Shown: positions 1 through 64,000 of the stretch, in pieces
How positions within the stretch are numbered: the stretch's first letter is position 1
Layout: every line of letters starts with the position of its first letter
DNA from: a virus
Reading direction: 5' to 3' (one strand)
IMG/VR virus record: IMGVR_UViG_3300037473_000391
Length of the DNA stretch: 64,000 nucleotides
The notes under the pieces: model-generated
What the model saw: only the letters and a program-made list of their open reading frames with translations
What the model was told of the DNA's origin: nothing
Database searches by the model: none
Position numbers and translations under genes: made by a program

Positions 1-31
1 GTTTCGTGTCCGCGACGGTGCTCTGGTCACG

Positions 32-289
32 GTGCTGCCAGCAAATGCACAGCATAAGCGGCGCCCGAAGCGAGGGCGCTCTCAGCAGGTCACGCGCGCG
101 CTCAACACGCTACGCGAACTCGCTCGATCTGAGCGCGGTATCGAACTCTCTGGTCAAGGCAATGAGTGCGACCTGCGCACCCGGTACCGTGACTTGGATG
201 CACTACGGGCGGCAGGGCTGCCGATTGAACAGCGCCAAGGCTGGGCCCGCGTGACGCGTGAGGCACTGTTGGAGTGGCTGGGGCAATGA
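32..289 (+). CDS. HTH_11-like DNA-binding protein (may be 5'-truncated by the window edge)
   Basis: The frame is open from nt 2, with a GTG at 32. The segment CDLRTRYRDLDALRAAGLPIEQ resembles the RTIxRDIxxLxxxGxPI signature of YafY/BirA-N type HTH regulators. It ends 7 nt before the next gene. Confidence 0.45.
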   Translation: MLPANAQHKRRPKRGRSQQVTRALNTLRELARSERGIELSGQGNECDLRTRYRDLDALRAAGLPIEQRQGWARVTREALLEWLGQ

Positions 290-295
290 GCTACA

Positions 296-1129
296 ATGCG
301 CGAATGGCAAAATCAAAAGGCTCAGGCGGAAGCGGTGGAACCAAAGGTGGAGGGAAATCTAGCACTAGAGGTGGATAGCCTAGCAATTCGTCGCGAGGAT
401 CTCATCCACGCGCAGCTCAAAGCGACACAGCGCAAGTTCGACCGCGCCCTGGTTGTTGTCTCAGAGGCACTAGCCAAGGGCGCGGTCGGCGTTTCATTCT
501 CCGGCGGCAAGGACTCAACCGTCGTCCTTGACCTTGTGCGACGCATCGATCCCAATTCCGCTGCCGCGTTTTTCGACAGTGGCGCGGAGTTGCAGGGGAC
601 AATTCAGATTGTTGCGGACTACGGCGTAGAGATTATTCACCCGCGCATGACGCTGCTGGATATGGCTCGCTACGTCGGATGGTGGGGCTACCACGATCCT
701 GTCGATCCGGACTGTGGGTTCGACGCTAAGACCGTTCTGATCCAAGAGCCGAGCGAGGCCTTCGTCGTCCGTCGGCGGCTGTCGGTCGTCGCGTACGGAC
801 TGCGCATGCAGGAGAGTGGCGGGCGTAAGGTTCACCTTGCCACGCGAGGTGAACTTTGGCGCGGGCGAGATCGCACATGGTATTGCGCACCGCTTGCAAA
901 ATGGTCGCTGTCGGACGTCTGGGCCTACATAGCGTCACGGAGGCTGCGCTACCATCCCGCCTACGACGCACTGAGCGCTGCAGGTATACCGCGTGAAGCC
1001 CAGCGCATTGGGGCCGCAATAGGAAGCGCGGGCGCAGGCATGGGGCGCCACTGGCACCTACGGATCGCTGAGCCTGAGACCTGGCGCCGGCTCGTCGTGG
1101 AGTTTCCAGCGCTTGCGGCGCAGAGTTGA
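296..1129 (+). CDS. PAPS reductase / PP-loop ATP pyrophosphatase family protein (DndC/CysH-like)
   Basis: PP-loop motif SFSGGKDSTVVLDLV is present. The 277-aa size is typical of phage PAPS-reductase-like proteins. Confidence 0.85.
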   Translation: MREWQNQKAQAEAVEPKVEGNLALEVDSLAIRREDLIHAQLKATQRKFDRALVVVSEALAKGAVGVSFSGGKDSTVVLDLVRRIDPNSAAAFFDSGAELQGTIQIVADYGVEIIHPRMTLLDMARYVGWWGYHDPVDPDCGFDAKTVLIQEPSEAFVVRRRLSVVAYGLRMQESGGRKVHLATRGELWRGRDRTWYCAPLAKWSLSDVWAYIASRRLRYHPAYDALSAAGIPREAQRIGAAIGSAGAGMGRHWHLRIAEPETWRRLVVEFPALAAQS

Positions 1130-1237
1130 GAAATCGACGCGCATCCCCCAAATACCTCTCGACACCATCGGACCATTGGTCCACTATCTACTCACCAGCC
1201 CGGCACAACGCCTGGGCGAGAACCGGAGATAAATCTG

Positions 1238-1921
1238 ATGACCACAATCCAAATTTTGATCAACTGGGAACGTCTACACGCTACCGCAAAGGCGGTTGAT
1301 GCGGTTCGTGGACAGCTGGGTCGCGACGGGTGCTTCGACGCTTTCGGCGGCTCCTACTTCGCGGACCACTACGAGGCACGCGGTCTTGCGGGACTACATC
1401 TGATCGCATGTGAGGCCAACAAAATCCGTCACGCAGCGTGGCACGCGATCCATGGCGCAGCGAGCGAGGCGGTGGCCGCATTGGTCCTGCGTGATCAGGA
1501 CGGCGCGCAAGCGTGGTGGTCGGTGGCCTGCGAGGGTCGCAAGGACATGCAGCACCGCTCGCGCCGCGGGGCGCGCTACCGTGCCAGCCGCTACGGCGGA
1601 AAGGCGGAACTCCGAGCGGCTACGTGGGCAGAGCGTCAACGACAGGACGCGGCGCAAAAGCGGCACGCCGCCGTGATTGACCGCTGCCGTCGCGCGGTCG
1701 AGACAGCGCTCGCGCTGCATGAGTTGTACCTGGCGCTCGCCGAGACGGGCATCATTGAATACTCACCGCAAAGCGAAATCTGCGGCGCTACAGACACGCT
1801 GCAGGTTACCGGGCTGCGCTGGTTGGCCGGGGAGCGTCAAGAGTCAGACAGGGGACCCTCTGTTGCCGCTGCGAAGGCGTTCGTTTTGGGCGGGATCGAA
1901 GCCCTGCGCGCGGCGATCTGA
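1238..1921 (+). CDS. hypothetical protein
   Basis: Track ORF, co-oriented with the plus-strand operon. No recognisable motif. Confidence 0.55.
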   Translation: MTTIQILINWERLHATAKAVDAVRGQLGRDGCFDAFGGSYFADHYEARGLAGLHLIACEANKIRHAAWHAIHGAASEAVAALVLRDQDGAQAWWSVACEGRKDMQHRSRRGARYRASRYGGKAELRAATWAERQRQDAAQKRHAAVIDRCRRAVETALALHELYLALAETGIIEYSPQSEICGATDTLQVTGLRWLAGERQESDRGPSVAAAKAFVLGGIEALRAAI

Positions 1922-2003
1922 CCTTCGGGCCCTGCCTCTCAGCTCAGCTAGGAGGCAGCCCCGAGGGCCGGAATTGTCCGCGACCCCGAGACCGGAGATA
2001 CCG

Positions 2004-2282
2004 ATGATCGTTAACGTTTTACACACAGCCCGCGTCCATCTATGGGCCGTCGCAACCATCCCCGTGCCAGAACCGAGGCACGCCCTGGAAACGAGCGTGA
2101 GACTTGGCGAGCGCGGTCCGCAATATATTGTGGTCACGTATCCCGACGGAGAGCACCGCGTGTACCCCACCTACCTGCCGCGCCGTAGGTCCATGCGAGA
2201 ACGCGGGCGTCGTCGCGCCATCTTGGCCGCTGTCGAGCGCGCGCTACCTCACACCACCCCATTGTCACCGGGGGCCTCGTGA
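2004..2282 (+). CDS. hypothetical protein (92 aa)
   Basis: This is an internal ATG of track ORF 1677..2282. GGAGA lies 5 nt upstream. Its stop overlaps the next start (GTGA at 2279-2282). Confidence 0.5.
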   Translation: MIVNVLHTARVHLWAVATIPVPEPRHALETSVRLGERGPQYIVVTYPDGEHRVYPTYLPRRRSMRERGRRRAILAAVERALPHTTPLSPGAS

Positions 2283-2692
2283 CAACCGCTAACCTATCGC
2301 ACTACACGATCAACACCGGGGACAGTCGCCGGTCGCCCCGATCGGAGGTGTCGGCCGAAGCGCTGGCCGCTTGCAAGACGCTGCTTGGTGTCGGCACCCA
2401 CGCGCTGCCGATTGGCGACTGCGACCTGCGGGTCACGCGAAACACACGCGACGAATTCGCGGCCGAGGTGTGGCGCGACGTACTCATCGCAACGATCTGG
2501 GTGTGCAGGGATCGCGCATCGTTGCAGCGTGTCCTCACAGAGACAGGGGCGCCAGCGAGCGATCTGTCGACCCCTGTGTGCTTGGCGCGGCTCGAAGCCG
2601 GCTCGCTGCAGCACCAGGATACGCTTGATTGGCTCGCAGACTTCGAACGCTGCCTTGCGTGGGCATTCTTGGAGCAGCATGACGACCGCTAA
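2279..2692 (+). CDS. hypothetical protein
   Basis: GTG start overlaps the upstream stop. No motif recognised. Confidence 0.5.
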   Translation: MTTANLSHYTINTGDSRRSPRSEVSAEALAACKTLLGVGTHALPIGDCDLRVTRNTRDEFAAEVWRDVLIATIWVCRDRASLQRVLTETGAPASDLSTPVCLARLEAGSLQHQDTLDWLADFERCLAWAFLEQHDDR

Positions 2693-3119
2693 CCTGCAGC
2701 AACTAATACAACAGGACACCCGAGCTACTGCTCGGGTACTCCGGTACCTACGGGCTAACGGTGTGGACCGCTATAACGAAATCTCAGGCGCGGCACTCGG
2801 TGCAGTCTGCGGCATCGACTCGCGCTCTTGGCGGCGCTGGGTCGACGGGACGCGCATGATGCCCGCGATGGCACGCAGGCTGCTGTGCCAAGTTGCCGGC
2901 GTTGAGCTGCCGTGGGTTACGCTGCCAATCGAAGGACATGTGCCCAAGGCTATGCAGCACGCTGACGGCGCCGAAGTGCTCGTGCGACTGTCAAATGGGC
3001 AGGAACTATTGGCGCGCTGGCGTCAGGGCGACACGGCGCACTCGGGTTGGTACGTGGACACCGAGGGCGAGCCCGTTGAGTCTGGCTCCGTCGCGGTTGT
3101 GGCGGTGTTGCCGCTATGA
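2679..3119 (+). CDS. HTH DNA-binding protein with a DUF551-like C-terminal half
   Basis: This is an internal ATG at 2679 of track ORF 2385..3119. ISGAALGAVCGIDSRSWRRWVDGTR looks like an XRE/Ner-type HTH. The C-terminal W-rich segment ends in VAVLPL, as DUF551 domains do. Confidence 0.5.
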   Translation: MTTANLQQLIQQDTRATARVLRYLRANGVDRYNEISGAALGAVCGIDSRSWRRWVDGTRMMPAMARRLLCQVAGVELPWVTLPIEGHVPKAMQHADGAEVLVRLSNGQELLARWRQGDTAHSGWYVDTEGEPVESGSVAVVAVLPL

Positions 3120-4180
3120 CGCGACTCGCCTGCGCCAACGCGCACCACCACGTTGGTCACTACCTCATGGGGATCGGCATCTTGTCGGTGTTATCCCGCA
3201 GCCACCCAACCATGCTGGCACATTGGGAGCGTGAGGAGCTTTGCGTCAATCTCGACAGGGGCATACTGATCGATCTACTGCTCAACATTGCCAGAGCCGG
3301 CGCTTGGCGCGCTCCAACAGCCCGCCAATATCACCCGCTCTTCGCGCAGTGGGGGCGACGTGAGCCGCACACATGGCAGCCATTCGCTCGGGAACTGCTG
3401 CGCGATGACCAGCGCCGAACCGAACTCGAAGCTCTGATCGATGGCGAAAGCTTCATCATTCGCAGGCCGCCGACAACTTGGAACGGAAAAGTCATTGGCG
3501 AAGCCACGTTTCGCGCCTACGGCATGGGCACGATCTATCCCAACACGGTGCCCGATCGCGCAGGAAGCGGCATCGGCGCCGCGCTCTCCCCATGGCAGGC
3601 AGTGTTAGCCTGGGAGGCGCTGTGCTGGATTGGCGTGTCTACCGTCTCGATGCAGGACTACGCCTGGTCCAATCCGAGCGACGTTGCGCCATACAAGGCG
3701 TGGCACGCGGTTACCTGGGATACGCCGGTAGAACTGCGTCGAGCACAGCTACTGTGGCGCCCCAGAGGACGCTTCGCTGGAGAGCTTTGGAGCGATTGGC
3801 TGAAGGGGCAAGGCGCGCCGCTGCTTCGCCCATTTGGGCGACTGAGTCTACATCGCCATCAGTTTCGCCAGACCGACGGCAGCAAATGCGCCGAGGCGTT
3901 TGGGTCAATAGACCACAATGCGACGCGCGCACTGAACGCTGCTACCAATAGGATAACGGTTGGTTCTCCACGAATGGCGCTTTCTCTGCCGCGTCGTATG
4001 GAATGGTTTCGAGAGCTTCGATCTACTCCCGTGAGTGAGTTTGATGCGTGGACGGAAGTTCCTGAGTCGGTTCGGCGCTGGTACGCGCAGCAGGCCAATT
4101 CGCGTCGCGCTGATTCCGAGCGAATGCCGAAGCGGGTGCAACGGTTTCTCGAGCGGCGCGGGGTTCAGATCTGCGGCTGA
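3116..4180 (+). CDS. hypothetical protein (354 aa), last gene of the plus-strand operon
   Basis: ATGA overlap with the upstream gene. W/R-rich protein with no recognisable motif. Confidence 0.6.
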   Translation: MTRLACANAHHHVGHYLMGIGILSVLSRSHPTMLAHWEREELCVNLDRGILIDLLLNIARAGAWRAPTARQYHPLFAQWGRREPHTWQPFARELLRDDQRRTELEALIDGESFIIRRPPTTWNGKVIGEATFRAYGMGTIYPNTVPDRAGSGIGAALSPWQAVLAWEALCWIGVSTVSMQDYAWSNPSDVAPYKAWHAVTWDTPVELRRAQLLWRPRGRFAGELWSDWLKGQGAPLLRPFGRLSLHRHQFRQTDGSKCAEAFGSIDHNATRALNAATNRITVGSPRMALSLPRRMEWFRELRSTPVSEFDAWTEVPESVRRWYAQQANSRRADSERMPKRVQRFLERRGVQICG

Positions 4181-4187
4181 AATAGCG

Positions 4188-4215
4188 AAAACCCCGCCAG
4201 CCGAAGCCAGCGGGG
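4188..4215 (-). terminator. putative intrinsic terminator for leftward transcription
   Basis: The minus strand reads CCCCGC-N12-GCGGGG followed by TTTT. It sits between tRNA-Pro and the convergent plus-strand operon. The stem is only 6 bp. Confidence 0.35.
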
Positions 4216-4224
4216 TCAACCGAG

Positions 4225-4296
4225 TTGGGGTGGAGGGACTCGAACCCCCGGCATCCTGCTCCCAAAGCAGGCCGTCTACCACTGACTTACACCCCA
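4225..4296 (-). tRNA. tRNA-Pro (anticodon TGG)
   Basis: Hand-folded cloverleaf. Acceptor TGGGGTG/CACCCCA; anticodon arm CCTGC-TTTGGGA-GCAGG; T arm GGGGG-TTCGAGT-CCCTC. No encoded CCA. Confidence 0.8.
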
Positions 4297-4326
4297 GAAA
4301 GGTGAACAGCCAGCGTCACGGGTTTG

Positions 4327-4398
4327 GGTGACGGGCGCGATTCGAACGCGCGATGACTGGGGCCACATCCCAGCGCCTTACCACTTGGCTACCGCCAC
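4327..4398 (-). tRNA. tRNA-His (anticodon GTG)
   Basis: Acceptor GTGGCGG/CCGTCAC (one G-U pair); anticodon arm CTGGG-ATGTGGC-CCCAG; T arm GCGCG-TTCGAAT-CGCGC. The base at -1 is T, so no G-1 is encoded. Confidence 0.8.
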
Positions 4399-4450
4399 AG
4401 AAGAACTGCGAGCAAGTCATTGGCGATGGCGATGGGTGAGCATGTGAACT

Positions 4451-4523
4451 TGGTGGAGCCGTAGGGAGTTGAACCCTAGCAGGGTACGCGTGCAAAGCGG
4501 TCTGGCAGCCCGTGCGCGGCCCC
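4451..4523 (-). tRNA. tRNA-Ala(TGC)-like, atypical (possible pseudo-tRNA)
   Basis: Good acceptor GGGGCCG/CGGCTCC with G3:U70, a T arm TAGGG-TTCAACT-CCCTA and an encoded CCA. The loop TTTGCAC is identical to the tRNA-Ala(UGC) loop. However, the anticodon stem has only 3 bp and the D arm is degenerate. Confidence 0.45.
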
Positions 4524-4527
4524 GGAG

Positions 4528-4604
4528 TGGTTGCGCCTGCTGGATTTGAACCAGCGGCCTTCAGGTTATGAGCCTGACGAGGTACCGGACTCCTCTAAAG
4601 CGCA
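4528..4604 (-). tRNA. tRNA-Met (anticodon CAT; elongator type or tRNA-Ile2)
   Basis: Acceptor TGCGCTT/AGGCGCA; D arm GAGG-AGTCCGGTA-CCTC; anticodon arm TCAGG-CTCATAA-CCTGA; T arm GCTGG-TTCAAAT-CCAGC. CCA is encoded. Confidence 0.85.
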
Positions 4605-4641
4605 ACGGGAAGGTAACCCAAGACAAACAGCCGCGCAAGTC

Positions 4642-4959
4642 CTAGGGAACCTGAGCGGCCAAACCGATCAATTCCCGCACGGTCGGCATGAGGACCTGGA
4701 GGATCGCCGCGACGGCCCCAAGAACCGCCGCTGTGGCGGTCAGGAGTGCGGTCCAGCGCGCAATTGGCGGCATCGCCTGCACGGTCTCGACGACGCGCCT
4801 GGAGAGCGGCGCGCGGTCCGCTGGGGGGCGCAGGGAGGTGAGCTGGACGCGGAGCTCGGCGAGCTGACGCTCGGCTTCCTGGCGCGCCCTACGCTCTGCG
4901 AACAGAGGGTTCTCGAACTGAGCGCTCGGTCTCGTGGTGGGGGGCGGGGTATCGGTCAA
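4642..4959 (-). CDS. hypothetical coiled-coil protein with a C-terminal transmembrane segment
   Basis: Proposed TTG start in a TTGA overlap with the upstream stop. The hydrophobic tail is WTALLTATAAVLGAVAAILQVL. Confidence 0.4.
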   Translation of the reverse strand: MTDTPPPTTRPSAQFENPLFAERRARQEAERQLAELRVQLTSLRPPADRAPLSRRVVETVQAMPPIARWTALLTATAAVLGAVAAILQVLMPTVRELIGLAAQVP

Positions 4960-5411
4960 GGGCTGCTCGGTTTCTGGGATCGCGCCGCGGCTTCTGCTTC
5001 CGCACAGGCGGCTCGGCACTTGCGCAAAGCCTCGTTGATCAGATCGATGTCACCCTGGTCTTGGGCGTGGCAAACGTAGAACTTGATCGCGCCCTCCCCC
5101 GCGTTCTTGATGCCTTCGCGATGGGCGTAAACCTTGTGCCCTCTGTCCGATAGTTCCAGCGCCGGGTATGCATATGCGCGCCCCAAAGCGGATGCGTTGA
5201 GCATCGTGTGTGTTGGCGATTCGCCACTTAGAATCCCGCGCACGAAAACCATGAACTGGTCGCGATCCCAGGATCCGCAGAACCAGCAGCACAGATCCCC
5301 ATTGGGGCACACGCGGTCCACTCGCTCTGCCTCAGGTAGCCGCTCGCCAAACGGATGTCCGTCCTGTTGCGGACAACGCCGTGGTGATGAGACTTGGGCT
5401 TGTTCGGTCAT
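4956..5411 (-). CDS. hypothetical Cys-containing protein
   Basis: 4-nt overlap with the upstream gene. No motif recognised. Confidence 0.55.
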   Translation of the reverse strand: MTEQAQVSSPRRCPQQDGHPFGERLPEAERVDRVCPNGDLCCWFCGSWDRDQFMVFVRGILSGESPTHTMLNASALGRAYAYPALELSDRGHKVYAHREGIKNAGEGAIKFYVCHAQDQGDIDLINEALRKCRAACAEAEAAARSQKPSSP

Positions 5412-5650
5412 GGGTGCGGCTCCTTCTTCGCCAACTTGGCGTTGAGTTTCTCTTCGAGGATCGCGTGCTCGCGACGCTCGGTGATCTTGCCCGAATAGTT
5501 CGCCTCGGCGCCGGCAGCCGCCCCCTGGCGCTCGGCCGTGGCGTCACCAGGCTCGGTGCTAGTCACCTCGGGTTTACTCCCGCCTAACCACCGGATCAGC
5601 GCCCTGCCCCCGTCGAGCGCGAGTGCTTGCGCGACACTGGTCCAGCTCAC
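5408..5650 (-). CDS. hypothetical protein
   Basis: 4-nt overlaps on both sides. Confidence 0.5.
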   Translation of the reverse strand: MSWTSVAQALALDGGRALIRWLGGSKPEVTSTEPGDATAERQGAAAGAEANYSGKITERREHAILEEKLNAKLAKKEPHP

Positions 5651-6369
5651 GGTGCGCCCCGCAGCTGAATGGCAGCGAGCACGGCGTCTGTTAGTGCGCG
5701 GGGCTCGAACGGCTTGTCGAGTAGCGCGTACTGATTGCGATCCGCCACTGCCTCAAGCTCCACCAGCGGATAGCCCGACGTCAGGACCACTCCGCATGAC
5801 GGAGATCGGCGCCGAAGGTCTCCCGCGAGAGCGACGCCATCGGAATCGGCGAGCCGCACGTCAACGACGATGCACGAGAGATTTGCCGGGCCAACGCGCT
5901 CAGCTCGGAGTCTCGCGTCAGTGGCATTTCGCTCGTAGTATACGGTAGCGCCGGCCTCGCTCAGGATCGTGCGCATCACGGGGAGCAAGTGCGGATCGTC
6001 CTCAACGACGAGCACGACCAGCCTGGCGAGTTCTTCGCTGTGCAGGTCCCTGCCACGGGCTAACAGCACGGTGAGAGCATTGCTCTGGCGAGCCGCGATG
6101 TCCGCCATGGCGAGTTCCCATCGATCTCGACGCTGGGCCCTGGTCGCGAGTGCTTCGTTCGCGGCCGCGAGTTCAGCAAGGCGATCGGCCAGGATGCGCC
6201 AACGGTGCTCATCGAGTTCTCGTGTCTCCTCAGGGGTACGCTCGCCGCCATCCTGCTCGATCGTGACACGCGAGACGCGATCGGTTTCGTCGGCGTCAGG
6301 CGGCAGGGACGGGATCGTGTCGCGCACGGCGCGCATGTCCACTTGGGTGTCAGCGGTTGCGTCGCTCAC
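5647..6369 (-). CDS. CheY-like receiver (REC) domain protein with an N-terminal coiled-coil region
   Basis: The C-terminal 120 aa carry all the REC landmarks: VLVVEDD, the phosphoacceptor context IVVDVRLADSDG, VVLTSGY and LLDKPFEP. Confidence 0.8.
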   Translation of the reverse strand: MSDATADTQVDMRAVRDTIPSLPPDADETDRVSRVTIEQDGGERTPEETRELDEHRWRILADRLAELAAANEALATRAQRRDRWELAMADIAARQSNALTVLLARGRDLHSEELARLVVLVVEDDPHLLPVMRTILSEAGATVYYERNATDARLRAERVGPANLSCIVVDVRLADSDGVALAGDLRRRSPSCGVVLTSGYPLVELEAVADRNQYALLDKPFEPRALTDAVLAAIQLRGAP

Positions 6370-7052
6370 ACCTTCACCGCCTTGAGCTCCTGCGATCCCG
6401 TGCGCACCGTGGGGGCAACGGCGTCTGGAAAGACGGCCTCGCGTATGACGTCCAGGTTAACACATGGGCCGGGGTCGAATTTTCTTCCCGGCGCCACTTG
6501 ATCGTGCCCGAGCACTTCCCGGATCGTCGGGTACGCCGCGCGCAATGTCGCGCACAACTGGATCAAGAGTTCGATCTCTTCATCGGTGAACGGCGCCCAG
6601 TGGTTCCACTCGTGCGGCGCGAGACCGCTCGCATGGGTCGCAGCAACAGAGTCGCCGACCCAGCGGGACCCCCAGGTCGTGAACAGCTGACCGTTGCGGA
6701 GTAACAGCGGACCCGGGTTCGAGACTTCGATCCCGATTGCCCAGCCGTTGAGCGCTGGTCTTCCGTTCCAGCTCGATTCACCTGCGTGGTAGGCGCGTCG
6801 GTTGAACGGAACCATCTGGGCGCACTGCAGCACCGAGCGCTCACCCTCGCGATAGCCGTCGATGGCCAGGTGGCAGGAAACGTAGTCGCGCGCCTTGAGC
6901 GCCTGCACGGTGCCCTGCAGGTTAGCCGTCACGGAGTAGTGGACGATGATAGCCTCGGGCACGATGGGGCCACCGCGATCACTCTCCAGCAAACGCTGCA
7001 GTTGTACGCTGTCGGCAGGCTCGGTTTCGAGCCAGTGATCAACTACCCGCAT
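6366..7052 (-). CDS. N-acetylmuramoyl-L-alanine amidase (Amidase_2/PGRP type endolysin)
   Basis: Motifs IIVHYSVT, AYHAGESSWNG, NGWAIGIEVSNPG and GHDQVAPGRKFDPGP. Confidence 0.9.
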   Translation of the reverse strand: MRVVDHWLETEPADSVQLQRLLESDRGGPIVPEAIIVHYSVTANLQGTVQALKARDYVSCHLAIDGYREGERSVLQCAQMVPFNRRAYHAGESSWNGRPALNGWAIGIEVSNPGPLLLRNGQLFTTWGSRWVGDSVAATHASGLAPHEWNHWAPFTDEEIELLIQLCATLRAAYPTIREVLGHDQVAPGRKFDPGPCVNLDVIREAVFPDAVAPTVRTGSQELKAVKV

Positions 7053-7242
7053 TCTCTCCTCTTTCGGCTCGCTCGATCCGGTTGTTCAGAATGGCGACCA
7101 GGCGCTTGAGTCGTGTTGAGTGCGATGGGTCAACATACGTGCCCGCGACCGCGAGACGATCGAGCACTTCGACGCGACTGTGGAGTTCATCGCGCACGCT
7201 GCGCGCGTCCGACAGGTCGAGCGCGATGACGATTTCAGACAT
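7039..7242 (-). CDS. hypothetical protein
   Basis: Track ORF within the lysis cassette. Confidence 0.45.
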   Translation of the reverse strand: MSEIVIALDLSDARSVRDELHSRVEVLDRLAVAGTYVDPSHSTRLKRLVAILNNRIERAERGENAGS

Positions 7243-7651
7243 CGGGCCCTTTGCCGACTGCGTTCACGACGGCATCAGCGATCACTCGCCGCGACGTTGG
7301 CCCGTCGAGAGGCACACCAAGTGCGCCGCGGTATGGCGCGGGTGAGGCTTTGACGAGGTGGTGGATCAGAGGTGCCAGCATCCCTGACGCAGCACCTTTG
7401 GCTGCGCTCCACGGGTCGTCGCCAGCGCCAAGCGCACCGAGTGCAGCAGAAGCGAGCACGCTCGGCAACGTCTGCAGCGTGTTTTCTAGCCACCCACCCG
7501 GAGGGCCCCAGCGCAACAGCGCCGACCAGAGCGCAGGGCAGTACTTGCGCACCGCGTAGGTGGCGAGCCACGAGCAAAGCGTCAGCGACAGGAATGGCGC
7601 CGCAGGGTTGATGCCTTCGAGCCAGAGTCGCGATTCGACGAAGATGTTCAT
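7235..7651 (-). CDS. membrane protein, putative holin
   Basis: Several hydrophobic segments and a position just upstream of the amidase. Confidence 0.45.
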   Translation of the reverse strand: MNIFVESRLWLEGINPAAPFLSLTLCSWLATYAVRKYCPALWSALLRWGPPGGWLENTLQTLPSVLASAALGALGAGDDPWSAAKGAASGMLAPLIHHLVKASPAPYRGALGVPLDGPTSRRVIADAVVNAVGKGPDV

Positions 7652-7833
7652 CTGACGGTGCTATTCTCCCAAGGCGAGATCGGCTTTGGGTTTCCTGGGG
7701 GCTTGCCGTTTCCGTTGTCGCTCGGCTTCGAGTTTTGCGGAACCGATCTCAATCGCTTCAACGAGCGCGAGCCCGCAAACGGCGCAATGATCGCTGTGGA
7801 CGTGGTCGTACGCATGAGCGTGTTGACGAACAT
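7648..7833 (-). CDS. hypothetical protein (61 aa)
   Basis: Internal ATG of track ORF 7648..8214. High GC3. 4-nt overlap with the downstream gene. Abuts the upstream stop. Confidence 0.35.
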   Translation of the reverse strand: MFVNTLMRTTTSTAIIAPFAGSRSLKRLRSVPQNSKPSDNGNGKPPGNPKPISPWENSTVR

Positions 7834-7835
7834 CG

Positions 7836-8201
7836 TTAGTTCGTCCCTAGCGCCTCGACGGCGGCACAGATGCGCGTCACCGTTTGGGCAGTGGACTGCA
7901 CGCGCTCCGCCGCAGCGTCGAGGTGGTTGGTCTTGAGGCACGCGCCGCGCTTGACCGCGACGAGTGAAACCTCCCCGATTGCGTCGGGCAGTAGCTTCGC
8001 CTCGGCGCATGCCGCGTCTGCTTCCGCACTGTACTTGAGGTATTCGCTCTTCGCGGCCTCGTAGTCGCCTTGCGCGGTCTTGCAGTCGGATTCGAGTGTC
8101 GCGCGCGCTGCTTCGAAGCGCTGCAGCTGCGCTGGCGTGCAGGCGAGTTGCGGGATGCACGCGGGGATGAGGAGCGCGAGCGAGATGAGTAGCTTTTTCA
8201 T
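7836..8201 (-). CDS. putative lipoprotein
   Basis: Internal ATG at 8201 gives MKKLLISLALLIPAC, a signal peptide with a lipobox-like IPAC. It abuts the stop of 8204..8539. Confidence 0.55.
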   Translation of the reverse strand: MKKLLISLALLIPACIPQLACTPAQLQRFEAARATLESDCKTAQGDYEAAKSEYLKYSAEADAACAEAKLLPDAIGEVSLVAVKRGACLKTNHLDAAAERVQSTAQTVTRICAAVEALGTN

Positions 8202-8203
8202 GG

Positions 8204-8539
8204 TCACACAACACCCAGATTCTTCGTCACGACCAGGGTGCCTTTCTCTGTTTCGATAGGATCTGGCCAACCCGCTTTGCGAATTTGCACGTTGTAGTGG
8301 TAGTTCCCATAGGTGAGCAGCGTGTCTCCAGTGTCGCTGCTCACCTCGGCGGTTCCTGGACCAGTGATCGTGATACCAGCACTGACAGCGTACTGGAGCA
8401 CGAAGTCGGCATCCGAAGCGCTCTTTTTGACCGTGAACCAGATGCTGGCACCGGTCAGATCGTAAGCCGCTCCGGACGGATCCAAGAACGTGATGGTGCG
8501 CTGAAGCCACGTGCCCTTTGGAAGAACGATGGTCGACAT
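8204..8539 (-). CDS. hypothetical protein (beta-rich, virion-associated by context)
   Basis: Track ORF with no named motif. Confidence 0.55.
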   Translation of the reverse strand: MSTIVLPKGTWLQRTITFLDPSGAAYDLTGASIWFTVKKSASDADFVLQYAVSAGITITGPGTAEVSSDTGDTLLTYGNYHYNVQIRKAGWPDPIETEKGTLVVTKNLGVV

Positions 8540-8555
8540 CGTTGCCTCCTTGGGA

Positions 8556-8957
8556 TCAGGTGCCGACAGGCAACGTCAGTGTGAACGCTGAACACGAGAC
8601 TACTGCGTTCGCTACGATCGACACGGTGTTGAGGATCGCTTCGGTGCCGGAAGTTCCGACCGAAACGTCCATGATTGCGGTCGTGCCGTTCGATTGGAAC
8701 AGGCGCCCGAAGCTCGCGGTTCCGGTGTTGTCTGCCGCCGAGTCACTCGTGATCGCATTGGCGGTCAAAACGCCCCCGGATGCCGATCCGAACGACGTCG
8801 CGTTCATGGTCAGCTCGGCCAACAGTGTGTTGCCCGAGAGCGCGGTATCCGCGTCTGTCGGACGCGTGCCCGAGTAGATGCGAAGCAAACCGCTGTTGCA
8901 TGCGGACGTGAACGTGTCTAGCGCCGCGTTACGGCGCGCTACTGATACTCTTGCCAT
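8556..8957 (-). CDS. hypothetical protein
   Basis: Track ORF in the post-fibre block. Confidence 0.55.
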   Translation of the reverse strand: MARVSVARRNAALDTFTSACNSGLLRIYSGTRPTDADTALSGNTLLAELTMNATSFGSASGGVLTANAITSDSAADNTGTASFGRLFQSNGTTAIMDVSVGTSGTEAILNTVSIVANAVVSCSAFTLTLPVGT

Positions 8958-8966
8958 GTTAACCTT

Positions 8967-10028
8967 TCAGGCTGTCACGCTGGTAATGCGTGCAAATTTT
9001 TCCGTGTAGCTCTTGATGCGCGGAGCCACGATTGAGGGGTTCGAGACGTTGACGTCTGCGTCGACAGTGAACGCGGCGAGCGAGGCGCCGATCGTGGCGC
9101 TGACGTTGGTGGCAACGAGAACGTTTGCCGATGCGACGAATCCAGCGACGTCAGCCGCTATGGTTGCCGGGATCCGCTCGGTTGCTGAGGCGCTCACCGT
9201 GAACGCAGGGAGCTGCGCAGCAACGGTGGCTGTGACGTCGCCCGTCGACATCGTCGCTGCAGCGGTGATGCCTGCTAGCGAAGCGGCGACTGTGCTTGGG
9301 ATTGTCTCGCTGATCGAAGCCGAGACGGATAGTCCAGCGAGCTGGGCCGCCACGGTAGACGGGACTCGCTCGGCCAGCGCGGCGGACGCATCGATGCCAG
9401 CGAGGCTCGCTGCGACCGCGACATTCACGCCGTTGATTGACTGCAGCGTCGCCGCGACAGTGAATCCGGCGAGGCTCGCCGCGACCGTCGACGGAATTGA
9501 CTCTGTCGCGGTGGCGCTCGCGGTTAACCCAGAGAGCGAAGCGGCGACCGCAACGGTGATACCATTCGTGACCGTGACGCTGGCGGCCGCGTCAATTCCT
9601 GCGAGTGATGCGGCAACGGTGCCGGGTATCGACTCGGTTGCCGTGGCTGCAACCGTTAGCCCGCTCAGTGAAGCCGCAACCGTGCCGGTGACAGGATTGG
9701 CGACCGTCGCGGTGGCCGCGGCATCTATCCCGGCGAGGCTTGCTGCAACGGTTGCCGGAACCGTCTCAGTGATCGTTGCGGCTGCTACGAGTCCCGAGAG
9801 CGAGGCGCTGACAGTCGAAGTAATCGACTCAGTCACGGTCGCCGATGCCGTCAGCCCCGCCAGTGAGGCAGTGACTGTTGACGGTATCGTTTCGGTTACG
9901 GTTGCGGAAACGCCGAACGTGCCGGTGGTCGCGGCAACCGTGATCGAGACCGAGCCGGGCGGAGCACCGAACAGCGCCGCGCTAAATCGCCGTGGTCGCC
10001 TCGGCTTCTTTCGCCGGAACCACGCCAT
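8967..10028 (-). CDS. tandem-repeat protein (about 13 units of 21-24 aa, core TVAASLAG)
   Basis: Basic N-terminus MAWFRRKKPRRPRR, followed by repeated xTExIPSTVAASLAG(L/I)xAxA units. Confidence 0.6.
   Translation of the reverse strand: MAWFRRKKPRRPRRFSAALFGAPPGSVSITVAATTGTFGVSATVTETIPSTVTASLAGLTASATVTESITSTVSASLSGLVAAATITETVPATVAASLAGIDAAATATVANPVTGTVAASLSGLTVAATATESIPGTVAASLAGIDAAASVTVTNGITVAVAASLSGLTASATATESIPSTVAASLAGFTVAATLQSINGVNVAVAASLAGIDASAALAERVPSTVAAQLAGLSVSASISETIPSTVAASLAGITAAATMSTGDVTATVAAQLPAFTVSASATERIPATIAADVAGFVASANVLVATNVSATIGASLAAFTVDADVNVSNPSIVAPRIKSYTEKFARITSVTA
9068..9923. repeat. approximately 63-72 bp coding tandem repeats
   Basis: The periodicity is seen in the translated protein. 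Both strands stay open across it (shadow ORF 9013..10035). Confidence 0.6.
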
Positions 10029-10031
10029 GGA

Positions 10032-10505
10032 TTAACCGATCTCTTCGATGGTCAGCGTTGCCGAAATGGTCAGAGAATCGGCGGGCGCGGCAGGCAAATG
10101 CACGACCGCGCGTTCGCTTGGAGCCAGCACGATCATCTCGTCTTCGCTTGGCTGCCAGACGTACCCGGCGCGCACGTTGAACGCGAATGCCCGGTGCACG
10201 ACTGCTGTGCCCGTGTTCGCGACAGTCGTGTTGTTGCGCTCACAGCTGCCCGCGTACGCGGCCATGCCGATCATTCGCGGGATCGCCGTTACCGAGGAGC
10301 CGCCTGAGCCGCTCGTCGTGTATCCCGTGATGATGCGCGCGTAGAGCTGCTCATCCTCAGTGTCCTTCGCGTCGGAGCTTTGCCCGATCTCCAGCGCACG
10401 TAATACCGTCACCTTGGTGGATGCGTTCGTGACTTCGAACAAGTCTTGAATGGCCGTCACGGCCACGGCCTCGATGACGACGTTGTAGATTCTGCCGTAT
10501 GCCAT
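10032..10505 (-). CDS. hypothetical protein
   Basis: Track ORF. Confidence 0.55.
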   Translation of the reverse strand: MAYGRIYNVVIEAVAVTAIQDLFEVTNASTKVTVLRALEIGQSSDAKDTEDEQLYARIITGYTTSGSGGSSVTAIPRMIGMAAYAGSCERNNTTVANTGTAVVHRAFAFNVRAGYVWQPSEDEMIVLAPSERAVVHLPAAPADSLTISATLTIEEIG

Positions 10506-10584
10506 AGTCTTCTTTTCGGAAACGCCGGCTCGAGCGAGCGCGCTTCAACGGGCGCGGGGGTGCCGCGCGATCGGTTGTTATCTT

Positions 10585-11325
10585 TCAGCGGCGATATCGC
10601 GCGTACACGGAGCGCTGTCGGCGCATCGCCGTTGCGAACTCGGACATGCCGCTAGCTGCCGCCGCACTCGCTTCGGCCATCTCATAGGCGATGCCGACGT
10701 AACCCGCATTGCCGTTGTTAACCGAGCCCGAGAAGTCCGGATCCGTGTTGGTGGCGCCGTACTCACTAAAGAACGCGCCGCCAAAGCCAGCCGTGTCAGT
10801 CAGCTTGGTGTATGCGCCGTTAGCCGTCGTGGACGAGAACGTCGTTGCCGTCATGAAGAACGCGTGGCGCTTGTTGTTGGCGCTTGAGCGGTCCGCGATC
10901 GCGATGGGTCCGTAGGTGCCGTTCGATGTCGTGTCACCCGTGTTCGCGCCGCGAACAATAGGCGTCGTCAGGTCGGCGCCCGTCCACTGCAGCACTTCGA
11001 ACTGGCAGTCGAGGCAGGTCGACGTGTCGACAGTGAGACGGATCTGGCCCGTGCCACCCGTGCCAACGACAGCCACCCAAGCCTTGGCCGCGTACGCGAA
11101 ACCGGGAGCCTGGTAGACTTGATCGATGAGCGTAAAGCTCAATCCAGATAGACCACCGAGCCCCGCGACGCTCGTTAGGCAATTCGTTCCGGTCTGCTGC
11201 CAGGTGACCGCGTCAAACGTTAGGATATCACCGGTGTTCGCCGTGATCGATGCGCTATCGTTGTTGGCGCCTGGAAAGAAGCTGCTCGCAAACAGCGTCA
11301 GGCGCGTCGGGTTCGAGAGCGCCAT
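10585..11325 (-). CDS. hypothetical protein (beta-rich, G/T/S/N-rich)
   Basis: Track ORF. Confidence 0.55.
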   Translation of the reverse strand: MALSNPTRLTLFASSFFPGANNDSASITANTGDILTFDAVTWQQTGTNCLTSVAGLGGLSGLSFTLIDQVYQAPGFAYAAKAWVAVVGTGGTGQIRLTVDTSTCLDCQFEVLQWTGADLTTPIVRGANTGDTTSNGTYGPIAIADRSSANNKRHAFFMTATTFSSTTANGAYTKLTDTAGFGGAFFSEYGATNTDPDFSGSVNNGNAGYVGIAYEMAEASAAAASGMSEFATAMRRQRSVYARYRR

Positions 11326-11595
11326 TCAGCTCTTCACGCCCGTTGGATCGAGCCCAATGTCCACAACGGTGACGCCGTCCTCGCGCGTCGACACATCGCA
11401 AGCAATGCGCACGCCTTCGAGAGCGCGCGCCCGTAGATTGGGCAACGCTTGCTGCGCCTCCGCTCGAGTCAAAACCCGAACGGCTTGGTTGCAGACGATA
11501 CGCAGGACCAAGCCTTCCCCGCCGTCGAATCGGGCTTTGATTGCCGCGAGCCTCGTTTCGGCAGCGGTGTTGCGCGCGGCAGTTCTGGTCGGCAT
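11326..11595 (-). CDS. hypothetical protein
   Basis: Track ORF that abuts the downstream gene. Confidence 0.45.
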   Translation of the reverse strand: MPTRTAARNTAAETRLAAIKARFDGGEGLVLRIVCNQAVRVLTRAEAQQALPNLRARALEGVRIACDVSTREDGVTVVDIGLDPTGVKS

Positions 11596-11670
11596 GGTAA
11601 TAAATTCGATGCGGACTTGAGCGCCCGTTCACTTGCGGGCGTGAGAAAGGATGGTCATCCTTCCCGGGCC

Positions 11671-12162
11671 ATGAGACTTGGAGCCGTCGCCGCCCTCGCG
11701 CTGGTCGCTTGCGTTCAGCAGCACCGCACCAACATCGACCCGGGGCGCATTGAAGATCGCGAGCGCTCGTTCGGGGTGTTCAACTGGGCGCCGCCTCCGA
11801 TACCCCGAAAAGCCGCTCCCGCCGATTCACCCGAGACAAACAATCCCGCGGTGTTAGCTAGTCCCGCGCCGTCCGCCTCGGTTGTTGCTGTCGCCCCCGC
11901 GCCACCCGTTTGGGACGCCGAGTCAATCGCTAGACGACGAGCGCTCGCTGCCGACTGGTCGGCACATGCAGGCGAAGGGATCACTCAGATTCAAACGTTC
12001 GGCGACGGAGACCGTGGAATCGTTGCGTTCGGAGCGGCCTGCTCGGACGCGTGGCTCGACACCAACGTTGCTCCCATTTGGGACGCGCTCAAGCAGAACG
12101 GGTTCCTGGCGGTGCACTGCCAGGGCGCGGTGCAGCGATTCAGCTGGCCGCGGGCTCACTGA
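11671..12162 (+). CDS. putative lipoprotein (opposite-strand moron)
   Basis: Internal ATG at 11671 gives MRLGAVAALALVAC with lipobox LVAC. It is preceded by a 7-codon mini-ORF (ATG 11651, after GAGAAAGG) whose TGA overlaps this ATG. Confidence 0.5.
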   Translation: MRLGAVAALALVACVQQHRTNIDPGRIEDRERSFGVFNWAPPPIPRKAAPADSPETNNPAVLASPAPSASVVAVAPAPPVWDAESIARRRALAADWSAHAGEGITQIQTFGDGDRGIVAFGAACSDAWLDTNVAPIWDALKQNGFLAVHCQGAVQRFSWPRAH

Positions 12163-12550
12163 TGGGCTCGTAGCGGACGCGCACGGTTTCGCCGTTGACG
12201 ACCTCGAATCCGACATAGCCGTTACCGTCACGAGTGATGGTGATCGCGCATTCGGCGAACCCAGGGCACTCGATCTCGTGGTGCTGGCGCAGTCGGATCG
12301 TGTCCCCCGTGTCCAGCACGTCGATGTTCCAGACGGTGTTGATGCCCGCGTTCGTGTCGACGAGCTCGAGCAACGAGCCCTGAACAATGAAACGTTCGAC
12401 GCCTTTGCTCCGCGGGCCCGACCAATGCTTGCGCCATGTCCCGGGGAACAGCCGCTCCAGTTCGGTTGGCTGTGGCTTCGACTTGGCGAGTTGGGTTTCG
12501 AGCTCCAAGATGCGCGCTTCTAGCGCGGCGAATCGATCAGGCTGCGGCAT
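12140..12550 (-). CDS. hypothetical protein
   Basis: ATG at 12550 (MPQPDRF), 14-nt overlap with the upstream gene. Confidence 0.45.
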   Translation of the reverse strand: MPQPDRFAALEARILELETQLAKSKPQPTELERLFPGTWRKHWSGPRSKGVERFIVQGSLLELVDTNAGINTVWNIDVLDTGDTIRLRQHHEIECPGFAECAITITRDGNGYVGFEVVNGETVRVRYEPISEPAAS

Positions 12551-13181
12551 GGTGGGCCCAGGGTGAGTCTTTGAGGGGAACGGCGCGGCGCTCGATGGCA
12601 TCCCAATGCGCGGAACCCGTTACGTTGGACGCGTGTCGGCGGTAGCGGTAGAGAATCTTGTCGCTCACGATGCGGTATACGTTGCGGCGAGTCCGAAGGG
12701 TCATGAGCAATCGGACGTCGTCGTCCCAGCGCTTGTTCGTTGGCCAGCCGCCAAGGGCGAGGAGGACGTCTCGGCGAACCACGAGGGTCTGGGGCCAACC
12801 GCACGGCATCCACCCCAGCGCGGGTTCACGCCCCGGCCTTTCGAGCAACACGTCCCGGATCACCGACGCGTCGGCGCCGGCGAGTATGGGTGGCACCTGC
12901 TCACTCAGGCGCTCGCGGCTGTGGCCGTCGTCGTCATCCCACACGGCCACCAGGTGCCCCGTGGCAACGACGGCGCTGAGATTGCGGCGCGCGCCTAGGT
13001 TCTCCCCAGGGACGCACCGCACCTCAACACCGGGGACGCGGAGCGGCACCGTGCCGTCGTGCACGACCACGAACTCTCGCTCAAGGTTCGGCACCCAAAA
13101 GGTCTGCGCCTGCCAATCGGCATAGGCGGCATCAAGCATGACTTGGTCTCCGCGACTCAGGCAGAGCGCCGAGATCCTCAC
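12537..13181 (-). CDS. glycosyltransferase family 2-like protein
   Basis: GTG start in a GTGA overlap with the fibre stop. Motifs RISALCLSRGDQ...QAQT, EFVVVHDG and NLGARRNLSAVVATGHLVAVWDDDD (DxD). Confidence 0.6.
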   Translation of the reverse strand: MRISALCLSRGDQVMLDAAYADWQAQTFWVPNLEREFVVVHDGTVPLRVPGVEVRCVPGENLGARRNLSAVVATGHLVAVWDDDDGHSRERLSEQVPPILAGADASVIRDVLLERPGREPALGWMPCGWPQTLVVRRDVLLALGGWPTNKRWDDDVRLLMTLRTRRNVYRIVSDKILYRYRRHASNVTGSAHWDAIERRAVPLKDSPWAHHAAA

Positions 13182-16100
13182 GGCGCGCCGCCCGTAACGC
13201 GAGCTTCGATCCAGCTCTCCCACGTGTTCGATCCGGCGCCGCCCGGGGCAATCGCCCATGCGACGTTGACGGTGTCACCCGTCTTCGATGCGTCGAGTGT
13301 CGCTTGCGTCGTTTGACCGCTGCCACTCAGCGTGCTCGACGGCGTCCAATACGCTCGCGTCGTCGAGCCCTGCTGCTTCATGTACGTCACGCCCATGCCC
13401 TTGCCCGGATAGAAGAACCAGGCCTCGGCAGCGATGTAGGGGTATGACGTCGAATCAGTCACGCAGCGAGACGTGATGATCACCTTGATGAGGAACGCGC
13501 CGTTGCTCAGGTCACGGCCCATCATGTTCGAGAAGTCGAGCGCGAGCGTACCGCTTCGCGACGTGCCCGTCCCCGAGTCCTCGACGTAGCCGACGCACTG
13601 GTCGATGAGCATGCGGCCGTCAGCGGGCCGCGCGTTGAGATACCCTGGTGACTTTCCGCCGCTGCCCGCGAATGCGTGCGCGCGCGATTGGCCGGCGCCG
13701 GCTGCTCCGGGAATCGCGCTGTTGAATTCAACGGTGCGCGTGTTGAGCAGGGCGTTGTCGCCCATCGACTGGTTGCCCTTGAACGTGTGCTTTCCGTTCG
13801 CGGTTATTACGTGGCGATCGAGGACGCGCCACCCCAGGGCAACGAAGTCGTACTCGATCCACATCTCCTCATTGAGGTACCCAAGTACGAAGTTCGTCGA
13901 CCCAGGGCAGATGATGAGGTTGTTGGCTGCCGACGATCCACCGCTGGCGGTGTAGTGCTTGATGGTGACGTAGTTGGATGACGACCGATTGCGAATTCGC
14001 TTGATCGACTCCTTGGTCGAAGTTGGCGCTTCGAAACCCCAGATGTTTACGTCAGCGCTAGGGTTCAACTCGACGTTGTTGGCGTCTTGCCAGCTTGCGC
14101 TGTTTCCGCCGTTGAAGTCGTTCTGATCGGTGGAGATTGCGATCGGACCAAAAGGCGACCGCCGGCGCTTGAGCGTTAGGGTGGTACCCGAGAGCGTTCC
14201 GTCAGTGCCGTCGTCGAAGTTTACGGTCGTTAGCCCACCAGCTCCAGGGGCACCGTCGTTCCCATCCGTCCCCTTGTCGCCCGTGCGCGAGAACGCGATC
14301 TGAATGTCACCCGCAGTCGTCGGCAGAGGCCCGTTCGAGGCGACGTGTGAGAGCGTGATGTTGCTGTAGCCAGTTGGCTGCGAAAGAGCCGTGACGCTGA
14401 ACACGACGAGCTTGCTGGGGTCGCTGTTGGACCGCAGCGTTAGGTAACCCTTGTGGGATGACGTCGAATCGTCCCATTGGGCAAACCACGCGCGCAGGTT
14501 CGCGCCGCCGACCTCGAGATCGTCGATGTAGATAGCGGTTACGCTGCTGTACGAGCTGCCGCTAACCGCTGCATTGAAGCGGAAGTTGCCGTCGCCCGGA
14601 TCCGCCGCCGCGGCAACGGTCGTCGAGAACGTATACCTGGGACCAACAACGTCAACGAGGTTTCCGTCTGCGCCCTTGTCACCCGTGCGCGAGAACTGCA
14701 GGAAGATGTCGGCCGCTGTCGTGACGAACGAGCCGCCGCTGTTGACGTGAACGACCGTGAAGTCACGATAGCCGGCCGGCGACGAAGCGGCCGTCAGCTG
14801 GAACAGCGCGAACGCCGTTGGGTCCGTGCGGCGCCGAAGCGTGATGTAGCCCTTGACCGTCGAGGTCGAGTCATCGAGCGAGTCGAGGTACGCCGTTACA
14901 TCGCGCCCGTTGGCGTCCTGCAGGTCGACGTAGAGATGCGTGATGCTCGAAACCGTCGCGCTGGAGAAACGGATCTTTCCGTTACCCGGATCCGTCGCAC
15001 TCGTGCCCGAGTTGTCGTAGGTGTAGGGAACACCAGAAGAACCGGGATCGCCGGAGCGCGTGAACGAAACGATTGTGTCGTTGGCGGTCGTCTGCAGGGC
15101 GTTGCCCGCGTTGACGAATACGACGGTCAGCTGCTGCCAACCGCCAGAACCCGCGACCTGGTTCGTGACCGTTACGACGTCGAACTCGGCCCAACGCGTG
15201 CTGTCGCTCGCACTCGCGAGGCGTAGTCGACCCTTGACCGCGCCCTGCGATGCACCTAGCGCATCTTCCCAGCTTTCGACGTTGATAGTGTTGCCGTCGA
15301 GATGATCGAGCGCGATGGCGGTGACGCTTCCGATCGTTGCGTTGTTGAGGCGGAGCTTCCCCGAAGTCGGGTCCGCCATCACCGTCGAGGAGGTGTCTAG
15401 GGTGAACGGGATGCCGTTGCTTGCGCCGCCCCCGCCACCCGAGAACGTTGAACCGACGAGCTGCCCGTTGACCGCGCGCACGAACTGGCCGTCGGTGATG
15501 CTTCCGAGCGGCATTCGCACGCCGCCCATGTGGACGGCAATGACTGCGGGGTCGGGGTAGTTTCCTTCGAGGTCTCCGCCCGCGACGCCGAAGATCGAGA
15601 CCTCATGCCAGACCGTACCGCCTGCGTTGATCCATGCGCGCCCGTCGGTCGAGAGCGCGAACTCGCCGCCCGCGCCATTCTCGACGCCATTGGGGTCGCC
15701 AACGATGCGGCGAATCCAATCGATCGTCGTGAGCCCAGTGCCTGCGCGCGCGACGATTTGGCCGTCGACCATCGCGTCGATGGTGAGACGTTCACCCGAC
15801 GCTCCCCCAGAATGCACGGCGATGACGCGCAGGTCCTCTAGCGGATCGCCACCGTCGACGGCATCACCACCAACCGGCGGGATCGTGATCGAGCCCGTGT
15901 TGATGAGATCGAGAAGGGCGTCGCGGTTGATGCTGACGACGATGTTGGTGCCGACGAGCTGGACGAGGATGAGGTCGCCCTGTGCGATGTTGCGGAACTC
16001 GAGATCGGTTCCGCTTTTCGTCTCAAAGACGCCGACGCCATCGGTCCCGACGTTCGACGCCGTGTTGGCCTCGCCGCCGGCTGATACGGAGAGCGCGGCA

Positions 16101-16582
16101 AGTAAACGCAGGTTGCGCTTGTAGTCGCCGACCGACTGCTCTTTTTGATCGACCTGATTCGTCTCTTTGAAGAGGCCGTCGTAGAGAGGTCCCGCCTTGA
16201 CGAGCACGATCGATTCGTCGCGCAGGTCGGGCGCGTCTTCATCGAGGCCGGGCCGCGATGAGCTTGGGCGCCGACCACCATCGATGATGAGCGACAGGCC
16301 CCACTTGCCCCAGATGAGCGAGTTCGACGGTATCGACCACGACGGAGGATTGGGACCCTCGTAGTAGATGGGAAGCGTGCCGGGATCTTGTGTCCAACCC
16401 GAAGGCGTCGTGAAGCCCGGCGGGTAGTCGAAGATCTCGAACCGGTAGCGCTTGGCGCCCGAGACGTTGAAGCCCGACATCAGGATGACGTCGTTCGACG
16501 CCACGGCGATGCCGCCAGAGACGGGGCCCTGTTGTTGTGCTCCAGAGTTTACGGAAACCTGGAGTTTGATGTTGGCTGTCAT
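13178..16582 (-). CDS. tail fibre / receptor-binding protein (1134 aa)
   Basis: Largest ORF, distal to the baseplate genes. It has three tandem domains of about 105 aa, each ending in a collagen-like SRTGDKGxDG or TRSGDPGSSG. Confidence 0.75.
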   Translation of the reverse strand: MTANIKLQVSVNSGAQQQGPVSGGIAVASNDVILMSGFNVSGAKRYRFEIFDYPPGFTTPSGWTQDPGTLPIYYEGPNPPSWSIPSNSLIWGKWGLSLIIDGGRRPSSSRPGLDEDAPDLRDESIVLVKAGPLYDGLFKETNQVDQKEQSVGDYKRNLRLLAALSVSAGGEANTASNVGTDGVGVFETKSGTDLEFRNIAQGDLILVQLVGTNIVVSINRDALLDLINTGSITIPPVGGDAVDGGDPLEDLRVIAVHSGGASGERLTIDAMVDGQIVARAGTGLTTIDWIRRIVGDPNGVENGAGGEFALSTDGRAWINAGGTVWHEVSIFGVAGGDLEGNYPDPAVIAVHMGGVRMPLGSITDGQFVRAVNGQLVGSTFSGGGGGASNGIPFTLDTSSTVMADPTSGKLRLNNATIGSVTAIALDHLDGNTINVESWEDALGASQGAVKGRLRLASASDSTRWAEFDVVTVTNQVAGSGGWQQLTVVFVNAGNALQTTANDTIVSFTRSGDPGSSGVPYTYDNSGTSATDPGNGKIRFSSATVSSITHLYVDLQDANGRDVTAYLDSLDDSTSTVKGYITLRRRTDPTAFALFQLTAASSPAGYRDFTVVHVNSGGSFVTTAADIFLQFSRTGDKGADGNLVDVVGPRYTFSTTVAAAADPGDGNFRFNAAVSGSSYSSVTAIYIDDLEVGGANLRAWFAQWDDSTSSHKGYLTLRSNSDPSKLVVFSVTALSQPTGYSNITLSHVASNGPLPTTAGDIQIAFSRTGDKGTDGNDGAPGAGGLTTVNFDDGTDGTLSGTTLTLKRRRSPFGPIAISTDQNDFNGGNSASWQDANNVELNPSADVNIWGFEAPTSTKESIKRIRNRSSSNYVTIKHYTASGGSSAANNLIICPGSTNFVLGYLNEEMWIEYDFVALGWRVLDRHVITANGKHTFKGNQSMGDNALLNTRTVEFNSAIPGAAGAGQSRAHAFAGSGGKSPGYLNARPADGRMLIDQCVGYVEDSGTGTSRSGTLALDFSNMMGRDLSNGAFLIKVIITSRCVTDSTSYPYIAAEAWFFYPGKGMGVTYMKQQGSTTRAYWTPSSTLSGSGQTTQATLDASKTGDTVNVAWAIAPGGAGSNTWESWIEARVTGGAP

Positions 16583-16583
16583 G

Positions 16584-17780
16584 CTAGAGCGTCAGCGACT
16601 CGTAAATCCAATGGCCATCGACCACGCGCAGGCGCATGCACGCGGGGTATCCGCCGCCCCACCAGTTCGCCCCCGAGTTAACGGTGCTGGGTAGCAAGTA
16701 CGGAGAGAACACCCAGTCCTTGATCACCACATTGGTGCCGGCGAGGCGAATCTCGATTTCGGGAACTTGGTCGACACCAGCGAGCGCGAGAAAATAGATG
16801 CGCAGCTCCTGGTGCTCAAAGAGCGGCTCTTTGACGGTAAACCGCGGCGTGGTGCTCGTCAGGTTAACGGGCGTGTTCACCGACAAGGCGACATAGCTGT
16901 CGGTGTCGATGGCGATGGGGTCTTCGGTGATCGAGTTGACCGACCACGATAGTTCACCCAGCGGGCGAATGTTCTTGATGACGTTCGTGATGCGCCAGCC
17001 GCCGAGGCCGTACATCATTTCGATCGTGACATTGATCTCGCCGCCGCCCCCAACGTTGTAGCCGCCCTCAATCGCGTAGTCGCCATTCGAGAAGAACCGA
17101 AGCTGCGCGTTCGGAAGCAGTCGCTTGATGCGTAGGCGACGAACAAGGCCGCTGACTCCGGTGGGCAGGTCGAAGAACACGACACCGCCAACGCCCTCGT
17201 CCGGCCCGTACCAGTTCTCGATGGCGGGCAACGGGTTATGGTCGGGGCCTTGAACGGCGTCCGCCTCGTACATCTTGTAGAGGTCTTGCGCGTTCGATGA
17301 GCGATGCGTGCAGACCCAAACGCCGTCGATGCGTTCGATTCGGATGAGCACGAGTGTCGACGGGTCGTGGTTCGTCCACTGCCCGTGCGACATGATCGTG
17401 TTGTTCTCGTCGCGCAGGATGACGGTGACGCCGGGACCGAGGGAATCGATCATGACGTCACGCCCGACGCCGTCGCTATCGGCGGTGAATTGCAGCGTCA
17501 GATAAGCGTTCGCGCTCGAGACCCCCGTGATGAACGTGCGGTTGCTGTCGATGTTCGACACCGTCGCGCTACCACTCGTGACCGTCGGGGTGATCTTTTG
17601 CTGGTAGGCATCGCGGATGCCTTTGCCGCCGATCGTGAGCTTGCCATCGGGCGCCCACGAGCCCCCATGCTCACCCTCCAGGATGAAGGGTTGTCGGCGG
17701 TCGAGCTCGTTCCAGTGCGCTGGATCGATCGGGAGTCCGAGCGCGGCCTCCGTGTCGTTGAATTGTCGATCGAAGCTCAT
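16584..17780 (-). CDS. baseplate/fibre-associated structural protein
   Basis: Position only. Confidence 0.55.
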   Translation of the reverse strand: MSFDRQFNDTEAALGLPIDPAHWNELDRRQPFILEGEHGGSWAPDGKLTIGGKGIRDAYQQKITPTVTSGSATVSNIDSNRTFITGVSSANAYLTLQFTADSDGVGRDVMIDSLGPGVTVILRDENNTIMSHGQWTNHDPSTLVLIRIERIDGVWVCTHRSSNAQDLYKMYEADAVQGPDHNPLPAIENWYGPDEGVGGVVFFDLPTGVSGLVRRLRIKRLLPNAQLRFFSNGDYAIEGGYNVGGGGEINVTIEMMYGLGGWRITNVIKNIRPLGELSWSVNSITEDPIAIDTDSYVALSVNTPVNLTSTTPRFTVKEPLFEHQELRIYFLALAGVDQVPEIEIRLAGTNVVIKDWVFSPYLLPSTVNSGANWWGGGYPACMRLRVVDGHWIYESLTL

Positions 17781-18709
17781 AGAGAGGTTGCGCCCAAAGA
17801 GGTGGCGCCCAGGTACGACTCACCCAGCAGGAACGGGCCCGAGGTGAACGGATCGTTTTCGTCGAGCACGTACCAGCGAGCCGTGCCCTTGATGAGCCGA
17901 CGCATCAGCAGCTCGACGGAACCGCGAACAATCGGGTCGATGGCTTTGCCGTTGCGCAGGAACACGAGGTGAACCCGCTTGGTCGTCCAGTGCCGTGGAT
18001 GGTGACCGCCGACGATGAAGACGCCGGGGTCGTGAGGTTTCTTGAAGGTCGCGGTGATGGTCGCGCTGGTGCGGGCCGCGATCGTGATGACCTCGGAGCG
18101 CCCGAACGATCCCGCATCAATGACGACGCTCTGGCCTACCGAGTAGGCTTCCGAATCGCCCGCAACGAACTCGACAGGAATCCTCAGATCGCGATTGAGA
18201 TGAACGACTCCGACACTCGCGCGCATGACCCGCATGGGCGTGTCCCAGTCAGATTGGTTGCCTGCGGGGTTCGGCGCCTTCGCCTGCGCGGGTAGCTCAC
18301 TCGTTCGGACGGTCCGATAACCGACGAAGTCGTCGCCGAGGAACTCTTGCAGCGTCTGGTGAATGGTGGAGACGCGACCGTTCAGGTTCAGGCGCTTGAG
18401 CGCATAGAGCAGCTCTCGGCGATACCGCTTGGTCGTCCCGCGAAACGGTGTGATGCCGTTCTCTTGCTCGTGCAGTTCAAGGAACTGGCTGGTCGTAAGC
18501 GGATGCAGCTCAGCGTGCGCCTTCTCGACCATGAGGCGCGCGGATGCCGCGAGCATGGCATTGGCGTAGAGCTCGCCGAGTAGGTTCTCGTCCGCGAAGT
18601 TCTTGTCGTAACCGATGGCCTCTAGCGACGCCTGATAGATGCGACGCCCGAGTGGCTCACCGGGATGTGCTCCGTGCCCGAAGGGCGCGAAGCGCGTGAA
18701 CTTCTTCAT
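17777..18709 (-). CDS. baseplate wedge protein (Mu gp48 / DUF2313-like)
   Basis: The segment LGELYANAMLAASARLMVEKAHAELHPLTTSQFLELHEQENGITP matches my recollection of the DUF2313 pattern. It lies downstream of the J-like gene. Confidence 0.5.
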   Translation of the reverse strand: MKKFTRFAPFGHGAHPGEPLGRRIYQASLEAIGYDKNFADENLLGELYANAMLAASARLMVEKAHAELHPLTTSQFLELHEQENGITPFRGTTKRYRRELLYALKRLNLNGRVSTIHQTLQEFLGDDFVGYRTVRTSELPAQAKAPNPAGNQSDWDTPMRVMRASVGVVHLNRDLRIPVEFVAGDSEAYSVGQSVVIDAGSFGRSEVITIAARTSATITATFKKPHDPGVFIVGGHHPRHWTTKRVHLVFLRNGKAIDPIVRGSVELLMRRLIKGTARWYVLDENDPFTSGPFLLGESYLGATSLGATSL

Positions 18710-19191
18710 CCGAGTTCGACGATGAAAGGCAAGTCAGCGGCCGCGTTCGACATGTTCACCACGCGCACGCGCACGCCGTTTGAGATGAGCTCCGCGACGG
18801 CGACGCCAGGGGTCGTGCCCGTGACGTTGGCTTTCGGATCGTTGAGCGACGGCGGGAAGCTGTTGGCGGGCCAAACCAGTGACACGTCACCCGTTCCGTT
18901 GGGCACCGGAACAATCGTTACCGGACTCGTGCGGGGCTGCGTTGAGCTGAAGACGTTGGGGGTGCCGCTCGAGAAATGCACCGTGACCTTCAGGGTCGCA
19001 CCCATGCGCGCGAGCTTCTCGACGACGCCGCACATCTCGTTGCAACCGTCAGCGGGCCACTCGTGGATGGGGTCGACGGGCTCACCGGGAAAGTCCTGGT
19101 ACTGGTCGGACCCGAGATCATCGATTGACGGCCGATGCGGCGCGATGTTGTTGGGCGCGTCGCCGTCGTAGCAGAGGTATGAGATCGGCAT
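18706..19191 (-). CDS. hypothetical baseplate-module protein
   Basis: Coupled by overlaps on both sides. Confidence 0.5.
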   Translation of the reverse strand: MPISYLCYDGDAPNNIAPHRPSIDDLGSDQYQDFPGEPVDPIHEWPADGCNEMCGVVEKLARMGATLKVTVHFSSGTPNVFSSTQPRTSPVTIVPVPNGTGDVSLVWPANSFPPSLNDPKANVTGTTPGVAVAELISNGVRVRVVNMSNAAADLPFIVELG

Positions 19192-20690
19192 TACGTCTTC
19201 GGGTGAACAACGAGGTCGCCAAGCGCTACGACGTAGGCGGCTACCCCTGGGGCTCCGTTGGGGGCCGTGGCGCCCGCTCCAAGCACGACCGAGTGATCGA
19301 ATACTTGCGGTACCCGCGAGGTCGAGACGGCTGCTTCGAGCGCGTCTTCCGTCAGCCTGTAGGGCCAGTTCGCAGGCGCGAATGGCGTTCGCTTGCGGCG
19401 GTTACCGTCGAGCGGGTTGATGGCGATGAGTTCGCCGGGGCCCAGCTGATCGAACACACCGAGCACGCTGTCGGCGACGGCCTGCAGGGAGTCGGACCAC
19501 GGAGAGATGCGTTGACCAACGAACGGGACATAGTTCTCGTCGGAGACGCGATTGGTCGTGTCGATCGTGATGTCCCAGGGGCCCGATCCCGACACCGACA
19601 GAATGCGTTTCTGAACGAACGTGCTGGTGGTTTTATCGAACAGCGCGATGCGCTTGCCAGCGCTCGGGGCCGTTATCCCGGAGTACGAACCCGCGATCGC
19701 GCCGACCGAAAAGTTCAGCGCGTCGGTCGCGCTCTTGACAACGATCCCCTGGCTGCCCTCGTAGAACCGAGGCCACGGCGCCGCGCTTGCCCAGCCGCCT
19801 CCGCCTGCCTGCCAGTCGATCTTGTACGCGACCGTGACGGGGTAGTCGACCCACGCGGTCATCAGCACTGAGTCGTCGGCGCCGAATGCGTATTCGAGAC
19901 CCGCGCCAACCCGGCGGAGCTGCTGCCCGGTTGGCGCTCGAGATCCACCCCGACGCGTCGGGTAAACCGCGAACGTGACGCCCATGGTTCCAGCGCCCAG
20001 GATCGCGGGATAGGTGAACGCCTGTTGGACAGGAACACCAAGCTTGCGGGCTTCCGAGCGATAGTGCGCGTCATTCTCGGCTCCCGGCGGATTGGCGAGC
20101 TTGTCGAGGATGGCGGCCTGGTGCTCGGCAGGCGACGCGGCATCGCGTCCACCGGAGAGACCTTCGCCGTCCTGATCGACCACGATGGCGAGCGGCCCAA
20201 TACCCGCGGGCGGGTTCTCCCATTGCAGACGTGTGCCCGCCGGTAGATTGGTCTCGCGTCCCGTGTCCCAGGAGCTGATCGCGACATACTCGCCGTCGAA
20301 GTAGCGACTGGTAACCTGCGAGACAAAGCGTGGGCCATTCGTCTGCCCCTTGACCGTGAGGAACGTGCCTTCTTGGATCTCTCCACCACCGACGCTCGCG
20401 CTGATCTTGACGAACCCGAGCGAGCCGGTTGCGGGCGAGGCCTCAACGCCTTCGATGTCGCCCCAGAACTCAATGTCAGTGCCGACCGCCGTGGACGGGA
20501 ACGCCCCTTGGGTTACGCGCCGCGCTTGCGCGATGATCTGCAGCTGGATGTCGGCTTGGACGTTCGCCTGGATCCACGGCTCACCCCCCTCCGACACGTC
20601 AATCAACGGATTGGCGACGCGGCGGAATTGGAGGTATTGCTCGACGAGCTCGGCGCGCGTCGGGATTGCAAGTTCGGGCGGTAGCGTCAT
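19191..20690 (-). CDS. baseplate J-like protein (Mu gp47 / P2 gpJ equivalent)
   Basis: Size, position and the N-terminal pattern, including AFPSTAVGTDIEFWGDIEGV...ATGSLGFVKIS. Confidence 0.65.
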   Translation of the reverse strand: MTLPPELAIPTRAELVEQYLQFRRVANPLIDVSEGGEPWIQANVQADIQLQIIAQARRVTQGAFPSTAVGTDIEFWGDIEGVEASPATGSLGFVKISASVGGGEIQEGTFLTVKGQTNGPRFVSQVTSRYFDGEYVAISSWDTGRETNLPAGTRLQWENPPAGIGPLAIVVDQDGEGLSGGRDAASPAEHQAAILDKLANPPGAENDAHYRSEARKLGVPVQQAFTYPAILGAGTMGVTFAVYPTRRGGSRAPTGQQLRRVGAGLEYAFGADDSVLMTAWVDYPVTVAYKIDWQAGGGGWASAAPWPRFYEGSQGIVVKSATDALNFSVGAIAGSYSGITAPSAGKRIALFDKTTSTFVQKRILSVSGSGPWDITIDTTNRVSDENYVPFVGQRISPWSDSLQAVADSVLGVFDQLGPGELIAINPLDGNRRKRTPFAPANWPYRLTEDALEAAVSTSRVPQVFDHSVVLGAGATAPNGAPGVAAYVVALGDLVVHPKT

Positions 20691-21127
20691 ACCTCAACGG
20701 GCCTGCGCTGCGACGTCAGCAGGTTCGTGTAATCGACACGGATTAACGTCGCGTAGTTCTTCGCCTCGACGTCGATGGCGTGGATCTCGATCTCTTTGGA
20801 AGCAACACGAGGCGCCAGCAGTGCACCAATGTCGCTCGTCACTTTCGCGACATGGTTGGCGTTGATATACTTGTAGCGAAGCGCCGGGTTACCAACTGTC
20901 GAAGCCGATGGGATGGATCCGCGCACGAACATGAGCTGCTGGACAACCCACTGATCGACAGGATGATCCTCGACGTATTGACCGTCGATGTTGACGACGT
21001 ACGCCTTTGCCGCTGGGTCGTAGCGCTTTGCCGCAATGGGCTTGAGCGCGTAGCGAGGCGGGATCTGTACGACGTCGAGGCCCGCGCGAGCTACGCCCGC
21101 GGGGTCAACGCCAACACCGTTGGCCAT
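20687..21127 (-). CDS. baseplate W/gp25-like protein
   Basis: 146 aa, in the position of Mu gp46. MFVRGSIPSASTVGN resembles the gp25 core. Confidence 0.45.
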   Translation of the reverse strand: MANGVGVDPAGVARAGLDVVQIPPRYALKPIAAKRYDPAAKAYVVNIDGQYVEDHPVDQWVVQQLMFVRGSIPSASTVGNPALRYKYINANHVAKVTSDIGALLAPRVASKEIEIHAIDVEAKNYATLIRVDYTNLLTSQRRPVEV

Positions 21128-21128
21128 T

Positions 21129-21506
21129 TCAGTCTAGGAGGCAGCGCGGAACCGGTAACTTGGGACGGAACGGAATATCGATGAGCAGGAACGCGAGCAG
21201 GTCAGCAAGCGACGGCTCTTTGATCTCGATGGGCTTGAGCCCGAAGTTCAGATCGAAACCCTCCAGCTTGCGCGGTAGCCCAAAGCGCGGTCCCTTGGGC
21301 GGCTCAACGGAGAGGAACGCGAGCAGATCGGCTAGGGTGAACTCGTCGAGTTCGAACTCGGTCTCTACATTCAGGTTGATGTCGATCGAATCGAACGAGC
21401 GCAGCCGCTTGAAGCGCGGCGCTTTTAGGATCTTCGCCAGGAATGCGAGCAGGTCACCGAGATCGAACTCATGGATCGCCGTCAGCGCGAATGAGCAGTT
21501 CGACAC
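21129..21506 (-). CDS. hypothetical protein with three LxDLLAFL repeats
   Basis: Three units of about 40 aa, each containing (G/A)DLLAFL followed by P(R/K)F. Confidence 0.5.
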   Translation of the reverse strand: MSNCSFALTAIHEFDLGDLLAFLAKILKAPRFKRLRSFDSIDINLNVETEFELDEFTLADLLAFLSVEPPKGPRFGLPRKLEGFDLNFGLKPIEIKEPSLADLLAFLLIDIPFRPKLPVPRCLLD

Positions 21507-21507
21507 G

Positions 21508-22155
21508 CTAGACCACGTTCACGTAACAGAAGTCTTCGATGACATCGACCGTGTTGGCCGGGATGGCGTTGCCGCGGCATCCGTTCCAAATCTGTAAACC
21601 TGGAACAACGAACCCGGGGTAGAAGCCTTGTGCCACGAATGTGGTACCGATTGCGCCCGTGAGGAACAACTCGGTCATGGCCTTCGGGATCGTTTGCCCG
21701 ACGAAGCGGATTCCGACCCAAACGGTCAGGTTCGGGTTCGCGACCTTGAGCTTGGCGTACCAGCGGTAATGAAACGTCGCCTTGCGGATGTCGCTGCCCA
21801 GGTAGTTGATCGGCCCCGTATCGGTCGCGCCGATCGAGAACAGCGACGTCGCCCACTGGTTACCGCGCTGGGCGACCGGAGCATCCAGCGACGACATGGT
21901 GTCGGCGCTGATCGCGGTCGTCTGCGTGAACTTTGGGTTCGGGATGGCCCCCGAGAAGCTCGTGGGGATGATCGCGAAGCCGGCGAACTGCTGGTCTACG
22001 ATTAACGTTCTGTCGGCAGAGAGATCGCCGCCGCCAGAGAGACCGAAGCCGCTGATGATTTGGCGGGACTGCTGGACGTATGTGGGTAACGCCCCAGCGC
22101 TTTGGTTCTGCGGCCTCGTTGGTCGACGCCCAGGAGGAGGAAGTCCTCCCGTCAA
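21508..22155 (-). CDS. tail-fibre-like protein
   Basis: Proposed TTG start in a TTGA overlap; the start is uncertain. The motif SRQIISGFGLSGGGDLSADRTLIVD is common in phage fibre proteins. Confidence 0.45.
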   Translation of the reverse strand: MTGGLPPPGRRPTRPQNQSAGALPTYVQQSRQIISGFGLSGGGDLSADRTLIVDQQFAGFAIIPTSFSGAIPNPKFTQTTAISADTMSSLDAPVAQRGNQWATSLFSIGATDTGPINYLGSDIRKATFHYRWYAKLKVANPNLTVWVGIRFVGQTIPKAMTELFLTGAIGTTFVAQGFYPGFVVPGLQIWNGCRGNAIPANTVDVIEDFCYVNVV

Positions 22156-23000
22156 GAACCCCTCGTTACATTCGTTTGGGCAACTGCTGCAGCGTCCGCT
22201 GCCAGCGGCACGTTCGTCCCCAACAAGGTGGCTATATCTGCGAGCGACGCTGCGAGCACAGGGGCCGTTGGCGCGACCTGCAGCTTGGCTAGCGAGACCT
22301 GAATCTGTGTCAGGCAAGCCAGGACATTGGTCGCAAACGTCGCAAACTCCGGCCCCTTCGTCAGCGTAACGCCGCCGGGAGTGGACAGCCCGCCCATCTG
22401 CGTGATCGGGCCCTTCAAGACGATCCCGTCGTCGCTGACTTGGATGTAGTTCGTGCCGTTCGGACACTTCAGCACGATCGAGCCATCGAACATGCTGATG
22501 AGCGACCCGTCGGGATGACGGAACTCGATGACGTTTTCTCCGCCGCCGTCGACTCCGAGCGTGACGGCTAGGACGCTGTCTTTCCCGCCGTCCTTCGCGG
22601 GTCGGTAGAACTGCCAGGTCCCATCATCGCCAGAGATGAACGCGAACGACGCCTTCCAGTTCTTTGGGTCGTCCGCCGGGTGAAACCCCGCGTACTGCAT
22701 GGCGCTGCCCTTCGGAGGCAGCGGGATCAGTCCGATGAATCGCGGGTCGTAACCGAGCTGCCCGATGTACGTCGAGCCATCGGAGGCGACGAGCAACGTG
22801 CACCACGCGTCCCCAACGCCGTTGTTCCCAGGCGCCGGGTCATGCGGGCGCGCGTACGTGCCGTACTGGTGCTGACAATAGAACGGGGCCGAGCCTTCAC
22901 CGCCGTACGCGTTCTCTTGAACGAGCGGGTGACCGTCTTCGTCGCGACCACTCCACGTTACCGCCGAGACGTCCCACCGGAGACCTTGGAACGCAACCAC
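22152..23000 (-). CDS. baseplate central spike (gpV / Mu gp45-like)
   Basis: Position, plus beta-helix-like repeats such as VIEFRHPDGSLISMFDGSIVLKCPNGTNYIQVSDDGIVLKG. Confidence 0.6.
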   Translation of the reverse strand: MVAFQGLRWDVSAVTWSGRDEDGHPLVQENAYGGEGSAPFYCQHQYGTYARPHDPAPGNNGVGDAWCTLLVASDGSTYIGQLGYDPRFIGLIPLPPKGSAMQYAGFHPADDPKNWKASFAFISGDDGTWQFYRPAKDGGKDSVLAVTLGVDGGGENVIEFRHPDGSLISMFDGSIVLKCPNGTNYIQVSDDGIVLKGPITQMGGLSTPGGVTLTKGPEFATFATNVLACLTQIQVSLAKLQVAPTAPVLAASLADIATLLGTNVPLAADAAAVAQTNVTRGS

Positions 23001-24454
23001 TACTTCTTCCTCGTGTAGATTTGGCTGGTCTGTTGGTTAACGCCGTGCAGCTCCGACCGCAGATCCGCCATGCTGGCAAAAGGATCTTTGTTCGACGGGT
23101 GCTTCCAGTTCTTGTCCAAGCCCGGAGCCGGCCCGAACAAGTCCGTGCCTATGCCTGGGATGAACACCCCGTCGCGCCGCTGAACGTTGATACCGACCGG
23201 CTTCAACTTCTCACCCGTAGCCTTCTTGCTCGATGCCGCGACTTCGTTCTGAAAGAACACATCCTCGAGCCTGAGGACTTGGATCTCTGTGCGCGTCTCG
23301 TTGCCTTGACCCGTCAGCGTAACGCCCTCGACGTAGAGGGGGCCGTAGACGCCGAGGTCATCGTCCTGCACGTCCAGCACGGTGTCGGGCATGACCGTGA
23401 TGTCGGCGTTGGCATTGATCTCGGGGAGCGAGTGGCCTTTGATCGTGTAGCTGAGGCGCCATCCCGCGCGGCGCTCTTCAGCGATCTCGCGACGAGCCAG
23501 GTTCTGTGCCTGCTCCTTCGACTTGCATTCCTTGTCGCGGATCGACTTGACGAGCGTTATCTTGCCGCCGTTCGCTCGATCTGCTTCCAGTGGGTTCAGG
23601 TACGCAACCATCTCGTCGTCGACGAAGTGGCCGTCGAAGCTGTCGCTTCCGTCTTTGCCGGCGCTGCTCGCGCCGTAGACGCGGCACTCTGAATGCCGCT
23701 GCGTCGTGTCGTTGTCGAACGAGTGTTCTTCGATGTTGGCAAACTCGTCGGTGCGGACCAGGCGATAGAGCGCCGACTGCGTGACGTTCGGGCTTGCGAG
23801 CACGAGCGTGCCGTCTGAGCCGCACCAGAGGAACAGGCCAACGCGTCGCAGTTGCTTGACGACGAAGTCCCACCAGCGCTCGCCGACCTCGGCGCGAACT
23901 GAGTTGCGGACCTTGCGGGATGCCCGCTTGTCACTGGGTCCAATGTCTTCCTCGACGAACTCGACGTCGTCCTTGGCGAGCTCTTCGCCCGAGTGGCTGC
24001 CTGTGATGGCTTTGCGGTTGGCCGCGTTGTTGAGACTGAAGAGCAGGAACTCTTCGACGCCGAAGCGCTCGGCCATGGCGTTGAGTCCGGACTTCTCGAT
24101 CGCCATCTCGACGAGCTGGCGGTACGTCACCTCGGTGAACGACAGCTTCTTGTCGAGCTCGGTGTCGACGAGTTTTTGCAGGGGATCGCGTCCGCTCAGC
24201 ACGATCTCCGTCTTGCTGTGCGACGTGGCTTGCCTGAAGCCGTCGGTCAGTCCGATCTGGATGCAGCGACCGTTGAGGAAGACCTCGTACTTGGTCTTCG
24301 GAGGGAAGCGCTCAGCGAGCGCACGGAACTTGTAGGGTCGGCCAATCGTGCAGGTGAACGATCCGGGCTGCTCGAAGATGCCGAGGCGTACCGAGTAGCT
24401 CGTGATGTCGATGACCTCTTCGCCGCCCAAGCGAATCGAGAGAACCTCGTCCAC
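23000..24454 (-). CDS. baseplate hub (Mu gp44 / P2 gpD-like)
   Basis: Size and its position between the DNA-circulation-like gene and the spike gene. Confidence 0.6.
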   Translation of the reverse strand: MDEVLSIRLGGEEVIDITSYSVRLGIFEQPGSFTCTIGRPYKFRALAERFPPKTKYEVFLNGRCIQIGLTDGFRQATSHSKTEIVLSGRDPLQKLVDTELDKKLSFTEVTYRQLVEMAIEKSGLNAMAERFGVEEFLLFSLNNAANRKAITGSHSGEELAKDDVEFVEEDIGPSDKRASRKVRNSVRAEVGERWWDFVVKQLRRVGLFLWCGSDGTLVLASPNVTQSALYRLVRTDEFANIEEHSFDNDTTQRHSECRVYGASSAGKDGSDSFDGHFVDDEMVAYLNPLEADRANGGKITLVKSIRDKECKSKEQAQNLARREIAEERRAGWRLSYTIKGHSLPEINANADITVMPDTVLDVQDDDLGVYGPLYVEGVTLTGQGNETRTEIQVLRLEDVFFQNEVAASSKKATGEKLKPVGINVQRRDGVFIPGIGTDLFGPAPGLDKNWKHPSNKDPFASMADLRSELHGVNQQTSQIYTRKK

Positions 24455-25389
24455 TACGCCGCCTCTTGCAGGTACGTCACGCTCGTCCCCGCTGGGATCG
24501 CCATCGCGTCAGGGAAGTCGTTGAGCCCAAGGAGATCCCGCGCGCGCGTCGTGTCGCCGTAGATCGCGTACGAGACTTGCGAGACCGAACTCGTGCGCGT
24601 GACCCGGTAGGTGCGAATCTCCGTGCCGGCGGGCTTATCGTTGGCGAGCTGCAGTGTCGCGGACCACAGGGCTTTCAGCGCGTACACGAACTCGAAGTTC
24701 ATGGGGTCGTTGAGCCACGCGCCGCGGTCCGCTTCTTCGAGCAGGTTCGTCAGAGAATCGATCTTGCTGGCGAGCAGTTCACTCGCGAGGTTCAACTGAT
24801 CGCGGATGCCCAGGATCGCGTTTGCGACGGCCGAGATTTGATCGAAGACGTCGAACGCCTTCTTCTTCTGCAGACCCTTCAGATCGACGGGCGCGAACGC
24901 GGGGTCGGGGTGATTGTCCGAGACGAACTTGGTCCACTTGGCGGTTGCGTCTGCAAAGCCCGCTTGCGTGGCTTGTGTGGTCGTTACCGGCAGGAAGCGG
25001 TTGCCGTCGTCCTCGAGGAACGAAAGCGAAACCTCAGCGCTCGTAGGGCGGCCACCGGGGAACTGTTGATCTTGGTCCCACTCGCTGATGCGGCAGAGCA
25101 CGCGCCCGATGTCGGGCAGTGCGAGCGTGCCGACCTTGCGGGACTCGTACAGGGCTCGCAGTTGCGAGACCGTGTCGGGATAGAGGGCGGGTCGATAACG
25201 CGGGTCCGTCGTGAACGTCGCGTTTACCCGGAACGAGTAGAGTCCACGGCCATGATCTTCGATCTTGCCGCCTCGGATCCAACGGTACTCGTGGATCGAG
25301 ATGCGGCCGTTCGAACTGATCGACAGGCGAGTCGCCGGTATGACCCAGTCGTCAAACGTGATGCCGGGGCCGGCTAGAACGAGGGCCAT
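24454..25389 (-). CDS. DNA circulation protein-like (Mu gp43-like)
   Basis: N-terminal ISIHEYRWIRGGKIEDHGRGLYSFRVNATF matches the HEY...EDxGR pattern. It lies immediately after the tape measure. Confidence 0.6.
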   Translation of the reverse strand: MALVLAGPGITFDDWVIPATRLSISSNGRISIHEYRWIRGGKIEDHGRGLYSFRVNATFTTDPRYRPALYPDTVSQLRALYESRKVGTLALPDIGRVLCRISEWDQDQQFPGGRPTSAEVSLSFLEDDGNRFLPVTTTQATQAGFADATAKWTKFVSDNHPDPAFAPVDLKGLQKKKAFDVFDQISAVANAILGIRDQLNLASELLASKIDSLTNLLEEADRGAWLNDPMNFEFVYALKALWSATLQLANDKPAGTEIRTYRVTRTSSVSQVSYAIYGDTTRARDLLGLNDFPDAMAIPAGTSVTYLQEAA

Positions 25390-25477
25390 GAAGAGAACGC
25401 GCGCCGGTAACCCGGTGCCAGAATAGGTGCGCTGAGGTGCCGGAGGAGGAGAGCGCCACCGGCCGGCTCAGCGCGGA

Positions 25478-27631
25478 TTATCGATTGCCGTTTCCGGCTT
25501 GGTCGGTGACGCCAGGGACACCGTTGGGCAGGTTGCGCAACACGTGAGTCAGCGCCTTGAGAGCTTCACCGTTCTCTGCCAGTTCCTTCGCATACGCCTC
25601 GGCGCGTACGCGGGCACCTTGGTCACCGCCGGCCGCCGCCTTCTCGTTCGTCTTGAGGCGCTCGTCGAGGAAGACCTGGCGATTGATGCGTGCCCCGAAC
25701 TCGCCCGAGAGGGTCTCGCGGTCACCTGACTGCAGAATCTTGTTGATGCGCTCGTTCGCTTGGTTGTCCGCTTTTGCGCGGCGCTCTTCGGGGGTCATCT
25801 GCGGAGCCGAGTCGGGCATCAACAGACCCACTGTCGCGAGTGCCGCTGCGGTCCCGAGGCCCATGCCCAAGAACGGCACCTTCTTGGTTGCTGCGCCTCC
25901 CGGCGCAACCACTCCTCCCGGAGCCCCACCAGTTGCTAACTCAGCCAGCTTCTTGAGCAGCAGTTCATTGCTGCCCATGAACATGCGCTCAACGCCGGCT
26001 CGGAAGGCTGTTTCGAGACCCGCTTTCGCGATCGAGATTCCGATCGCGGCACCGATCGCTTCCTTGGGGTTTCTTACAACCCAGGTGGTCACCTCGCCGA
26101 GTGTGTGTCCCAGCTTCTTCAGCTCTGGGCTGACCTCTTTGAGCACTGGCAGGAAGTCGTGCAGGAAGTCGGTGGCAACCTCTTGGAACGTCGTGTTCAG
26201 GTCGTTAACCTGTGCCTCGTACCCATCAGCAACCTGAGCGATCTTTTCCTTGATCTCGTCCTCGCTCATCTGGGCCTTCTTCATCGAAGTCATGAAGTCG
26301 TCGATGGCTTTGAGTCCCGCTTCCTTGCCGGCGGCGCCACCGCCGGCCTTGTCGTAGGCGCCGCGGTAGATGTTGCCGATGCCGTTCGCCGCGCGGGCGC
26401 CCATGACGTTCGCGAAGATCTCTTTGAACTTGAGTGGGTCCCCCTGCGTGGAAACGAGTGCGTCTTTGATGAGCTCGATGGGATCGCGAACCTTGCCGCC
26501 GTCCGTGAACACTGACTTGCCGGTGATCTTCTTGAATGCTCGCGCACGCGCGCCCGTCTGAAACGTGTTCGCCAACCCCGCAACGGAAGTGGCGGCTTGC
26601 GCGGCAGAATCGGCGCCGCCGAACGATCGAGCTGCTTGCCCGATGGCACCAAGCGACTTGATTACATCGACCTTGTCGCCCGCGTACATGCCGGCGCTCG
26701 AAACGATGCGTGAGCCATACTTGGCGAGATCCTCGAGCTCGACGGCTCCTTCCTGCCCCTGGCGGGCGAACGTTCGCATCACGCCGGAGACCAACCTCTG
26801 GCGCTCGGCAGGGGCCACGCCATCATTCTTGAACTGATTGGCGAGCACGCCGGCCGTGTTAAACAACTGCCCCGCGTCCGACCCGGTCGCCACTGTGATG
26901 CGAGCGAGATCGTTCGTCGATGAGCGTGTGTCAGCGAGATCGCCAACAACCTTTTGGTATTGGCCTTGCCCCGCGAGGATATCCTCGGTCGTGATCGTGC
27001 CCTTGAGCGCGTGCGCTACCTTCATGGCGTCACGCTGAAGCTCCTCGGGCGCGATGAGCGTCCCATTTCGAGCGTCGCCTTTGATGTACCCTGAGTTCGA
27101 AAGCTTGATCGCCGCCGACTGATTCGCAATCGCCTGCTGCAGATATGTGGCAGGCGTCAGATCGAGTCCAATGCCGCGCCCAATCTCACTCGCGAAGCGC
27201 TTGCTCGCGTTGAGCCCGTGGCCGAAGCTGCGCGCCGCTTGCCACGACGTCATGCGCGCATAGCGCTGCATGGTTGCAACCTGCCGACGCTCTTCGCGGT
27301 CTCGCGCTCGACTCTCTTCGCCGAGTGACCGCATGCGAAGGTTGTGAACGAACCGCTCGGCCCGCTCCTTCTCGCGGGCGACGCGGCGCAGTTGCCGCTC
27401 TTCCTCGGTGTAGGTCTGACGAATGCGCTGCTGTTGCGCTTTGACGACACCGGCCGTCGCCTGGATTTCCTTGTTGTACGCCTGCAAACCCTTCATCGCG
27501 CGCGATGGATCCAGGAACCGGTTGAGGTCCTGACCGATGCGCGCGGCTTGGCGCCGGATACTTTCAAAGACGCGGTCGACGCTCGCCGTTTTGACGGCGC
27601 CGATCGTGATCTTGATTGCTTCGTCTGCCAT
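25478..27631 (-). CDS. tail tape measure protein
   Basis: 717 aa, helical and A/G/K/Q-rich. Located between the chaperone region and the baseplate. Confidence 0.8.
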   Translation of the reverse strand: MADEAIKITIGAVKTASVDRVFESIRRQAARIGQDLNRFLDPSRAMKGLQAYNKEIQATAGVVKAQQQRIRQTYTEEERQLRRVAREKERAERFVHNLRMRSLGEESRARDREERRQVATMQRYARMTSWQAARSFGHGLNASKRFASEIGRGIGLDLTPATYLQQAIANQSAAIKLSNSGYIKGDARNGTLIAPEELQRDAMKVAHALKGTITTEDILAGQGQYQKVVGDLADTRSSTNDLARITVATGSDAGQLFNTAGVLANQFKNDGVAPAERQRLVSGVMRTFARQGQEGAVELEDLAKYGSRIVSSAGMYAGDKVDVIKSLGAIGQAARSFGGADSAAQAATSVAGLANTFQTGARARAFKKITGKSVFTDGGKVRDPIELIKDALVSTQGDPLKFKEIFANVMGARAANGIGNIYRGAYDKAGGGAAGKEAGLKAIDDFMTSMKKAQMSEDEIKEKIAQVADGYEAQVNDLNTTFQEVATDFLHDFLPVLKEVSPELKKLGHTLGEVTTWVVRNPKEAIGAAIGISIAKAGLETAFRAGVERMFMGSNELLLKKLAELATGGAPGGVVAPGGAATKKVPFLGMGLGTAAALATVGLLMPDSAPQMTPEERRAKADNQANERINKILQSGDRETLSGEFGARINRQVFLDERLKTNEKAAAGGDQGARVRAEAYAKELAENGEALKALTHVLRNLPNGVPGVTDQAGNGNR

Positions 27632-27644
27632 GGGTTAACGAGTG

Positions 27645-28439
27645 CTAGCCGACCTTAACGAGCGATAACTGGCGACCATTCGCGCTACCGCCAGCGGGAG
27701 GCGTCGGCTTCTTCTTGGTCGCGTCCTTCATTCGCCGATTGAGCACCGAGCGCACAACCGGCTCTTGCGCAGTCGGCAGCTCCCTCCATGGCTTGCCTTT
27801 GCTGCCCCATTCGGCTGCGTCGCGCATCTCGCGATAGATATCGGAGACCGCCGCCTTGCCTGGATCCTTGGTTTCGGATGCCCATTTGCCGGTGGCAACC
27901 TCGACATCAGCAAGGTGCTTGATGTCTTTTTTGAGCTGATCGTAGCGACCCGCACTGATGCAGCCGCCAACGCCAAGCTCCGCAATCATCTGCCGACATG
28001 TGAGGACTGCTTGCCAAACCGCTACCTGCGAATCACGCAAGAGCGACATCTCAGCATGGATCGACGCCAGCGCCTGATCAGAGGCTGACTGGTGGCGCTT
28101 CATTCCAAAGTACTCAGCGAGCACCTTGGCGCACTCGCGCTGGTAGGCCACCAGCTTGTCTCGCAAGTCCTCACGCACCTTGCGCTCGTCGATGCCCGCG
28201 AGCCACATAGGCACCGAGTCAAGCGCAAGGCAGGCAGCGGAATAAGTTTTGCCATCCGGACCAGTTGTGTTGATCATCGACACAACTGCCCAGCGCTTCT
28301 TTCGAAGCTTTTGTAACTGGGAACTGAATGCCACTCCCAGGTTCTCGCAAACCCGTTTGACCGATACCCAAACCTGCTCACCTTCGCGAATCGCCTGGAT
28401 CTCGTCGCTCTGAAACCGGATGACTTCGAAATTGGACAT
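27645..28439 (-). CDS. antirepressor-like protein (P22_AR N-terminal / Ant type)
   Basis: N-terminal FQSDEIQAIREGEQVWVSVKRVCENLGVAFSSQLQKLRKK. Confidence 0.65.
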   Translation of the reverse strand: MSNFEVIRFQSDEIQAIREGEQVWVSVKRVCENLGVAFSSQLQKLRKKRWAVVSMINTTGPDGKTYSAACLALDSVPMWLAGIDERKVREDLRDKLVAYQRECAKVLAEYFGMKRHQSASDQALASIHAEMSLLRDSQVAVWQAVLTCRQMIAELGVGGCISAGRYDQLKKDIKHLADVEVATGKWASETKDPGKAAVSDIYREMRDAAEWGSKGKPWRELPTAQEPVVRSVLNRRMKDATKKKPTPPAGGSANGRQLSLVKVG

Positions 28440-28644
28440 GACTGCCTTTCCGGGCGCGCCGTGCGCCCACGAGAATTGCCCGTTCGCCCCAGCCTTCGGA
28501 AAGGTTCGGCTGGAGCCCGCACGGAGCCGGCGGACGGTCTTGGAGAGAGGGCCCCGGGCGGCTCACGCGCGGAGGGGAAGGACACGGAACTCCTCCCGGG
28601 ACCAAGGGGTTGCCTGGCGGACAGACGATGGTTAGGTTGCGGCC

Positions 28645-28974
28645 ATGAGCCTGCTGCGCCGCCTAGGAGTCGCTCTCGTGCGGGCGCTCACTCCAGGCGC
28701 CTCCTACCGGGATCCCGGCCCCGTCAGGCTGCTGGTGCAGCGGCGAGACGCCCTGGCGCACCTGCAACGCCTCCACTTCGAGCACAAGCGCTACGATCCC
28801 GACGCCAGCGACTACAACGTGATCGAGCAGCGGGTCGACTGGCTGGAGACGAAGCAGCGGTTACTCGCCAACGGCTACCCCGTCACCGACATCCACCTGC
28901 CCGATCTCGAGGAATCGGCCGGGCAGGTCGAGCGCCGTGAGGCCGCCGTCGAAGTCGAGCGCCTGCTCAACTAG
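28645..28974 (+). CDS. hypothetical protein, divergent from the antirepressor gene
   Basis: Plus-strand ORF with normal amino-acid composition. It overlaps the 3' end of the convergent gene by 8 nt. Confidence 0.4.
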   Translation: MSLLRRLGVALVRALTPGASYRDPGPVRLLVQRRDALAHLQRLHFEHKRYDPDASDYNVIEQRVDWLETKQRLLANGYPVTDIHLPDLEESAGQVERREAAVEVERLLN

Positions 28975-29506
28975 TCCGCAGGATCGAGAGCGTCTCGTTC
29001 AGGTAGCGACGCGCTTCCTCTTGGGGGCCCGTCGGCAACTCGGCGATCTCGCCCGCGCCAATGCGCTCGACCAGTTCAAGCAGGTCGTCCGCTTCAATGG
29101 GCAAATGCTGAGGTGAACGCTTGATCTCGTTCTTGACGAGTTCTTCGAACAGCCACCGTGTCCCCAGCTCCGTCAGCGCGTACCAGACCTGATGGTCGGG
29201 GGCCTGCAGGATGTCGCTCGCCTTGTTGACGTCGTTGGGGTCACAGAGGCCACGCGCCACGTAGAGACGCATGAGCGCGAGATTGTAGCATTCGAGCCAG
29301 TTGCCCGACTCAGTTGCGTCGCCGTCCGCGTACTCCTTGGCGCGACGTCGAATGTCGATGCGGTCCCGCGCCGAAATGAGACGAAGCCCCAGGAGCACGG
29401 GCTCGCTGGGGCGCGACTCCCAGGTCGAGGCGAACACGTCGGGGGGCGTTAACACGCAGCCCGGCGCCTCCCGCGGGAGAGACGATTGCTGTTCCGTGAG
29501 CTTCAC
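28967..29506 (-). CDS. hypothetical tail-module protein (chaperone region)
   Basis: The GTG start overlaps a TGA in another frame (GTGA at 29506-29503). Confidence 0.5.
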   Translation of the reverse strand: MKLTEQQSSLPREAPGCVLTPPDVFASTWESRPSEPVLLGLRLISARDRIDIRRRAKEYADGDATESGNWLECYNLALMRLYVARGLCDPNDVNKASDILQAPDHQVWYALTELGTRWLFEELVKNEIKRSPQHLPIEADDLLELVERIGAGEIAELPTGPQEEARRYLNETLSILRTS

Positions 29507-29576
29507 GGTTTTGCAGGCATCAGAGTGGATTGGAAGAGGTCGGCGAGAAACGCCTTCTTGTCGTTATTGGCGCCCT

Positions 29577-30176
29577 TTACACAGGCGCTGAAGGTGTCGT
29601 TGGCGTGGAGCCAGCACTCGACTCGGAGGCGGAGGAACTCAGCCACGTCGCGATCGTCGAGCTGCGAAGCTGGGCGGCCAAAGAAGCCGTGAAGGCCACT
29701 AGCGTGCGCCGCCGCATACGCTCTAAAGGGCGGAGGTCGCCGCCACCCGCCTTCATGACCGTCGTGAGGAAAGTCTCACCCTTCAGGTCCTCGGGGCGGA
29801 TCGCGTGCTCTTCTTCGAAGGCGCGGTAGGCCTCAAAGAGTAACGCCAGATTCTCTTGACCGATCGAGCGGTCATCGCGCAACTGCGCGGCGGTCGCCCA
29901 CGGTTCGAAGGATCCGTCGGGGCCGTCGATGTCGAACGTACACGCCGCCACGGTCTCGACGTAGAGCTCGAGCTCGCAGATGGGATCGTCTTGGTCCCAC
30001 ACCTCCGAACCGAGCTCACGCGCCGCGCGCTTGGCGCGTTGGTAGACGCCAGCCGCTTCCGTGGCGCTCAGTAACCTGATGCCCACTTGGCTGGCCGTCG
30101 CGCTACCCGCGAGCGTGATGTCGATCGTGCGCGTCGGTATCGATGACGCTGCCGTGAGGGTCGCGAGCTTGGCCAA
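29577..30176 (-). CDS. putative tail assembly chaperone, 0 frame
   Basis: Located between the tube and tape measure genes. Possible TTG start at 30176; the start is uncertain. The part after 29724 may not be translated in this frame. Confidence 0.45.
   Translation of the reverse strand: MAKLATLTAASSIPTRTIDITLAGSATASQVGIRLLSATEAAGVYQRAKRAARELGSEVWDQDDPICELELYVETVAACTFDIDGPDGSFEPWATAAQLRDDRSIGQENLALLFEAYRAFEEEHAIRPEDLKGETFLTTVMKAGGGDLRPLERMRRRTLVAFTASLAAQLRSSTIATWLSSSASESSAGSTPTTPSAPV
29724..29730 (-). other. candidate -1 slippery heptamer C_CCT_TTA
   Basis: It is in exact X_XXY_YYZ register with the 0 frame. The -1 frame stays open down to the TGA at 29505-29503. Confidence 0.4.
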
Positions 30177-30177
30177 A

Positions 30178-30552
30178 TCAGACGGCCGTGGGGACGCCCA
30201 TGATGTCGAACTCGATCGCGAGGGTGAGATCACCGCTCGCCGACTCGGTCGTGACGTCCAGGGAATTGATGATGCAGTTGGCCTGCTCGGCCTTCGTGCC
30301 AATCGTCCCCATGATGACTTGCACGATCTCGTTGTTCTCCCACGCGGACCTGACGGTTGCGTAGAGGTCACGGCCGCGCACGACCAAACAGGTGGACGAG
30401 AGCGTTCCCGTTTTGGCCCCGACTTTCAAGACGGGTCCCGCAGACGTCTGCTCGATGGCGTTTCCGCTGTTGAGCTTGAGCGACGCCTGCTTCATGTCGC
30501 CCATCATGCGGGACTTCAGGTAAAGTGAAGCCGCAACGACTTTATCAGCCAT
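30178..30552 (-). CDS. tail tube protein
   Basis: 124 aa, immediately downstream of the sheath gene. Confidence 0.65.
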   Translation of the reverse strand: MADKVVAASLYLKSRMMGDMKQASLKLNSGNAIEQTSAGPVLKVGAKTGTLSSTCLVVRGRDLYATVRSAWENNEIVQVIMGTIGTKAEQANCIINSLDVTTESASGDLTLAIEFDIMGVPTAV

Positions 30553-30558
30553 TGGCTA

Positions 30559-32073
30559 TCAGCTCGCGATCTGTCGGACTACCGACATGACAGAGTGGTT
30601 CTGCGCCGTGATCCGCGACGGGATGTTCACGACGATGCACTTGAGCGTCGCGTTGTACTCGGCGAGCACGGGGTTATCGTCGACGTAGGAGACGAGGTTC
30701 TGGGCCTCGAACTCCTTCAGGCGTGCAGTCTGGCGGGTTATCACTAGCTTGGGCGTGGACTTGCCGGGTGGTGGCAGATCGCCGCTTGGCGCATCGGGCC
30801 CGCAGTAGGGGTTGGCAACGCTGTGCTCGGTGAGCCACCAGTTGTCGAACTCTTCGCGGATGCGTTGCGGCGTAACGGCCGCGCCCGTGTCGAGGACGCT
30901 GTAGTCCGGGTAACCCGTCGCCGCGTCTTTGCAGCGCGTCGTGATTGACCTGCACACGCAAGCCGCGTTGCCGCGCGTGATGATGGGGGTGAGCCCACGA
31001 TTGAGCGCGTCGTCCGTGACGGTAGTGCTCGGGCTAAACTCCTGCTTGAAGTGCGGGGGGATGCCGAGCAGCTGGACGTTGTCGTAGCGGGCGTTCGGAT
31101 TGCCGAGGTCGGTTACGGGCGCCGCTTCCGTTACGGCGCGCAAGGCGCCCATGGCGGCCGCGAGCTTCGACGGGTGAACACGCCCATACATCCACACGCC
31201 TTGGCAGAAGACGTTATTGATGGTCGTGTCCGTGATGGTCGCGGAAGCACTCTCCGTGTCGGCAAACCCGAAGATCGGATTCTCGGTGCCAGCGCCAAAC
31301 GCACCCGCCTTGGAGGTCGCTTGCGCGGCAATGTCGTCGACGTTCGCGGTCGAATTGTCCGCCCACGCGGTGTAGTCGTATTTCGTGCCGACGGTTGCCG
31401 CGAGGAGCGTTGCGAGAATCGACGCGTCCGTGCCGGCTCCGCCACTGAATGGCACCGCGCCCGTCGTGAGCGCCGTCCCGCCTGTCGCCACAACGGTGGC
31501 TCCTGCAGGTAAACGCCGCTTGTCCAGGTAGACGAAGTGGTCGTTGCCGCGGATGCCCTTGTTGTTGACGGTCAGAGTCAACACGCCCGACGAGTTCGTC
31601 GCGACGCAGAAGATGTTGTAGCGCGAGTTGATGTCGTTCTTGGCGAGCACGGCTGTCGTCGTGACGGTTCCGCCAACCAGGAACGGCACTTGGATGAGGT
31701 ACTCATCGATCCAAACGTCGCAGGAACCCGCCTTCGTCCACGAACCGCCGATCGTGATCGTGATGGTCGCTTGCGTGCCCGCAGCATTCTCGGGGACCGC
31801 GCAGTACTTGGCGCTCAGACCCGGGCGTTTGCCCGCGATCTCGATCATGCCCGCGAGTTCTGAGCCCGCGCCCACGAGACCGATTGCCTCATCGACGCTG
31901 TTGATATCGTCGATGGCGTAATCGGTGAGTGCGCTTGCCGAGCTCTTGGATCCAACGAGCAGCAAGAAGCGCTGGCGATCACCGATGCCGCTCGAGCTCT
32001 GTGCGTAGAGCACTTCCGAGCGCGCAGCGGGCGTCTTGCTCGATCCCGTGACTCCGCCGGGTAGCAGTAGCAT
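30559..32073 (-). CDS. contractile tail sheath protein
   Basis: 504 aa, positioned ahead of the tube gene (Mu gp39-like order). Confidence 0.7.
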   Translation of the reverse strand: MLLLPGGVTGSSKTPAARSEVLYAQSSSGIGDRQRFLLLVGSKSSASALTDYAIDDINSVDEAIGLVGAGSELAGMIEIAGKRPGLSAKYCAVPENAAGTQATITITIGGSWTKAGSCDVWIDEYLIQVPFLVGGTVTTTAVLAKNDINSRYNIFCVATNSSGVLTLTVNNKGIRGNDHFVYLDKRRLPAGATVVATGGTALTTGAVPFSGGAGTDASILATLLAATVGTKYDYTAWADNSTANVDDIAAQATSKAGAFGAGTENPIFGFADTESASATITDTTINNVFCQGVWMYGRVHPSKLAAAMGALRAVTEAAPVTDLGNPNARYDNVQLLGIPPHFKQEFSPSTTVTDDALNRGLTPIITRGNAACVCRSITTRCKDAATGYPDYSVLDTGAAVTPQRIREEFDNWWLTEHSVANPYCGPDAPSGDLPPPGKSTPKLVITRQTARLKEFEAQNLVSYVDDNPVLAEYNATLKCIVVNIPSRITAQNHSVMSVVRQIAS

Positions 32074-32642
32074 TAGGAGGCCTTCTCCGTGGGCTCAGCC
32101 ACGGTCCAGTCGAGAGGGGTGAGTCCGCGAGATGCACGCTTGGCCGCGATGACGGCGGGCTCAGCGAGCCACCGCGCGACCGTTTCGAGCGCTTCGAAGT
32201 CGTCGGGCGTGCACTGGTAACCCGCGAGGTTTGCGGCAACGCCGTCACCGGGGAGCAGGTCGCCGCTTTGGAGCGCCTCGATGTAGACCTTGGTCTGCGG
32301 GACTTCGACGGGATCGGCTGAGGCGAACTTCAGACAGAAGTCCGGATCGTCCGCGCGAACACCCAGGAACTCCTTGATGTGGAGGCCCTTGGGTGAACGG
32401 AGCGAGTAATCGAAGTCGCCCTCTCGGGTGACAACGCCGTTGCGCACGACGTCGAGGACACGCGTTTCGACCGTATGGGCACCCACGTACTCGGTGAGCA
32501 TCGGGTGAGCCACGCTCTTGTCCCAGCCGACCGTGCGCGCGGGATGCCCGAACTCGTCGAGTCCGTGCTTGGAGGCGTTCTTCTTGGCCACTGCCAACGG
32601 GTGAACGCCCCAGGGATTGGGGTAGACCTTCATGTTTTTCAT
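32073..32642 (-). CDS. hypothetical tail-completion-region protein
   Basis: Position only. Confidence 0.5.
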   Translation of the reverse strand: MKNMKVYPNPWGVHPLAVAKKNASKHGLDEFGHPARTVGWDKSVAHPMLTEYVGAHTVETRVLDVVRNGVVTREGDFDYSLRSPKGLHIKEFLGVRADDPDFCLKFASADPVEVPQTKVYIEALQSGDLLPGDGVAANLAGYQCTPDDFEALETVARWLAEPAVIAAKRASRGLTPLDWTVAEPTEKAS

Positions 32643-33388
32643 TGCCAGGCGGATTGCGGCAAGCGGATGGCGAGCACGTAGTCGTTCGGGTCGTGCTCGA
32701 TGCCGTCAGGCACGAGCGTTCCCGGAGCGTTCGCGACGTCCGCGTAGATCTTGTTAGGAGAGACGGGCGCGGGTTGAGCTGCGGGGTCGTAGACGACCTG
32801 CTGCTGCGCCGTTAACTTCCACTGGTAACCTTCGAACGGCGACGGGACACCTTCGAGTTGGATGGGCTGCTCGCCGCCTTGCCCGAGCTCCAGTTTCCAG
32901 AGGTCAGCAGCATCCTGCAGGGTAGGCCCGAGCGCGTCTTCGGTAGTCCACGGACTAAACGGCGTGTTGACCGCAAGTTCGATGGCCCCGTCGAGCGCGA
33001 CCCAGAACTCTGCCCAGTTCTCCGCTTTGCCTGGACCCTGCGCGGGCGGCGGCATCCACAGGAGATTCAGCTCTCGCGTGCGTAGCGAGACGCCGGCAGC
33101 GATGCGCTCGACAGCCGTGGGTGCCGTGCGGTCAACCCAGAGGAAGAGACCAGGCAGCCATTGCGACTGAAACTTGTAGCGAAACGGGTTGAACGGAACG
33201 CGCGTCTTGCAGATGGGCTCACGCGGCGCGAGCGATGCCCACGCGGCTCCGCACTGCTGCTCGATCGTGAGAGCGAAACCCTCCAGGAGAGTTCCGATCC
33301 ATGGTGCGCCAGCCGCGCCCTTGGATCTTGGCTCGAGCCCATCGGCACCGATGAGTGGCAGCGAAGTGCCGCCTAGTTTGTGCGCCAT
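32639..33388 (-). CDS. hypothetical tail-completion-region protein
   Basis: Position only. No obvious SD. Confidence 0.5.
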   Translation of the reverse strand: MAHKLGGTSLPLIGADGLEPRSKGAAGAPWIGTLLEGFALTIEQQCGAAWASLAPREPICKTRVPFNPFRYKFQSQWLPGLFLWVDRTAPTAVERIAAGVSLRTRELNLLWMPPPAQGPGKAENWAEFWVALDGAIELAVNTPFSPWTTEDALGPTLQDAADLWKLELGQGGEQPIQLEGVPSPFEGYQWKLTAQQQVVYDPAAQPAPVSPNKIYADVANAPGTLVPDGIEHDPNDYVLAIRLPQSAWQ

Positions 33389-33745
33389 GGGTTAATTGGT
33401 GGACTCGCAGGGCATCGAAACCCTGGTCCGAGACTGGTTCAGAGAACGTCGTTCACAGGCTTGTCCGGGTGTGACCCGGCGACTTGCTCTTGCGAGCGTT
33501 GGGAGCTGGTTGCCCAGCGCCTCCACCAGAGTGTTCCTTGGCAACACACAAGCTAGTTGGGCAGGGTTCACACTCCACGCAGGGCTGCCCAGTCCCGCGT
33601 GGTATGGCTCAAGCCGCTACGGGCAGAGCAGTTGCGTTGTCATTCGCAATTGGGGTTGATGCGTTGTTCAGAGCGGAAGCATCGCCGCTCGCCTGCACGT
33701 TCTACTGTTCCTGGCCCCGTCGAAACCGATTCGAGCCCAAAACTC

Positions 33746-33964
33746 TTATGCCGCCGAGAATGAGACGATCTCAGCGTCGCCGTCTTCAATGACGACTGTC
33801 AGATCAGCTTCACCGCAGATGTCCTGCAGCATCGATTCGACGCGTAGGTGACCTTCGGGAGCGTTGACTTGGAAGAGACGCGAGACGTCGCCGAGCTTTC
33901 CTGGCTCAGCAATCAGCGCGTTCATGCGCGACGCCAGCTCCGTGGCGAACTCCAGATCGGTCAT
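33746..33964 (-). CDS. hypothetical protein (72 aa)
   Basis: The ATG at 33964 is in an ATGA overlap with the upstream gene. Confidence 0.45.
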   Translation of the reverse strand: MTDLEFATELASRMNALIAEPGKLGDVSRLFQVNAPEGHLRVESMLQDICGEADLTVVIEDGDAEIVSFSAA

Positions 33965-34506
33965 GGGCTCTTCCACACGTCCTTCGAAATCTTGCGGATG
34001 CGCAGTCGCAGGGCTCGTTCGAGCTCGCGTCCCGCCTCGTGCCCCGCGGGTCGCATGAATGCGAATCCGGGAGTACCGGGGTGCCGGACCATCTTGGCGA
34101 ACACGGCTCGGCCTCCGACGTACCAGCGAAGGGCAACGCGGTGGGTTCCAATGTCGTCAATGGCGCGCCGTGATTGTCCGCGCTTGAGGGGACCGACGAA
34201 CCCGTGGCCTTCCTTGGGGCGGATGATGTGGGGCCGCGTTGGGTACTCGACGTATCGGGCGTAAGGCGCGTCATTGCGCAGCTCAGCCGTCGCGCCATTG
34301 CGATCGCTCCGCACGCGTCGCGCGTAGAGCATCGCCTTCGACGTCAGCTTACCGGTGCGCCGCTTGTGCGGGTGGTGACTGCGCGCGTAGGTTGCCCCGC
34401 GCTCTGCAGACCGCAGTGTCTCCGTCGACATCGCGGTTTCGAGCTGGCGTGCGGTTCTCGCGACCAGCTTGTCGAACTCGCGGAGGTCAACGCCAGCGAT
34501 GAACAT
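33961..34506 (-). CDS. HK97 gp10-like head-tail joining protein
   Basis: Internal ATG at 34506 (TAATG junction). Motifs TGKLTSK, APYARYVEYPTRPH and PGFAFMRPA. Confidence 0.6.
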   Translation of the reverse strand: MFIAGVDLREFDKLVARTARQLETAMSTETLRSAERGATYARSHHPHKRRTGKLTSKAMLYARRVRSDRNGATAELRNDAPYARYVEYPTRPHIIRPKEGHGFVGPLKRGQSRRAIDDIGTHRVALRWYVGGRAVFAKMVRHPGTPGFAFMRPAGHEAGRELERALRLRIRKISKDVWKSP

Positions 34507-34961
34507 TAGAAGGAGCCGAAACCGCAGCCCCAGACTCGAGGATTGGCTATGGATGCGACGAGTGTCGCCTGAGCGTTCTTTGGTGGCTCCGGTGCGCCAT
34601 CGGTGTCGAGCCCCCGCTTGGCGAGCCGCAACTCTTTCAAGTCGCTGTCCGCTTGCTTCATGAGCGCGACCCAATCACGCTGCATGACCTCAGGGTAGCG
34701 CTGCGCCAACATGGCTACGGCCTGGTCGAGCGTGACGCGGACGAGTTCCTCGGGCATTTGCTCCGAGGCCATCGCCTTGATCTCGTCGACCGGGTAGTTG
34801 CCGCGGATGCCCCCCAAGACCTTCGAGCTCGCATCCTTCAGGATACGGCTGACGGCTTCAGGATCGGCTTCGCCGACGTTGTCGTCATCAAGCACACGCT
34901 GCACCGTGACCCTGCCGACGCGCGCTTCGAGTTGCGCTTGTTCGATCAGTGGATACGGCAC
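34506..34961 (-). CDS. head-tail connector (Mu gp36 / DUF1320-like)
   Basis: The pattern AQLEARVG...VQRVLDDD...DASSKVLGGIRGNYPV fits my recollection of DUF1320. Confidence 0.6.
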   Translation of the reverse strand: MPYPLIEQAQLEARVGRVTVQRVLDDDNVGEADPEAVSRILKDASSKVLGGIRGNYPVDEIKAMASEQMPEELVRVTLDQAVAMLAQRYPEVMQRDWVALMKQADSDLKELRLAKRGLDTDGAPEPPKNAQATLVASIANPRVWGCGFGSF

Positions 34962-34969
34962 AGCGTTTC

Positions 34970-35212
34970 TCAGACGAGCTTCAGGTATTCGCCGTTCGCG
35001 TTGATCGATTCGAACTGCTTACGGGTGAGCAAGATGCTCTCTCCGGGTCCGCAGTTGTCGACCCTGCCGAACTCGGTGACGACGCATTCGACAACGTCGT
35101 CGTCACTCGTTGGCTTCGCGGCTTTGGGCGCGGGCGCTTGAACCTCGACCTCGGGCACGGCTCGCGCGGTGCTCTCGGCGGGCTTGTCGCTCGGCTTGTT
35201 CGAGCCGGCCAC
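34970..35212 (-). CDS. hypothetical protein
   Basis: Track ORF directly after the capsid gene. Confidence 0.45.
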   Translation of the reverse strand: MAGSNKPSDKPAESTARAVPEVEVQAPAPKAAKPTSDDDVVECVVTEFGRVDNCGPGESILLTRKQFESINANGEYLKLV

Positions 35213-35213
35213 G

Positions 35214-36314
35214 TCAGGCTCCCACGTTGGTCAATAGGTAGCCCGTGGGCGCCCCAACAACCTTGTCGATGTCCGAGCTGGTCGTTTGCACGACGTAACC
35301 GCCGGACACTCCGTTGAGCGGACGCAGATCGATCTTCGTCGAAGGACGCTTCCAGGTGAAGCGCGCGGCGAAACCGGCGTTGCGATTGCGCGTTGCCGTG
35401 CCCTTCATGACGCGGACGATGCCGAAGACGTCGCCCCACATGCGCGAGTAGGACGCGGACTGACCAATGTTCGCCGTGTCCTTCCAGGCCTTGCCGACCA
35501 ACAGGTCATCGAGCCCGAACACGTTGGCGATCATCTTGGGCGTCACAAGCCCGTTCGCCTCTGGCCCGTAGCGGAAGATCGCCAACATGGTCGAATGCTT
35601 CGCCAGGATGTTGTAGACGTTGAGCGAGCAGAAACCGAGCACGCGCGACGGACCAGCGCCCTGCCAAATGGCGGCGCGCGCGGTTTGCACATCCGCGATG
35701 GGCGTGCCGCCCGTCGACCAACCCGTCGAGACGGCGGTCGTGTTGCCTGAGTAGTTGCCGGCCGTGGTGAGCAGCGTGACCTGGCGGGCTTCACGTTGGT
35801 ACGCGAGGCCCTCCGCCGTGTTCTCGGTCGCGGCCACGAACTCGTCGAGTACCTCGTCCTGGTTCTCGATCGTCGAGAGCGGGACCGACTCCTTGTAGCC
35901 GTGGTCGACCGACAAGTAGCTTTGGGTCGTCAGCGAACGCGAGATCTTGTTCGCCTCACCCTCGACCGACAGGTTGTCGCTCGGGTATGCTGTGAAGTCG
36001 CGGCGACTCATCTCGTAGAATGAGTCGGCCTGTTTCTCGACCTTGACCTCGGGGATGAGTAGATCGCCGATGTATTCCTCGTTGGCGTACGCGATCGCCA
36101 AATTGCTGAGCGGGCGATTCACGTGCACCTGACCGGGCGTCATCGCCTTGATGGTCCGAGTGAACGCGGCGCGTGCAGCCTTGTGCTCTGGAGCGTCGCT
36201 GTTGAGCACGAGATCCATGGCCTGTCGCTCGCGCTGGTAGGTCGCGAGACGCGGACCACCTTGCAGGATCTTGAGCTCTTCCCAGCTCATGGGACGAACG
36301 TCGTTCTTGTCCAT
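35214..36314 (-). CDS. major capsid protein
   Basis: 366 aa, positioned after the protease/scaffold and DUF2190-like genes. The family was not resolved by eye. Confidence 0.75.
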   Translation of the reverse strand: MDKNDVRPMSWEELKILQGGPRLATYQRERQAMDLVLNSDAPEHKAARAAFTRTIKAMTPGQVHVNRPLSNLAIAYANEEYIGDLLIPEVKVEKQADSFYEMSRRDFTAYPSDNLSVEGEANKISRSLTTQSYLSVDHGYKESVPLSTIENQDEVLDEFVAATENTAEGLAYQREARQVTLLTTAGNYSGNTTAVSTGWSTGGTPIADVQTARAAIWQGAGPSRVLGFCSLNVYNILAKHSTMLAIFRYGPEANGLVTPKMIANVFGLDDLLVGKAWKDTANIGQSASYSRMWGDVFGIVRVMKGTATRNRNAGFAARFTWKRPSTKIDLRPLNGVSGGYVVQTTSSDIDKVVGAPTGYLLTNVGA

Positions 36315-36355
36315 TGCTTGATTGTTCTTTCTTGAAAGAAGTGATGGCTACGGGA

Positions 36356-36766
36356 TCACACCGCGCGCATCGCGTATCCGAGCATCAGCCCGACGCGATC
36401 ACCGGCGACGCCCGTCTGCATGAAGATGCCGTACGTCGGCACAGCGGTGGTTCCGGGTTCGGCTGCGGTGCCCGCATTCGTAAACCCGTCGGCCACAAGC
36501 TTCGCTTTGGTGCCGCGCGTTGCGCCGCCGGTACCAACGAGCACTTCGACGACAGGGGCAAGGAGACCGACTTCGCAGTACTCACCAGCCGCCTTGGTTT
36601 CGAGAGCGACGCCAACGGCCAGATCGCTTGCCGCGCCCGCCGTTCCGATTTCATCGTCGGCGCCAGAAAGGAGTACCGCCATCCCGAAGGTGGAGGTTTG
36701 ACCGGACGCTACCTTGTAGCGCTCACGAGTCAGATACGTGTCATTGACCAAAGCACGGGTTGCCAT
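36356..36766 (-). CDS. DUF2190-like head decoration/cement protein
   Basis: 136 aa, G/A/T-rich, immediately upstream of the capsid gene. Confidence 0.6.
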   Translation of the reverse strand: MATRALVNDTYLTRERYKVASGQTSTFGMAVLLSGADDEIGTAGAASDLAVGVALETKAAGEYCEVGLLAPVVEVLVGTGGATRGTKAKLVADGFTNAGTAAEPGTTAVPTYGIFMQTGVAGDRVGLMLGYAMRAV

Positions 36767-36812
36767 GTTCGTTTAGCCTTTTGAGTTGTCGGAAAAGGTT
36801 TACGCCGCGCGC

Positions 36813-38138
36813 TCAGGCCGCCGACTTCGCCTTGTTGATTGCAGCTTCGAGCGGATCGACTTCGTCGTCGGTGACGGCCGCGGCGGCAGTTGCGCTCGCA
36901 CTTGCCGGCAGGTCTTTGACGACGCGATCCTTCAGCGACATCGCGGGACGCGACGCGATCATCTCGTTGAACAAGTCCTTGTCCTTCAACGCGAGCCGCG
37001 TGAAGCGATCGACTTCATCGGCGGTGATCTTGTCACCAACGAGGGCGTTGACCTCGGCCTTGACGACCTGTTCGTTCAGCGCCGTGATCTTGGTCTCGTG
37101 CGCCTTGATGGTCGCTCGAGCCTCGGCCAGCACCTTCTCGCCTTCGACCAGCTGATTTTTCAGTTCTGCGTTGGCGGTCTCGAGTGAGGTGGCCTTGTTG
37201 CTTGCACCCGTGGCCTTGTCGTTCGCTTCCTTGAGCTGATTGCTCAGCAGCGTGATCTGGGCCTCGAACGCGTCTTTTTCGGACTTGTCCATGTTGTTCG
37301 ATTCTTTCGAAAGAGCCACGCGTTCTGCGGGCGGTTGTTTCGTTGCTTGATTGAGCGCCGCGGCCGTCGCGTTGGCGCTGCGCCATGCGGTGTTCAGTGC
37401 GCGCACGTAGTCGCTGGCCGTGTCTTCCGACTTGGCGGATCGCTTGCTGCGATTGCTCGCGCTGCCATCTGCTTCACCAGCGTCTTGCTCTTCGCGCAGG
37501 ACCTTCTCGGCGAACCCTTCAGCGACAGCTTCGTCGGCTGAGAGCCACGTTTCCGCGTTCACCATCTCGGCGATGTGTTCGCGCTCGGCACCCGTGAACC
37601 GGGTGTAGAGATCGATCATCTGCGCGTTAACCTTGTCGAGGAAGTTGGCGGTGTCGCGGAAGTCCTCGGCGTTCCCGTACGCGAATGTCCACGGCTGGTG
37701 GATCATCCACATCGAGCCTTCGCCCATGTAGATCTCGTCGCACCCCATCAGAGCGATGGTCGCGGCGGATGCCGCATAGCCATCGACGTATCCAGTGACA
37801 TTCGCCTTGTGCTGCCGAAGCAGGTTCGAGATGGCGACACCGGCGAACGCGTCGCCTCCCGGGCTATTCGTTCTGACGTTGATCTGTTTGGCGTTCGGGA
37901 ACTCGGAGAGCTTGGCCGCGATCTCGCTGGCGCTAACGCCGAACCAATCGCTGATGACGTCGTAGATGCGAATCTCGATCGTCTCGCCTAACGTGTCCTC
38001 GGCGCGAACGCCCCAACCGTCGAACCCAAAACGCTCCTTGTCGGAGAGAAGGGTCTTCAGGTTAGGCTGCGGTTTGATCGCTTGAAGCGGCAGCGCTAGT
38101 GTCGTCTGCCGCATCCGCGGTGAGTGCGTCTTCTTCAT
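36813..38138 (-). CDS. ClpP-family prohead protease fused to a coiled-coil scaffold
   Basis: Motifs NSPGGDAFAGVAISN and GYAASAATIALMGCD...MIHQPW, with a long helical C-terminus. An alternative start lies at 38114. It overlaps the portal 3' end. Confidence 0.8.
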   Translation of the reverse strand: MKKTHSPRMRQTTLALPLQAIKPQPNLKTLLSDKERFGFDGWGVRAEDTLGETIEIRIYDVISDWFGVSASEIAAKLSEFPNAKQINVRTNSPGGDAFAGVAISNLLRQHKANVTGYVDGYAASAATIALMGCDEIYMGEGSMWMIHQPWTFAYGNAEDFRDTANFLDKVNAQMIDLYTRFTGAEREHIAEMVNAETWLSADEAVAEGFAEKVLREEQDAGEADGSASNRSKRSAKSEDTASDYVRALNTAWRSANATAAALNQATKQPPAERVALSKESNNMDKSEKDAFEAQITLLSNQLKEANDKATGASNKATSLETANAELKNQLVEGEKVLAEARATIKAHETKITALNEQVVKAEVNALVGDKITADEVDRFTRLALKDKDLFNEMIASRPAMSLKDRVVKDLPASASATAAAAVTDDEVDPLEAAINKAKSAA

Positions 38139-39462
38139 CGATCGGTTTCCCGCCGCCCACCTGGTCGTAAATCCACGACCGTGACAGCGGCAGCGATGCC
38201 TTCCTGAAGTTCAGGACCGCGCGCGACAACATCTCGATGTCGACGGCGTCTTGCGTCTGAAGTTCGAGCGTCGGAGGGCGGACGCTTGATCCGTAGTTGT
38301 AGAGAACGATCGCGGCGACGAGCTGAGCGCTCAGTGTCTGCGAGTTGCGTGACGCATCGAGCTCGAGCTTCGCTTCGAACTTCTCGTTGCGCGTTTCGGT
38401 GGCGGCACGCGCGCCGTTCTCGCCCTCTTCGATGGCGTCGGCGCTTCCGAGCACGACCTTGAAGATGCCGCGCCCGATGTAGCTGTGAAGCTCTCGGTGC
38501 TGGCTCTTGCCCGAGCCATTGCCTGGTGCTGACGTGCCCGTTTGGATGTCTACGTCTTCGGAGTGAACGAGGACGTTTGAACTACTGAAGCGCTCGAGAT
38601 CGGCGACGATCGCATCGATCTCTTCTTTGACCGCGCCCTTCTTGTAGATGCCCTTACGCCAGGGCTTCCACCCGATCTCAGCAAGAACGAGCCAGTCCTT
38701 GAGTGTCCAGTTGCGGAAAAGCGCGGCCCAGACGAGAACTCGAATGAGTCCTTCGCGGCACGCAACATCGCCGGTCATCCGCGGCTGGTGCTGGATGAAC
38801 TTGCCGAGCGGATAGTCGGCAACGAGATCGATTGCCGCTTCCGGATTGATGGCGTCCTGTTGGACGAGTCGTCCGTCGCTCTGCCGAAAGCGGAAGCGCG
38901 AGTGAGCGATTGGCCAGATCTGGGTTGGCAGCAGGTAACCGCCCGACCAAGCCCAGCGCGTCTCCGCGGCAGCGAAGCCGAAGAAGTTGGCGCTCTGAAG
39001 GTGCGCGACGAGTCCGCTAATCGAAAGCGACCCGGGGCTAGAGCCTGCTAGGGCGTCGAGCTTCGTCAGTGCCGCGCGGACCAGCTCGGTGGCTTCGACT
39101 TCTTTGGGCGTCGCGTTCTCGGGTTCGCAGATGACGTACGGGAGACCCGACACGCCATCCTCGCGAGCCGCAAGCGCCGCCTGAAGATCGAAGTCCTTCT
39201 GTCGGCACTCGTTACCGAGCGCGACGAGTTCGTAGATGTCGCCGTGATCGGCTGCGCGAAGAATCGCGGAAACGCGTTGTGGTGTTAGATGACCACCGAT
39301 GCGCGTGATCTGAAACGCGAGCGCCTCAGGATCAATCACTCGCTTGGTGATCGATTTCGGGCTTCGGTTTACACCTTGCTCGAGCTGACGCGGCTCAATT
39401 GCCGCTGCGCCGACGGTCTCACGCGGAGACCACAGCGAAGTAATGCGTTCCCAGATTCCCAC
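38062..39462 (-). CDS. portal protein (Mu gp29 / DUF935-like)
   Basis: 466 aa, immediately after the large terminase gene. AADHGDIYELVALGNECRQKDFDLQAALAAREDGV fits my recollection of DUF935. Confidence 0.75.
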   Translation of the reverse strand: MGIWERITSLWSPRETVGAAAIEPRQLEQGVNRSPKSITKRVIDPEALAFQITRIGGHLTPQRVSAILRAADHGDIYELVALGNECRQKDFDLQAALAAREDGVSGLPYVICEPENATPKEVEATELVRAALTKLDALAGSSPGSLSISGLVAHLQSANFFGFAAAETRWAWSGGYLLPTQIWPIAHSRFRFRQSDGRLVQQDAINPEAAIDLVADYPLGKFIQHQPRMTGDVACREGLIRVLVWAALFRNWTLKDWLVLAEIGWKPWRKGIYKKGAVKEEIDAIVADLERFSSSNVLVHSEDVDIQTGTSAPGNGSGKSQHRELHSYIGRGIFKVVLGSADAIEEGENGARAATETRNEKFEAKLELDASRNSQTLSAQLVAAIVLYNYGSSVRPPTLELQTQDAVDIEMLSRAVLNFRKASLPLSRSWIYDQVGGGKPIDEEDALTADAADDTSAAASSDQTAA

Positions 39463-39464
39463 AC

Positions 39465-41075
39465 TTAGAAGCCTCGGGCGTTCGTGTCATCGCCCCAGCG
39501 CGAGGCGGGACGCGGTTGACGCGGCACCACTGCCGTCATCTGGTTACCGGCGCCGTAGATTGCGATGGCGAGCGCGTCACCCTTGTCGGGGCTGCGTCCG
39601 AGTCGCTTCTTAATTTGATCTTTGGGCTCGACCTTGCGGCGACCCTTCGTGTCGAACGAGTACTGCGGGGCCAGGATGTCGCCCTGCAACTCATCGTCCG
39701 GAGGTATCGAGCCGCCCTCTTTGAGCCACTCTCCGACACCGAATAGCGCCTCATCTCGGGCGTTGACGTATTGCGGATCCCTTGCAGCCGCCGAGCCGTT
39801 GAACTCGTGCACACGGACGAGTTGAATGTCCGGTCGCGTGTGCTCCTTGAGCATTACGCGAAGCTGGTCAACAACTCCGCCGCCGTAGCCGCCGCCGACG
39901 TCAACCGTGATGCACGCGGGCTCATCGACGCGCTTGTTCGCAACGATCACGTCAAGCGCCATGCCGGCGACTTGAATGCTATCGAAGCCAGAGCAAGCTC
40001 GAGCTTCGAGCGCTCGCGATCCGCGATTTGGCTGTGCTACGCTTTGGTCATCACCGAAGCGCGCGACGTCGAGTCCGAGGGATATAGGGCCATCCGGCGC
40101 ACAGCTTGGCCATCGCTCGACCGCTTGCTCGACGAGCAGCAGCGCGACGACCGAATTGGCCGCTTGCGATGGCGGGCGACCAAGGACACGCACCTGGTAG
40201 CGCGGGTCATCGACGCCCCATTGCTTGCGGCGTTGCTCGCACCATTCTGGTGTTGCGAGCCCAGGGATCCATTCGCGTCCAACGATCCACAGGGGAGCGT
40301 CGACCGAACGGAGCCGGTGAAACTTCCAAACGCCTGTTTCATTCGGAGGCTCGCCCCGAATCTGCTGGCGCTCCGCTTCGAAGAACGTTCCCGATGTTTG
40401 CGTCGGGTTACCGTATAGAAGCTGGTGACCGCCGCCTGCCGTGTTGCCTTCGAACGCGGCGAAGAATGTCTCTTTGATGCCGCTCGCTTCGTCGGCAATG
40501 ATCAGGATGTTGGCGCCGGAGAAACCGGCCGTTCCTTCCTGAGTGCCAGCTACGCGACCACGCAGCCAGTTGTGCGTTAGTGGCGACTGGATGCCGCGTC
40601 GCGGATCGAGCGGAAGCGACGGGAGTGGAAGCAGCCGAAGCGCTTCGAGAACCCATGGCTCAGTAGCGGACGGCTTTTCAGCGACCGCGCGGAGCACCTC
40701 TCTGAGTTCGTCCCAGAGGATGTCTTTGACCTGGTCCTCGGTCGTGCTCGTCAGAATGACGGGGGCACGCTCTCGAGTTTCACACCACCAAGTCCCAGTG
40801 CAAACTGCGCCGCGAGACTTGCCGGTCTTCTGTCCCGAGTGAACGCAGACGTGCGCGTAGCGCGCGACATCGAGCGCAATCTCGACTTGCTTGTCATGCA
40901 GACGAGTGCCGAGTCGCTCCCAAGCGTAGAGCCCGGGATCGTCGTGCCAGCGCGCGATCAGTTCTGCTGTCGCGTCAGTGCACTCGTTGCTCTTCAGACT
41001 CGCCAGCTTCGCTTTCGCTACTCTCCGCAGCGATTGCTGAAGCCAGTCGCTCGAAGTGTTCTGCTGGGAGGACAC
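39465..41075 (-). CDS. terL: terminase large subunit
   Basis: Walker A-like HSGQKTGKS and Walker B ILIIADEAS. 536 aa. Confidence 0.85.
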   Translation of the reverse strand: MSSQQNTSSDWLQQSLRRVAKAKLASLKSNECTDATAELIARWHDDPGLYAWERLGTRLHDKQVEIALDVARYAHVCVHSGQKTGKSRGAVCTGTWWCETRERAPVILTSTTEDQVKDILWDELREVLRAVAEKPSATEPWVLEALRLLPLPSLPLDPRRGIQSPLTHNWLRGRVAGTQEGTAGFSGANILIIADEASGIKETFFAAFEGNTAGGGHQLLYGNPTQTSGTFFEAERQQIRGEPPNETGVWKFHRLRSVDAPLWIVGREWIPGLATPEWCEQRRKQWGVDDPRYQVRVLGRPPSQAANSVVALLLVEQAVERWPSCAPDGPISLGLDVARFGDDQSVAQPNRGSRALEARACSGFDSIQVAGMALDVIVANKRVDEPACITVDVGGGYGGGVVDQLRVMLKEHTRPDIQLVRVHEFNGSAAARDPQYVNARDEALFGVGEWLKEGGSIPPDDELQGDILAPQYSFDTKGRRKVEPKDQIKKRLGRSPDKGDALAIAIYGAGNQMTAVVPRQPRPASRWGDDTNARGF

Positions 41076-41556
41076 GCTGTGCGACGTTCAAAATGTGAGC
41101 GATGCCCTGGTCCACTGCTGTCACGACCATGGCCTGCGGAGCCTCGAGACCAAGCAGCTTGGCGCGCCTGGTGTCGAGCTTGACGAGGCGGTCAACGGCA
41201 TCGAGGGTCGAATCGAATGGATCGATTGCTGCGCCGTTTTCGTCTTCCGGTAGACCGCGCCCACCAGCTTCGAGAGCCGGCATGATCGCCTCGGTTGCGA
41301 CCTCGAGTCTTGCCAGGCTGATAGCCCGCTCGGCCCGGATGCTTGCATTGGCGAACTCTCGGGTACGGGCGAACACGGCTTCGATGTCCCGCTGAACCGT
41401 TGCGACGCCAACACCGAGTTCTTGGGCGATTGCCCGCACCGACCTGGCCTTGAGCTTGAGCTCCGCAACTTTGACGCGACGCTGCTCGATCAGCAGCTCC
41501 TTCGCCTTCTGCTCGGGGGACTTCTTGGAGCGCTTGGGCTCCTGTTCCATGGGCAT
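40975..41556 (-). CDS. terS: terminase small subunit (HTH)
   Basis: HTH segment VRAIAQELGVGVATVQRDIEAV and a position directly upstream of terL. Confidence 0.6.
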   Translation of the reverse strand: MPMEQEPKRSKKSPEQKAKELLIEQRRVKVAELKLKARSVRAIAQELGVGVATVQRDIEAVFARTREFANASIRAERAISLARLEVATEAIMPALEAGGRGLPEDENGAAIDPFDSTLDAVDRLVKLDTRRAKLLGLEAPQAMVVTAVDQGIAHILNVAQRVLPAEHFERLASAIAAESSESEAGESEEQRVH

Positions 41557-41688
41557 GACGTTCCGCAGGGGCGAATCCGAACCGCCGTCCCGCGCTTTGA
41601 GGGGATGGGTTGCTGGCTGAGCGGTTCTGGTGAACTGCAGCCCGTCGCGACCCTTACAGGTACTAGGCCAACTTTCTCACCCCAAACA

Positions 41689-41714
41689 TGTCCAGACTTG
41701 TCCAAACGTGTCCA
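41689..41714. promoter_or_regulatory. three TGTCCA direct repeats with exact 10-bp spacing
   Basis: TGTCCA occurs at 41689, 41699 and 41709. The repeats lie in the 162-bp gap upstream of terS. Confidence 0.4.
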
Positions 41715-41718
41715 CAAT

Positions 41719-42006
41719 TCACTCTTTCAACACAAGGACCCATATGTGTTTGGCGTGGATACGGAGCTCCTCCAGAGTCGTGTAAACCTTGCCCCGTGGG
41801 CGCTTTCTCTGGTGCGCAATCCCGAGGTCTTCGAGCATGGTTCTGACCATCCGACGGTTCTCGTCAGGGTCACCCTCCATCTCGGCGCGGCGAACGATTT
41901 CGGCGCAGTCGATCTCCCCGAGGGCGGCGCGCGCTCGGGCCCTTTTTCGCCTCCCGTGCCTGATTTTCCGTTCTTCAGACACAGACTGGCAGTCTTGGGT
42001 CGCCAT
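41719..42006 (-). CDS. hypothetical basic protein (95 aa)
   Basis: Internal ATG at 42006 overlaps the upstream stop (TGATG). Confidence 0.5.
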   Translation of the reverse strand: MATQDCQSVSEERKIRHGRRKRARARAALGEIDCAEIVRRAEMEGDPDENRRMVRTMLEDLGIAHQRKRPRGKVYTTLEELRIHAKHIWVLVLKE

Positions 42007-42974
42007 CAGTGCGCCTCCACGCGCGTCTCGAAACGGCGCCCACTGAAGTCCATTGGCTCCTCGACGGTCTCGATGTCGCCTACGAGTTCGGGCGTCTTCT
42101 CGACCAGGTCGATGACCTTCCGGCGCCGAGCTTCGAGGATTTCGTCGTAGGCGACGCCCCACGATTCGGTTGCGGCGCAAAGCAGCTCATGTGCGCTCTG
42201 CTCGCCTTTGATGAACTGCGAACGGCGCTCGTCCATTGCACGGAAGTTCTCGGTGAGCCGCTTGTACGTCTCGACGATACCTTTCTTCGCGCCGTGCTCC
42301 TGAGCCTTTGAGAGCAACAACTTCGTCGCCGACTTCCACGCGAGCGGCATGATCGACGTTAGACGATTGGCATGCTGACCCTCGCAGTGGTCGCCCTCTT
42401 CGCCGTGGTAGATGAGCAGGGCGAGTCTGTGGATCGGGTTCATTTGCCCAACCCGAATCATCACGCGTGTGCTTTGCGCCAGCGTCATGACGGCCGCGTC
42501 AGTGGGCTCACGCATCTCGACCCAGCCTCGAGTCACACCCTGTCGCCCGACTGTGATCTCGTTCTCAGAAGTCCTGCCGCCGACCTCTCCGGAGCCGCTG
42601 CAGCGCTCACACTTCGACTTCTTGCAAAACTCCTCGTAGTCCCGCTCTTTGCCGAAAAGCGCCTCGAACGTCTCCTTGCGCTCCTCCCAAGCCAGCATCT
42701 TCTCGCGATCGAGACCTGTGCCGCGGCACCGTCTACAGGAACGACGCATCACGCTCACACGCATGCCGACCTCGTTCTTGTCCCAGTCCCAGACGGAGTG
42801 ATCGGCGAACAATGCAGCTCGTTCCAGAACTGCGCCGATTGGGGATTTGTCGCCCAGCGTCACCGGGCTGCGGAACAACGCTGTCAACAGGTGCTGCCCG
42901 CGCGCGAGTGGCGGGGGCGGGGTCTCGTACTTCTTCTCGGCCTTGGGCGGATTTGCAGTCTGGGTCGTTTGCAT
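42006..42974 (-). CDS. hypothetical protein with two DnaJ-type CxxCxGxG zinc knuckles
   Basis: CRRCRGTG and CERCSGSG. Confidence 0.55.
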   Translation of the reverse strand: MQTTQTANPPKAEKKYETPPPPLARGQHLLTALFRSPVTLGDKSPIGAVLERAALFADHSVWDWDKNEVGMRVSVMRRSCRRCRGTGLDREKMLAWEERKETFEALFGKERDYEEFCKKSKCERCSGSGEVGGRTSENEITVGRQGVTRGWVEMREPTDAAVMTLAQSTRVMIRVGQMNPIHRLALLIYHGEEGDHCEGQHANRLTSIMPLAWKSATKLLLSKAQEHGAKKGIVETYKRLTENFRAMDERRSQFIKGEQSAHELLCAATESWGVAYDEILEARRRKVIDLVEKTPELVGDIETVEEPMDFSGRRFETRVEAH

Positions 42975-43033
42975 GTAAACCTCCTGGTGCAGGGCCTGGA
43001 GGCTTGGTCGGGAAACTGGCTAGGCCACGGTCT

Positions 43034-43417
43034 TCACCAGTGCGATCCCGCGCAACTCCGTTCAGGAGCGACACGTGGCACAATCTTCTTCGGGAAGCTC
43101 ACGACGTGGAGCTCCATCTCAGTGATGGCGCTTCCGAGCCATGATATCGACGTGCCAATTGCACCAAAGGCCCCGAAGCGACACGTCACCTCGACGGCGC
43201 TCCGAACTCTCTGGGCACCCACCAGCCTCTCCCCGTCTTCGATCTGCCCGCTCAAGGTGAACTCAGCCGACTCCGCCGTCTGCTCCCAAAACGGGCGTTC
43301 ATAGCAGTACACCATGCGTCGCCCATCGTCCCAACGGAGCCGCATCTGACACGGGAATCGCTCACCCGTGCCACTGACACGCACGATGCAATCGATGATT
43401 TGGTTGAAAATCAGCAT
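43034..43417 (-). CDS. hypothetical protein
   Basis: Track ORF. Confidence 0.5.
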   Translation of the reverse strand: MLIFNQIIDCIVRVSGTGERFPCQMRLRWDDGRRMVYCYERPFWEQTAESAEFTLSGQIEDGERLVGAQRVRSAVEVTCRFGAFGAIGTSISWLGSAITEMELHVVSFPKKIVPRVAPERSCAGSHW

Positions 43418-43428
43418 GCGTTCTCCGA

Positions 43429-43794
43429 CTATGACTCAACTCGAACGAGTTTGCCGTAAACCTTCGTTGTCCACCCGTTCGTGAATCCACGATTATTGCG
43501 AATCTGGAAGTGGCGGAATGTTCGCGATCCGTTCCCGACATCGCGCGTGGCAGCCACGGCGTGCAGGTACTGCTTACCACCAACCTCGCACAGCACGACG
43601 TCTCCGACGTTAACATCGTAGGGCTCGATCGGAGCAACCGTGCAGAGTTGCCCAGACTTGATGATCGGCTCCATCGAACTACCTCGGGGGCGAAACGAAA
43701 CGGTCTCGCCGCAACTCAGTTCGGTGATGTAGCGCGAGGCCCAGTCACCAGGTGAGGAGTTCGCTGGACCCAGCAGGTTGCGGCGGTAGTTCAC
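43429..43794 (-). CDS. stand-alone S24/S26 (LexA/UmuD/signal-peptidase-like) peptidase domain protein
   Basis: RPRGSSMEPIIKSGQL followed by GDVVLCEVGGKQYLH. Confidence 0.6.
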   Translation of the reverse strand: MNYRRNLLGPANSSPGDWASRYITELSCGETVSFRPRGSSMEPIIKSGQLCTVAPIEPYDVNVGDVVLCEVGGKQYLHAVAATRDVGNGSRTFRHFQIRNNRGFTNGWTTKVYGKLVRVES

Positions 43795-44006
43795 AATGCC
43801 TCCAGTTCAGCGAGCTGCTGCTTCAGTTGCTCAATGCGCGCCTGACGCTCTCTCTCGAATTCGGACGTGTCGACCGACGCACCCAGCATCTTGGCAAACC
43901 GAATCGCTTCGCCCGGAGGACTGAAGCGAATCACGAACTTCGGCGATCCGTCGCACTGATCGACGACGAGCGCGCCCTCGCGATCCAGTGAGAACTTTGC
44001 GTTCAT
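43791..44006 (-). CDS. hypothetical protein
   Basis: 4-nt overlaps on both sides. Confidence 0.45.
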   Translation of the reverse strand: MNAKFSLDREGALVVDQCDGSPKFVIRFSPPGEAIRFAKMLGASVDTSEFERERQARIEQLKQQLAELEAL

Positions 44007-44335
44007 GAGCGGCCACCGTTGCGGTTGCCACTGGGTGCCTTCGTTGCGACAGGCACGCCGCCCGAATAGGTTCCGTGATCCCAGATTAGCCGACGCGCCC
44101 GATCCGCCTCATTCGCGAGTTCGCCCTTGTCTAACAATGCGAGCTTCTCAACGATCGCATCGAACGTGCTCTTGGGGCACATTCCAGTGAACCGCGGTTC
44201 TTCACGTGTTCCGCGGTACAGGTAAACAGTGCCGCTGCCCCCAGGGACAGCCGCCGCTCCCGTCACTGCCGTCTCAACGGTCAGACCATCGGCGTTATCA
44301 TCACCCCAGGGGGCTACGTGCCATTCGCGGGTCAC
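44003..44335 (-). CDS. hypothetical protein
   Basis: 4-nt overlaps on both sides. Confidence 0.45.
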   Translation of the reverse strand: MTREWHVAPWGDDNADGLTVETAVTGAAAVPGGSGTVYLYRGTREEPRFTGMCPKSTFDAIVEKLALLDKGELANEADRARRLIWDHGTYSGGVPVATKAPSGNRNGGRS

Positions 44336-44721
44336 GGCGCGTCTCCTGCTTGGCCGACACTCCGAAGCTGTGGGACGAATAGTGGTGGCGGCTCCGGGTA
44401 AACCGCTGGAATCTCATTCGGCGGCGCGAGCATTCTCCAGTAGGTCGAATATGCGCCGGAGGCCGCGCGCACGAAGTCTTGGCGGTCGATCTCGCCGCTG
44501 TCCTTAGCGTTCTCTGTGAACCGATACGTCTTCCAAATTTGCGTGCTGTCGTATTGGTCACGCGTGAACGTCTGTATCCAATCGTCGATGCCCGGCATGC
44601 GGCATCCATGTTTGATTTCGATCCAACTTTCGTCGGCCGTTGATCTGAGCGCAGTTGCCACGTGTTGCAATTCAGCGCTTATCTTCGGTGCTTCAACCAT
44701 CACTCGTCTCCTCAAAATCAA
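44332..44721 (-). CDS. hypothetical protein
   Basis: Track ORF with locally lower GC. An alternative ATG lies at 44700. Confidence 0.45.
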   Translation of the reverse strand: MILRRRVMVEAPKISAELQHVATALRSTADESWIEIKHGCRMPGIDDWIQTFTRDQYDSTQIWKTYRFTENAKDSGEIDRQDFVRAASGAYSTYWRMLAPPNEIPAVYPEPPPLFVPQLRSVGQAGDAP

Positions 44722-45178
44722 AGTCTCGCGGCACCATGACGAAACCGTCTCCGCGCTCCCGCGTTGGAACGAAGTGGCCGTTGATGAACTTGATATTCAC
44801 GGGACGCATGCCCGCGTTGGCGGCTTTTAGCGCCGCAGCGCTTGGGTCATCGGGCTCAGCAACGATCTGTCCAGGAATCCCAAACTTCAGTTGCTGCGCC
44901 TCGTACATGGCAGCGCCGACGGCGCCGTGAATATGCAGGACATCAAGTGACGTTGGCTCAACCCTGCGCCCCTGGATGAACCACTGCTCACCAGCGATCG
45001 TTCCGTCGCGCCGGATCCGCAGCGCCATGCTCTCTCGTTTGCCCAACACCATCGCAAGGAAGGTGTCCTCATTCTGCTCGATGCATTCAAGGCGCCTGTC
45101 ACCGGACAGATCGAACGAACCGAGCTGTTTCGTTAGCGCGGCAAGTCCAATAGGGAGCGATTCGCTGGTCTCACCCAC
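44693..45178 (-). CDS. hypothetical protein
   Basis: Track ORF. Confidence 0.5.
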   Translation of the reverse strand: MGETSESLPIGLAALTKQLGSFDLSGDRRLECIEQNEDTFLAMVLGKRESMALRIRRDGTIAGEQWFIQGRRVEPTSLDVLHIHGAVGAAMYEAQQLKFGIPGQIVAEPDDPSAAALKAANAGMRPVNIKFINGHFVPTRERGDGFVMVPRDFDFEETSDG

Positions 45179-45515
45179 GGGTCACCTCCACAATGTGCCC
45201 GCGCGCTCGCGCGGCAATCCACCGGGTAGCTCGCTCAAGATTCTCGTCTGCTTCGCCCTGCCTACTGAGCGCCATAACGATGCTGTTGCTCAGGTACGCA
45301 ACCGCCTCATCCAGTGTCCTGTGTTGACCTCCGCCGCGATTCTCGTAGCTACCTTCAATTCGAACACGCGTCCAATATCGGCTGCTTGGCATGAACACTT
45401 CCGCGGTCAGTCCAAGCTCAAACTCGAACCGACCTATCGTCGCTCTGAGTGAACCAAAACGCTTGAACTCGACGCCGCAGATCTCGAGTGAGTCGGGTAG
45501 GGTTTGGTCGGTCAT
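45171..45515 (-). CDS. hypothetical protein
   Basis: Internal ATG at 45515 in a 4-nt overlap. Confidence 0.45.
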   Translation of the reverse strand: MTDQTLPDSLEICGVEFKRFGSLRATIGRFEFELGLTAEVFMPSSRYWTRVRIEGSYENRGGGQHRTLDEAVAYLSNSIVMALSRQGEADENLERATRWIAARARGHIVEVTRG

Positions 45516-45748
45516 GGTGATTCCTGATGCGTTGGGCGAATCGTCGTCATGATGTGCAACGCAAGCGGTTTTCCGCCGGGCGAGTAATGCAACCCGAATG
45601 AGGTAATCCCAGGCACGTTCCTCTCGACGGCATCGCAGTGCTTCCGAAATTCCAGCTCGGATTGACCAGGTTGCCTCACCGACATGAGGTGGTAGCCACT
45701 GATGACCCACGTGACTGCGACTAGTTCACCGGGGGCAAAGTCGCTCAT
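45512..45748 (-). CDS. hypothetical protein
   Basis: Internal ATG at 45748 in an ATGA overlap. Confidence 0.45.
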   Translation of the reverse strand: MSDFAPGELVAVTWVISGYHLMSVRQPGQSELEFRKHCDAVERNVPGITSFGLHYSPGGKPLALHIMTTIRPTHQESP

Positions 45749-45978
45749 GATCCGATCTCCCGCGTGACGACACAAATGACATGCCTAACCGGAGCGATCG
45801 GCACCCGCGCGACTGGCACGCCATCCTCGTTGATGTGCGCAGGGTACTCCCAGGCGCGACCCGAGGCTGATGTGCCTTGCAGCACGAGGCCATCCTCCGT
45901 CTCGGCGAGGCGTAAGACCACTGGTTCGTCCTCAATAAATCCACTCCAAGCCTCACTCTTCAAATGCTCCGGAATCAT
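45745..45978 (-). CDS. hypothetical protein
   Basis: 4-nt overlaps on both sides. Confidence 0.45.
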   Translation of the reverse strand: MIPEHLKSEAWSGFIEDEPVVLRLAETEDGLVLQGTSASGRAWEYPAHINEDGVPVARVPIAPVRHVICVVTREIGS

Positions 45979-46304
45979 CGATCGCTCTCCTTCGAAACTG
46001 CCTCAGCCTCAGCAAGCGCGTCACCGCGCAAGGTTCTCCACAGTTGGGTGATTGCAATGGGCGCCCGGTAAGCCAGTGCCGCTAGCGCGACACAGCCGAA
46101 CACCAGCGCGGCCACTGGCCACACGATCGCTGCGCCATAGCGCGCGGACTTCTGGAGCGCGCTCGGGTTTGTTTCGCTATTCCAGAAACCAACGTAAAGA
46201 CAGGCGACCGCGACCAACAAGACGTAGACAACAGTCATGTCGTTCCACGGGTAAACCGTGACCTCCACGATCTCAGGGCGACAGGATTTCATTGGAATGA
46301 CCAC
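45975..46304 (-). CDS. membrane protein (two predicted TM helices)
   Basis: Hydrophobic segments VVYVLLVAVACLYVGFW and AAIVWPVAALVFGCVALAALA. Confidence 0.5.
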   Translation of the reverse strand: MVIPMKSCRPEIVEVTVYPWNDMTVVYVLLVAVACLYVGFWNSETNPSALQKSARYGAAIVWPVAALVFGCVALAALAYRAPIAITQLWRTLRGDALAEAEAVSKESDR

Positions 46305-46549
46305 CTTCGCGGCTGCGTCGCCTCAGTTGAGCACGACACGAACACGGTTCCGCAAGTCGCGCACACGAGCTTCGATGGGTGCGGCCCGGTGTCGAACCCG
46401 TGGAGTGTCACCTGCGCGGACGGCTGAACCAGAACAACGTCAGCGCTGTCCCAAGCGACGAGCGCGTCCTGCACGGCATCGACAGGGTTCGTGTTGACGG
46501 GCGCCGCTACAGCAGCCACGCATGCGCTGAAGAATCCGCGACGGTTCAC
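46289..46549 (-). CDS. small protein with a twin-arginine (Tat) type signal
   Basis: N-terminus [17 protein letters not shown]. Confidence 0.45.
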   Translation of the reverse strand: MNRRGFFSACVAAVAAPVNTNPVDAVQDALVAWDSADVVLVQPSAQVTLHGFDTGPHPSKLVCATCGTVFVSCSTEATQPRRWSFQ

Positions 46550-47112
46550 AATCGCGCCCCTTCCGGTTCTTCACTCCGCTCCCAACCGGTCAGCGACTCC
46601 AACACCTCAGCGACGAACGGCTCTCCGCATTCCACGCAGCCCGACGGCTCGCGTCGGTGGCCCAAACCCTCGCGCGTCCCGCAGTACTTGCCTTGCCGCG
46701 GTTTCACCTCATGCGCCTTGTCCCATTCGTGTTTGCGGCAGCTGTCGCACCGGGCTTGCATGCGGCGACGGAGCAGCGAGTCGCTACGAGTGAACTCGAC
46801 GCCGCAGTTGCAGCGCACATTCCAGAGTCGCGAGTCGTATGCGCTGCGACCCACGAGCGTGGAGCCGCGAAGCTCCAGACCAACGAACAGTTCGATCGTC
46901 GCGGGTCGCTCTTCCTTGTGGGCCAGTCGCCTGAGCGCCTGGTCACGACGCCGTCGCGAGCATTCGTCGCATTCGAGCACGCGCGCCGCCAGGATCGCGC
47001 GCTCACGGCGGTTGAACTCGATCTCGCACGCGCATTTGACTCGCCACATCGACGCGCTCTTGCGGAAGAGCAGGAGTGCGCCTTTGACGGTGGTGTTGGG
47101 GGTGAGGGTCAT
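46546..47112 (-). CDS. Cys-rich protein with two WxVxCxC...EF...CxxC zinc-ribbon-like modules
   Basis: Internal ATG at 47112 in an ATGA overlap. Modules [11 protein letters not shown]...CDEC and [11 protein letters not shown]...CDSC. Confidence 0.5.
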
Positions 47113-47894
47113 GCTGTCTCCGTTTCGGCGCTCGGCAGCTTCGCTAGTGCTGCAAACGCCTGCTCGACCGTCGTGGTCTTTGGATCCGTTCCGGTAATCC
47201 GACACACCTGCTCGATCAAACGGGCGTGCGCGTGGATGTAGATGGAGACGCGATCAGGCAGGAACGCACAATCGATGTCGACTTGCTGCATGGCCTGCAC
47301 GACGCTCGTGAGCTGGGTGTGGAGTTCTTTGATCTCGCGTTTTGCGTCGGCGAGTTCCAGATAAACTGCAGCTGATTGCAAAACCTCAGGATCGTCGCTA
47401 CTCAATCCGATCATCAGGTTACAAGGTGAACATAGTACCCCTCTCACCTCACCGGTCTTGTGGTCATGATCAACTGGCCAGGTTTTTGCTCCGTTTGACC
47501 TTGGTCTCTGCGTCCCGCAGATAGCGCAGCTACCTTCCTGGCTTTGCAGTAAGTCCGCAAACTCATCACTAGTGATCCCGTATTTGCGCCTCAGGATGTA
47601 ATCCCTGTACTTCTGGCGATACTCGGGAGTGCTCCTCTCCGCTCGCCCACGGTCGCGAGCATTGGCGTTGCGTCGTACGCGCTGGCACTTGGTGCAGCTC
47701 CTGGCGTCGCTTCTCGGCGAGAGAAAGGCTGTCCCACACGCGCAAATGTATTCTCTTTTTACATTCGGTTTTCGTTTTACATGTCCAACAATAAACCGAA
47801 CCGGTTCACCTTTTACAGTGCGATCTCTAGTGCTGGTCTTTCGCGCGAGCGGCGTCGGTTGCCCGCAACCACATAAACAAATCCCGTTATTCAT
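47109..47894 (-). CDS. recombination endonuclease VII family protein
   Basis: [42 protein letters not shown]. The gene is visibly lower in GC. Confidence 0.8.
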
Positions 47895-48810
47895 ACTGCC
47901 TCAGAATTGATCGTATATCTGGACCAACCCAGTCTTGAGGCTTCCTCAGCTTGCCCCGCTCGTCGACCCCCCCGCCCTTCTTGGCGAGATTGGATCTCGA
48001 GATCTCGTTTGCGACTGGCTGTCTCGGGATACCGTACGTCAACCTGGTTCCTTGATTGACGAAATCGATGTCGCCGAGCGCGTCGGCCACCTCGACGAGA
48101 TCAATGTCAAACCCGGGGCCACCGAGCTGCCAGTTGATCCAAGACTCGACGTGTCGCTTGAGCGCGTTGCAGAGCGCGATGGGTGCGCCGTGCGCTTCAA
48201 TGAGCTCGATGTACTCTTCGGTAACGAGTCGAAGCCGGAGCGCTGCTTCCTCTTTGGTCGGAGTCGTGAGCTTGTGGCGCACGGGGTAACCGAACGCGTT
48301 GTGGAACTCGGTCACCTGCAGGGTCAGATCGTTGGCGCGGCGGTCGTTCACCATGGCCGTGTTGGCGTTTTGCAGCGCGGTGCACTGCTCGGTCAGATGG
48401 GTGACGCGTGCGCCGAGTTTGGCGATGGTGTCGAGGAGGGCGGTGTTTTCGGATTGGAGTGTAACAGTGAGCCTTTTTAGCTCCAGGGCTTCCAGCGCGT
48501 CATCTGCATACAACTCCATCGTTGACTTGATTCGCTCGGGTTGCGTTGTGGCACTCACCTGAATGGGGTACCGGTCCTTGCACTCATCCGATCGGAAGAT
48601 TCGCAGTCCACGCTCCGGGTTCCTCGCCCAGCTCAGTTCACCAACGGAGATCGCGCAGGTGGCTTGATCGAGGTGCGTGCCAAGTTTTGGGCAATTGATA
48701 TTGCAGTTATCCCCGTTGAACAACGGCAGTCCGATGCGCGCTCCGACTGAACGGTGCGATGCGGCTTCGGGCTCGGCTTCGGGGATGAGGTTGAGGGTTG
48801 GTTCGGTCAC
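47887..48810 (-). CDS. protein with a C-terminal MazG-like all-alpha NTP pyrophosphohydrolase domain
   Basis: [23 protein letters not shown] and SRSNLAKK. Confidence 0.6.
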
Positions 48811-49001
48811 TGGGTGCGCTCCTGCGGGTTACTCGCGAACTTGCGCGCGGCTTCGGGGTTGGAGGCGAGCCACCCGTCAAACGCGTATTGCGCGAGCTGC
48901 CGATCGGCGTAACCGCGGAGGGCCTCTGGGAACGGCGTGCGCGCTCGCTCCTCCTCGCTCATGCGCGGGTCGTGTGGGAAGAATTTGTTGACGTCGATCA
49001 T
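48807..49001 (-). CDS. hypothetical protein
   Basis: 4-nt overlaps on both sides. Confidence 0.45.
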   Translation of the reverse strand: MIDVNKFFPHDPRMSEEERARTPFPEALRGYADRQLAQYAFDGWLASNPEAARKFASNPQERTQ

Positions 49002-49600
49002 GCAATCACCACCTTTCCAGGCTGCTTACCGCCCTCAAGAATCCAGCGCAGCGGGGCATGGCCGCCAAGTGTTGTTGCAAGCTCCACTGCGTTCCTTGCG
49101 CCAGCTGTGACGATAACCTCACGCCGTCCGTCATATCGACGTTGAAGAATTCGCAGCAGCGTCTTGCTAGAGGAAGCGACGTCATCGAGAACCAGTAGAC
49201 GGCACATCTCCGACCGCAGCATCAGCTTGGATGCCGACTCGTCGCGCTCGGCCCCGCCCGCTGACGTGAGTTCGTCTGCGCGAACCCAGAAAATGCTGCG
49301 GGCCAGGGCAAACACGTCGCCCCCCTGATCGGCGGCATTGCGACAAAGGAGGGCAACGAGGCGAGCGACCGCTGAGGTCTTACCTGCTCCGGTTGGCCCG
49401 AGCAGCACCATTGGGGTTCCAGGTTGCCACTCCGCGATGGCCCGCTCGAACTTCGGACTGGTGGAGAACTTATGCATCCCACGCGGCACCCGCTCCCAGG
49501 TCGCCATGAGTTGCTCTTTACGCAGGGCCCGATCTCGATCCGCGTCGGCATCGTCTGAGATGACGCGTAGCCCATCGAGCGCTTGAGCGAATGCGTTCAT
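48998..49600 (-). CDS. P-loop ATPase (DnaC/IstB-like helicase-loader candidate)
   Basis: Walker A LLGPTGAGKTS and Walker B LLVLDDV. Confidence 0.65.
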   Translation of the reverse strand: MNAFAQALDGLRVISDDADADRDRALRKEQLMATWERVPRGMHKFSTSPKFERAIAEWQPGTPMVLLGPTGAGKTSAVARLVALLCRNAADQGGDVFALARSIFWVRADELTSAGGAERDESASKLMLRSEMCRLLVLDDVASSSKTLLRILQRRYDGRREVIVTAGARNAVELATTLGGHAPLRWILEGGKQPGKVVIA

Positions 49601-50445
49601 GGTGCCCCCTGAAAGCGCCGCGCGCGGTCAGGGTGATCGAACGGCTTCGTGAAGTCTTCGACGTTGACGCTTGGGTCGTCGGGCTGGCGCTGGGGAGGCT
49701 TGCGGTTTCCGGCACGCGATGGGTTGGCGCGGTCGTCCTGCGCATCCTTCACGGCCCACTTGCGGTACGCCTGCCGCCACTGGGTTGGCGTTCGCTTTGA
49801 GCCATCGCCAGCGTAGTGGGCAACGAATCGCGCCAGGTAGCGCTCGTGGTTCCCTGCCGCGGGGGTCATATCCAGAACGGCAGCCCCGGGGTCCCAGCCT
49901 TCGACCAGCTCCGTCGGCTCATCAGGGTCGAGAGAACGAAGCTGGGTCCCCCCTGGACCCCCTCCCTGAACAACAACACTACCAACCGTACCGTGCCGTA
50001 CCTTATGGGCCGCGGAATCCGCGCGCTGTCCACCTGTGTTTCCGCGCGGAATATCCTCCGGAGACCCTGAGGAATCCGGCCCGGAATCCTTCTTGCCTCG
50101 CTTGCGATCGCGGTCGCGCTTCCGTTTGGCCTCCACGTCCGCCTTCGACTCGTTCCAATCGAGGAAGTCATGAACCATGTATCCGCCGTCAGCTCGAATG
50201 AAGAGACCGGGGCCATTGGGTCGCAGGCGAGCCTCGCAGAGCTTCTCGGCGAGCTTCTTGGCTTTCGCCATAGGGATGGGCTCAGGTAGGCAGTCCGTGG
50301 CTAGCGCCGCCAGAGGAACGAAGCCGTCTGTCAGGTACTTGTTGCAGTAGACGACGGAGGCCACCCAAAGAGCCCAAGCTTCGTTGCCGGCCACTCGAGC
50401 CTTGGGGTGCGACGCCGAAGCGTCATCGAAGCGCGCCCAGGTCAC
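49597..50445 (-). CDS. hypothetical replication-region protein
   Basis: GTG at 50445 in a GTGA overlap. It has a basic KRKRDRDRKRGKK linker. The function is inferred from position only. Confidence 0.45.
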   Translation of the reverse strand: MTWARFDDASASHPKARVAGNEAWALWVASVVYCNKYLTDGFVPLAALATDCLPEPIPMAKAKKLAEKLCEARLRPNGPGLFIRADGGYMVHDFLDWNESKADVEAKRKRDRDRKRGKKDSGPDSSGSPEDIPRGNTGGQRADSAAHKVRHGTVGSVVVQGGGPGGTQLRSLDPDEPTELVEGWDPGAAVLDMTPAAGNHERYLARFVAHYAGDGSKRTPTQWRQAYRKWAVKDAQDDRANPSRAGNRKPPQRQPDDPSVNVEDFTKPFDHPDRARRFQGAP

Positions 50446-51095
50446 AGGCCTTCCTTTCGCATCAACTCCAACAGCTCGATGATCTCTGCAACGCACCCAT
50501 TCGCGTCCTTCCAGATCTCACTGCCCGTGAATCTCACTACAACGTGACCCTGAGCAACTATCTGGCGATCGCGCTTTCTATCACGCGACACTTGCTGCTT
50601 GGTTGCGGCGTGAAATTCATGCCCGTCGCATTCGACATAGAGAACCTTGGATGAGTTTTCTGGAAGCCAGAAAGCGAAGTCTGGCTTCAGTGGACCACTG
50701 TCAGTGTGAACTCTTGGTTGGGTTTTTACGACGAATCGCCAAGTCTCTTCTTTTGGCGTGTACTCCACCAAAGTGGTTTCATCTTCGGCATCTGAAAACT
50801 CCATTGATGGGGAGAAGTTAAGCAAACAGAGCGCGAGTGCGCGCTCTATAGGAGAACGGGTTCCAGTCAGAAGCGTCTGGCCGCGATAGACGAAGTCCGG
50901 AATCTCCGTGCCATTGATCATCAAAACGGCCAGGACAACTCGAAGCGGAGCGTTAGCCATTCGCTCGACGAATAACTCCGGAACCGGAACGTCATCTAGC
51001 TGAAGATTGCCGATTACCAGTTTGGCGCGGTCTTGTAGCGATAGCCTGAAAGTGTGTTGTCCGCGTTCCAGTTTCGGTTTCTCGTTGCTTCCCAT
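50442..51095 (-). CDS. DUF559 / Vsr-like PD-(D/E)XK endonuclease domain protein
   Basis: C-terminal YVECDGHEFHAATKQQVSRDRKRDRQIVAQGHVVVRFTGSEI. The gene is lower in GC. Confidence 0.65.
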   Translation of the reverse strand: MGSNEKPKLERGQHTFRLSLQDRAKLVIGNLQLDDVPVPELFVERMANAPLRVVLAVLMINGTEIPDFVYRGQTLLTGTRSPIERALALCLLNFSPSMEFSDAEDETTLVEYTPKEETWRFVVKTQPRVHTDSGPLKPDFAFWLPENSSKVLYVECDGHEFHAATKQQVSRDRKRDRQIVAQGHVVVRFTGSEIWKDANGCVAEIIELLELMRKEGL

Positions 51096-51379
51096 TACGA
51101 CACGCCTCCAACCTGTTCAGTTGCGCCGCCCGCCTCGCATGCACACCTTCGACGCGTGCCAAAGATCGCGCCAAGTAAACCCACAGGCAGCATTACGCCC
51201 ACGAGGTACACAAGCACGATGGCGCCGCAGATCACGCCGCCGACCACCCCAATGGCAAGCCCGAGCGGCCATAGGATCGCCGATGCGAGCGCGCCTTTGG
51301 TCCCGAACATCAGCTCAGCGGCGCCAAGAAACACTCCAACGCTCAGCATCACCCAGGCGCTCAACAGACTCTCGATCAC
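51095..51379 (-). CDS. small membrane protein
   Basis: Almost entirely hydrophobic and G/A/V/L-rich. Confidence 0.5.
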   Translation of the reverse strand: MIESLLSAWVMLSVGVFLGAAELMFGTKGALASAILWPLGLAIGVVGGVICGAIVLVYLVGVMLPVGLLGAIFGTRRRCACEAGGATEQVGGVS

Positions 51380-51972
51380 GCGACACCTCCCGCTCGAGCC
51401 CTTCGAAACAACCGCTCACCCGCGACAGCAATGGTAATCGCGTCGGCGACATGATCGTTCGGTGCCTCAAATCCAAGAAACCACTCTACCCACCGGCGAG
51501 TCGCCGCCTTGCGCGCCTTACGCTGCTCATCGTGGCTCACTCCGCGCCGTGCCCGGTAACCCATGACCGAGTTGACGAGCTGCGGCCTGGGGCTCACGAC
51601 GGGGCAGGTGAACAGAAAATGCAGTCCGCCAGCGACATCGCGAACGCGCTCGGCGCTAGCCGAATTGATCCCGATCTTGCGCGCGCCCATGCGCCCCGGT
51701 TCTTGATCCTCGATCGCGACACAGGTGATTGTTACGCCGCTTGTGAACTCAAGGACACCATCGCGCAGGCGCTTGAGACGTTCACTGAACTTGAGCGCGT
51801 TCGTTGTCGTCAGCTTCAGTGTGTCAACGACGCGAGGCTTCCCGGTGCCAAAATTCAGGATAGCCAGCCCGAGCTCCGCGAGTCCCGGATCCACACCCAG
51901 CACCTGTCGCGAAACGCAGGTGAGCGCCGGTTTCTCCAGCACGATGCCTGTTTCGATCAGGGGCTCGTTCAC
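51376..51972 (-). CDS. ruvC: RuvC-like Holliday junction resolvase
   Basis: VLGVDPGLAELGLAIL and VAIEDQ. GTG at 51972 in a GTGA overlap. Confidence 0.7.
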   Translation of the reverse strand: MNEPLIETGIVLEKPALTCVSRQVLGVDPGLAELGLAILNFGTGKPRVVDTLKLTTTNALKFSERLKRLRDGVLEFTSGVTITCVAIEDQEPGRMGARKIGINSASAERVRDVAGGLHFLFTCPVVSPRPQLVNSVMGYRARRGVSHDEQRKARKAATRRWVEWFLGFEAPNDHVADAITIAVAGERLFRRARAGGVA

Positions 51973-52484
51973 GTCGGCTCCTTCCCAACCAACCGAATGC
52001 CCCGGCGCACGCCCTCGCACTTCTTGAGGCATGGCTCGCAGATGCAAGCGCTTACCTCATTGGAGCCGTTCCAGGGCTTGTGCACCGGGATCCAAAGCTC
52101 ATTCTTGAGTTCACTGCACACATAGCAGCGGTTCGTGTGGCGGCGCGTCGCTGCTTTGCGCGGACGATATCGTCGCAGTTCACCTGTGAGCCCCATGTGC
52201 GTACAGAACCACTTACCGTTTTCCTGATGGGTGATGTAGCGAGTCCTGCCGCTCTGGTGATCAAGCCAGATGCGTTGCGCGCATGTCGCGTTTACAATCG
52301 CGTCGTAGGCAGCTCTGGCCTGTTCCGGAGTCAGGGCAACGTCGCCTACCATCACTGCACCACTGGCGGTCGCGCGGATACGCAGGCCACCGATCTCTCG
52401 CTCCGTATTCTCGCCGAGCCATCGCAATGACGGCGCTGACGCGTGGTCCAGTTGCGACCATTCTTTGACTTCCAACAACGTCAC
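51969..52484 (-). CDS. hypothetical protein with a C-terminal Cys cluster
   Basis: CYVCSEL...CICEPCLKKC. Confidence 0.5.
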   Translation of the reverse strand: MTLLEVKEWSQLDHASAPSLRWLGENTEREIGGLRIRATASGAVMVGDVALTPEQARAAYDAIVNATCAQRIWLDHQSGRTRYITHQENGKWFCTHMGLTGELRRYRPRKAATRRHTNRCYVCSELKNELWIPVHKPWNGSNEVSACICEPCLKKCEGVRRGIRLVGKEPT

Positions 52485-52669
52485 GCTTCCACCTCCACGC
52501 GCTTGAGCCCAAAGATCCCGAAGAACGCGTCGGCGGCATCGATGCCCATGACAGCACGCTCGCGCTTGTATGCGTTACCTGAGAGTCGGTAACCAGCCTC
52601 GCGCAGTTTCATCTCACGCAAGGAAGCTATTCCGGCGCGCCGCTTCTGTTGTCGACGATGGCGGCTCAC
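52481..52669 (-). CDS. hypothetical protein
   Basis: 4-nt overlaps on both sides. Confidence 0.45.
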   Translation of the reverse strand: MSRHRRQQKRRAGIASLREMKLREAGYRLSGNAYKRERAVMGIDAADAFFGIFGLKRVEVEA

Positions 52670-53109
52670 TCGGTAGCCTCCAGCACCGAGACCGGCAGCA
52701 TTGTCTCGATCTGTCCGACCGAGAACTCTCGGCTACCAACCTCGCGGCACGCCCAGGGTTGAGCCTTCGCGCCCATCTCGCGCAGTAACACCTCTAGTTT
52801 TGCCGTGTATTCGGACACGACCTCGCGCGCGAACATGTCGTGGTTGCCGTCAGGGTCGCACAGCTCCTCGTTGTCCTCGTCGATCCGCCGCAGACACTCG
52901 CCCATTACGAACTTGGCTAGTCGCGCGTAGTCCGTATCCAACTTCTCGCGCACATATGCCTTGACGGTCACGGGACAACGACTGCGCCAGTCGTCGGTGG
53001 ATTCAACGAAGTCCTGAAGAGCTCCATCAACGTCCTCATGTTGGAGCGTCTCCGCGTTATCGCGCGCGTCGTAGTAGAGCGCGGTGTCGAACGGGTCGAT
53101 GGTGTTCAC
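52666..53109 (-). CDS. hypothetical acidic protein
   Basis: GTG at 53109 in a GTGA overlap. D/E-rich. Confidence 0.45.
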   Translation of the reverse strand: MNTIDPFDTALYYDARDNAETLQHEDVDGALQDFVESTDDWRSRCPVTVKAYVREKLDTDYARLAKFVMGECLRRIDEDNEELCDPDGNHDMFAREVVSEYTAKLEVLLREMGAKAQPWACREVGSREFSVGQIETMLPVSVLEATE

Positions 53110-53771
53110 TCGGCAGCCTCCGCGACACGCGCTTTCGATCCGCGCACCTTCTTCGGAGCCCAGTCCCAGTGCGTGATAAGCCCTGGGTGTTCCGGTAGGT
53201 TGTAGCTGTAGATGCACAGTGCCAGATCCTTTGGGAACGGATCCGTCGACCCCACGAATGTAATGCGCCCAATGCTGTAGACCGTTGCGAACGGTGTGAC
53301 GTACGTGCGCCACCACTTCGTCCCAACGGCGAGTGGGCACAGCAATGCGATCTCGAGGTCGATCGACTTGTGAACCGTCGACTCAGCGCACTTGCGAACC
53401 CAGGGCAAGATAGGGTCAAACGGAGGATTGAGCCAACACAGCTGTTTCAGCTGCGTCCAATCCTGTTTGAGCGAGTCACGCTCTGGACCCCAGCTCAAGT
53501 CGTTGGCTTCATCGCCGACAACAACCGAGCTACCAGGGCTAGCTGCGAGATCGAAGAAGATCACCCCGAAACGACTCTCGACAGCATCAAGGAACGCGCG
53601 TGGTGTTCGCACGTCCTGCGCACTCTTGCCGCGCTTCATGGCGGCCCCACGCACACGCCGGAACTCCACGATCTCGGAGTCCGCCATCATGGGCGGATCG
53701 AAGTCGTCAGCGACGATGCACAGGGGCTTGCCTGACACCACCAACACGCGCACCGCATTCGCTTCAGTCAT
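53106..53771 (-). CDS. dam: phage-type DNA N6-adenine methyltransferase (Dam family)
   Basis: RTPRAFLDAVESRFGVIFFDLAAS and WLNPPF. Confidence 0.75.
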   Translation of the reverse strand: MTEANAVRVLVVSGKPLCIVADDFDPPMMADSEIVEFRRVRGAAMKRGKSAQDVRTPRAFLDAVESRFGVIFFDLAASPGSSVVVGDEANDLSWGPERDSLKQDWTQLKQLCWLNPPFDPILPWVRKCAESTVHKSIDLEIALLCPLAVGTKWWRTYVTPFATVYSIGRITFVGSTDPFPKDLALCIYSYNLPEHPGLITHWDWAPKKVRGSKARVAEAAE

Positions 53772-53967
53772 CTGGGTCCACTCCCATCGTGTTATTCATA
53801 TCTTCGCGCCCGAGCAGCGCCCTCAACTCCCCACACACCCCGCACCAATCCCCCGTGCGCGACATCGTCTGGCAGATCGAGCACCGGGAAACGGCGACGG
53901 GTTTACGCTCCGACTTGGGCTCGCGGTCGATCAGATCGACGAGGTCTCGGGTGGCGTCGAGGGTCAT
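53764..53967 (-). CDS. small zinc-ribbon protein
   Basis: Internal ATG at 53967 (ATGA overlap). CSIC...CGVC. Confidence 0.45.
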   Translation of the reverse strand: MTLDATRDLVDLIDREPKSERKPVAVSRCSICQTMSRTGDWCGVCGELRALLGREDMNNTMGVDPDD

Positions 53968-54233
53968 GGTGATACCTTCTCGCTTGCCCGCGCGTGCGGC
54001 CCGCAGTAGTCCCTGTTGACGCCTTGGCTCACAGCGCACAAGGAACACAGGCAGCGGTCACAGGTCTCTGTTTTGCCGTTGCGGGTTACTGGATAGTCGC
54101 ACCGCTTGGAAGCGGAGCGCCCACAGTGGGGAGTCTGACAGCGTTTCTGCTTCGAGCCCCTCGTGCAAACGAAGCCTGTGACACCGTTGCCGAGATTGAA
54201 AGGTTTGCAGGTCACGCGGCCTCCGGAATCCAA
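53964..54233 (-). CDS. Cys-rich hypothetical protein
   Basis: 12 Cys residues in 89 aa. Confidence 0.45.
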   Translation of the reverse strand: MDSGGRVTCKPFNLGNGVTGFVCTRGSKQKRCQTPHCGRSASKRCDYPVTRNGKTETCDRCLCSLCAVSQGVNRDYCGPHARASEKVSP

Positions 54234-54595
54234 GGCGTTAGCTTGGGAGCGACATCGACGGCTGGCGGCTCATCACCCAGCGCCGTCAAGTCGTAGACGG
54301 GAATGCCGCAGGAGACCGCGTGCGTGGCCTCGATGCGCATACCCGGAGAAACACGGCCCCCGACGAGCACGAGGTAATCGCATCGCTCAACATGCGCGAG
54401 GTCACACGCGATTCCGAGCTCGCGGTTCTCCGGCGACTCGTCCCACACACCCGAGAGCACGATCCAGTCCGCGGATGGGGCACAGTTGAGCGCCTTGGCG
54501 AGCCAGCCGCACCAACGCATTGCGCGCATGCGATTCGCGTCTCGGTCGGCGCCAGCTCCTAGCGGGTGGGCGACGTAAACGATAGGGCGCTTCAT
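54212..54595 (-). CDS. DUF4406 / nucleoside 2-deoxyribosyltransferase-like protein
   Basis: ATG at 54595 (ATGA overlap). VYVAHPLG...CDYLVLVGGRVSPGMRIEATHA pattern. Confidence 0.5.
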   Translation of the reverse strand: MKRPIVYVAHPLGAGADRDANRMRAMRWCGWLAKALNCAPSADWIVLSGVWDESPENRELGIACDLAHVERCDYLVLVGGRVSPGMRIEATHAVSCGIPVYDLTALGDEPPAVDVAPKLTPWIPEAA

Positions 54596-54957
54596 GACCA
54601 CCCCTGCAACGCTTCGCGCAGTTCAGCGACGTCCTGTCGCAGGTCATCAGCTCGTCCCAGTGTCTCGTAAGAGTTTCCACAGAAGTAAGCGGCACCAGCG
54701 CCAATGTATGTCACGACAAGCGACATCAGCGCTACGGCAGGCCAGCTGTCTGGTGCAGCATGTAACTCACGCAGCCCAAACAGGATGTTAACTAGTGCCA
54801 GGATCGCGAACACAACAGACGACGCTCGCTCAGCAATCGCGAGATGCACCCAACCTCTGGCGCTCTCTGTGCGCCACTCGATTCCATCACGCGCGATCTG
54901 GCGCATCGCCGGCGAGCGGACGCCTTCTGTCCACCATTTTCTCACCACGACAACCAC
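54592..54957 (-). CDS. membrane protein
   Basis: GTG start with two hydrophobic segments. Confidence 0.45.
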   Translation of the reverse strand: MVVVVRKWWTEGVRSPAMRQIARDGIEWRTESARGWVHLAIAERASSVVFAILALVNILFGLRELHAAPDSWPAVALMSLVVTYIGAGAAYFCGNSYETLGRADDLRQDVAELREALQGWS

Positions 54958-55079
54958 CCCTCTCGAACGAGATACGCCAGTGACCCAATCGCGAGCGAGC
55001 AGGCCATCGCGATGACGGTCAGGAGTTCATGCGCGCGCGACCAGATGTCCGGCAGCATGGATAGGGTTTCGAGGATCAT
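54942..55079 (-). CDS. 45-aa hydrophobic peptide (not in the ORF track)
   Basis: The ATG at 55079 is in an ATGA overlap with the upstream stop. Sequence MILETLSMLPDIWSRAHELLTVIAMACSLAIGSLAYLVREGWLSW. Confidence 0.35.
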   Translation of the reverse strand: MILETLSMLPDIWSRAHELLTVIAMACSLAIGSLAYLVREGWLSW

Positions 55080-55684
55080 GCCGCCCCCTTGAGACTCGCG
55101 AGTGTCAACTTGTAGGGCTCAATCTCAACGGTAATGAGAACGCGTCCGCGGTAGCGCTGCCAGCCGTCAACCAAGTCCCATCCGATCTCGCCGCTGCGAA
55201 CATCGCGACACCGCTGACCAATCAACGGGCGACCGCTCCAGCCGTCGTGTGCGGCCTCGACGTAGATGCGCTCGGCATGGCGATGGTTCTCCGCCGCCAG
55301 TTCGTTTGCCTCCTTGCGGATGCGGCGCCAATCAATGGGGTTCTCGTCGGTCGCTCGGAAGCGCCATCGGTGAACCTCGCAGCCGCCCGTAATGATCGTC
55401 TCGACGGTGTTGCTTGGGCCGATGTCAATCTTGAACCCAGAAGGGTTGATGCGCCCAGCATTGGGGCCGGCGTCAGTGGTCGCTCGATAGGTGTAAGTGA
55501 TCTCGTTCGATGAGCGCGTTGGTAGTCCACCGATCACCCAGAAGGACAACGCCGTGAACGCGGCCGCAAACGCGCAGATGCGCCATTGGCTAGCGTCTCC
55601 GCCGCTATACCAGGCGTATGCGATAACCTGAAAGACTGCGCCGGAAAGCGCAAACAATGCTCTCACTATTGGGTTATTCTTCAT
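55076..55684 (-). CDS. membrane-anchored hypothetical protein
   Basis: Two N-terminal TM segments. Confidence 0.5.
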   Translation of the reverse strand: MKNNPIVRALFALSGAVFQVIAYAWYSGGDASQWRICAFAAAFTALSFWVIGGLPTRSSNEITYTYRATTDAGPNAGRINPSGFKIDIGPSNTVETIITGGCEVHRWRFRATDENPIDWRRIRKEANELAAENHRHAERIYVEAAHDGWSGRPLIGQRCRDVRSGEIGWDLVDGWQRYRGRVLITVEIEPYKLTLASLKGAA

Positions 55685-55696
55685 CGTTCACTCCTC

Positions 55697-56218
55697 TCAG
55701 CTACCCCGCAGCACTGGCACATGGCGAATAGGTCGACGGTGCTCGATGTCGCTCCAAAGAATCCGAAGCTCCCGATGCGTCTCCGCGCGAAGCTTCGCCC
55801 AGTCAGGGATAACATCCCGCGCGCAACCGCGACCATCCTGCGCGGCGTACATGATCTCTAGTCCGTAGCGCGCGCACATGCCGAGCCGCTTGTCTGCAAG
55901 CGTCGCCGAGATGCGCAGGTTCTCAGGTTCGAGACCGAAGATCGCCTCCCATAATCCTGAATGGGGGTCATCGTGGAGCTGCCACCAACCCCGCGCTTTG
56001 CCGCCATCGCACCAGTAACCTTCGACACACCCGAGCTGGAACTCGGGATTCAGGCCGGTTTCGTGTCGCCCTTGGTTGAGCAGCCGCATGGCGCGCTCGG
56101 GGTTTCCGTGAGCGACATCGGCGATAGCGATCGAAGCGTCGGACGCGACTTGCTCTTGCCCTGGGATCTGTGGCCAAAGCGCCACGAACACGGCGAATAC
56201 GATTTGAGTGAAAGTCAA
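55697..56218 (-). CDS. hypothetical protein, weakly lytic-transglycosylase-like
   Basis: An N-terminal hydrophobic segment, then HETGLNPEF...GWWQLH. This is a weak call. Confidence 0.35.
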   Translation of the reverse strand: MTFTQIVFAVFVALWPQIPGQEQVASDASIAIADVAHGNPERAMRLLNQGRHETGLNPEFQLGCVEGYWCDGGKARGWWQLHDDPHSGLWEAIFGLEPENLRISATLADKRLGMCARYGLEIMYAAQDGRGCARDVIPDWAKLRAETHRELRILWSDIEHRRPIRHVPVLRGS

Positions 56219-56511
56219 AGTTGGTTCCTCTGGGTAAGAATTGCGCTGGACGCGGGGATAAGTGGCGGTACGCGTCGGCGTCTTGGGTTAACTCTATGGG
56301 CAAAGAGAGGGGCGTTGTCCGCTTCCGCGAGCGCCATCCGCGCAGCACTCACGGCGCGCCAGGACTCCTGCAGGTTGCGACGAGTGATCGCGAGAATGTT
56401 GGCCGCGTCCGCTGTGAGCACGGAGTTGGCCGGGAAAGGTGCACGCAAGGCATCAGGCGGGAGGTGGGGAGGGAGACCCGGGCCCCGCGTGCGTAAGTGG
56501 TGGAGGGTCAT
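56215..56511 (-). CDS. hypothetical protein
   Basis: Internal ATG at 56511 overlaps the upstream stop by 1 nt. Confidence 0.4.
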   Translation of the reverse strand: MTLHHLRTRGPGLPPHLPPDALRAPFPANSVLTADAANILAITRRNLQESWRAVSAARMALAEADNAPLFAHRVNPRRRRVPPLIPASSAILTQRNQL

Positions 56512-57419
56512 TACGCGGCCTCCCGAACTGCAGTGATGAGATCGCGCGCCACCGGAGGACACACGGCGTTTCCGAGCCCGCGAATGACGTTCGCTCGGGA
56601 TAGCTCAGTGGGCCAGGTGTACGACTCCGGAAAACCCATGCCGCGTGCGAGCTCGCGAGTTGTGAGAGGGCGATAGCCGCGCTTGCGGTCAGCGAGGATC
56701 CACTGGTCCTTGGTCGTGATTGTTCGAATGGGTTCGTTGATGGGCACGCCGCGATGCCCGGTCGTGTGCTGCACGAGCGCGACGGGGTAGCGCGACAGCG
56801 CTGCTTCGATTCGCCCACGGCCACCAGGTGCCGCTTTGGCGACGGGACGCCAGCCTGTCGCGTCGGCATCGAGGCACGGGGCAAACGCTGGCTCAGTCGT
56901 CAGCGAAAGAGGCAGCTGAAGTGAGCGCCCGTTGCGAAGTCCAACGATGAACAGGCGCTCTCGGCGCTGCGGCACACCATGCGCGCTCGCCGTCAGGACG
57001 TGAGTCGAGAGCGTGTAACCGATGCGCTCCAAGGCCTCGCGCCAGGTCCCGTAGAGACGCCACTGCTGAAAGCTCGTGACGTTCTCGATGATGATCCCGC
57101 TGGGTTCACACGTGTCCGCGCAGTCGACGATCGCCCACGCGGTTGCGCGCATGGCGTCGTGGTAGGCGCGCCGCTTGGGCTGCGAAGCGGTGCTGTGACC
57201 CTGACACGATGGGCTGCCCAAAAGTAGATCGAAGCGCGGGAGCGCGGTCCAGTCGGCTTGTCGGAGATCTTGGCACGCGTGCTCGGTCTCTGGATGGTTG
57301 GCGGTGTGGACCTGGACAGCGAGGGGCGAATGGTTTGCGGCCCAGGCGACATGGACGCCGGCTTGGCGCGCCGCCTCGGTGAAGCCGCCGAAGCCCGCGA
57401 AGAGATCGACGGCGATCAC
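56511..57419 (-). CDS. dcm: DNA cytosine-5 methyltransferase
   Basis: Motif I DLFAGFGG, motif IV GSPSCQGHS, motif VI IIIENV, motif VIII QRRERLFIVG and motif X GNAVCPPV. Confidence 0.85.
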   Translation of the reverse strand: MIAVDLFAGFGGFTEAARQAGVHVAWAANHSPLAVQVHTANHPETEHACQDLRQADWTALPRFDLLLGSPSCQGHSTASQPKRRAYHDAMRATAWAIVDCADTCEPSGIIIENVTSFQQWRLYGTWREALERIGYTLSTHVLTASAHGVPQRRERLFIVGLRNGRSLQLPLSLTTEPAFAPCLDADATGWRPVAKAAPGGRGRIEAALSRYPVALVQHTTGHRGVPINEPIRTITTKDQWILADRKRGYRPLTTRELARGMGFPESYTWPTELSRANVIRGLGNAVCPPVARDLITAVREAA

Positions 57420-57982
57420 GCGGCCCTCGATCGGTTGACGGCAACTGCGCGTGCGATTGAAACCAGAAACTCAGCGAACGCCGGCGGCGTCCTTCTGCGA
57501 CCCGCGGCGGACAACTCAAGCAGATGCGTGTTGCGGTTGCGCGAATTCACGCAGTGAGTTGGAGTTCCGCCTCGCAACAACGTGACCGAGCTCGGTCGAA
57601 CACCAACGACGTAGAGCCAAGTGGTCTTGCGGGCGCGATGCCCCCAGCTGACCTGGTCGACTTCAACCGCCCATCCGCCGAACTCGTCGGGTAAACCGCC
57701 GGGTAACGGCAGGTTGCAGCGATCCCAAAGCTTAGACGCTTGCGGGTGCTCCAGTACGCCGCCCCAGCGACGCACTTGCTCGACGGCGAGCGGCGCTAAA
57801 TCCTTGGGCTGATGACGGCAGAAGAATCGCAGTCGCGACCATGGCCCACACGGCGGATGCGCGACGATTGGGTGTGGGCCTGCGTAACCACGCGCGTCAC
57901 GCTGCTCATCCCAGCAGTCGACACCAGGGAGCTTTGGGTATGGCCCCAGCGCGTCCACGTAGAGGGCCGCGACGGTGATCAT
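57416..57982 (-). CDS. mini C5-methyltransferase-like protein lacking an FxGxG motif and a target-recognition domain
   Basis: ATG at 57982 (ATGA overlap). Motifs AHPPCGPWS (IV-like), GGVLEHP (VI-like), WGHRARKTTWLYVVG (VIII-like) and RRTPPAFAEFL (X-like). Confidence 0.5.
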   Translation of the reverse strand: MITVAALYVDALGPYPKLPGVDCWDEQRDARGYAGPHPIVAHPPCGPWSRLRFFCRHQPKDLAPLAVEQVRRWGGVLEHPQASKLWDRCNLPLPGGLPDEFGGWAVEVDQVSWGHRARKTTWLYVVGVRPSSVTLLRGGTPTHCVNSRNRNTHLLELSAAGRRRTPPAFAEFLVSIARAVAVNRSRAA

Positions 57983-58512
57983 GTTACGTGCCCCCAAGTT
58001 TTTCCGCGCACGATGTCGTGAACGCTTGATGCGTTCAGGTCGACTTGGGCACCGATCTTGGCAAGGCTCAGCCCGTCAGCGCGCAGTCTGCGAATCAGCT
58101 TCACCTTCTCGGGATCAATCTTCGCGTTTGGGTGTTCAGAGCCTGTTTTGAACCGGTTGAAGTGCGCGCGACCGCGCATGCGCATGTCCGAGAGGTTGTC
58201 GGCTTGCGTTCCGAGCTCCAGATGATCAGGGCGGACACACGCGACGTTGTCGCAGCGATGGCGAATCACTTGACCGGGTGGGATATCGCCGCGCGCGAGC
58301 AGCCAACTCATTCGATGAGCAAGGAAACTGCGCTTCTTGATCGCGAACAGACCGTAGCTGAGCGCGCCGCCTCGACGCTTCGTGCGGTACCCCTGCCACT
58401 CCCAACATGCGTCACCCTCAGCCCACTTCACTAGGCTGGCGAAACGCTGAGCGGAAGCCGCTTCGATCCCGCGCGAAGCCCCCCCGCCGGCGAACAAATC
58501 GACGACGATCAC
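57979..58512 (-). CDS. HNH endonuclease whose first ~20 codons look like C5-methyltransferase motif I
   Basis: GTG at 58512 (GTGA overlap). Starts VIVVDLFAGGGASRGIEAA. HNH_3-like CWEWQGYR...HRMSW...HRCDNVACVRPDHLELGTQADN. C-terminal HTH-like segment. Confidence 0.7.
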   Translation of the reverse strand: MIVVDLFAGGGASRGIEAASAQRFASLVKWAEGDACWEWQGYRTKRRGGALSYGLFAIKKRSFLAHRMSWLLARGDIPPGQVIRHRCDNVACVRPDHLELGTQADNLSDMRMRGRAHFNRFKTGSEHPNAKIDPEKVKLIRRLRADGLSLAKIGAQVDLNASSVHDIVRGKTWGHVT

Positions 58513-59153
58513 GCGGCCACCTCCGAGCTGCCCTGAGCGACGCACGGGATCGCTGCGCGAACCTCAGCACAGTCCTGGAACCATTCACCCTGAACACGCC
58601 ACTCAGCGAGGCGCTTGTGCAGGGCCAGCTCGTCACGCTTGGTACCTGGCATCGTGCGCAGAACCTCGACCGAACCGAAGCGCTTCTCGAGATCGCGCAC
58701 CCGTTGCTTCAGGTTCGACGTGAACCCGATCTTGATGCACCATGTGCTCTCGGCACGGATGAAGTACACGACCGATTCGCGTGCGACGCAGACCTTAGGG
58801 CCAAGTCCGTTCCGATTCAGATGCGCGCGCAGCCAAGCGTCAGCATGCGGCGTGTAGATCGTGACCGCGCCTCCCGGAGCACGCTCACAGGGCATCGGAT
58901 TATTCGCTTGCGTGAGCCAGCGCTTGACCGTGCCGAGCGAGAGTTTTCGCAGCTCAGCGTATCGGCGCGGAGTGACTCGCGCGGGCACAAGGCGAGACAG
59001 GGTGACGCGAGCGCGGTCCGCCAGCTGCGTCGTCTTCGTTCCGTCCTCAAGGACAACGTTGCGCCCGAAGTAGCCGCCCTTGGGCATCCACTTGCCAGCG
59101 CTGACTATGCGGCGCCCGTCCCGCATGACCATCTGCGCGGTGGGCTCGGTCAC
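58509..59153 (-). CDS. T5orf172 (GIY-YIG-like) domain protein with an N-terminal HTH
   Basis: VYFIRAESTWCIKIGFTSNLKQRVRDL...HKRLAEWRVQGEWF. Confidence 0.65.
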   Translation of the reverse strand: MTEPTAQMVMRDGRRIVSAGKWMPKGGYFGRNVVLEDGTKTTQLADRARVTLSRLVPARVTPRRYAELRKLSLGTVKRWLTQANNPMPCERAPGGAVTIYTPHADAWLRAHLNRNGLGPKVCVARESVVYFIRAESTWCIKIGFTSNLKQRVRDLEKRFGSVEVLRTMPGTKRDELALHKRLAEWRVQGEWFQDCAEVRAAIPCVAQGSSEVAA

Positions 59154-60529
59154 GACGCCACCACCTTCCGGGCGCGCGTCAAATCCCAGGGGCCAAAGAT
59201 CTCACTACCCTGCTCCGCTGTCCGGATCGCCTTACGGAGCCAGGCGCGATCGTCACTGTTCCGATTTTGGAGCGATTTATCCGCTAAGCCTGCGTTGTCA
59301 CTCTGCTTAGCTCCGGTTTCGTAAACCGTAGGTCTCCAGTTCGATTCTGGAAGTTGGCTCTCTTGTTTTTCCCTGAATTTGACGATAACTCGCTCCGAGT
59401 CACTGGAACGGCTCTGGAACGTTTTCTCCGCCGCCTTGAACGCCTTGTCGTCGAGCAGTTGGGCGTAGATCTCGGTCGTCGTCACAGACGCGTGCCCGAG
59501 TAGCGCGCGCACTTCCTCGAGTGACCACGTGTGATCCGTCTCTGACCACCAGCCTGCGAGCAGCGCGGTGGCCGTCGTGTGGCGAAGCCAGTGCCAGTTG
59601 CGGTACGGGATCTTGCACGCGCGGAACAACTCGACCCAGCCCTTCGGGTGCTTGTTCCAGCGGCGTTGCTCCCCGCGCCAACCCGGGAACAGCCACTCCG
59701 ATTTCGCGAGAGCCGGGAACGCAGAGCGCAGTTCGCCTAGGAGCCGCAGCGCTTCATCTGTTGGCGGGAGACGCGGGACTTCGCGCCAGTCTCCGGACTT
59801 CGGCGATGCGTTCGCTTCACTGCGGCGAATCAGGATCCCTGACTCCGACACGTCCTCGCGCTTGACACCCCACTGCTCCGAAAGGCGGCATCCCGTGCCC
59901 AGGGCGAACAACACCGACGCAAGCAGGAGCTTGCGCTTCGCTTCATCCTGCTTTGCGTGTTCGCTCAGCTTCAGTCGCTTGGGCTCACGTAACTCACGGA
60001 GCAGCGCGTTCTGGTGCTCAGGGCGCAGCAACTTGGAGAGCAGCTCCGTCTTTGGAGTCTTCCCTGCCTTGCCTCGGATCTGGATGCCATCACACGGGTT
60101 GGCCGCCACAAGTTCACGCTCGACCGCGTAGGCAAATGCGTATCGCATCGAGTTTAGGCGATTGCGCTTCGTGCTCGGCGACACTGCGCGATCGATCCAA
60201 TTCTTGATGTGGACGCGCGCCAGGTCGACGGCTCGGGTTGCGCCGAACTCTGCGATGATTGCGGTCCATATGCCGCGCTCACCACGGAGTGTCGATGGCT
60301 TCAGATCGCTGCGACGCAAACGCTCAGCTCTCACGAGCTCGACGAGGTGCCTTACAGTGAACTCGTCAGCCTTGACCTGCAGGGCAACGAGCGCGTCGGC
60401 GTACTCGCGCGCCCTCGCCTCGGTGAGGCCGCTCGCAACGGTCTGGAGTTTGCCCTCGATGCGAGTTCGCACGCGCCACTTGCCCGGCGCGTACTCCTCA
60501 ATGTTACCACTTCCGTACTCGCGACTCAT
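59150..60529 (-). CDS. int: tyrosine integrase with a ~105-aa extension after the catalytic Tyr
   Basis: The ATG at 60529 is preceded by GGAGGA and overlaps the upstream stop. Motifs GCRLSE, HWLRHT and LLGHASVTTTEIY. Confidence 0.9.
   Translation of the reverse strand: MSREYGSGNIEEYAPGKWRVRTRIEGKLQTVASGLTEARAREYADALVALQVKADEFTVRHLVELVRAERLRRSDLKPSTLRGERGIWTAIIAEFGATRAVDLARVHIKNWIDRAVSPSTKRNRLNSMRYAFAYAVERELVAANPCDGIQIRGKAGKTPKTELLSKLLRPEHQNALLRELREPKRLKLSEHAKQDEAKRKLLLASVLFALGTGCRLSEQWGVKREDVSESGILIRRSEANASPKSGDWREVPRLPPTDEALRLLGELRSAFPALAKSEWLFPGWRGEQRRWNKHPKGWVELFRACKIPYRNWHWLRHTTATALLAGWWSETDHTWSLEEVRALLGHASVTTTEIYAQLLDDKAFKAAEKTFQSRSSDSERVIVKFREKQESQLPESNWRPTVYETGAKQSDNAGLADKSLQNRNSDDRAWLRKAIRTAEQGSEIFGPWDLTRARKVVAS
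59312..59359 (+). mobile_element. putative attP core: 3' half of a tRNA-Thr(CGT) inside int
   Basis: CCGGT-TTCGTAA-ACCGT AGGTC TCCAG-TTCGATT-CTGGA AGTTGGC T. There is no D arm or 5' acceptor strand. Confidence 0.6.
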
Positions 60530-60723
60530 CGGATCCTCCGCAGGCCCGCGCTCACGGCGCGCAGCGCTTCTTCGCTGGGGGGTTGCGCCGGCGGGGTCAA
60601 CTTGCGGCGCTTGCGCGGTTTCTGATGCCCTCGAACTCGAGCGAGTTCTTCGGCGCACGCCGAGATGGCAGCAGCGTGGCGAGCAATCTCGCTCGTAATC
60701 TCCTGTTCGCTTCGCTCACTCAT
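60526..60723 (-). CDS. small basic protein upstream of int (excisionase/directionality-factor candidate)
   Basis: Translationally coupled to int. The function is inferred from position only. Confidence 0.4.
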   Translation of the reverse strand: MSERSEQEITSEIARHAAAISACAEELARVRGHQKPRKRRKLTPPAQPPSEEALRAVSAGLRRIR

Positions 60724-60754
60724 GCGCGTGCCCTACAATGATAACCCGTTGGAC

Positions 60755-61060
60755 TCAGTCTTGCACCTGTGACCAGCCGCCAGGTTCGTACTGGCGCTTG
60801 TATCCGACGCAAGGGTTGCCGGGCGGCAGAGCCGCATCGCGGTGCTCTGCCGGCAGGTCACCCTTCTCGTGACGCAACAGCGTCTCTTTCGCGATGTCGA
60901 GCATGAATGGCGCGCACCCACGCGTGTCCTCAGGCTCGACTCGAGCGAACATCTTCACGCCCTCGGCCCGCACGGTATGGGCATGGCCCGTAACTTCACC
61001 GTCTCCGAGAATGAACCTGCCGCGCACTGCCCTCACACTCTTCAATTTCGTCTTTGCCAT
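60755..61060 (-). CDS. hypothetical protein (GDGEVTGHAH motif)
   Basis: ATG at 61060 is preferred because it lies just after the upstream stop. The track start at 61126 is also possible. Confidence 0.45.
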   Translation of the reverse strand: MAKTKLKSVRAVRGRFILGDGEVTGHAHTVRAEGVKMFARVEPEDTRGCAPFMLDIAKETLLRHEKGDLPAEHRDAALPPGNPCVGYKRQYEPGGWSQVQD

Positions 61061-61065
61061 GTCGA

Positions 61066-62451
61066 TCACGCTTCCTGCTGGAACGCCAGCTTTGGGTTTT
61101 GGTTGCACCATTGAGGTGTCGGCCACGAAATGGTCTCGGGCGGCGCGTAGGTCAGCACAACGTCGCCGTGCCGAATCTGCTTGGCGTCAGCGACCGAGCT
61201 GACGGGGATCTGCCAACGTCGTGCCGCTTGGGCGGTTTTCAATTCAGGGTGAACGGGCTCCACGAAGTGTGGTTGCGAGCCGTCATGCAGCGCGGGCGAA
61301 CGCATGCGCAGGAACCGCGGCTGCTCGTCCCCGAGCCGCGTTGCCGTGTCCAGCAACTGATAGTCGAGTCCCGTCTTCGGATCCTGCCACTCGTCGATCG
61401 TCACGAGGTCGCGCAGCGCGAGATACTTTTCCCAACCGAGCTTCTCGGCAAGGCATCGGTGTATCTCCGAGTTGCGCTCTGCATTCAGCTCCTCGCGGGT
61501 GAACGACTCCGGCTCCGTGATGACGCGCTTGTCGACGCGCACACCGTGCCAGACATAGATCTCGTAGCCATCACGGCAGCGCAGCGCCGGGCCATCGGAG
61601 CTGTGCAGGCGACCACGTTCGTCCATCGAGAAGCTCTCGTGCCGCTCGGAGCAGATAACGAATTCACCAAAGACGAAGAAGTGTGTGGGACCGCTGATCA
61701 GCTTGAGCCAGCGCTCTAGCTGTGCGTTCTGATCTGCAGTGAACTCCACACCGCAGACGTCGCGCACGGACGCGCAGTGCATCCACCAGCTGAACCAATG
61801 CGTTGACCAGCGGTTACCCCAGGCACGCCAGTGCAGATCGGCGAGTTGCCCTCGGAGTTGCCCTCGGAGTTGCCCGTCGAGTTGCCCTCGGAGTTGCCCG
61901 TCGAGTTGCCCTCGGAGTTGCCCGTCGAGTTGCCCTCGGAGTTGCCCGTCGAGTTGCCCGTAGAGTTGCCCGGCGAGTTGCCCTCGGAGTTGCCCGTCGA
62001 GTTGCCCGTAGAGTTGCCCGTCGAGTTGCCCGTAGAGTTGCCCGTCGAGTTGCCCTCGGAGTTGCCCGTCGAGTTGCCCGTCGAGTTGCCCGTAGAGTTG
62101 CCCGTAGAGTTGCCCGTAGAGTTGCCCGTCGAGTTGCCCTCGGAGTTGCCCGTCGAGTTGCCCGTCGAGTTGCCCGGCGACGTCAGCGAGCTTCCCGCTC
62201 TTTGCCAAGATCAGCGCATAGGCGATGAGGGGCGCCGCAAGCACGCAGCTCAGCGGGCCGTCGAACCAGAAGATTTTAGGCGCTGGCTTGCCAAGGGCGG
62301 CGTACATCTCGGTCAGAACAGCGGCGGTGGTCTCGCGGTCTGCCGGTTCCGTGCTCTTACCCTTGGCAAGCCAGCGCTCGCGCTCGGAATCGATCCGATT
62401 CCACTGCTCTGGTGTCAAACTTGTGATCTTGGCGTTTCCCATCGCGTTCAC
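61066..62451 (-). CDS. hypothetical protein with 28 tandem GQLx tetrapeptides
   Basis: 461 aa. The repeat block is flanked by W-rich non-repetitive domains. Confidence 0.65.
   Translation of the reverse strand: MNAMGNAKITSLTPEQWNRIDSERERWLAKGKSTEPADRETTAAVLTEMYAALGKPAPKIFWFDGPLSCVLAAPLIAYALILAKSGKLADVAGQLDGQLDGQLRGQLDGQLYGQLYGQLYGQLDGQLDGQLRGQLDGQLYGQLDGQLYGQLDGQLRGQLAGQLYGQLDGQLRGQLDGQLRGQLDGQLRGQLDGQLRGQLRGQLADLHWRAWGNRWSTHWFSWWMHCASVRDVCGVEFTADQNAQLERWLKLISGPTHFFVFGEFVICSERHESFSMDERGRLHSSDGPALRCRDGYEIYVWHGVRVDKRVITEPESFTREELNAERNSEIHRCLAEKLGWEKYLALRDLVTIDEWQDPKTGLDYQLLDTATRLGDEQPRFLRMRSPALHDGSQPHFVEPVHPELKTAQAARRWQIPVSSVADAKQIRHGDVVLTYAPPETISWPTPQWCNQNPKLAFQQEA
61841..62176. repeat. 12-bp in-frame tandem repeat, 28 copies
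   Basis: Plus-strand units are GAGTTGCCC followed by TCG, GTC or GTA. These encode GQL(R/D/Y) on the minus strand. Confidence 0.9.
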
Positions 62452-62532
62452 TCCTTACCGCTTGTCCCGAATCGCTCTACTGGTCACTCTCTCAGCTCTT
62501 GCGCACCGCGTCGCAGTGGTCACCTTCGGCGC

Positions 62533-62724
62533 CTATGAACCATCTGCCCTGGCTGCTTCCCTGCGATCAATCTCCGCCCACACGTCCGTTAACCGGAGGC
62601 GCAAAGCCTCAGCGCCAAGACGTCGGGCCTCAAACAGCGTGACGGCGCGGACGCGCTTGGCGAACTCGCGTTTGCGCTTGCCCTTCGGGAACGCCCACCA
62701 GTAGCACGTCCCGGTTTCATCCAT
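62533..62724 (-). CDS. hypothetical basic protein
   Basis: Track ORF. Confidence 0.45.
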   Translation of the reverse strand: MDETGTCYWWAFPKGKRKREFAKRVRAVTLFEARRLGAEALRLRLTDVWAEIDRREAARADGS

Positions 62725-62738
62725 CGTGCACTCGTCAA

Positions 62739-62754
62739 CGCAAGTTTACTTGCG
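62739..62754. promoter_or_regulatory. 16-bp palindrome CGCAAGT-TT-ACTTGCG (operator candidate)
   Basis: Perfect 7-bp arms. It lies between divergent genes, 15 nt from the ATG at 62724. Confidence 0.35.
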
Positions 62755-62867
62755 CCCGCTACAGATCCGTAACCCGCCGAAACCATTGCGCGGCCCAACT
62801 GAACACATGCCCCAACTAGACCACCGAACCGCGAGCAGGAACGATTCCGCGCGAAAGGAGGGCGCTC

Positions 62868-63029
62868 ATGCCCAAAACAAGCGCTTGGCACTCGGTCAAG
62901 CAACCCCATCATCACGACAACACGAAATGTACTGAAGGCAATAACGTGGAGAAGGAGAACCGCCGCGAAGGCACAGGCGGTAAGCCGCTCTGCGTGCATT
63001 GCGCCCAGCTCGACCGTGATGGCAAGTGA
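62868..63029 (+). CDS. 53-aa protein (not in the ORF track)
   Basis: AAGGAGG lies 6 nt upstream of the ATG. Sequence MPKTSAWHSVKQPHHHDNTKCTEGNNVEKENRREGTGGKPLCVHCAQLDRDGK. Confidence 0.6.
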   Translation: MPKTSAWHSVKQPHHHDNTKCTEGNNVEKENRREGTGGKPLCVHCAQLDRDGK

Positions 63030-63031
63030 GC

Positions 63032-63379
63032 TCATGATGCTGCTCGCTTCTGCTCTTCGGAGTGGTAGCGCGCCGCAATAGGAAAGAGCTCCGGATCTGG
63101 TGGGGCATCACTGCTCCACCGTCCGTCTACAAGCCGATGTGCGACACGCGGTACCCACCGCAGCATGACGCCCTTCGCTATGGCGGCCTTCTCGAAGCAG
63201 AGTTCGCAGTACGCGCCATCAGCTCCGTGGCCAGTAATCTCGGTCCACAACTCAGGCGGCGCCCACCAAACGGCTCTCGGTTGACGTCCGCAGCACTCGC
63301 AGAACTCGACAAGTCGATCGCCAAACCCAAGCCGGCAGACGAAGAGCTTGAATAGTAACAGTGGACTGATGCGCCTCAT
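63032..63379 (-). CDS. hypothetical Cys-containing protein
   Basis: ATG at 63379 (ATGA overlap). CECCG...CELC. Confidence 0.45.
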   Translation of the reverse strand: MRRISPLLLFKLFVCRLGFGDRLVEFCECCGRQPRAVWWAPPELWTEITGHGADGAYCELCFEKAAIAKGVMLRWVPRVAHRLVDGRWSSDAPPDPELFPIAARYHSEEQKRAAS

Positions 63380-63570
63380 CGCGACTCCCCGTACTTTCGG
63401 GACCACTGTGCGTCCCATTGCTCGTCTGCCTCGGACAACGGCGGCAGCGTCACATCATGCAGCCAGTCACCGAGACGACGGAGCCCCAGTACCCACAGAA
63501 CCCCGCAAACCGGATGCCCAACGACGTCGTGCAGGATGACCCAAAGCGGGCGCGTAAACTTGGAGCCCAT
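63376..63570 (-). CDS. small hydrophobic protein
   Basis: ATG at 63570, or GTG at 63579. Confidence 0.4.
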   Translation of the reverse strand: MGSKFTRPLWVILHDVVGHPVCGVLWVLGLRRLGDWLHDVTLPPLSEADEQWDAQWSRKYGESR

Positions 63571-63890
63571 CACTCGCACCCCTCCGGGGTTCCTTGGAGG
63601 GTGTCGTGGGCGGAGGCCGCCTCGCGCGCAATCTCCACCGCTGCTTTGATTTGATCAGCAGTCGGCACCTCGCCCTCGCCATCAGTGAGGTGACTCACCT
63701 TGACGCCGAAGACGTTTGCGAGGCTCTGCAGCGTCTTGTGAGTCGGGTTCCCTTTCCCGTGCTCGATGTTCCAAATGCCGGCGCCCGCAAGCTTCGCGAT
63801 CTTTCCCAACGCGCGTGGGCTGAGACCCGCTAGCTCCCGTAGCTGCTTGATACGCTCTCCGGGCCCAATCGTTCCTGTCATGTTCACCAT
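63570..63890 (-). CDS. XRE-family HTH regulator (repressor/Cro-like)
   Basis: GERIKQLRELAGLSPRALGKIAKLAGAGIWNIEHGKGNPTHKTLQSLANVFGV. Possible starts are 63881, 63890 or a TTG at 63917. Confidence 0.75.
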   Translation of the reverse strand: MVNMTGTIGPGERIKQLRELAGLSPRALGKIAKLAGAGIWNIEHGKGNPTHKTLQSLANVFGVKVSHLTDGEGEVPTADQIKAAVEIAREAASAHDTLQGTPEGCE

Positions 63891-63939
63891 AGTGACACCG
63901 CTCACCAGAATGGTCAAGCCTAACCGCGTTCACTATGGT
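63886..63939. promoter_or_regulatory. 10-bp inverted repeat ACCATAGTGA ... TCACTATGGT
   Basis: The arms lie at 63886-63895 and 63930-63939 and bracket the 5' end of the XRE gene. Confidence 0.3.
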
Positions 63940-64000
63940 TGACCCGTGCGTTACCATCACTTTGATGAACACGTGGGATACGCTCGCCAAGCGGGTCGCG

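Follow-up and report, generated by a model that had tools for sequence, protein, structure and literature searches.

What is a two-component receiver domain doing in a phage lysis cassette? The question is raised by the window analyzed here, i.e., the whole 64,000-nucleotide stretch of viral DNA from IMG/VR record IMGVR_UViG_3300037473_000391, in which the gene of a receiver (REC)-family protein directly follows an endolysin gene. Phage lysis timing is understood to follow a holin-intrinsic clock that antiholins adjust; in T4 and N4, superinfection signals do so as well. To our knowledge, no lysis cassette contains a phospho-signaling element. An earlier, sequence-only reading of this DNA was not aware of any characterization of the gene arrangement, and a literature search found no paper describing an endolysin-REC arrangement. 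Both genes are located on the minus strand, which corrects that reading.

The receiver domain and its N-terminal extension

The REC-family protein (5647..6369, minus strand; 240 aa, GTG start) was characterized from the open reading frame (ORF) list, Pfam, AlphaFold2 and Foldseek, and a 16-member alignment. The receiver domain spans aa 118 to 238 (5656..6018, coordinates checked). The Pfam Response_reg model (PF00072), proposed earlier as a check, covers aa 119 to 230 with a score of 46 bits (E value of 6.7e-12; model positions 1 to 110 of 111), above the curated cutoff of 30.2 bits. AlphaFold2 predicted a (beta-alpha)5 fold for aa 118 to 238 (pLDDT of 80 for the whole model and ∼90 for the strand-helix pairs). 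Comparison of this model to solved receiver domains using Foldseek gave hundreds of matches with a target-normalized TM score of about 0.8 (0.7 to 0.87 for 1l5y, 3crn, 4d6y, and others), and a profile search of the PDB with the protein returned receivers only (e.g., StyR, NtrC4, and NtrX).

The complete set of receiver landmarks that had been read from the sequence is present, namely, the acidic pair E123 and D124 in VVEDD (codons 6001-6003 and 5998-6000), D170 in VVDVRLADSDG (5860-5862), T197-S198 in VLTSGY (S198, 5776-5778), and K219 in DKPF (5713-5715), all encoded on the minus strand. One detail required revision: the Thr of VLTSGY had been named as the landmark, but position 197 is T, I, V, H, S, or Q among the 16 family members, and the hydroxyl retained by the family is at position 198, which is always Ser or Thr. 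D124, D170, and K219 are invariant and only E or D occurs at position 123, a conservation that holds down to family members of <30% identity. The usual aromatic switch position is occupied by Leu216. Loss of the phosphoacceptor Asp in homologs would have indicated a pseudo-receiver; this residue is invariant in 16/16 members, very divergent ones included, and, with the active-site residues retained throughout, the family is not one of pseudo-receivers. The product of 5647..6369 is a true receiver-domain protein whose active site is intact, and, judging from these residues, it looks chemically competent.

The remainder of the protein was earlier described as ∼120 residues of acidic/coiled-coil character without a recognizable DNA-binding or enzymatic motif, and the structural model agrees: an acidic, disordered segment (aa 1 to 45; net charge of −6) precedes a single long helix (aa 46 to 104, 6058..6234, minus strand; pLDDT of 76 to 91) that has no Pfam match and is presumed to be a coiled-coil or dimerization element. 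The helix segment A-R-Q-[NS]-N-A-L-T-V-L-L-A is retained across the family. The disordered segment (pLDDT of <50) includes a conserved N-terminal peptide, SDATADTQVDMRAVRDT (6316..6366, minus strand), with the family pattern [TS]-D-A-T-x-[DE]-T-Q-x-M-x-A-V-R, which is found in most members, including the distant P0021, P0075, and L015. Because SDATADTQ is conserved upstream of the first Met, the GTG is the real start codon. The segment ARQNNALTVLL bears a likeness to the H-box sequence HRVKNNLQVV with the His replaced by Ala, which led to the idea that the N-terminal half is a DHp (HisKA_2/HWE H-box) or HPt domain; this was rejected given the lack of a Pfam match at an E value of ≤10, the one continuous predicted helix, and the absence of a conserved His.

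No Pfam match was found outside the receiver domain at an E value of ≤10 in three family members searched, and a DNA-binding or enzymatic output domain of the OmpR, NarL, NtrC, or LytTR type is absent (Pfam; the AlphaFold2 model contains only the disordered segment and one helix). The receiver fold, the catalytic residues, and the lack of an enzymatic or DNA-binding output are shared with single-domain response regulators such as CheY, Spo0F, DivK, and CpdR, and, in the absence of an output domain, any action of the protein would have to proceed via phosphorylation-dependent contacts with other proteins or via phosphotransfer. Unlike these regulators, it carries its receiver at the C terminus behind a 117-aa extension, is encoded in a phage lysis cassette with no cognate kinase, and has no che, spo, or cell cycle genes nearby. 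The label "CheY-type" used earlier thus fits the receiver fold but not the protein, since CheY proper is a stand-alone, che-linked protein of ∼120 to 130 aa that binds the flagellar switch, a description that does not match this 240-aa protein.

The family is very rare and exclusively metagenomic: ∼10 clusters were found among 1.84 billion representative proteins, each of them in a phage context. No relatives were found in cultured phages (INPHARED), IMG/VR, a metagenome contig set, or GTDB genomes; the sole IMG/VR match, L005, proved to be an ordinary KdpD/KdpE-type locus. More generally, tailed phages occasionally carry receiver domains: the REC half matches PHROG 731 and 5982 (E values of 2e-10 and 4e-8), and ∼26 viral models in BFVD match at an E value of ≤1e-3, among them a "hybrid sensor kinase-response regulator" of Alteromonas phage vB_AmeM_PT11-V22. 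However, these phage families are annotated as of "unknown function," match the REC half only, and have other architectures. The top cellular matches outside the family were considered as pointers to a kinase and discarded; they score highly only by virtue of three to four REC domains each and are therefore uninformative on the cognate kinase. Within the window, a phmmer search with 174 query proteins, 67 of which include the HATPase_c G1/G2 boxes, detected no kinase gene among all ORFs and matched only the ORFs of the receiver and of the membrane protein described below, confirming the earlier statement that the window lacks a histidine kinase.

The lysis cassette of the window

The gene preceding the receiver gene encodes the endolysin, a 228-aa N-acetylmuramoyl-L-alanine amidase (6366..7052, minus strand; Pfam Amidase_2, 67 bits; PHROG amidase/endolysin families). 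Its TGA stop codon overlaps the start of the receiver gene by 4 bp. This start/stop overlap had been described as ATGA; the overlap is real, but its sequence is GTGA, consistent with the GTG start. Upstream of the amidase, and also on the minus strand, are a 67-aa soluble ORF (7039..7242) that overlaps both of its neighbors and has no family match, and a 138-aa membrane protein with moderately hydrophobic segments (7235..7651), a homolog of which occupies the equivalent position in L016. The latter is called a putative holin from its position because it has no family match. At the head of the packed chain, a 121-aa lipoprotein (7836..8201, minus strand) was recognized from its translation, with a signal peptide and a Cys that yields the mature N terminus CTPAQLQRFEA; an outer membrane lysis factor or an exclusion protein are possible roles. 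The lipoprotein of another module-bearing locus, L001, is homologous to that of L013 (47% identity), and a similar lipoprotein is encoded in L018; the likeness between the window and L001 lipoproteins was seen by eye and is below the BLAST cutoff.

In order along the seven-gene chain from 7833 to 4642, the junction overlaps are 4, 8, 14, 4, 4, 4, and 4 bp. Promoter prediction yielded no sigma-70-like promoter within 4200-8700, and a cluster of tRNA-Pro, tRNA-His, and tRNA-Met genes (4224..4604, minus strand; ARAGORN and Rfam) ends the late/lysis transcription unit. Cotranscription and translational coupling of the receiver gene with the lysis genes are supported by this predicted architecture. 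The picture of an orphan phage receiver expressed with the lysis genes, put forward by the sequence-only reading, was borne out by the missing kinase, the 4-bp overlap, and the chain of overlapping genes. The neighbors of the receiver gene in the window are lysis and tail genes; a repeat-rich ORF (8967..10028) contains no DNA-level tandem repeat detectable by TRF, and the phage carries an integrase (59150..60658). The best relative of its terminase TerL in GTDB is in a Rhodobacteraceae genome (38% identity) and the nearest cultured relatives of the amidase are from phages of Alphaproteobacteria (30 to 37% identity), matches that are no more than suggestive as to the host.

The mobile module and the endolysins beside it

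A mobile accessory module starts with the receiver gene (REC); it continues with the gene of a small protein (B), which is optional, and ends with that of a membrane protein (TMP). This module, and the endolysin motif described below, had been overlooked in the earlier reading. In the window, B (80 aa; 5408..5650, minus strand) starts in a GTGA overlap with the REC stop and bears the C-terminal motif LE-x-KL-[ND]-A-[KR]-L. Homologs of B follow REC in L013/14, L016, L006, and L017, and in P0007 the REC C terminus itself carries the B motif as a fusion. The interval between REC and TMP varies, with a 151-aa ORF in the window (4956..5411, minus strand; ATGA and TTGA overlaps with its neighbors), a 127-aa ORF in L006, and no insert in L001, L008, and L015. 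The 151-aa ORF, a variable cargo gene, has no Pfam, PHROG, or PADLOC match. In total, the module extends over ∼1.7 kb from REC to TMP in the window, of which the REC and TMP genes alone occupy ∼1.0 kb.

TMP (4642..4959, minus strand; 105 aa, TTG start) has one strong transmembrane helix (hydropathy of 2.19) preceded by a basic, helical cytoplasmic domain of ∼70 aa that begins TDxPPxTxxSA..NPL. The net charge of this domain (+3) is complementary to that of the REC N-terminal region (−6). Long homologs of 162 to 186 aa have an additional periplasmic domain holding two Cys residues (alignments and an AlphaFold2 model of one long form), whereas the short forms (the window, L001, L013, and L015) stop just past the helix. 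TMP is present in 9/9 distinct REC loci with enough downstream sequence, and every TMP homolog with fetched context adjoins a REC-family gene; TMP is a more constant partner of REC than the endolysin is. Neither TMP nor B matches a known lysis family. A spanin or known holin was considered for TMP and rejected, as there was no PHROG, Pfam, or BFVD match and no lipobox ORF embedded in the TMP genes; the architecture also differs from that of a two-component spanin in that ∼70 cytoplasmic residues precede the helix and the short forms end after it.

Tailed phages that are otherwise unrelated have the module at the distal end of their lysis cassettes, usually with a 4-bp overlap with the endolysin stop codon, irrespective of the endolysin type. 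REC and TMP, for instance, are the sole proteins shared between the window and the 20.7-kb L001 locus at an E value of <1e-4. A survey of the endolysin-REC pair, suggested by the earlier reading, showed that the arrangement recurs in 7/10 informative loci with three nonhomologous lysin types: Amidase_2 (the window and L013/14), Peptidase_M15_4 (L001, L007, and L018), and a 281-aa protein (L016 and L006). Endolysin/REC overlaps of 4 bp are present in the window, L001, L007, L013/14, and L018, and a PHROG holin is encoded upstream of the module in L001. The receiver gene can accordingly be placed in the lysis cassette by its adjacency to the endolysin, the overlap, and the retention of this position across phages. 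The 281-aa protein of L016 has no Pfam, PHROG, or PDB match and is for that reason assigned as a lysin from position and motif only. In the other three loci (L008, L009, and L017), the receiver gene has no overlapping same-strand gene upstream; an HNH-like gene on the opposite strand, read from its translation, abuts the module in L008. The module is accessory, being absent from 33 phages with related endolysins.

The lysins that adjoin the module share a peptide motif, P-x-T-[VIL]-R-[TE]-G-S-[GQ]-E-[LF], which was detected by motif scan in 6/6 distinct lysin genes. In the window amidase, it reads PTVRTGSQEL (aa 214 to 223; 6384..6413, minus strand) and is located, as in the other lysins, outside the catalytic domain; among the six genes, it is found at the N terminus, in a linker, or at the C terminus of the lysin. 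The motif was absent from all 34 controls (0/33 related M15 loci and 0/1 related Rhizobium phage amidase), which also lack REC and TMP. An origin at the DNA level was discarded because the synonymous codons differ between lysins, and a back-translated motif scan of IMG/VR gave one chance match, on an RNA virus contig. The lineages in which the motif and the module are associated are few and phylogenetically nonindependent.

Possible roles of the receiver at lysis

The reading that we favor, to which we assign a probability of roughly 0.4, is that the REC protein is a cytoplasmic phospho-switch that acts on the lysis apparatus and tunes endolysin release. Synthesis of the protein would occur late in infection, along with that of the endolysin, and its long helix would mediate dimerization. 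A histidine kinase or phosphotransferase of the host, or acetyl phosphate, would determine the phosphorylation state, which would in turn govern binding to the endolysin motif, to the basic domain that TMP exposes to the cytoplasm, or to both. TMP itself is predicted to cross the membrane once with its N terminus inside, a topology that class III holins and i-spanins share. As an outcome, the time or place of endolysin release would be tuned, and lysis would thereby be linked to host physiology. A more specific version, which we hold tentatively and consider unlikely as a whole, is a phosphorylation-gated checkpoint, in which the receiver would dock its own endolysin through PxT[VIL]R[TE]GS[GQ]E[LF] along with the TMP cytoplasmic domain and would release or activate them only at one particular phosphorylation state, set by a host phosphorelay or acetyl phosphate.

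Known systems offer partial parallels to such a switch. In T4, RI and RIII modulate lysis timing by acting on the bitopic, N-in holin T, and the cytoplasmic RIII binds the cytoplasmic N terminus of the holin. The long TMP forms resemble holin T in topology: their single transmembrane helix connects an N-terminal domain in the cytoplasm to a periplasmic domain with two Cys residues. However, RI and RIII have no sequence or fold similarity to the module proteins and involve neither a receiver nor phosphorylation, the window TMP lacks the periplasmic domain, and TMP is a putative holin or antiholin. Phosphorelays that decide holin/endolysin-type lysis are represented by LytSR-lrgAB and by CckA-ChpT-CtrA in gene transfer agent lysis. 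These regulators are host-encoded and bind DNA to control transcription, whereas the REC protein lacks a DNA-binding domain and its gene is part of the very cassette that it would regulate. RoeA, a "PhoB-like regulator" encoded beside a Yersinia lysis cassette, was considered as a precedent and set aside because it has no receiver domain.

The main rival, a serious reading but in our judgment a doubtful one, is that the protein is a decoy receiver, or phosphate sink, tethered to the inner membrane via TMP, that drains phosphoryl groups from host kinases or phosphotransferases. It would silence an envelope stress response or a two-component-type antiphage system late in infection, and its adjacency to the lysin would reflect coregulation only. 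Intact, strongly conserved catalytic residues without an output domain or a kinase would be expected of such a protein, and the constant membrane partner would place it near membrane kinases. A precedent is DtcB, a stand-alone receiver without an output domain in the Detocs system that is proposed to act purely as a phosphate buffer, by absorbing phosphoryl groups (10.1101/2023.01.24.525353). DtcB, however, is bacterial and is encoded in a dtcA (kinase)-dtcB-dtcC (effector) operon, whereas the window has no kinase or effector gene; nor does any PADLOC defense model match in the window, although the release used may not include Detocs models. Phage DtcB-like inhibitors have been reported. Genes of the anti-defense type are also found in the equivalent region of related phages, with Acb2_Tad1_hairpin genes upstream of the module in L013, L014, and L018 and NAMPT and NUDIX genes downstream in L018. 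Such cargo equally raises the prospect that the distal end of the late operon is simply a cargo hot spot. The decoy reading leaves unexplained why three unrelated lysin types have a dedicated peptide motif in common, and expression coupled to the lysin would come late for blocking an infection sensor.

An improbable reading is that the module is cargo unrelated to lysis or host phosphorelays, e.g., a membrane module for superinfection exclusion or lysogenic conversion that happens to be inserted where the late operon ends, as phage morons commonly are. The module is mobile and optional, has variable inserts between REC and TMP, abuts an HNH-like gene in L008, and is found in the window in a phage with an integrase; moreover, the Cys-containing periplasmic domain of the long TMP forms could face an incoming phage. 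Set against these features, seven loci retain a 4-bp overlap between the module and its upstream neighbor and no internal promoter is predicted, which favors late expression over expression in lysogens, and the strict co-occurrence with the endolysin motif would go unexplained. Finally, a phosphorylation-independent adaptor that uses the REC fold as a binding scaffold, as in pseudo-receivers, e.g., as a chaperone or assembly factor for the endolysin or TMP, is very improbable: the lack of an encoded kinase, Leu216 at the aromatic switch position, and the variability of T197 would suit it, but the invariance of D124, D170, and K219, with an acidic residue at 123 and Ser/Thr at 198, in 16 otherwise highly diverged members is unexpected if the phospho-chemistry is unused.

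Returning to the phospho-switch, the small size of the module and its natural variants (among them the three lysin types and TMP forms of two lengths) make it testable by gene synthesis despite the uncultured host, and the motif common to the endolysins offers a tangible starting point in the search for the physical partner. If the checkpoint version is true, it would be the first case of post-translational two-component chemistry inside a phage lysis cassette, and the module would move between phages, retrofitting different endolysins with a docking motif. If the receiver is wired to the endolysin and the membrane protein, phages could read host physiology or host kinases at lysis; alternatively, the module would represent a new anti-signaling decoy. 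An intact receiver that is coupled to the cell wall-cutting enzyme, within a small mobile module shared by several otherwise unrelated phages, points to possible control by phosphorylation of the timing or manner in which these phages burst their host.

The receiver protein and its family

The endolysin is a 228-aa amidase encoded at 6366..7052 on the minus strand (Pfam Amidase_2, 67 bits; PHROG amidase/endolysin families), and the adjoining ORF at 5647..6369 (-) encodes the 240-aa receiver-domain protein, here called REC. Both ORFs described in the sequence-only reading exist, yet both lie on the minus strand, and the ATGA overlap reported between them is a GTGA overlap with a GTG start, as the junction reads AAG GTG TGA GCG. 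Homologs located behind quite different upstream genes keep the peptide (SDATADTQVD) that precedes the first Met when translation begins at this GTG. Because the peptide is conserved at the protein level, the GTG is considered the true start of REC and the 4-bp coupling real.

The Pfam Response_reg model covers residues 119 to 230 of REC end to end with 46 bits (cut-off, 30.2 bits), confirming the proposed receiver domain. The AlphaFold2 model (mean pLDDT, 80) consists of a disordered region (aa 1-45), a continuous helix (aa 46-104), and a (beta-alpha)5 domain (aa 118-238), and searches with Foldseek and against PDB profiles returned exclusively receiver domains, e.g., those of DctD, NtrX, StyR, NtrC4, and Spo0F. 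As had been noted from the sequence, the N-terminal half contains no recognizable DNA-binding or enzymatic motif, and its Pfam search gave no match. A degenerate HisKA_2-type DHp domain was considered for this half and rejected because it has no Pfam match and no His conserved among 16 family members. All ORFs in the window were also screened by phmmer against 174 collected proteins, 67 of which possess HATPase_c G1/G2 boxes. Only REC and the ORF of a bitopic membrane protein, TMP (4642..4959, -), were matched; thus, no histidine kinase is encoded in the 64 kb, as previously claimed. By each sequence and fold criterion tested, REC belongs to the receiver-domain superfamily, and the sequence analysis establishes it as a receiver whose active site is intact, which lacks an output domain, and for which the window encodes no kinase.

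A word-indexed search recovered six full-length relatives of REC (50 to 73% identity), and HMMER, run exhaustively over 1.84 billion cluster representatives, contributed just a handful of further full-length matches (P0018 to P0022, P0075, and P0143). The remaining HMMER matches are generic receiver domains, the top ones scoring via three or four receivers. No relatives were found in 50,697 cultured-phage records, IMG/VR, the metagenome-contig set, or 185,579 GTDB species genomes; the single IMG/VR candidate was an ordinary KdpDE-type locus and was discarded. Given these few relatives and the empty genome and phage searches, the family is very small and known only from metagenomes, and every locus fetched has a phage context.

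Aligning 16 family members shows D124, D170, K219, and a Gly following the acceptor loop to be invariant, with an acidic residue (E or D) at position 123 throughout. The acidic pair, acceptor Asp, and Lys named as landmarks in the sequence-only reading are therefore conserved, and the loss of the acceptor Asp that would have spoken against that reading is not seen; the Thr it named (T197) varies, and at position 198 only Ser or Thr occurs. The conservation of the active-site residues argues that the phospho-chemistry of the family is under selection. Two further conserved elements lie in the N-terminal half: a terminal peptide, [TS]-D-A-T-x-[DE]-T-Q-x-M-x-A-V-R, and a helix segment immediately before the receiver domain, A-R-Q-N-N-A-L-T-V-L-L-A.

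The lysis cassette and the REC-(B)-TMP module

Nine tightly packed minus-strand genes extend from 8201 down to 4642, encoding, in order, a 121-aa lipoprotein, a 61-aa ORF, a 138-aa membrane protein (the putative holin of the cassette), a 67-aa ORF, the amidase, REC, the 80-aa protein B (5408..5650), a 151-aa ORF (4956..5411), and the 105-aa TMP. Two nucleotides separate the first two genes, the later junctions overlap by 4, 8, 14, 4, 4, 4, and 4 bp in order, and no sigma-70-like promoter was predicted inside the stretch; this layout establishes the predicted coexpression of REC with the endolysin. Directly after TMP, the last operon gene, is a cluster of tRNA-Pro(TGG), tRNA-His(GTG), and tRNA-Met(CAT) genes (4224..4604, -), the last of which is 93% identical over 54 nt to a tRNA-Met gene of the Komagataeibacter phages phiKX1 and phiKX2. 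The helical, Cys-containing lipoprotein heading the region (7836..8201, -; mature N terminus CTPAQLQRFEA) matched no family; its candidate roles are those of an outer-membrane lysis factor and of an exclusion protein. Lipoproteins also head the lysis region of two related loci: that of L018 (4228-4515) begins CTPAELQKFEA, and that of L001 (8810-9154) is of similar type with a different N terminus.

The related loci place REC behind several types of lysin. In L001/L002, a PHROG-1356 holin and a Peptidase_M15_4 endolysin precede REC (50% identical; 4-bp overlap) and TMP, and in L007 and L018 an M15_4 endolysin again overlaps REC by 4 bp. L013/L014 carry a holin, Amidase_2, REC, B, and TMP. In L016, REC is preceded by a homolog of the 138-aa membrane protein of the window, then an 84-aa ORF, a 281-aa protein with no recognized fold, and a 55-aa zinc-ribbon ORF, and is followed by B and a long form of TMP; in L006, the C terminus of such a 281-aa protein overlaps REC by 4 bp. 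The amidase-REC pair singled out in the sequence-only reading thus recurs in L013/L014, with M15_4 or the 281-aa protein taking the place of the amidase in other loci. No overlapping same-strand gene upstream of REC is present in the available sequence of L008, L009, or L017. On the opposite strand of L008, a low-GC (52%) stretch upstream of REC (1-209) has, as judged solely from its translation, a NUMOD4/HNH-like signature (...YEVSSLGRVRS...), which suggests a homing endonuclease inserted beside the module. The ends of REC also vary: in P0007 (L010 10-546), the C-terminal motif of protein B (LEERLDARL) is fused to the end of the receiver domain, P0021 (L017) and the L018 protein (5698-6435) have a Cys-rich, zinc-ribbon-like N-terminal extension, and the 55-aa ORF of L016 (7837-8004) is a separate CxxC...CxxC ORF directly upstream of REC.

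TMP was found in 9/9 distinct loci with enough downstream sequence, and, conversely, each TMP homolog with fetched context adjoins a REC-family gene, establishing TMP as the constant predicted membrane partner of REC. From an AlphaFold2 model of one long form and hydropathy, TMP is predicted to have two cytoplasmic helices followed by one transmembrane helix, which is strong in the window copy. The N terminus is conserved (T-D-x-P-P-x-T-x-x-S-A...N-P-L-L-A-E-R-R-R-A-E), and long forms (162 to 186 aa) continue into a long periplasmic helix ending C-R-T-G-N-K-P-x-W...T-C-P-V-P. This two-Cys C-terminal knot (CRTGNKPxW..TCPVP) is present in most homologs (P0166 and P0168 to P0174 compared); the copies in the window, L001, L013, and L015 are naturally truncated directly past the membrane helix. 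TMP was not classified as a spanin or known holin because it had no match in PHROG, Pfam, or BFVD and no embedded lipoprotein gene.

The window matches the 20.7-kb L001 locus at E<1e-4 in REC and TMP only; its matches with L013 are confined to the amidase, REC, B, and TMP. This restricted sharing indicates that REC-(B)-TMP is a mobile accessory module, which, as judged from the compared loci, takes the distal position in lysis cassettes.

A lysin peptide motif and candidate roles of the module

The motif P-x-T-[VIL]-R-[TE]-G-S-[GQ]-E-[LF], which includes an R-x-x-S arrangement, is present outside the catalytic domain in all six distinct lysin genes preceding the module, across three unrelated endolysin types. 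It lies at the extreme C terminus of the window amidase (aa 214-223; 6384..6413, -), at the N terminus of the L013/L014 amidase (L013 about 8441-8470), in the interdomain linker of three M15 enzymes (L001 about 9570-9600, L007 about 222-250, and L018 about 5267-5296), and in the 281-aa L016 protein (about 7229-7258). Synonymous codon positions differ, and the conservation is therefore at the peptide level. Neither the motif, a REC-family gene, nor TMP was found within 3 kb in 33 IMG/VR M15-endolysin loci (27 to 63% identical in the catalytic domain), and the amidase of a Rhizobium phage (35% identity to that of the window) has no REC neighbor and, aligned across the region, lacks the motif. 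In total, 6/6 module-adjacent lysins and 0/34 controls carry the motif, a striking contrast from few lineages that are not independent; a back-translated scan of IMG/VR gave one chance match, in an RNA-virus contig. We read the motif as a candidate short linear site for docking or modification, carried along with the module. It is the strongest argument for an action of the module on the lysis machinery beyond mere proximity to it.

We tentatively favor, at a probability of roughly 40%, a phospho-switch in which REC would modulate lysis via TMP and/or the endolysin motif. The long helix probably dimerizes REC. The cytoplasmic domain of TMP is basic (+3) and could pair with the acidic N-terminal stretch of REC (net charge, -6), and the phosphoryl donor would come from the host as a kinase or HPt protein, or as acetyl phosphate.

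The main rival, somewhat less probable, is that REC would be a membrane-tethered decoy receiver draining host kinases, modeled on DtcB, the phosphate "buffer" of Detocs (10.1101/2023.01.24.525353). It is favored by the anti-defense-type cargo (Acb2/Tad1-like, NAMPT, and NUDIX genes) in which the lysis-cassette flanks of module-bearing relatives are rich. An Acb2_Tad1_hairpin (cyclic-nucleotide sponge-like) gene lies immediately upstream of the holin in such relatives, and NAMPT/NAPRTase and NUDIX genes lie immediately downstream in L018 (Acb2_Tad1_hairpin/NAMPT regions: L013 7819-8190, L014 5772-6143, and L018 4535-4900 and 7976-10197). That the module is unrelated accessory cargo is improbable. 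Least probable is a phosphorylation-independent scaffold, against which the conserved active site speaks.

Genomic setting and relation to known systems

The window is a GC-rich (62%) phage genome segment of myovirus type, encoding the terminase large subunit (39465..41075), portal protein, ClpP-type prohead protease, major head protein, tail sheath, Baseplate_J and GpP-like proteins, and, at the far end, a tyrosine integrase (59150..60658) and a DUF6745 protein (61066..62451). Nearly all these genes, from terminase to integrase, are on the minus strand. A PAPS-reductase-like gene (296..1129, +; PHROG 2302) opens a divergent plus-strand block, and in the longer contig L003 Csf3-like and DUF4942 genes extend this block past the window start. 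A complete, one-piece tmRNA gene (33397..33738, -; ARAGORN; Rfam, 60.8 bits; tag peptide ANDNATALPVAA) is flanked by head genes on one side and tail-sheath-side genes on the other; because of this placement inside the structural module, it looks phage encoded rather than an attachment site. Immediately upstream of the lysis region, a 353-aa ORF (8967..10028, -), probably a fiber or decoration protein, is made up of numerous degenerate repeats, visible in the protein sequence, with the pattern VAASL(A/S)G(L/I)(T/D)A(S/A)A(T/S)(A/V)TE(S/T)IP(S/A)T, with no DNA-level tandem repeat detected by TRF. As to the host, the closest cultured relatives of the amidase are from phages of Alphaproteobacteria, and a Rhodobacteraceae genome holds the best relative of the terminase large subunit; both relationships are distant.

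REC is not CheY, a DNA-binding regulator, DtcB, or a kinase fragment. Phage annotations include occasional receiver domains (PHROG 731 and 5982, both labeled "unknown function"), and REC matches about 26 BFVD models at E<=1e-3. The literature search found no description of a receiver protein inside a lysis cassette and no characterized phage-encoded response regulator. The nearest contextual precedent is RoeA, located beside a Yersinia lysis cassette, which has no receiver domain. RI and RIII of phage T4 regulate the holin T and would be the closest functional analogs, with no homology. What is new is the architecture built on a known signaling domain, together with its conserved genomic role.

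Follow-up and report, generated by a model that had tools for sequence, protein, structure and literature searches.

A viral window of 64,000 nucleotides (IMG/VR record IMGVR_UViG_3300037473_000391; the window hereafter denotes this whole stretch) raises the question of whether three consecutive genes that begin almost identically descend from a single cytosine methylase gene. On the minus strand, a T5orf172/MUG113 gene is followed by an HNH_3 endonuclease ORF with a helix-turn-helix (HTH), a short gene for a methylase-like protein (the mini protein), and dcm. Each junction between these four genes is a 4-nt stop/start overlap, either GTGA or ATGA (Table 1), and the last codons of the T5orf172 gene (encoding SSEVAA) overlap the HNH start together with the stop codon. 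The proteins begin VIVVDLFAGGGAS (HNH), MITVAALYVDALGPY (mini), and V/MIAVDLFAGFGGF (Dcm). A previous sequence-only reading proposed that a homing HNH gene had invaded the 5′ end of a second dcm paralogue or that the mini protein acts on cytosine by a chemistry other than ordinary methyl transfer. The coordinates and coupled gene order given there for 57416-58512 agree with ours, and public gene calls yield the same lengths in four metagenome contigs that carry an identical mini protein and gene order. As a whole, that interpretation was partly supported, as detailed below.

Table 1. Features of the HNH-mini-Dcm locus in the window
Feature	Positions	Strand	Remarks
T5orf172/MUG113 (GIY-YIG-like) gene	58509..59153	-	PF13455 E 4.9e-9; PF10544 E 1.1e-7
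HNH ORF, free-standing HNH_3 homing-endonuclease gene (by homology)	57979..58512	-	177 aa; GTG start; C-terminal HTH
Motif I fossil VIVVDLFAGGGASRGIEAA	58456..58512	-	HNH ORF codons 1-19; apparently from a DLFAGGGGAS-type C5-methylase gene
Mini gene	57416..57982	-	188 aa; ATG start; phrog_12600
Mini Cys45 codon (HPPC)	57848..57850	-	putative nucleophile; equivalent to motif IV Pro-Cys
Mini Glu78 codon (LEHP)	57749..57751	-	equivalent to motif VI ENV glutamate
Dcm, intact orphan C5 cytosine DNA methylase	56511..57419	-	302 aa; GTG start
33-nt direct repeat, copy 1 GGCCGCGTGATCGTCGTCGATTTGTTCGCCGGC	58486..58518	-	spans HNH start
33-nt direct repeat, copy 2 GGCCGCGTGATCGCCGTCGATCTCTTCGCGGGC	57393..57425	-	spans Dcm start
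12-nt junction microhomology, left copy TGATCACCGTCG	57970..57981	-	at mini start
12-nt junction microhomology, right copy TGATCGCCGTCG	57407..57418	-	at Dcm start

By homology, the HNH ORF encodes a free-standing homing endonuclease of the I-HmuI kind. It matched PF13392 (HNH_3; 44.7 bits versus a cut-off of 24.8) and the endonuclease and HNH endonuclease families of PHROGs (best E = 1.5e-26), was called HEase by PADLOC, and found its best PDB fold match in I-HmuI (1u3e; probability 0.97). The order read earlier, in which motif I gives way to an HNH_3 nuclease and an HTH, was thus borne out. The nuclease core is intact, with H85, C87, D88, C92, H97, and N106 invariant in the homologue alignment and N89 present in at least 90%. 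An Rfam search of positions 56000-59600 returned no intron RNA family. The gene is sporadic at a conserved position: it is present in the window and in a related locus, L012, behind different upstream genes, and is missing upstream of the Dcm relatives in L097, L099, and L100. Among the HNH loci examined, a methylase gene adjoins it in the window and L012 only and in none of L008, L010, L102, and L103; in L010, the HNH is followed at the corresponding position by a weakly Mom-like gene. A related HNH in L019 starts with a copy of the mini-family N terminus (VTVAALYVERGG) and lies directly upstream of an intact mini gene.

On comparative grounds, the first 19 codons of the HNH ORF are a genuine C5-methylase motif I, a fossil inherited with the HNH clade. 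The sequence-only reading had recognized this motif and had considered that the similarity might disappear among homologues; instead, it is stronger in them, and about half of 40 HNH homologues bear the same or a longer N-terminal fragment, with variable length and indels. The 52-aa fragment of one homologue (P0139) was 72-90% identical to annotated phage C5-methylase N termini (E range of 1e-10 to 1e-12, down to 4e-12), and the N terminus of the window HNH itself gave a weak match to methylase family phrog_5999 (E = 0.005). In L010 and L102, the 5′ fragment fused to the HNH is accompanied by a 39-aa ORF corresponding to a methylase 3′ end (GNSVSPYNAAALISANL / NAALVAANL). The fragment belongs to the large DLFAGGGGASxGIE methylases (~565 to 713 aa; motif IV SPDCKHFS), a subtype that differs from that of the adjoining Dcm and shows no sequence kinship with the mini protein. 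The fossil therefore appears to be ancestral to the HNH clade and not a copy from a local second dcm. In the AlphaFold model, HNH residues 1-5 and 8-10 have a pLDDT below 50 (mean of 46 over residues 1-10), and the remnant is predicted to be unstructured. On this evidence, a large phage C5-methylase gene of the DLFAGGGGAS type was once invaded in frame, just past its motif I, by the HNH lineage, which kept the ribosome-binding site, start codon, and first codons of the invaded gene as its own translation start; the remnant, predicted to be unstructured, is decaying. Of the proposed invasion of a dcm gene, the 5′ fossil is genuine; the invaded gene was apparently not a local second dcm, and the mini protein is not its remainder.

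Comparison with L012, the closest HNH relative, resolves the history of the slot. In L012, the HNH with its fragment is followed at once by an intact Dcm, and the mini gene is absent from the junction. In a blastn alignment of the two loci, HNH was 81.5% and Dcm 69% identical, and the mini gene was the sole insertion; HNH homology stops at 57972 and Dcm homology restarts at 57418, with both borders falling at L012 4346-4355 (10 nt). The same ~30 nt (GCAGCTCGGAGGTGGCCGC) precede the HNH in the window and in L012, marking a shared left junction. The L012 upstream gene has no T5orf172/Pfam domain, and its last 30 residues differ from those of the window gene except for the shared SSEVAA end. Dcm relatives occur in L097, L099, and L100, where Dcm is 68-76% identical and both HNH and the mini gene are missing. 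Dcm itself matched PF00145 (E = 7.4e-45; 154 bits) and TIGR00675 (E = 8.9e-40; 137 bits) and contains motifs I, IV, VI, VIII, and X, the motif I being its own; F7-G9-G11-G12, P70-C72-Q73, E112-N113-V114, Q151-R153-R155, and G283-N284-A285-V286 are invariant in 34 homologues. According to this comparison, HNH and the intact, different-subtype Dcm travel as one ~1.5-kb cassette, which is without mini in L012. In the window lineage, recombination at the 12-nt microhomology TGATC(A/G)CCGTCG placed the mini gene precisely at the border where the HNH gene stops and Dcm starts, and it also gave the mini protein its "MI" start. At this translationally coupled position in a temperate phage's early operon, three independent accessory genes would then have accumulated. 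The fossil origin, the HNH-Dcm cassette, and the mini insertion are demonstrated by this comparative evidence.

The near identity of the three gene starts, which the sequence-only reading had emphasized, was seen again, but on these alignments the likeness is partly a matter of junction microhomology and translational-coupling signals (a Shine-Dalgarno sequence plus GTGA) and not of common descent. A 33-nt direct repeat (29/33 identical), the longest of the region, spans both methylase-type starts, those of HNH and Dcm, and its degenerate pattern occurs in only two places in 64 kb versus none expected (100 shuffles). Thirteen nucleotides (GGCCGCGTGATCG) are common to the sequences upstream of both starts and could instead be a trace of local duplication; however, the HNH-upstream sequence also occurs in L012, and mini genes often end in (E)AA before the stop.

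By sequence, the mini protein represents a stand-alone family and not the remainder of an HNH-invaded methylase. It matched phrog_12600, filed by PHROGs under "unknown function," at an E of 4.8e-59, its residues 8-192 covering positions 3-201 of the 203-position profile. Homologues number at least 7,891 at the 90% level, and at 50% identity the clusters number at least 2,287; most members are 180-210 aa long, and the median pI is 9.3. It is found in tailed phages, prophages, and microviruses, across many bacterial phyla and two viral realms, and in microviruses it is the sole candidate DNA-modification gene. Fusions to D12 Dam, ParB_N, HATPase_c_3, and DUF1643 domains occur. Across 80 viral loci, the mini gene had no conserved gene neighbor; a window-type Dcm was present in 0 and the HNH in 3, and 77/80 were without such an HNH within 4 kb.

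The segments described earlier as methylase motifs IV, VI, VIII, and X are present in the mini protein and conserved in its family as HPPC (Cys45), LEHP (Glu78), GHxARKxTWLY (Lys119), and TPPxFA (Thr165). In an alignment of 80 diverse members, 37-57% identical to the window protein, Y15, H42, P43, C45, G75, E78, and K119 are invariant and P44 is present in at least 90%; a second subfamily carries the canonical PPCQ motif. H42, H79, and H115, nearly invariant, flank the catalytic motifs, and the canonical motifs have no such residues. The spacing from Cys to Glu is 33 residues in mini versus 40 in Dcm, and from Glu to motif VIII it is 41 in both. Motifs VIII and X (K119-T165) are separated by 46 residues versus ~130 in the adjacent Dcm, which leaves no room for a real target-recognition domain (TRD) or motif IX. 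The absence of the FxGxG loop and of nearly the entire TRD, also described earlier, was thus confirmed; however, a conserved D-x-x-G-P-Y loop (L-Y-V-D-x-x-G-P-Y in the alignment) holds the FxGxG place, so that this position is not simply empty.

The AlphaFold model of the mini protein (pLDDT, 94.7; pTM, 0.91) places the Cys45 motif after strand 39-41, as the PC loop follows β4, and Glu78 at the end of strand 75-80, with the Asn-Val of ENV replaced by His-Pro. Three strands precede the PC loop, with no helix A or B; no long helix separates strand 4-7 from strand 21-24, where helix A is absent. The K119-T165 segment has the lowest pLDDT of the model (77-83). In a Foldseek search of the PDB, 50/50 listed matches were C5 DNA methylases (best E = 5.9e-4; probability up to 1.0), among them DNMT3A/B/C, DNMT1, ZMET2, MET1, DIM2, M.HhaI, M.HaeIII, and 3g7u, at moderate TM-scores (0.45-0.48 in the PDB, where TMq spanned 0.29-0.48, and up to 0.59 in BFVD). 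Most named matches in a viral-library fold search were cytosine methylases; the 8/8 named among the top 13 were methylases or multidomain phage proteins, and lower ranks included a DNA polymerase and uncharacterized proteins.

Profile methods gave a different result. The window protein had no Pfam or NCBIfam match, PF00145 was not among the Pfam matches of 42 family members even at E ≤ 10, PDB HMM searches were empty, and hhalign against two methylase alignments gave a probability below 1%. The best hhalign path of the PPCQ subfamily, which is nonsignificant, is nevertheless colinear, pairing Cys with Cys (motif IV), Glu with Glu (VI), and VIII with VIII. In this nonsignificant path, G-H-x-A-R-K-x-T-W-L-Y of mini lies against G-V-P-Q-R-R-E-R-L-F, and the second QxRxR Arg becomes Thr or Trp according to how a one-residue shift is resolved; either would presumably stand in for M.HhaI R165. 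A full-length alignment also places Gp8 of the Rhodobacter microvirus Ebor in the mini family (tblastn E = 9e-18; 38% identity). Gp8 has been called a "putative DNA methylase," with an HHpred match to a probable DNA methylase at an E of 2.3e-8 (PMC11980548). Because the fold search is specific for C5 methylases and a published HHpred match exists for Gp8, we consider that the C5-methylase assignment overrides the negative profiles, which, taken by themselves, would have made the mini protein unrelated to these enzymes. The model and alignments together support a C5-methylase fold with conserved catalytic Cys and Glu, no FxGxG loop or helix A, and a rudimentary TRD.

Two other accounts of the locus deserve weighing. 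If the HNH had split a local second dcm, its motif I piece and the mini protein would be parts of one methylase, possibly complementing in trans. The HNH does bear exactly the piece that mini is without (strand 1 plus the glycine loop), the two genes adjoin and are translationally coupled, and homing endonuclease-split genes that still work have a precedent in Aeh1 nrdA/mobE. However, mini has its own conserved strand 1 and is predicted with high confidence as a complete domain, nearly all mini loci are without such an HNH nearby, L012 has HNH and fragment without mini, and the fragment, which is predicted to be disordered, comes from methylases of another kind. As for the Dcm downstream, it possesses a motif I and belongs to a different subtype, and no Rfam intron interrupts the region, so the split-gene account also fails for Dcm. 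We regard it as contradicted by these observations and extremely improbable. A functional restriction-modification-like pair, with an HNH nuclease held in check by Dcm methylation in place of a selfish element beside an orphan methylase, could explain why the two genes are coinherited within the same borders in the window and L012 even though the genes upstream differ. Against this, the HNH_3-HTH architecture, the I-HmuI fold match, and the PADLOC call all indicate a homing enzyme, four HNH loci have no adjoining methylase gene, and Dcm relatives exist without HNH; such a pair is very improbable. We consider it fairly probable that the HNH fossil, the HNH-Dcm cassette, the mini insertion, and mini as a minimal C5-methylase-fold enzyme jointly describe the locus.

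From the fold and the conserved residues of the mini protein we infer a substrate, a cofactor, and a role. We favor the reading that mini is a minimal, low-specificity DNA cytosine-C5-modifying enzyme, predicted to be a complete stand-alone catalytic domain pared down from the C5-methylase plan. Cys45 would bond to C6 of a flipped-out cytosine, with N3/N4 gripped by Glu78, and C5 would thereby be activated; the glycine loop's role as cofactor pocket would fall to the conserved N-terminal stretch of aromatic and charged residues, LYVDxxGPY...WDxxRDARxY. Little sequence specificity is expected, since mini has almost no TRD. SAM-dependent methylation would be the parsimonious chemistry, and the most likely role would be to shield phage DNA from host restriction by modifying it. 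The SAM loop, helix A, and motif II/III region are unrecognizable in the model, which makes SAM binding putative. In nanopore data for Ebor, 5mC made up 1.58% of C calls and 5hmC 0.97%, and the authors could not assign the observed methylation to Gp8 (PMC11980548). Large-scale nonspecific cytosine methylation of virion DNA is disfavored by this low 5mC fraction. Moreover, with Dcm and Dam already encoded by the window phage, the need for yet another methylase is not evident.

The mini protein might employ its Cys/Glu pair in a reaction that is not SAM methyl transfer: a different cofactor could donate another one-carbon unit or something larger; cofactor-less C5 exchange, deamination, or aldehyde addition could take place; or the protein could become covalently linked to DNA. 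In place of the FxGxG loop and helix A, the family has a strictly conserved segment rich in Arg, Asp, Tyr, and Trp, near-invariant histidines foreign to canonical motifs lie beside the catalytic ones, no methylase profile recognizes the family, and 5mC calls in Ebor DNA are few. There is also precedent in phage Cys-nucleophile pyrimidine enzymes with new chemistry, as thymidylate-synthase homologues of phages produce 5-hydroxy-dCMP (PMC13326640). However, no conserved adjoining partner gene exists to make or process a modification, the fusion partners (Dam and ParB_N) are typical of ordinary phage methylases, and a remodeled SAM pocket is the simpler assumption; we therefore think a non-SAM chemistry unlikely. 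Alternatively, mini could be a noncatalytic DNA- or protein-binding factor, either a DNMT3L-like partner of a methylase, such as the neighboring Dcm or one from the host, or else an antidefense decoy. Its missing SAM loop and TRD recall DNMT3L, its best PDB matches are the DNMT3B chains of DNMT3B-DNMT3L complexes, and in the window it lies directly upstream of Dcm. A pseudoenzyme would be expected to lose its catalytic residues, whereas Cys45, Glu78, Lys119, His42, and Tyr15 are invariant over the 80 members; the window-type Dcm is near mini in none of the 80 viral loci, and microviruses have no other DNA-modification candidate. We judge a noncatalytic role improbable.

If the favored enzymatic reading of mini is extended to its family, phrog_12600 might constitute a new class of minimal (160- to 200-aa) pyrimidine-C5 DNA-modifying enzymes without a canonical SAM loop or TRD, a proposal that we make tentatively and think rather doubtful at present. 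Such a class would comprise either a nearly sequence-independent cytosine methylase or an enzyme that adds or removes a different C5 group via another cofactor, and would provide a stand-alone counterdefense gene to thousands of tailed phages, prophages, and 6-kb microviruses. The family matters in its own right: large as it is at 50% identity, neither Pfam nor NCBIfam has a model for it and annotation pipelines miss it, yet its much smaller scaffold retains the residues that serve a cytosine-5 methylase as nucleophile and general acid. If active, mini would define the minimal catalytic unit of the C5-methylase class and would offer either a new DNA modification or a compact nonspecific cytosine modifier, the latter of interest for epigenetic tools and for how phages evade restriction. 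The HNH case points to a lineage of homing endonucleases directed at the 5′ ends of genes for DNA modification and still bearing fossils of the genes it once invaded; because of these fossils, look-alike gene starts arise that can be mistaken for duplication or programmed frameshifting.

Among known systems, C5 methyltransferases (PF00145; M.HhaI, M.HaeIII, DNMT3) share with mini the predicted overall fold, a Pro-Cys after strand 4, a Glu after strand 5, and a candidate motif VIII-like strand, and the C-terminal TPPxFA helix resembles motif X; the Cys-Glu-motif VIII spacing is close to that of the neighboring Dcm. Mini differs from them in having EHP for ENV, in not conserving the QxRxR arginines, and in matching neither PF00145 nor TIGR00675 at any threshold. 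Typical bacterial C5 methylases are ~300 to 400 aa long, and at 188 aa mini is also far shorter than the adjacent 302-aa Dcm. Ebor Gp8 is shorter still (163 aa) and, unlike the window protein, is encoded by a 6.6-kb ssDNA phage. DNMT3L is a catalytically inactive C5-methylase-like regulator in which the TRD and a functional SAM site are missing and the catalytic residues are lost; mini is likewise a shortened C5-methylase fold without a TRD, but its family keeps Cys, Glu, His, and Lys invariant. The window HNH resembles I-HmuI-type enzymes (PF13392) in its HNH core followed by a C-terminal helix-turn-helix and in its presence/absence polymorphism among related phages, although it is free-standing and not intron encoded, and its frame starts inside the fossil of an invaded methylase gene. 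Genes split by homing endonucleases can still function, as with mobE in nrdA of Aeromonas phage Aeh1. L010 and L102 resemble such genes in having gene fragments on both sides of the endonuclease, whereas in the window the fragment spans ~19 codons and is not part of a functioning split gene, and the methylase downstream is a different one and intact.

Each of the four minus-strand genes at the locus is joined to the next by a 4-nt overlap (GTGA or ATGA; see table). The third of these, here called the mini gene, encodes an identical protein on four metagenome contigs, where gene order, lengths, and starts are as in the window; the N-termini given by the sequence-only reading were right. A nucleotide search of deposited phages with the locus returned nothing beyond a weak match to the C5 methylase gene (Dcm), no intron RNA was detectable in the region, and PADLOC assigned neither the mini gene nor the T5orf172 gene nor the mini fusion proteins described below to a defense system. 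The T5orf172/MUG113 domain is GIY-YIG-related, and the gene that carries it, upstream of the HNH gene, is possibly another selfish nuclease-type gene occupying this slot. The contig with the closest HNH-Dcm cassette, L012, has a T5orf172 gene at another position than in the window.

Table. Coordinates of the genes and features discussed, in the window and on comparison contigs
Feature	Sequence	Coordinates	Strand	Remarks
Integrase gene	Window	59150-60658		Precedes the four minus-strand genes
T5orf172/MUG113-domain gene	Window	58509-59153	-	
HNH_3 endonuclease with C-terminal HTH	Window	57979-58512	-	177 aa, GTG start
Mini gene	Window	57416-57982	-	188 aa; no Pfam/NCBIfam match
C5 cytosine methylase (Dcm)	Window	56511-57419	-	302 aa; PF00145 E 7e-45, TIGR00675 E 9e-40
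ORF with tetrapeptide repeats	Window	61066-62451	-	
12-nt tandem array	Window	61842-62180		28 copies, inside the preceding ORF
DUF7768 gene	Window	54212-54601	-	E 9e-14
Dam (PF05869) gene	Window	~53106-53771	-	Dcm operon; converted from L004 gene table
Vsr-like MTES_1575/DUF559 gene	Window	~50442-51095	-	Dcm operon; converted from L004 gene table
HNH fused to 45-50-aa methylase 5' fragment	L010	4001-5186		Coordinates of the whole arrangement; 39-aa methylase 3' remnant downstream
HNH fused to 45-50-aa methylase 5' fragment	L102	506-1254		Coordinates of the whole arrangement; 39-aa methylase 3' remnant downstream
HNH gene	L019	3543-4004		E 8e-27 to clade HMM
Intact mini gene	L019	4001-4558		Follows the L019 HNH gene
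PPCQ(R)W mini-subfamily gene	L015 (Persinger, NC_054149.1)	~14543-15196		Subfamily also in L156, L158, L169
Mini-DUF1643 fusion	L108	2812-4215		DUF1643 by reading of the sequence

The mini protein was modeled by AlphaFold with a pLDDT of 94.7 and a pTM of 0.91, and all 50 of the 50 PDB matches listed by Foldseek were C5 DNA methylases, with DNMT3B, DNMT1, ZMET2, M.HhaI, and M.HaeIII among them; the best E value was 6e-4, and probability and TMq reached 1.0 and 0.48, respectively. In BFVD, a viral structure library, the best matches were short viral proteins of ~210 to 250 aa, of which one bears the name putative cytosine methylase and another SAM-dependent methyltransferase, together with large multidomain phage proteins (TMq up to 0.59). 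Strands at residues 4-7, 21-24, and 39-41 lead into the HPPC loop; a helix (62-73) is followed by a strand (75-80) ending in LEHP, then by strands 104-109 and 120-126, the second carrying GHxARKxTWLY, and the model closes with a low-confidence 40-residue linker and a C-terminal helix starting TPPxFA. This topology is the beta4-PC-alphaD-beta5-ENV-beta6/7 (motif VIII)-motif X arrangement of M.HhaI-type enzymes. Across 80 family members, 37 to 57% identical to the window protein, Y15, H42, P43, C45, G75, E78, and K119 were invariant (80/80), and L7, R28, D29, A30, G35, W48, H79, P80, Q110, G114, H115, T121, T165, and P166 were conserved in at least 90%. The proteins are basic (median pI 9.3).

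Sequence-profile proof of homology to C5 methylases was sought, and every profile search was negative or nonsignificant. Pfam returned nothing even at E ≤ 10 for 42 members, and PDB HMM searches with two family alignments were likewise empty. When two mini alignments (A1 and A4), an enlarged alignment, and the PPCQ subfamily were compared by hhalign with a Dcm alignment and with a mixed alignment including four large phage methylases, the probability was below 1% throughout, although the top paths were colinear for motifs IV, VI, and VIII; the best path of the PPCQ subfamily placed IV on IV, VI on VI, and VIII on VIII at the same level. This second subfamily, with a canonical PPCQ motif, is found in Pseudomonas phage Persinger and several MAGs; it has an insertion of ~20 residues after the motif (…GDDGGCFAAAL…) and a longer, different region from motif VIII to the C-terminal helix. 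In the RefSeq record of Persinger, the stretch that holds the gene, between gp39 and gp40, carries no annotated CDS.

The mini protein is a full-length match to phrog_12600, a family of "unknown function" (E 5e-59). At least 7,891 homologues were counted among 90% clusters, and at 50% identity the family forms at least 2,287 clusters, mostly 180 to 210 aa long. The contigs and prophages that carry it have been placed in many phyla, among them Myxococcota, Proteobacteria, Planctomycetota, Actinomycetota, and Chloroflexota. Deposited phages with the gene are Mu-like Pseudomonas phages, phages of Caulobacter, Ralstonia, and Xanthomonas, and three Microviridae; in the Mu-like Pseudomonas phages it probably adjoins the terminase gene, as judged from the size and position of the neighbor. 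Longer members are fusions to D12 Dam, ParB_N, HATPase_c_3, or DUF1643, and PHROGs and Pfam detected no extra domains in them beyond these and an HTH. D12 Dam, ParB_N, and HATPase_c_3 are typical partners of phage and restriction-modification methylases. One homologue (P0220) joins mini residues 1-128, up to and including motif VIII, to a C-terminal DUF1643 (E 3.7e-24) that replaces the motif X helix, and L108, as read from its sequence, encodes such a fusion too; such proteins may be chimeric enzymes or truncations.

The sequence-only reading had proposed, as one of two options, that the HNH gene split a second dcm copy, of which the mini gene would be the rest. Among 40 HNH homologues (40 to 82% identical to the window HNH), about half are headed by xxVDLFAGGGGASxGIExA; some extend this methylase motif I fragment into LGRxPDIAVNHDAA, after which the conserved core begins at (R)F(W/A)S, and in others the fragment is partly deleted or missing entirely. 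The 52-aa N-terminal piece of one homologue (P0139) is 72 to 90% identical to the N-termini of annotated phage C5 methylases (E down to 4e-12), which are large (565 to 713 aa) and have DSFAGGGGAS and SPDCKHFS motifs; the window Dcm, with DLFAGFGGF and SPSCQGHS, is of another subtype. Behind the fragment-bearing HNH, L010 and L102 each have a 39-aa ORF that represents the 3' end of a methylase of the large type (...QVRFCGNSVSPYNAAALISANL and MNAALVAANLG...), and the HNH gene therefore lies within a wrecked methylase gene. A 146-aa gene between HNH and the 3' remnant of L010 is weakly Mom-like (Pfam E 8e-4, below threshold). The catalytic and zinc residues of the HNH are invariant in the 40 homologues, and the top PDB fold match of the window protein was the phage homing endonuclease I-HmuI; its model was confident (mean pLDDT 88.9) except at residues 1-5 and 8-10 (pLDDT < 50). 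Compared with the L012 HNH, its closest relative (78%), the fragment is ~63% identical by hand count with two indels, while the core is 82% identical and ungapped, consistent with relaxed constraint on the fragment. These comparisons show the HNH N-terminus to be a fossil of another methylase gene; as a case of homing-endonuclease debris, the HNH part is neat but ordinary.

The mini gene itself is not the rest of that methylase. The HNH gene of L012 runs directly into an intact Dcm (63% identical to that of the window), the stop of one overlapping the start of the other. By blastn, HNH homology runs from window position 58447 to 57972 and Dcm homology from 57418 to 56498, and the inner ends of both blocks fall on the same 10 nt of L012, indicating a clean ~555-nt insertion of the mini gene, bounded by TGATCACCGTCG and TGATCGCCGTCG. 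The window start, MI-TVAAL, is attributable to this junction; the printed alignment rows mostly have MR-TVAAL. Dcm relatives at 68 to 76% identity lie in similar integrase-proximal operons with neither HNH nor mini gene. Judged from these comparisons, the structure of the cassette and the insertion junctions are secure. When every ORF within 4 kb of 80 viral mini loci was clustered, no conserved partner emerged: true neighbor families occurred in at most 5 of 80 loci each, larger clusters were overlapping-frame artifacts, a window-type Dcm was near none of the 80, and an HNH was near only 3. The mini gene is a stand-alone gene, and its derivation from an invaded methylase was rejected. What is shown for the family, then, is that it is independent, together with its fold and its conserved residues. 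In L019, the sole case among ~160 mini loci, an HNH beginning VTVAALYVERGG, a copy of the first 12 codons of the mini family, directly precedes a mini gene beginning MISVAALYVERGGPY. This is the same borrowed-start architecture as in the window, but with the mini gene as target; together, the two suggest that HNH genes of this kind repeatedly land at the 5' ends of DNA-modification-type genes, borrowing the translation start.

The HNH and Dcm starts are each covered by one copy of a 33-nt direct repeat (29/33 identical); no local direct repeat is longer, and the pattern occurs nowhere else in the window (0 matches expected by chance). The ~30 nt before the HNH start in L012 (GCAGCTCGGAGGTGGCCGC, encoding SSEVAA*) are as in the window, although the gene upstream lacks the T5orf172 domain, and the L012 motif I fragment is longer and more divergent. 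Both features disfavor a recent origin of the repeat by duplication in place or by gene conversion, though conversion may have contributed, and point to shared methylase ancestry, a 3-codon deletion, and coupling signals. We also considered SSEVAA* as the fossil 3' end of a mini gene, since the mini protein P0007 ends in SGEVAA; however, the P0007 gene is followed by DUF7768, not a methylase, and this idea was rejected. Coupling signals (GGAGG SD, GC-rich Ala codons, and GTGA overlap) offer the best explanation of the likeness.

Other features of the window were recorded. In translation, the 12-nt array (plus-strand consensus CGAGTTGCCCGT) gives (G-Q-L-D/Y/R)n tetrapeptide repeats that precede a DUF6745 domain; the public contig L004 stops within this ORF, at window ~61884, upstream of the array. 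The L099 equivalent of the DUF7768 gene has weak further matches to Nuc_deoxyrib_tr, DUF4406, and DUF1937, which suggests a nucleoside 2-deoxyribosyltransferase-like protein. In L097, L099, and L188, too, members of this family lie within a few genes of Dcm or mini genes, perhaps as part of a common module for nucleotide or DNA modification. The Vsr-like and Dam genes share the operon of the Dcm; an endonuclease of the Vsr type, acting at T:G mismatches, would be in keeping with a phage that makes 5-methylcytosine.

The chemistry of the mini family is the chief interest of the finding. The protein would flip cytosine out, with Cys45 attacking C6 while Glu78 engages N3/N4, and a group would move to C5 from a cofactor bound by the N-terminal segment with its conserved Tyr/Trp/Asp/Arg residues; near-absence of a TRD would give low sequence specificity, and the product would guard phage DNA against restriction. 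The parsimonious option is SAM-dependent methylation, which we hold tentatively, at slightly less than an even chance. Chemistry other than SAM methylation is a serious alternative, if on balance a doubtful one, and a noncatalytic role is unlikely because residues are invariant. The family has been noticed once, as a "putative methylase," and never characterized: the one mention found in the literature is of the family member Gp8 of the Rhodobacter microvirus Ebor, labeled "putative DNA methylase" from an HHpred match (E 2.3e-8), and nanopore calls of 1.58% 5mC and 0.97% 5hmC could not be ascribed to Gp8 by its authors (PMC11980548).

Set against M.HhaI-type enzymes, the mini protein lacks helices A-C, strand 3, motif IX, and the TRD. 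Compared with PF00145-type methylases, it departs in profile, motif I, and TRD but agrees in fold, Pro-Cys, and Glu; we therefore name it a C5-methylase-fold family, not Dcm.

Follow-up and report, generated by a model that had tools for sequence, protein, structure and literature searches.

The window, which is the whole 64-kb stretch of viral DNA that was analysed, carries a tyrosine integrase gene (int) whose reading frame continues far beyond the codon of the catalytic tyrosine and runs antisense across a piece of a tRNA. Both ends of int overlap neighbouring genes. The features of the locus are as follows.

60526-60723, minus strand: ORF of 65 aa next to int on its upstream side; its stop overlaps the int start as ATGA (ORF list).
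59150-60529, minus strand: int, tyrosine integrase of 459 aa, protein P0001 (ORF list, Pfam, PHROG).
59465-59467, minus strand: codon of the catalytic Tyr355 (TEIY), after which 104 codons follow (sequence).
59384-59431, plus strand: candidate attP arm on the int-body side (repeats, motif scans).
59314-59360, plus strand: putative attP core, equivalent to the 3' portion of a tRNA-Thr(CGU), tRNA position 28 to the discriminator, plus one further base.
59252-59284, plus strand: candidate attP arm distal to the int body (repeats, motif scans).
59153-59313, minus strand: post-core tail of Int, codons 406-459, the part that integration would replace.
59150-59153, minus strand: GTGA overlap in which int stops and the next gene starts (sequence, ORF list).
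58509-59153, minus strand: downstream, translationally coupled phage gene with a T5orf172/MUG113 domain (Pfam, PHROGs, gene order in contigs L001-L004).

The Int protein matches the Pfam family PF00589 (Phage_integrase) over residues 188-359 (45.4 bits for a cut-off of 27.1; E = 1e-11) and the PHROG family phrog_1 (integrase) over residues 16-375 (E = 7.5e-42). Its catalytic residues, R215, K244, H313, R316, H346 and Y355, are invariant in the two alignments made (A1 and A2). The AlphaFold model places at the N-terminus (residues 9-55, pLDDT about 70-85) a three-strand sheet and a helix, a predicted fold typical of arm-binding domains such as lambda-type integrases have; the Pfam search of Int gave no arm-domain match. 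Immediately upstream, the stop of the 65-aa ORF overlaps the int start as ATGA (60526-60529). Its position fits that of an excisionase-type gene, but neither Pfam nor PHROG gave a match to it, and we therefore regard this assignment as speculative. Among the INPHARED phage records, the best tblastn matches to Int were Pseudomonas phages with 27% identity, and the myxophage Mx8 was not retrieved.

The piece of tRNA can be read directly on the plus strand. Positions 59313-59359 begin with an anticodon arm (CCGGT-TTCGTAA-ACCGT, anticodon CGT), which is followed by the variable loop AGGTC, a T arm (TCCAG-TTCGATT-CTGGA) with five stem pairs out of five, the acceptor 3' strand AGTTGGC and the discriminator T. 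The sequence-only reading of this DNA had described a complete series from anticodon arm to discriminator at 59312-59359. This anatomy holds, except that the outermost pair of the anticodon stem is a C.T mismatch, so that collinearity with real tRNA-Thr genes extends over 59314-59360 (alignment A3), a block 2 nt shorter on its left side. We also agree with that reading that this is a 3' fragment and not a tRNA gene. ARAGORN, which had been suggested as a check, called no tRNA at the fragment, and the Rfam tRNA model reached 21.2 bits over 59288-59359, below its gathering score of 29. A vestigial 5' half at 59288-59313 was considered and rejected, since this score and the scattered identities there are too weak. 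The stretch is thus confirmed as a tRNA-Thr(CGU) 3' fragment. As previously noticed, it lies antisense within a long extension past the catalytic tyrosine; this extension comprises 104 residues, and the codons opposite the fragment are 391-406, ESQLPESNWRPTVYETG. Its T-arm and acceptor stretch (29 nt) occurs once in the window for zero occurrences expected by chance, and a chance origin of the fragment is excluded by the comparison, presented below, with real tRNA-Thr genes, with Int relatives and with a wider family of integrases.

The following lines of evidence concern the state of the phage genome, which the sequence-only reading took to be unintegrated. First, an identical Int protein occurs in the same gene order on four metagenome contigs from different samples (L001-L004). 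Second, the genes on both flanks of the fragment match phage families (Pfam, PHROGs), and the downstream one is coupled to int by the GTGA overlap at 59150-59153, as had been noted from the letters and as independent gene calls on the same four contigs also give. Third, the 64-kb window contains neither a second copy of the core nor a full tRNA-Thr, and its GC content is uniform. Since phage genes lie on both sides of the fragment on four contigs, the window is in the attP form, and the earlier view of it as an unintegrated phage genome is supported. This phage has a contractile-tail structural module, and the absence of any megablast match of positions 45000-64000 in INPHARED indicates that it has no close cultured relative. 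Genes for a tmRNA and three tRNAs, which one would commonly expect on a chromosome, are also present in the window and would suit the alternative that it is a chromosome with an integrated prophage, the fragment being a tRNA piece displaced to attR or attL. However, the tmRNA gene lies inside the phage module, between the tail-sheath and capsid genes, and the same junction on four contigs from different samples, the phage genes on both sides, their coupling to int, the uniform GC and the lack of a tRNA-Thr or second core all speak against a chromosome, which we find scarcely credible.

As to the tRNA from which the fragment derives, the closest true tRNAs among the matches listed are the tRNA-Thr(CGU) of two Polyangiaceae MAGs (L063 and L066), both confirmed by ARAGORN. 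They are identical to the fragment from position 28 to the base past the discriminator, except for the T-stem pair 49:65, at which the difference is compensated. The exact 24-mer spanning T arm and acceptor had no match in IMG/VR, in the 185,579 GTDB species-representative genomes or in the JGI metagenome contigs, the last being a weak null because that collection is without the samples which carry this phage. In the collections searched, neither this phage nor its close clade (at least 48% identity) was found as a lysogen with attL/attR junctions, and a tblastn search of Int against 120 genomic tRNA-Thr loci gave only distant integrases (29% identity in L030, 34% in L112) and no integrated close relative. 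Thus, the proposal that attB is a tRNA-Thr(CGU) gene gains from the two Polyangiaceae genes, one compensated pair away, from the Int relatives and from the low synonymous divergence of the core, whereas the search for the core in tRNA-Thr genes brought this near match instead of the exact host tRNA or the junctions of this phage. These comparisons support the view that the fragment is probably the attP core, located inside int and directed to tRNA-Thr(CGU). The host would most likely be an uncultured myxobacterium of the Polyangiales type, and its attB would be a tRNA-Thr(CGU) gene containing ...GGTCTCCAGTTCGATTCTGGAAGTTGGCT.

The close relatives of Int (48-62% identical) carry the fragment at the same place with differing T arms, in which both strands of the stem have changed together; different, self-complementary T stems are found in L005, L008, L131 and L006. 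These T arms appear to be matched to other host tRNAs. In comparisons of Int relatives (NG86), dS is 0.1-0.65 in the core versus 1.1-1.4 in the int body, and the dN of the core is about equal to its dS. In the wider family, a strict T-arm hairpin occurs in the post-tyrosine tail of 55 out of 68 distinct int ORFs and in the body of only one of the 68. The tail hairpins are antisense to int in 41 cases and sense in 14, the core being translated across the family in three registers (two antisense, one sense) and in both orientations. The survey shows that a putative att core within the int ORF is a habit of this whole family and is typical of a large group of phage integrases.

A sister clade (35-43% identical to Int) offers the same int in both the attP and the attL forms. 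In the attL form (L157, L210 and L211), the int 3' end overlaps a full tRNA-Thr(cgt) and the protein ends in ...AVYETAALPLS-stop; beyond this tRNA, L210 carries the host gene argJ. In the attP form (L181 and L218), the sequence follows that of L210 at 96-98% identity as far as the anticodon loop, exactly where divergence begins, and in L181 phage genes follow int. A crossover centred on the anticodon is seen in the sister-clade junctions. The attP-form tail of L181 has only 10 residues, and the rewriting of the C-terminus can consequently be trivial in some members.

These data also bear on the idea that what resembles a tRNA is a relic in decay and out of use, for instance of a captured tRNA gene or of a former att site, and that integration occurs elsewhere or never. 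Such a relic would account for the lack of an exact attB and of a lysogen in the collections searched, and for the faint resemblance to a tRNA 5' half which precedes the core, as in a decayed whole gene. Decay is, however, difficult to reconcile with the intactness of both stems, with the compensation of the single T-stem difference from the closest listed tRNA, with the suppression of synonymous change specifically in the core, with the hairpin maintained throughout most of the family, with sister-clade members integrated at exactly such a site and with an Int which has all its catalytic residues. We regard the relic as very improbable.

Around the core, where the repeat search found a direct repeat (D1) and an inverted repeat (I1), lie two candidate attP arms. 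The arm at 59252-59284 contains TGGAGCG (59268-59274) and the 13-mer GGAGCGATTTATC (59269-59281), and it encodes the conserved Int motif SLQNRN; in L131 and L005 its counterpart, with an unchanged offset, is TTCCAATTCTGGAGCG, and in L008 it is TTCCAATTCTGGAATG. The arm at 59384-59431 contains the inverted 13-mer (59384-59396) and a tandem of TGGAACG (59404-59410 and 59415-59421) with 11-nt spacing, and it encodes the conserved Int motif EKTFQSRS. The tandem TGGAACGnnnnTGGAACG lies at +87/+98 from the anticodon loop in L131 and L005, at +90/+101 in L008 and at +91/+102 in L006. Of the 29 TGGARCG sites of the window, three are packed into 154 nt about the core, and the relatives have kept their offsets. 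The motif was chosen post hoc, and over the whole window it shows no enrichment (29 matches for 27 expected); weight is therefore given only to its clustering near the core and to the constancy of its offsets. We regard the TGGA(A/G)CG repeats as candidate arm-type sites to which Int may bind. The whole attP, core and flanking repeats, would then span approximately 59250-59430 and lie entirely inside int codons 365-430 or so.

From the above, we propose with good confidence that 59314-59360 is the attP core, that it duplicates the 3' portion of a host tRNA-Thr(CGU) gene, that the window is a free phage and that integration would swap the tail of Int. First, Int would exchange the core with the host tRNA gene, thereby restoring an intact tRNA made of the host 5' half and the phage 3' half. 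Second, int would be left at one end of the prophage, reading antisense through the restored tRNA; the protein would retain residues 1-405, but its phage-encoded tail, residues 406-459, would give way to a host-encoded one, predicted to be VALPTELSW... or AALPLS-stop. Third, the operon would be cut in two, with the tail codons, now orphaned, and the translationally coupled genes downstream of them (T5orf172-like, HNH, methylases) carried to the other prophage end. The attL junction would join positions 59361 onward to the tRNA 5' half (GCCAACTTAGCTCAG...), and the attR junction positions 59313 downward to the 3' flank of the tRNA-Thr gene. As the core is identical in attB, none of the changed residues would lie in it, and their number would be 54 (residues 406-459), not the 55-70 codons given by the sequence-only reading, whose view that integration rewrites the end of Int is supported by this geometry and by the attL and attP forms of the sister clade. 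The core lies 36 codons past the catalytic tyrosine, so that residues 1-405 would stay contiguous and the catalytic set would be kept. When the C-termini of the attP and prophage forms were compared, as that reading had advised, the hybrid Int predicted after integration had 411-495 residues (in Polyangiales contexts), and the two forms of the sister clade differed. The rewriting of the C-terminus, seen directly in the sister clade only, is thus supported for this Int as a predicted outcome of the geometry of the locus; it may change the activity of Int (the built-in switch which the sequence-only reading had proposed), or the expression of the downstream genes, in the lysogen.

The GC content of the post-core tail by codon position is 0.60/0.51/0.70, versus 0.65/0.49/0.76 in the int body. 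The codon signal of the tail is weaker than that of the int body. Considering its GC3 of 0.70, its dN/dS (about 0.27 versus L130, and about 0.27-0.29 within subclades) and its stop/start overlap with the next gene, the post-core tail looks coding-like and is probably a real coding region. By our own estimate, about 5% of 100-codon stretches are without stops at this G+C, but we do not attribute the open frame past the tyrosine to chance, since nearly all relatives have kept it open and it terminates in the start/stop overlap. An ORF on the plus strand across the tail (58407-59324) was judged spurious, as it has its third-codon positions in common with the int frame and its GC1/GC2 order is wrong.

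A coding tail need not have a regulatory role. The att site may be right and the swap of residues 406-459 functionally neutral, the open frame serving to let ribosomes cross about 200 nt of a long operon which would otherwise be untranslated, so that coupling to the next gene is kept and transcriptional polarity avoided. In agreement with this, an equivalent 4-nt stop/start overlap is kept in L008, L130, L131 and L133-L135, and the reading of the core in three registers and both orientations implies that conservation does not concern its amino acids. Moreover, P0005-P0009, relatives of a short form, end immediately ahead of the core, which indicates that the tail is dispensable for recombinase function, the L181 tail is very short, and the AlphaFold confidence of the post-core tail is very low (pLDDT 29-45). 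Conversely, the low dN/dS within subclades, together with the motifs GPWDL and AW.R common to the tails of P0001, P0002 and P0010 (48-62% overall identity), argues for some selection on the peptide, and the equivalent change in Mx8 is reported, in the review PMC6070905, to alter the properties of Int. Neutrality of the swap is, in our opinion, quite possible.

Alternatively, the tail swap could serve as a general device for directionality and commitment in a clade of soil-phage tyrosine integrases which is large and as yet undescribed, with members that target tRNA-Thr, tRNA-Cys and tRNA-Arg. The Int of the free phage would bear a mostly disordered C-terminal tail of about 50-120 residues, encoded across and beyond attP, and integration would remove it, thereby changing the activity or stability of Int. 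The early operon would be cut at the same time, with the downstream genes expressible again only after excision. The open frame across the core, re-invented repeatedly, would on this view have been selected for the sake of the switch rather than for any one peptide. We put this forward tentatively, as a rather unlikely generalization.

If the tail swap does alter Int, it would add a factor-independent layer of directionality control. An integrase that reads across its own attachment site is no peculiarity of Mx8, but the rule in a broad family of metagenomic integrases. For a temperate, uncultured phage whose genome is at least 64 kb and includes a contractile-tail module, there are now both a clue to the host (Polyangiales-type myxobacteria) and a predicted integration site. 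There is also a consequence for annotation, in that pipelines which bar tRNA fragments from coding sequences, or trim proviruses at gene borders, would misplace prophage ends and mis-call the integrase C-terminus. Finally, the compact int-attP cassette for tRNA-Thr(CGU) could become an integration tool for myxobacteria, like the Mx8 and Mx9 cassettes.

An att core inside int was already known from Mx8, and what is added here is that it is typical of a large family of phage integrases. In the intP/attP system of Mx8, int acquires a different 3' end on integration (Tojo et al. 1996 and Magrini et al. 1999, as cited in PMC4383910 and PMC6070905). The two phages have in common a tRNA 3' segment antisense inside the int ORF and downstream of the catalytic domain (in the Mx8 record AF396866, the T arm, acceptor and CCA lie at about 6440-6470 and the int stop at 6809), a small gene directly upstream which overlaps the int start, and the probable host phylum, Myxococcota. 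The label "Mx8-style" given by the sequence-only reading suits this architecture, with the core past the tyrosine and inside the ORF, but it applies to the architecture only, since Int has no significant similarity to Mx8 Int (two-sequence BLASTP, E = 0.037). The targets differ as well, that of Mx8 being tRNA-Asp and that of the present phage probably tRNA-Thr(CGU). Furthermore, the core starts here from the anticodon stem, whereas in the Mx8 record the tRNA-like part starts from the T arm and includes a terminator hairpin. A functional effect has been shown experimentally for Mx8 only. Mx8 has a short non-contractile tail, as stated in PMC6070905, in contrast to the contractile-tail module found here. 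That article also ascribes to Mx9 int/attP, with its single int gene, "a similar principle" (Julien 2003 in PMC6070905).

Similarly, the "suicidal" integrases of SSV-type archaeal viruses combine an attP inside the integrase gene with a tRNA target (PMC8371274; PMC4383910), but SSV-type integration splits the gene and leaves no intact integrase, whereas residues 1-405 and the catalytic residues would stay intact here. The RAP44-like Riemerella phages have attP in int, target the 3' end of a tRNA-Ser and, once integrated, carry a slightly altered int (PMC12169736); theirs is a 19-bp core at the extreme end of the gene, which changes about 24-43 nt, as compared with 54 codons and a wholly coding attP here. 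The islands and phages which target tDNA (Islander; PMC4383910) resemble the present phage in their 3' tRNA fragment, which restores the gene, and in the class with an anticodon-centred crossover. In such generic tDNA elements, however, int mostly ends before attP, as in the short-form P0005-P0009. Lastly, mycobacteriophages with integration-dependent immunity, such as BPs and Brujita, have attP in a phage gene whose change of C-terminus constitutes a genetic switch, and in their case the gene which is cut is the repressor, not int.

The tyrosine integrase gene of the window, int, encodes a 459-aa protein (Int, P0001) and contains the 3' part of a tRNA-Thr(CGU), of which every element proposed from the sequence is present:

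59150-60529, minus strand: integrase ORF int, 459 aa, with Pfam and PHROG matches
within 59313-59359, plus strand: anticodon arm CCGGT-TTCGTAA-ACCGT, anticodon CGT
within 59313-59359, plus strand: variable loop AGGTC, 5 nt
within 59313-59359, plus strand: perfect T arm TCCAG-TTCGATT-CTGGA
within 59313-59359, plus strand: acceptor 3' strand AGTTGGC, then the discriminator T

The 29-nt T-arm/acceptor stretch occurs only once in the window. While this anatomy holds, the extent of the fragment had to be corrected: the outermost pair of its anticodon stem is mismatched, so that the block collinear with real tRNAs begins at 59314. As the sequence-only reading had maintained, the stretch is a tRNA fragment instead of a gene: ARAGORN, a check which that reading had called for, found no tRNA there, and with the Rfam tRNA model 59288-59359 scored 21.2 bits, below the gathering score of 29. 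The end-to-end Rfam alignment at this score is explained by the 26 nt just 5' of the core (59288-59313, plus strand), which faintly resemble a tRNA 5' half (5/7 acceptor pairs, with GCC where the acceptor would start and TCA/AGC where the D stem would be) and may be what is left of an entire tRNA gene once captured, or else a chance likeness.

The fragment lies in a coding extension of the integrase. The Pfam Phage_integrase domain covers residues 188-359 of Int and phrog_1 covers residues 16-375; the 104 codons after the catalytic tyrosine, Y355 (an extension of about 105 residues had been announced), include codons 391-406, to which the fragment is antisense. The frame of this extension has no stop, and the protein is identical in four independent assemblies. 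After the core, codons 407-459 have a coding-like GC content by codon position (0.60/0.51/0.70, versus 0.65/0.49/0.76 in the int body), a dN/dS of about 0.27 between the window and L130 and of 0.29 between the related loci L131 and L005, and GPWDL and AW.R motifs common to P0001 and its homologues P0002 and P0010. An AlphaFold model of Int, built on a 13-sequence alignment, has a confident core and suggests an N-terminal three-strand sheet plus helix (residues 9-55) resembling arm-binding domains; residues 388-459, with a pLDDT of 29-45, are either disordered or too poorly sampled to be modeled. The int stop overlaps the GTG of the next gene (GTGA, 59150-59153), which bears out the coupling to a downstream phage gene noticed earlier, and the int ATG overlaps the stop of the upstream ORF (ATGA, 60526-60529). 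The same stop/start overlap appears in independent gene calls on other contigs, and the 4-nt overlap of the int stop with the next start is found in the window, L008, L130, L131 and L133-L135.

We propose that 59314-59360 functions, within the int ORF, as an attP core that targets tRNA-Thr(CGU), a reading we regard as quite probable. First, a degenerate pattern of the core matched at least 120 genomic sites; among the matches listed, genuine tRNA-Thr(CGU) genes from Polyangiaceae MAGs (L063, L066) come closest, followed by other Polyangiales and "deltaproteobacterial" MAGs. L063 and L066 are the same as the window from tRNA position 28 to the discriminator plus the next base, except for the T-stem pair 49:65, which is A-T in these genes and T-A in the window, a compensated change. 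These near-identical genes favor the proposal that attB is a host tRNA-Thr(CGU) gene, although the exact T-arm/acceptor 24-mer had no match in IMG/VR, in 185,579 species genomes or in a metagenome contig set from samples other than those holding this phage. Polyangiales-type myxobacteria are thus far a good lead for the host, judging from these sequence matches. Many of the listed genomic matches are orphan 3' fragments beside non-tRNA sequence, which is how the halves displaced by islands integrating in tRNA-Thr(CGU) would look. Second, in codon alignments dS is 0.1-0.65 in the 16 core codons versus 1.1-1.4 in the int body, and dN is about equal to dS in the core, a pattern that points to constraint on the DNA, not on the protein.

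Several orphan tRNA-Thr(CGU) 3' fragments accompany the full gene in Polyangiales-type MAGs, which makes this gene a busy integration site in such genomes. Examples are L116, where the full gene and a fragment are 2.7 kb apart, L067 and L070 (same contig), and L018, L030, L047 and L086 (one MAG, MFD03726.bin.2.96).

Third, homologues of Int with 48-62% identity were located in their contigs. The long forms (L005, L008, L130, L131) read through an antisense tRNA-Thr(CGU) fragment at the same codons, and in the short forms (P0005-P0009; L006) int stops 9 nt ahead of the same kind of fragment. Their T stems vary, with both strands changing together (TCCAG/CTGGA, TCCGG/CCGGA, GTGTG/CACAT, AGGGA/TCCCT), as would be expected if each phage tracks the tRNA of its own host.

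Among relatives, a single element was recovered in both of its configurations, showing that rewriting of the Int C-terminus is real in this integrase family; for the phage of the window it is predicted. In L157, L210 and L211 the int 3' end overlaps a complete tRNA-Thr(cgt) and the tail reads ...AVYETAALPLS-stop, with the host gene argJ lying beyond the tRNA in L210. L181 and L218 are 96-98% identical to L210 as far as the anticodon loop and then diverge completely, L181 continuing into phage genes (HNH/AP2, DUF2303). In L140 and L141 this core is in its attP form and is followed by 51 more tail residues, and L136, an IMG/VR provirus (IMGVR_UViG_3300049021_000095), shares the truncated tail and breaks off within the tRNA. 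L136 ends exactly at the truncated-int stop, about 6 nt short of the tRNA 5' end, as if its attL tRNA had been cut by provirus trimming at a gene border.

Since the core is antisense to int, the recombined int of the window would adjoin the regenerated tRNA and would read antisense through its 5' half and on into host DNA. The first host-differing base would be 59313, so that Int residues 1-405 would be retained and residues 406-459 replaced: the predicted C-terminal replacement follows from the geometry, and amounts to 54 residues instead of the 55-70 first estimated. The attP and prophage C-termini were compared, as had been advised, by grafting the window onto Polyangiales tRNA contexts; the predicted hybrids are 411-495 aa long and end in VYET-VALPTELSW... 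or in VYET-AALPLS-stop; in the second case the stop is supplied by TTAGCTCAG of the D-stem region, read antisense. The tail codons left orphaned, together with the downstream genes coupled to int, would move to the opposite prophage end, away from whichever promoter serves int. The 54-residue swap might alter Int activity; it is equally economical to suppose that the int frame stays open across attP for the sake of translational coupling in the operon.

When the Int alignment was used to scan IMG/VR and the JGI metagenomes, about 100 further loci (29-60% identity) came up. In the family, 68 distinct int ORFs that include their stop codon were scored for a T-arm hairpin under strict criteria (5/5 stem, TTCRANN loop). 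The hairpin is present in the post-Tyr tail of 55 of them (41 antisense, 14 sense) and in the much longer body of only one; in several of the 13 hairpin-negative ORFs the motif is there but its stem is imperfect. Three registers are used to translate the core: two are antisense (SRLSDLNRRPVLYES; ADFEIRTRDLRFTK), and one, confirmed at the DNA level in L133, is sense (FVNRRSGVQIPKLAP). The targets include tRNA-Thr(CGU), tRNA-Cys and tRNA-Arg. The most useful by-product of this analysis is that a large family of metagenomic integrases normally has its attP inside int, with the core in either orientation and in three registers overall.

Sense-orientation tRNA-Thr(CGU) fragments occur in L133 (~11150-11215) and L143 (~7100-7165), and in proteins P0016 and P0018-P0024; they are translated as FVNRRSGVQIPKLAP, the other two sense frames being closed by TAA and TAG within the fragment. 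They imply that the att core was flipped relative to int during the history of the family, with read-through kept. tRNA-Cys(GCA) is targeted by L188 (contig Ga0265314_10000001, 3.79 Mb), L189 and L215: L188 and L189 are integrated, Int ending ...SDSNRRVTVLQTVA-stop within the tRNA, and L215 shares that motif and continues into a tail, with 519 residues in total after the catalytic Tyr. L214, L223, L225, L231 and L232 overlap or abut tRNA-Arg genes.

Two repeats flank the core of the window:

59252-59284 and 59399-59431: 33-nt direct repeat, either side of the core
59269-59281 and 59384-59396: 13-nt inverted repeat, either side of the core

They share the element TGGA(A/G)CG, found at 59268 and, in tandem with an 11-nt spacing, at 59404 and 59415; three of its 29 copies in the window fall within these 154 nt, with no overall enrichment in the window. 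In L131, L005, L008 and L006 the tandem pair and a distal TTCCAATTCTGGAGCG keep the distances from the core that they have in the window, even though synonymous divergence around both elements is saturated. These repeats are candidate arm-type Int sites. If so, the complete attP (~59250-59430) would be coding throughout, and constraints on the DNA would account in part for the conservation of EKTFQxRS and LQNWN in Int.

The window is the genome of a temperate phage with a contractile-tail module, in the unintegrated (attP) arrangement that had been deduced from the phage genes on both sides of the core. This follows from the ORFs at ~13-41 kb (baseplate, tail sheath, major head protein, head protease, portal and large terminase families); from the genes flanking int, which are all phage-type in Pfam and PHROG searches (a T5orf172-like protein, an HNH endonuclease, phrog_12600 and a C5 methyltransferase to the left; phrog_31813/DUF6745 and an XRE-type repressor to the right); from the uniform G+C (~0.59-0.65); and from four contigs of four samples (L001-L004), which have an identical Int and the same gene order across the fragment. 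A megablast of 45000-64000 found nothing similar in the INPHARED phage set. Other features are:

4224-4604, minus strand: cluster of tRNA-Pro(TGG), tRNA-His(GTG) and tRNA-Met(CAT), the only tRNA genes of the window (ARAGORN)
33397-33738, minus strand: tmRNA gene with the tag peptide ANDNATALPVAA (Rfam, 60.8 bits)
61066-62451, minus strand: 461-aa ORF whose C-terminal half holds a DUF6745 domain (phrog_31813 as well)

The tmRNA gene sits inside the structural module, between the tail-sheath (30559-32073) and major head (35214-36314) genes, and the N-terminal half of the 461-aa protein contains a long run of DGQL(R/Y)GQL tandem repeats.

An attP within int is an arrangement already known. A review of myxophages describes that, on integration of Mx8, the 3' end of its int is exchanged for a new one and its properties change; Mx9 is said to follow a similar principle (PMC6070905). 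The Mx8 record (L129, AF396866) has the same geometry as the window, with a T arm, acceptor and CCA antisense in int (~6440-6470), about 110-120 codons ahead of the int stop. As the Int of the window has no significant similarity to that of Mx8, the likeness is architectural. At 6405-6470 (minus strand) this tRNA-like piece of Mx8 runs on into the CCA and then into a hairpin that resembles a terminator and has a T run (CCCCAGCAAG...CTTGCTGGGGTTTTT), all antisense inside the int ORF. The SSV-type "suicidal" integrases differ in that integration destroys their gene (PMC8371274), and in the RAP44-like Riemerella phages a small att core lies at one end of int (PMC12169736).
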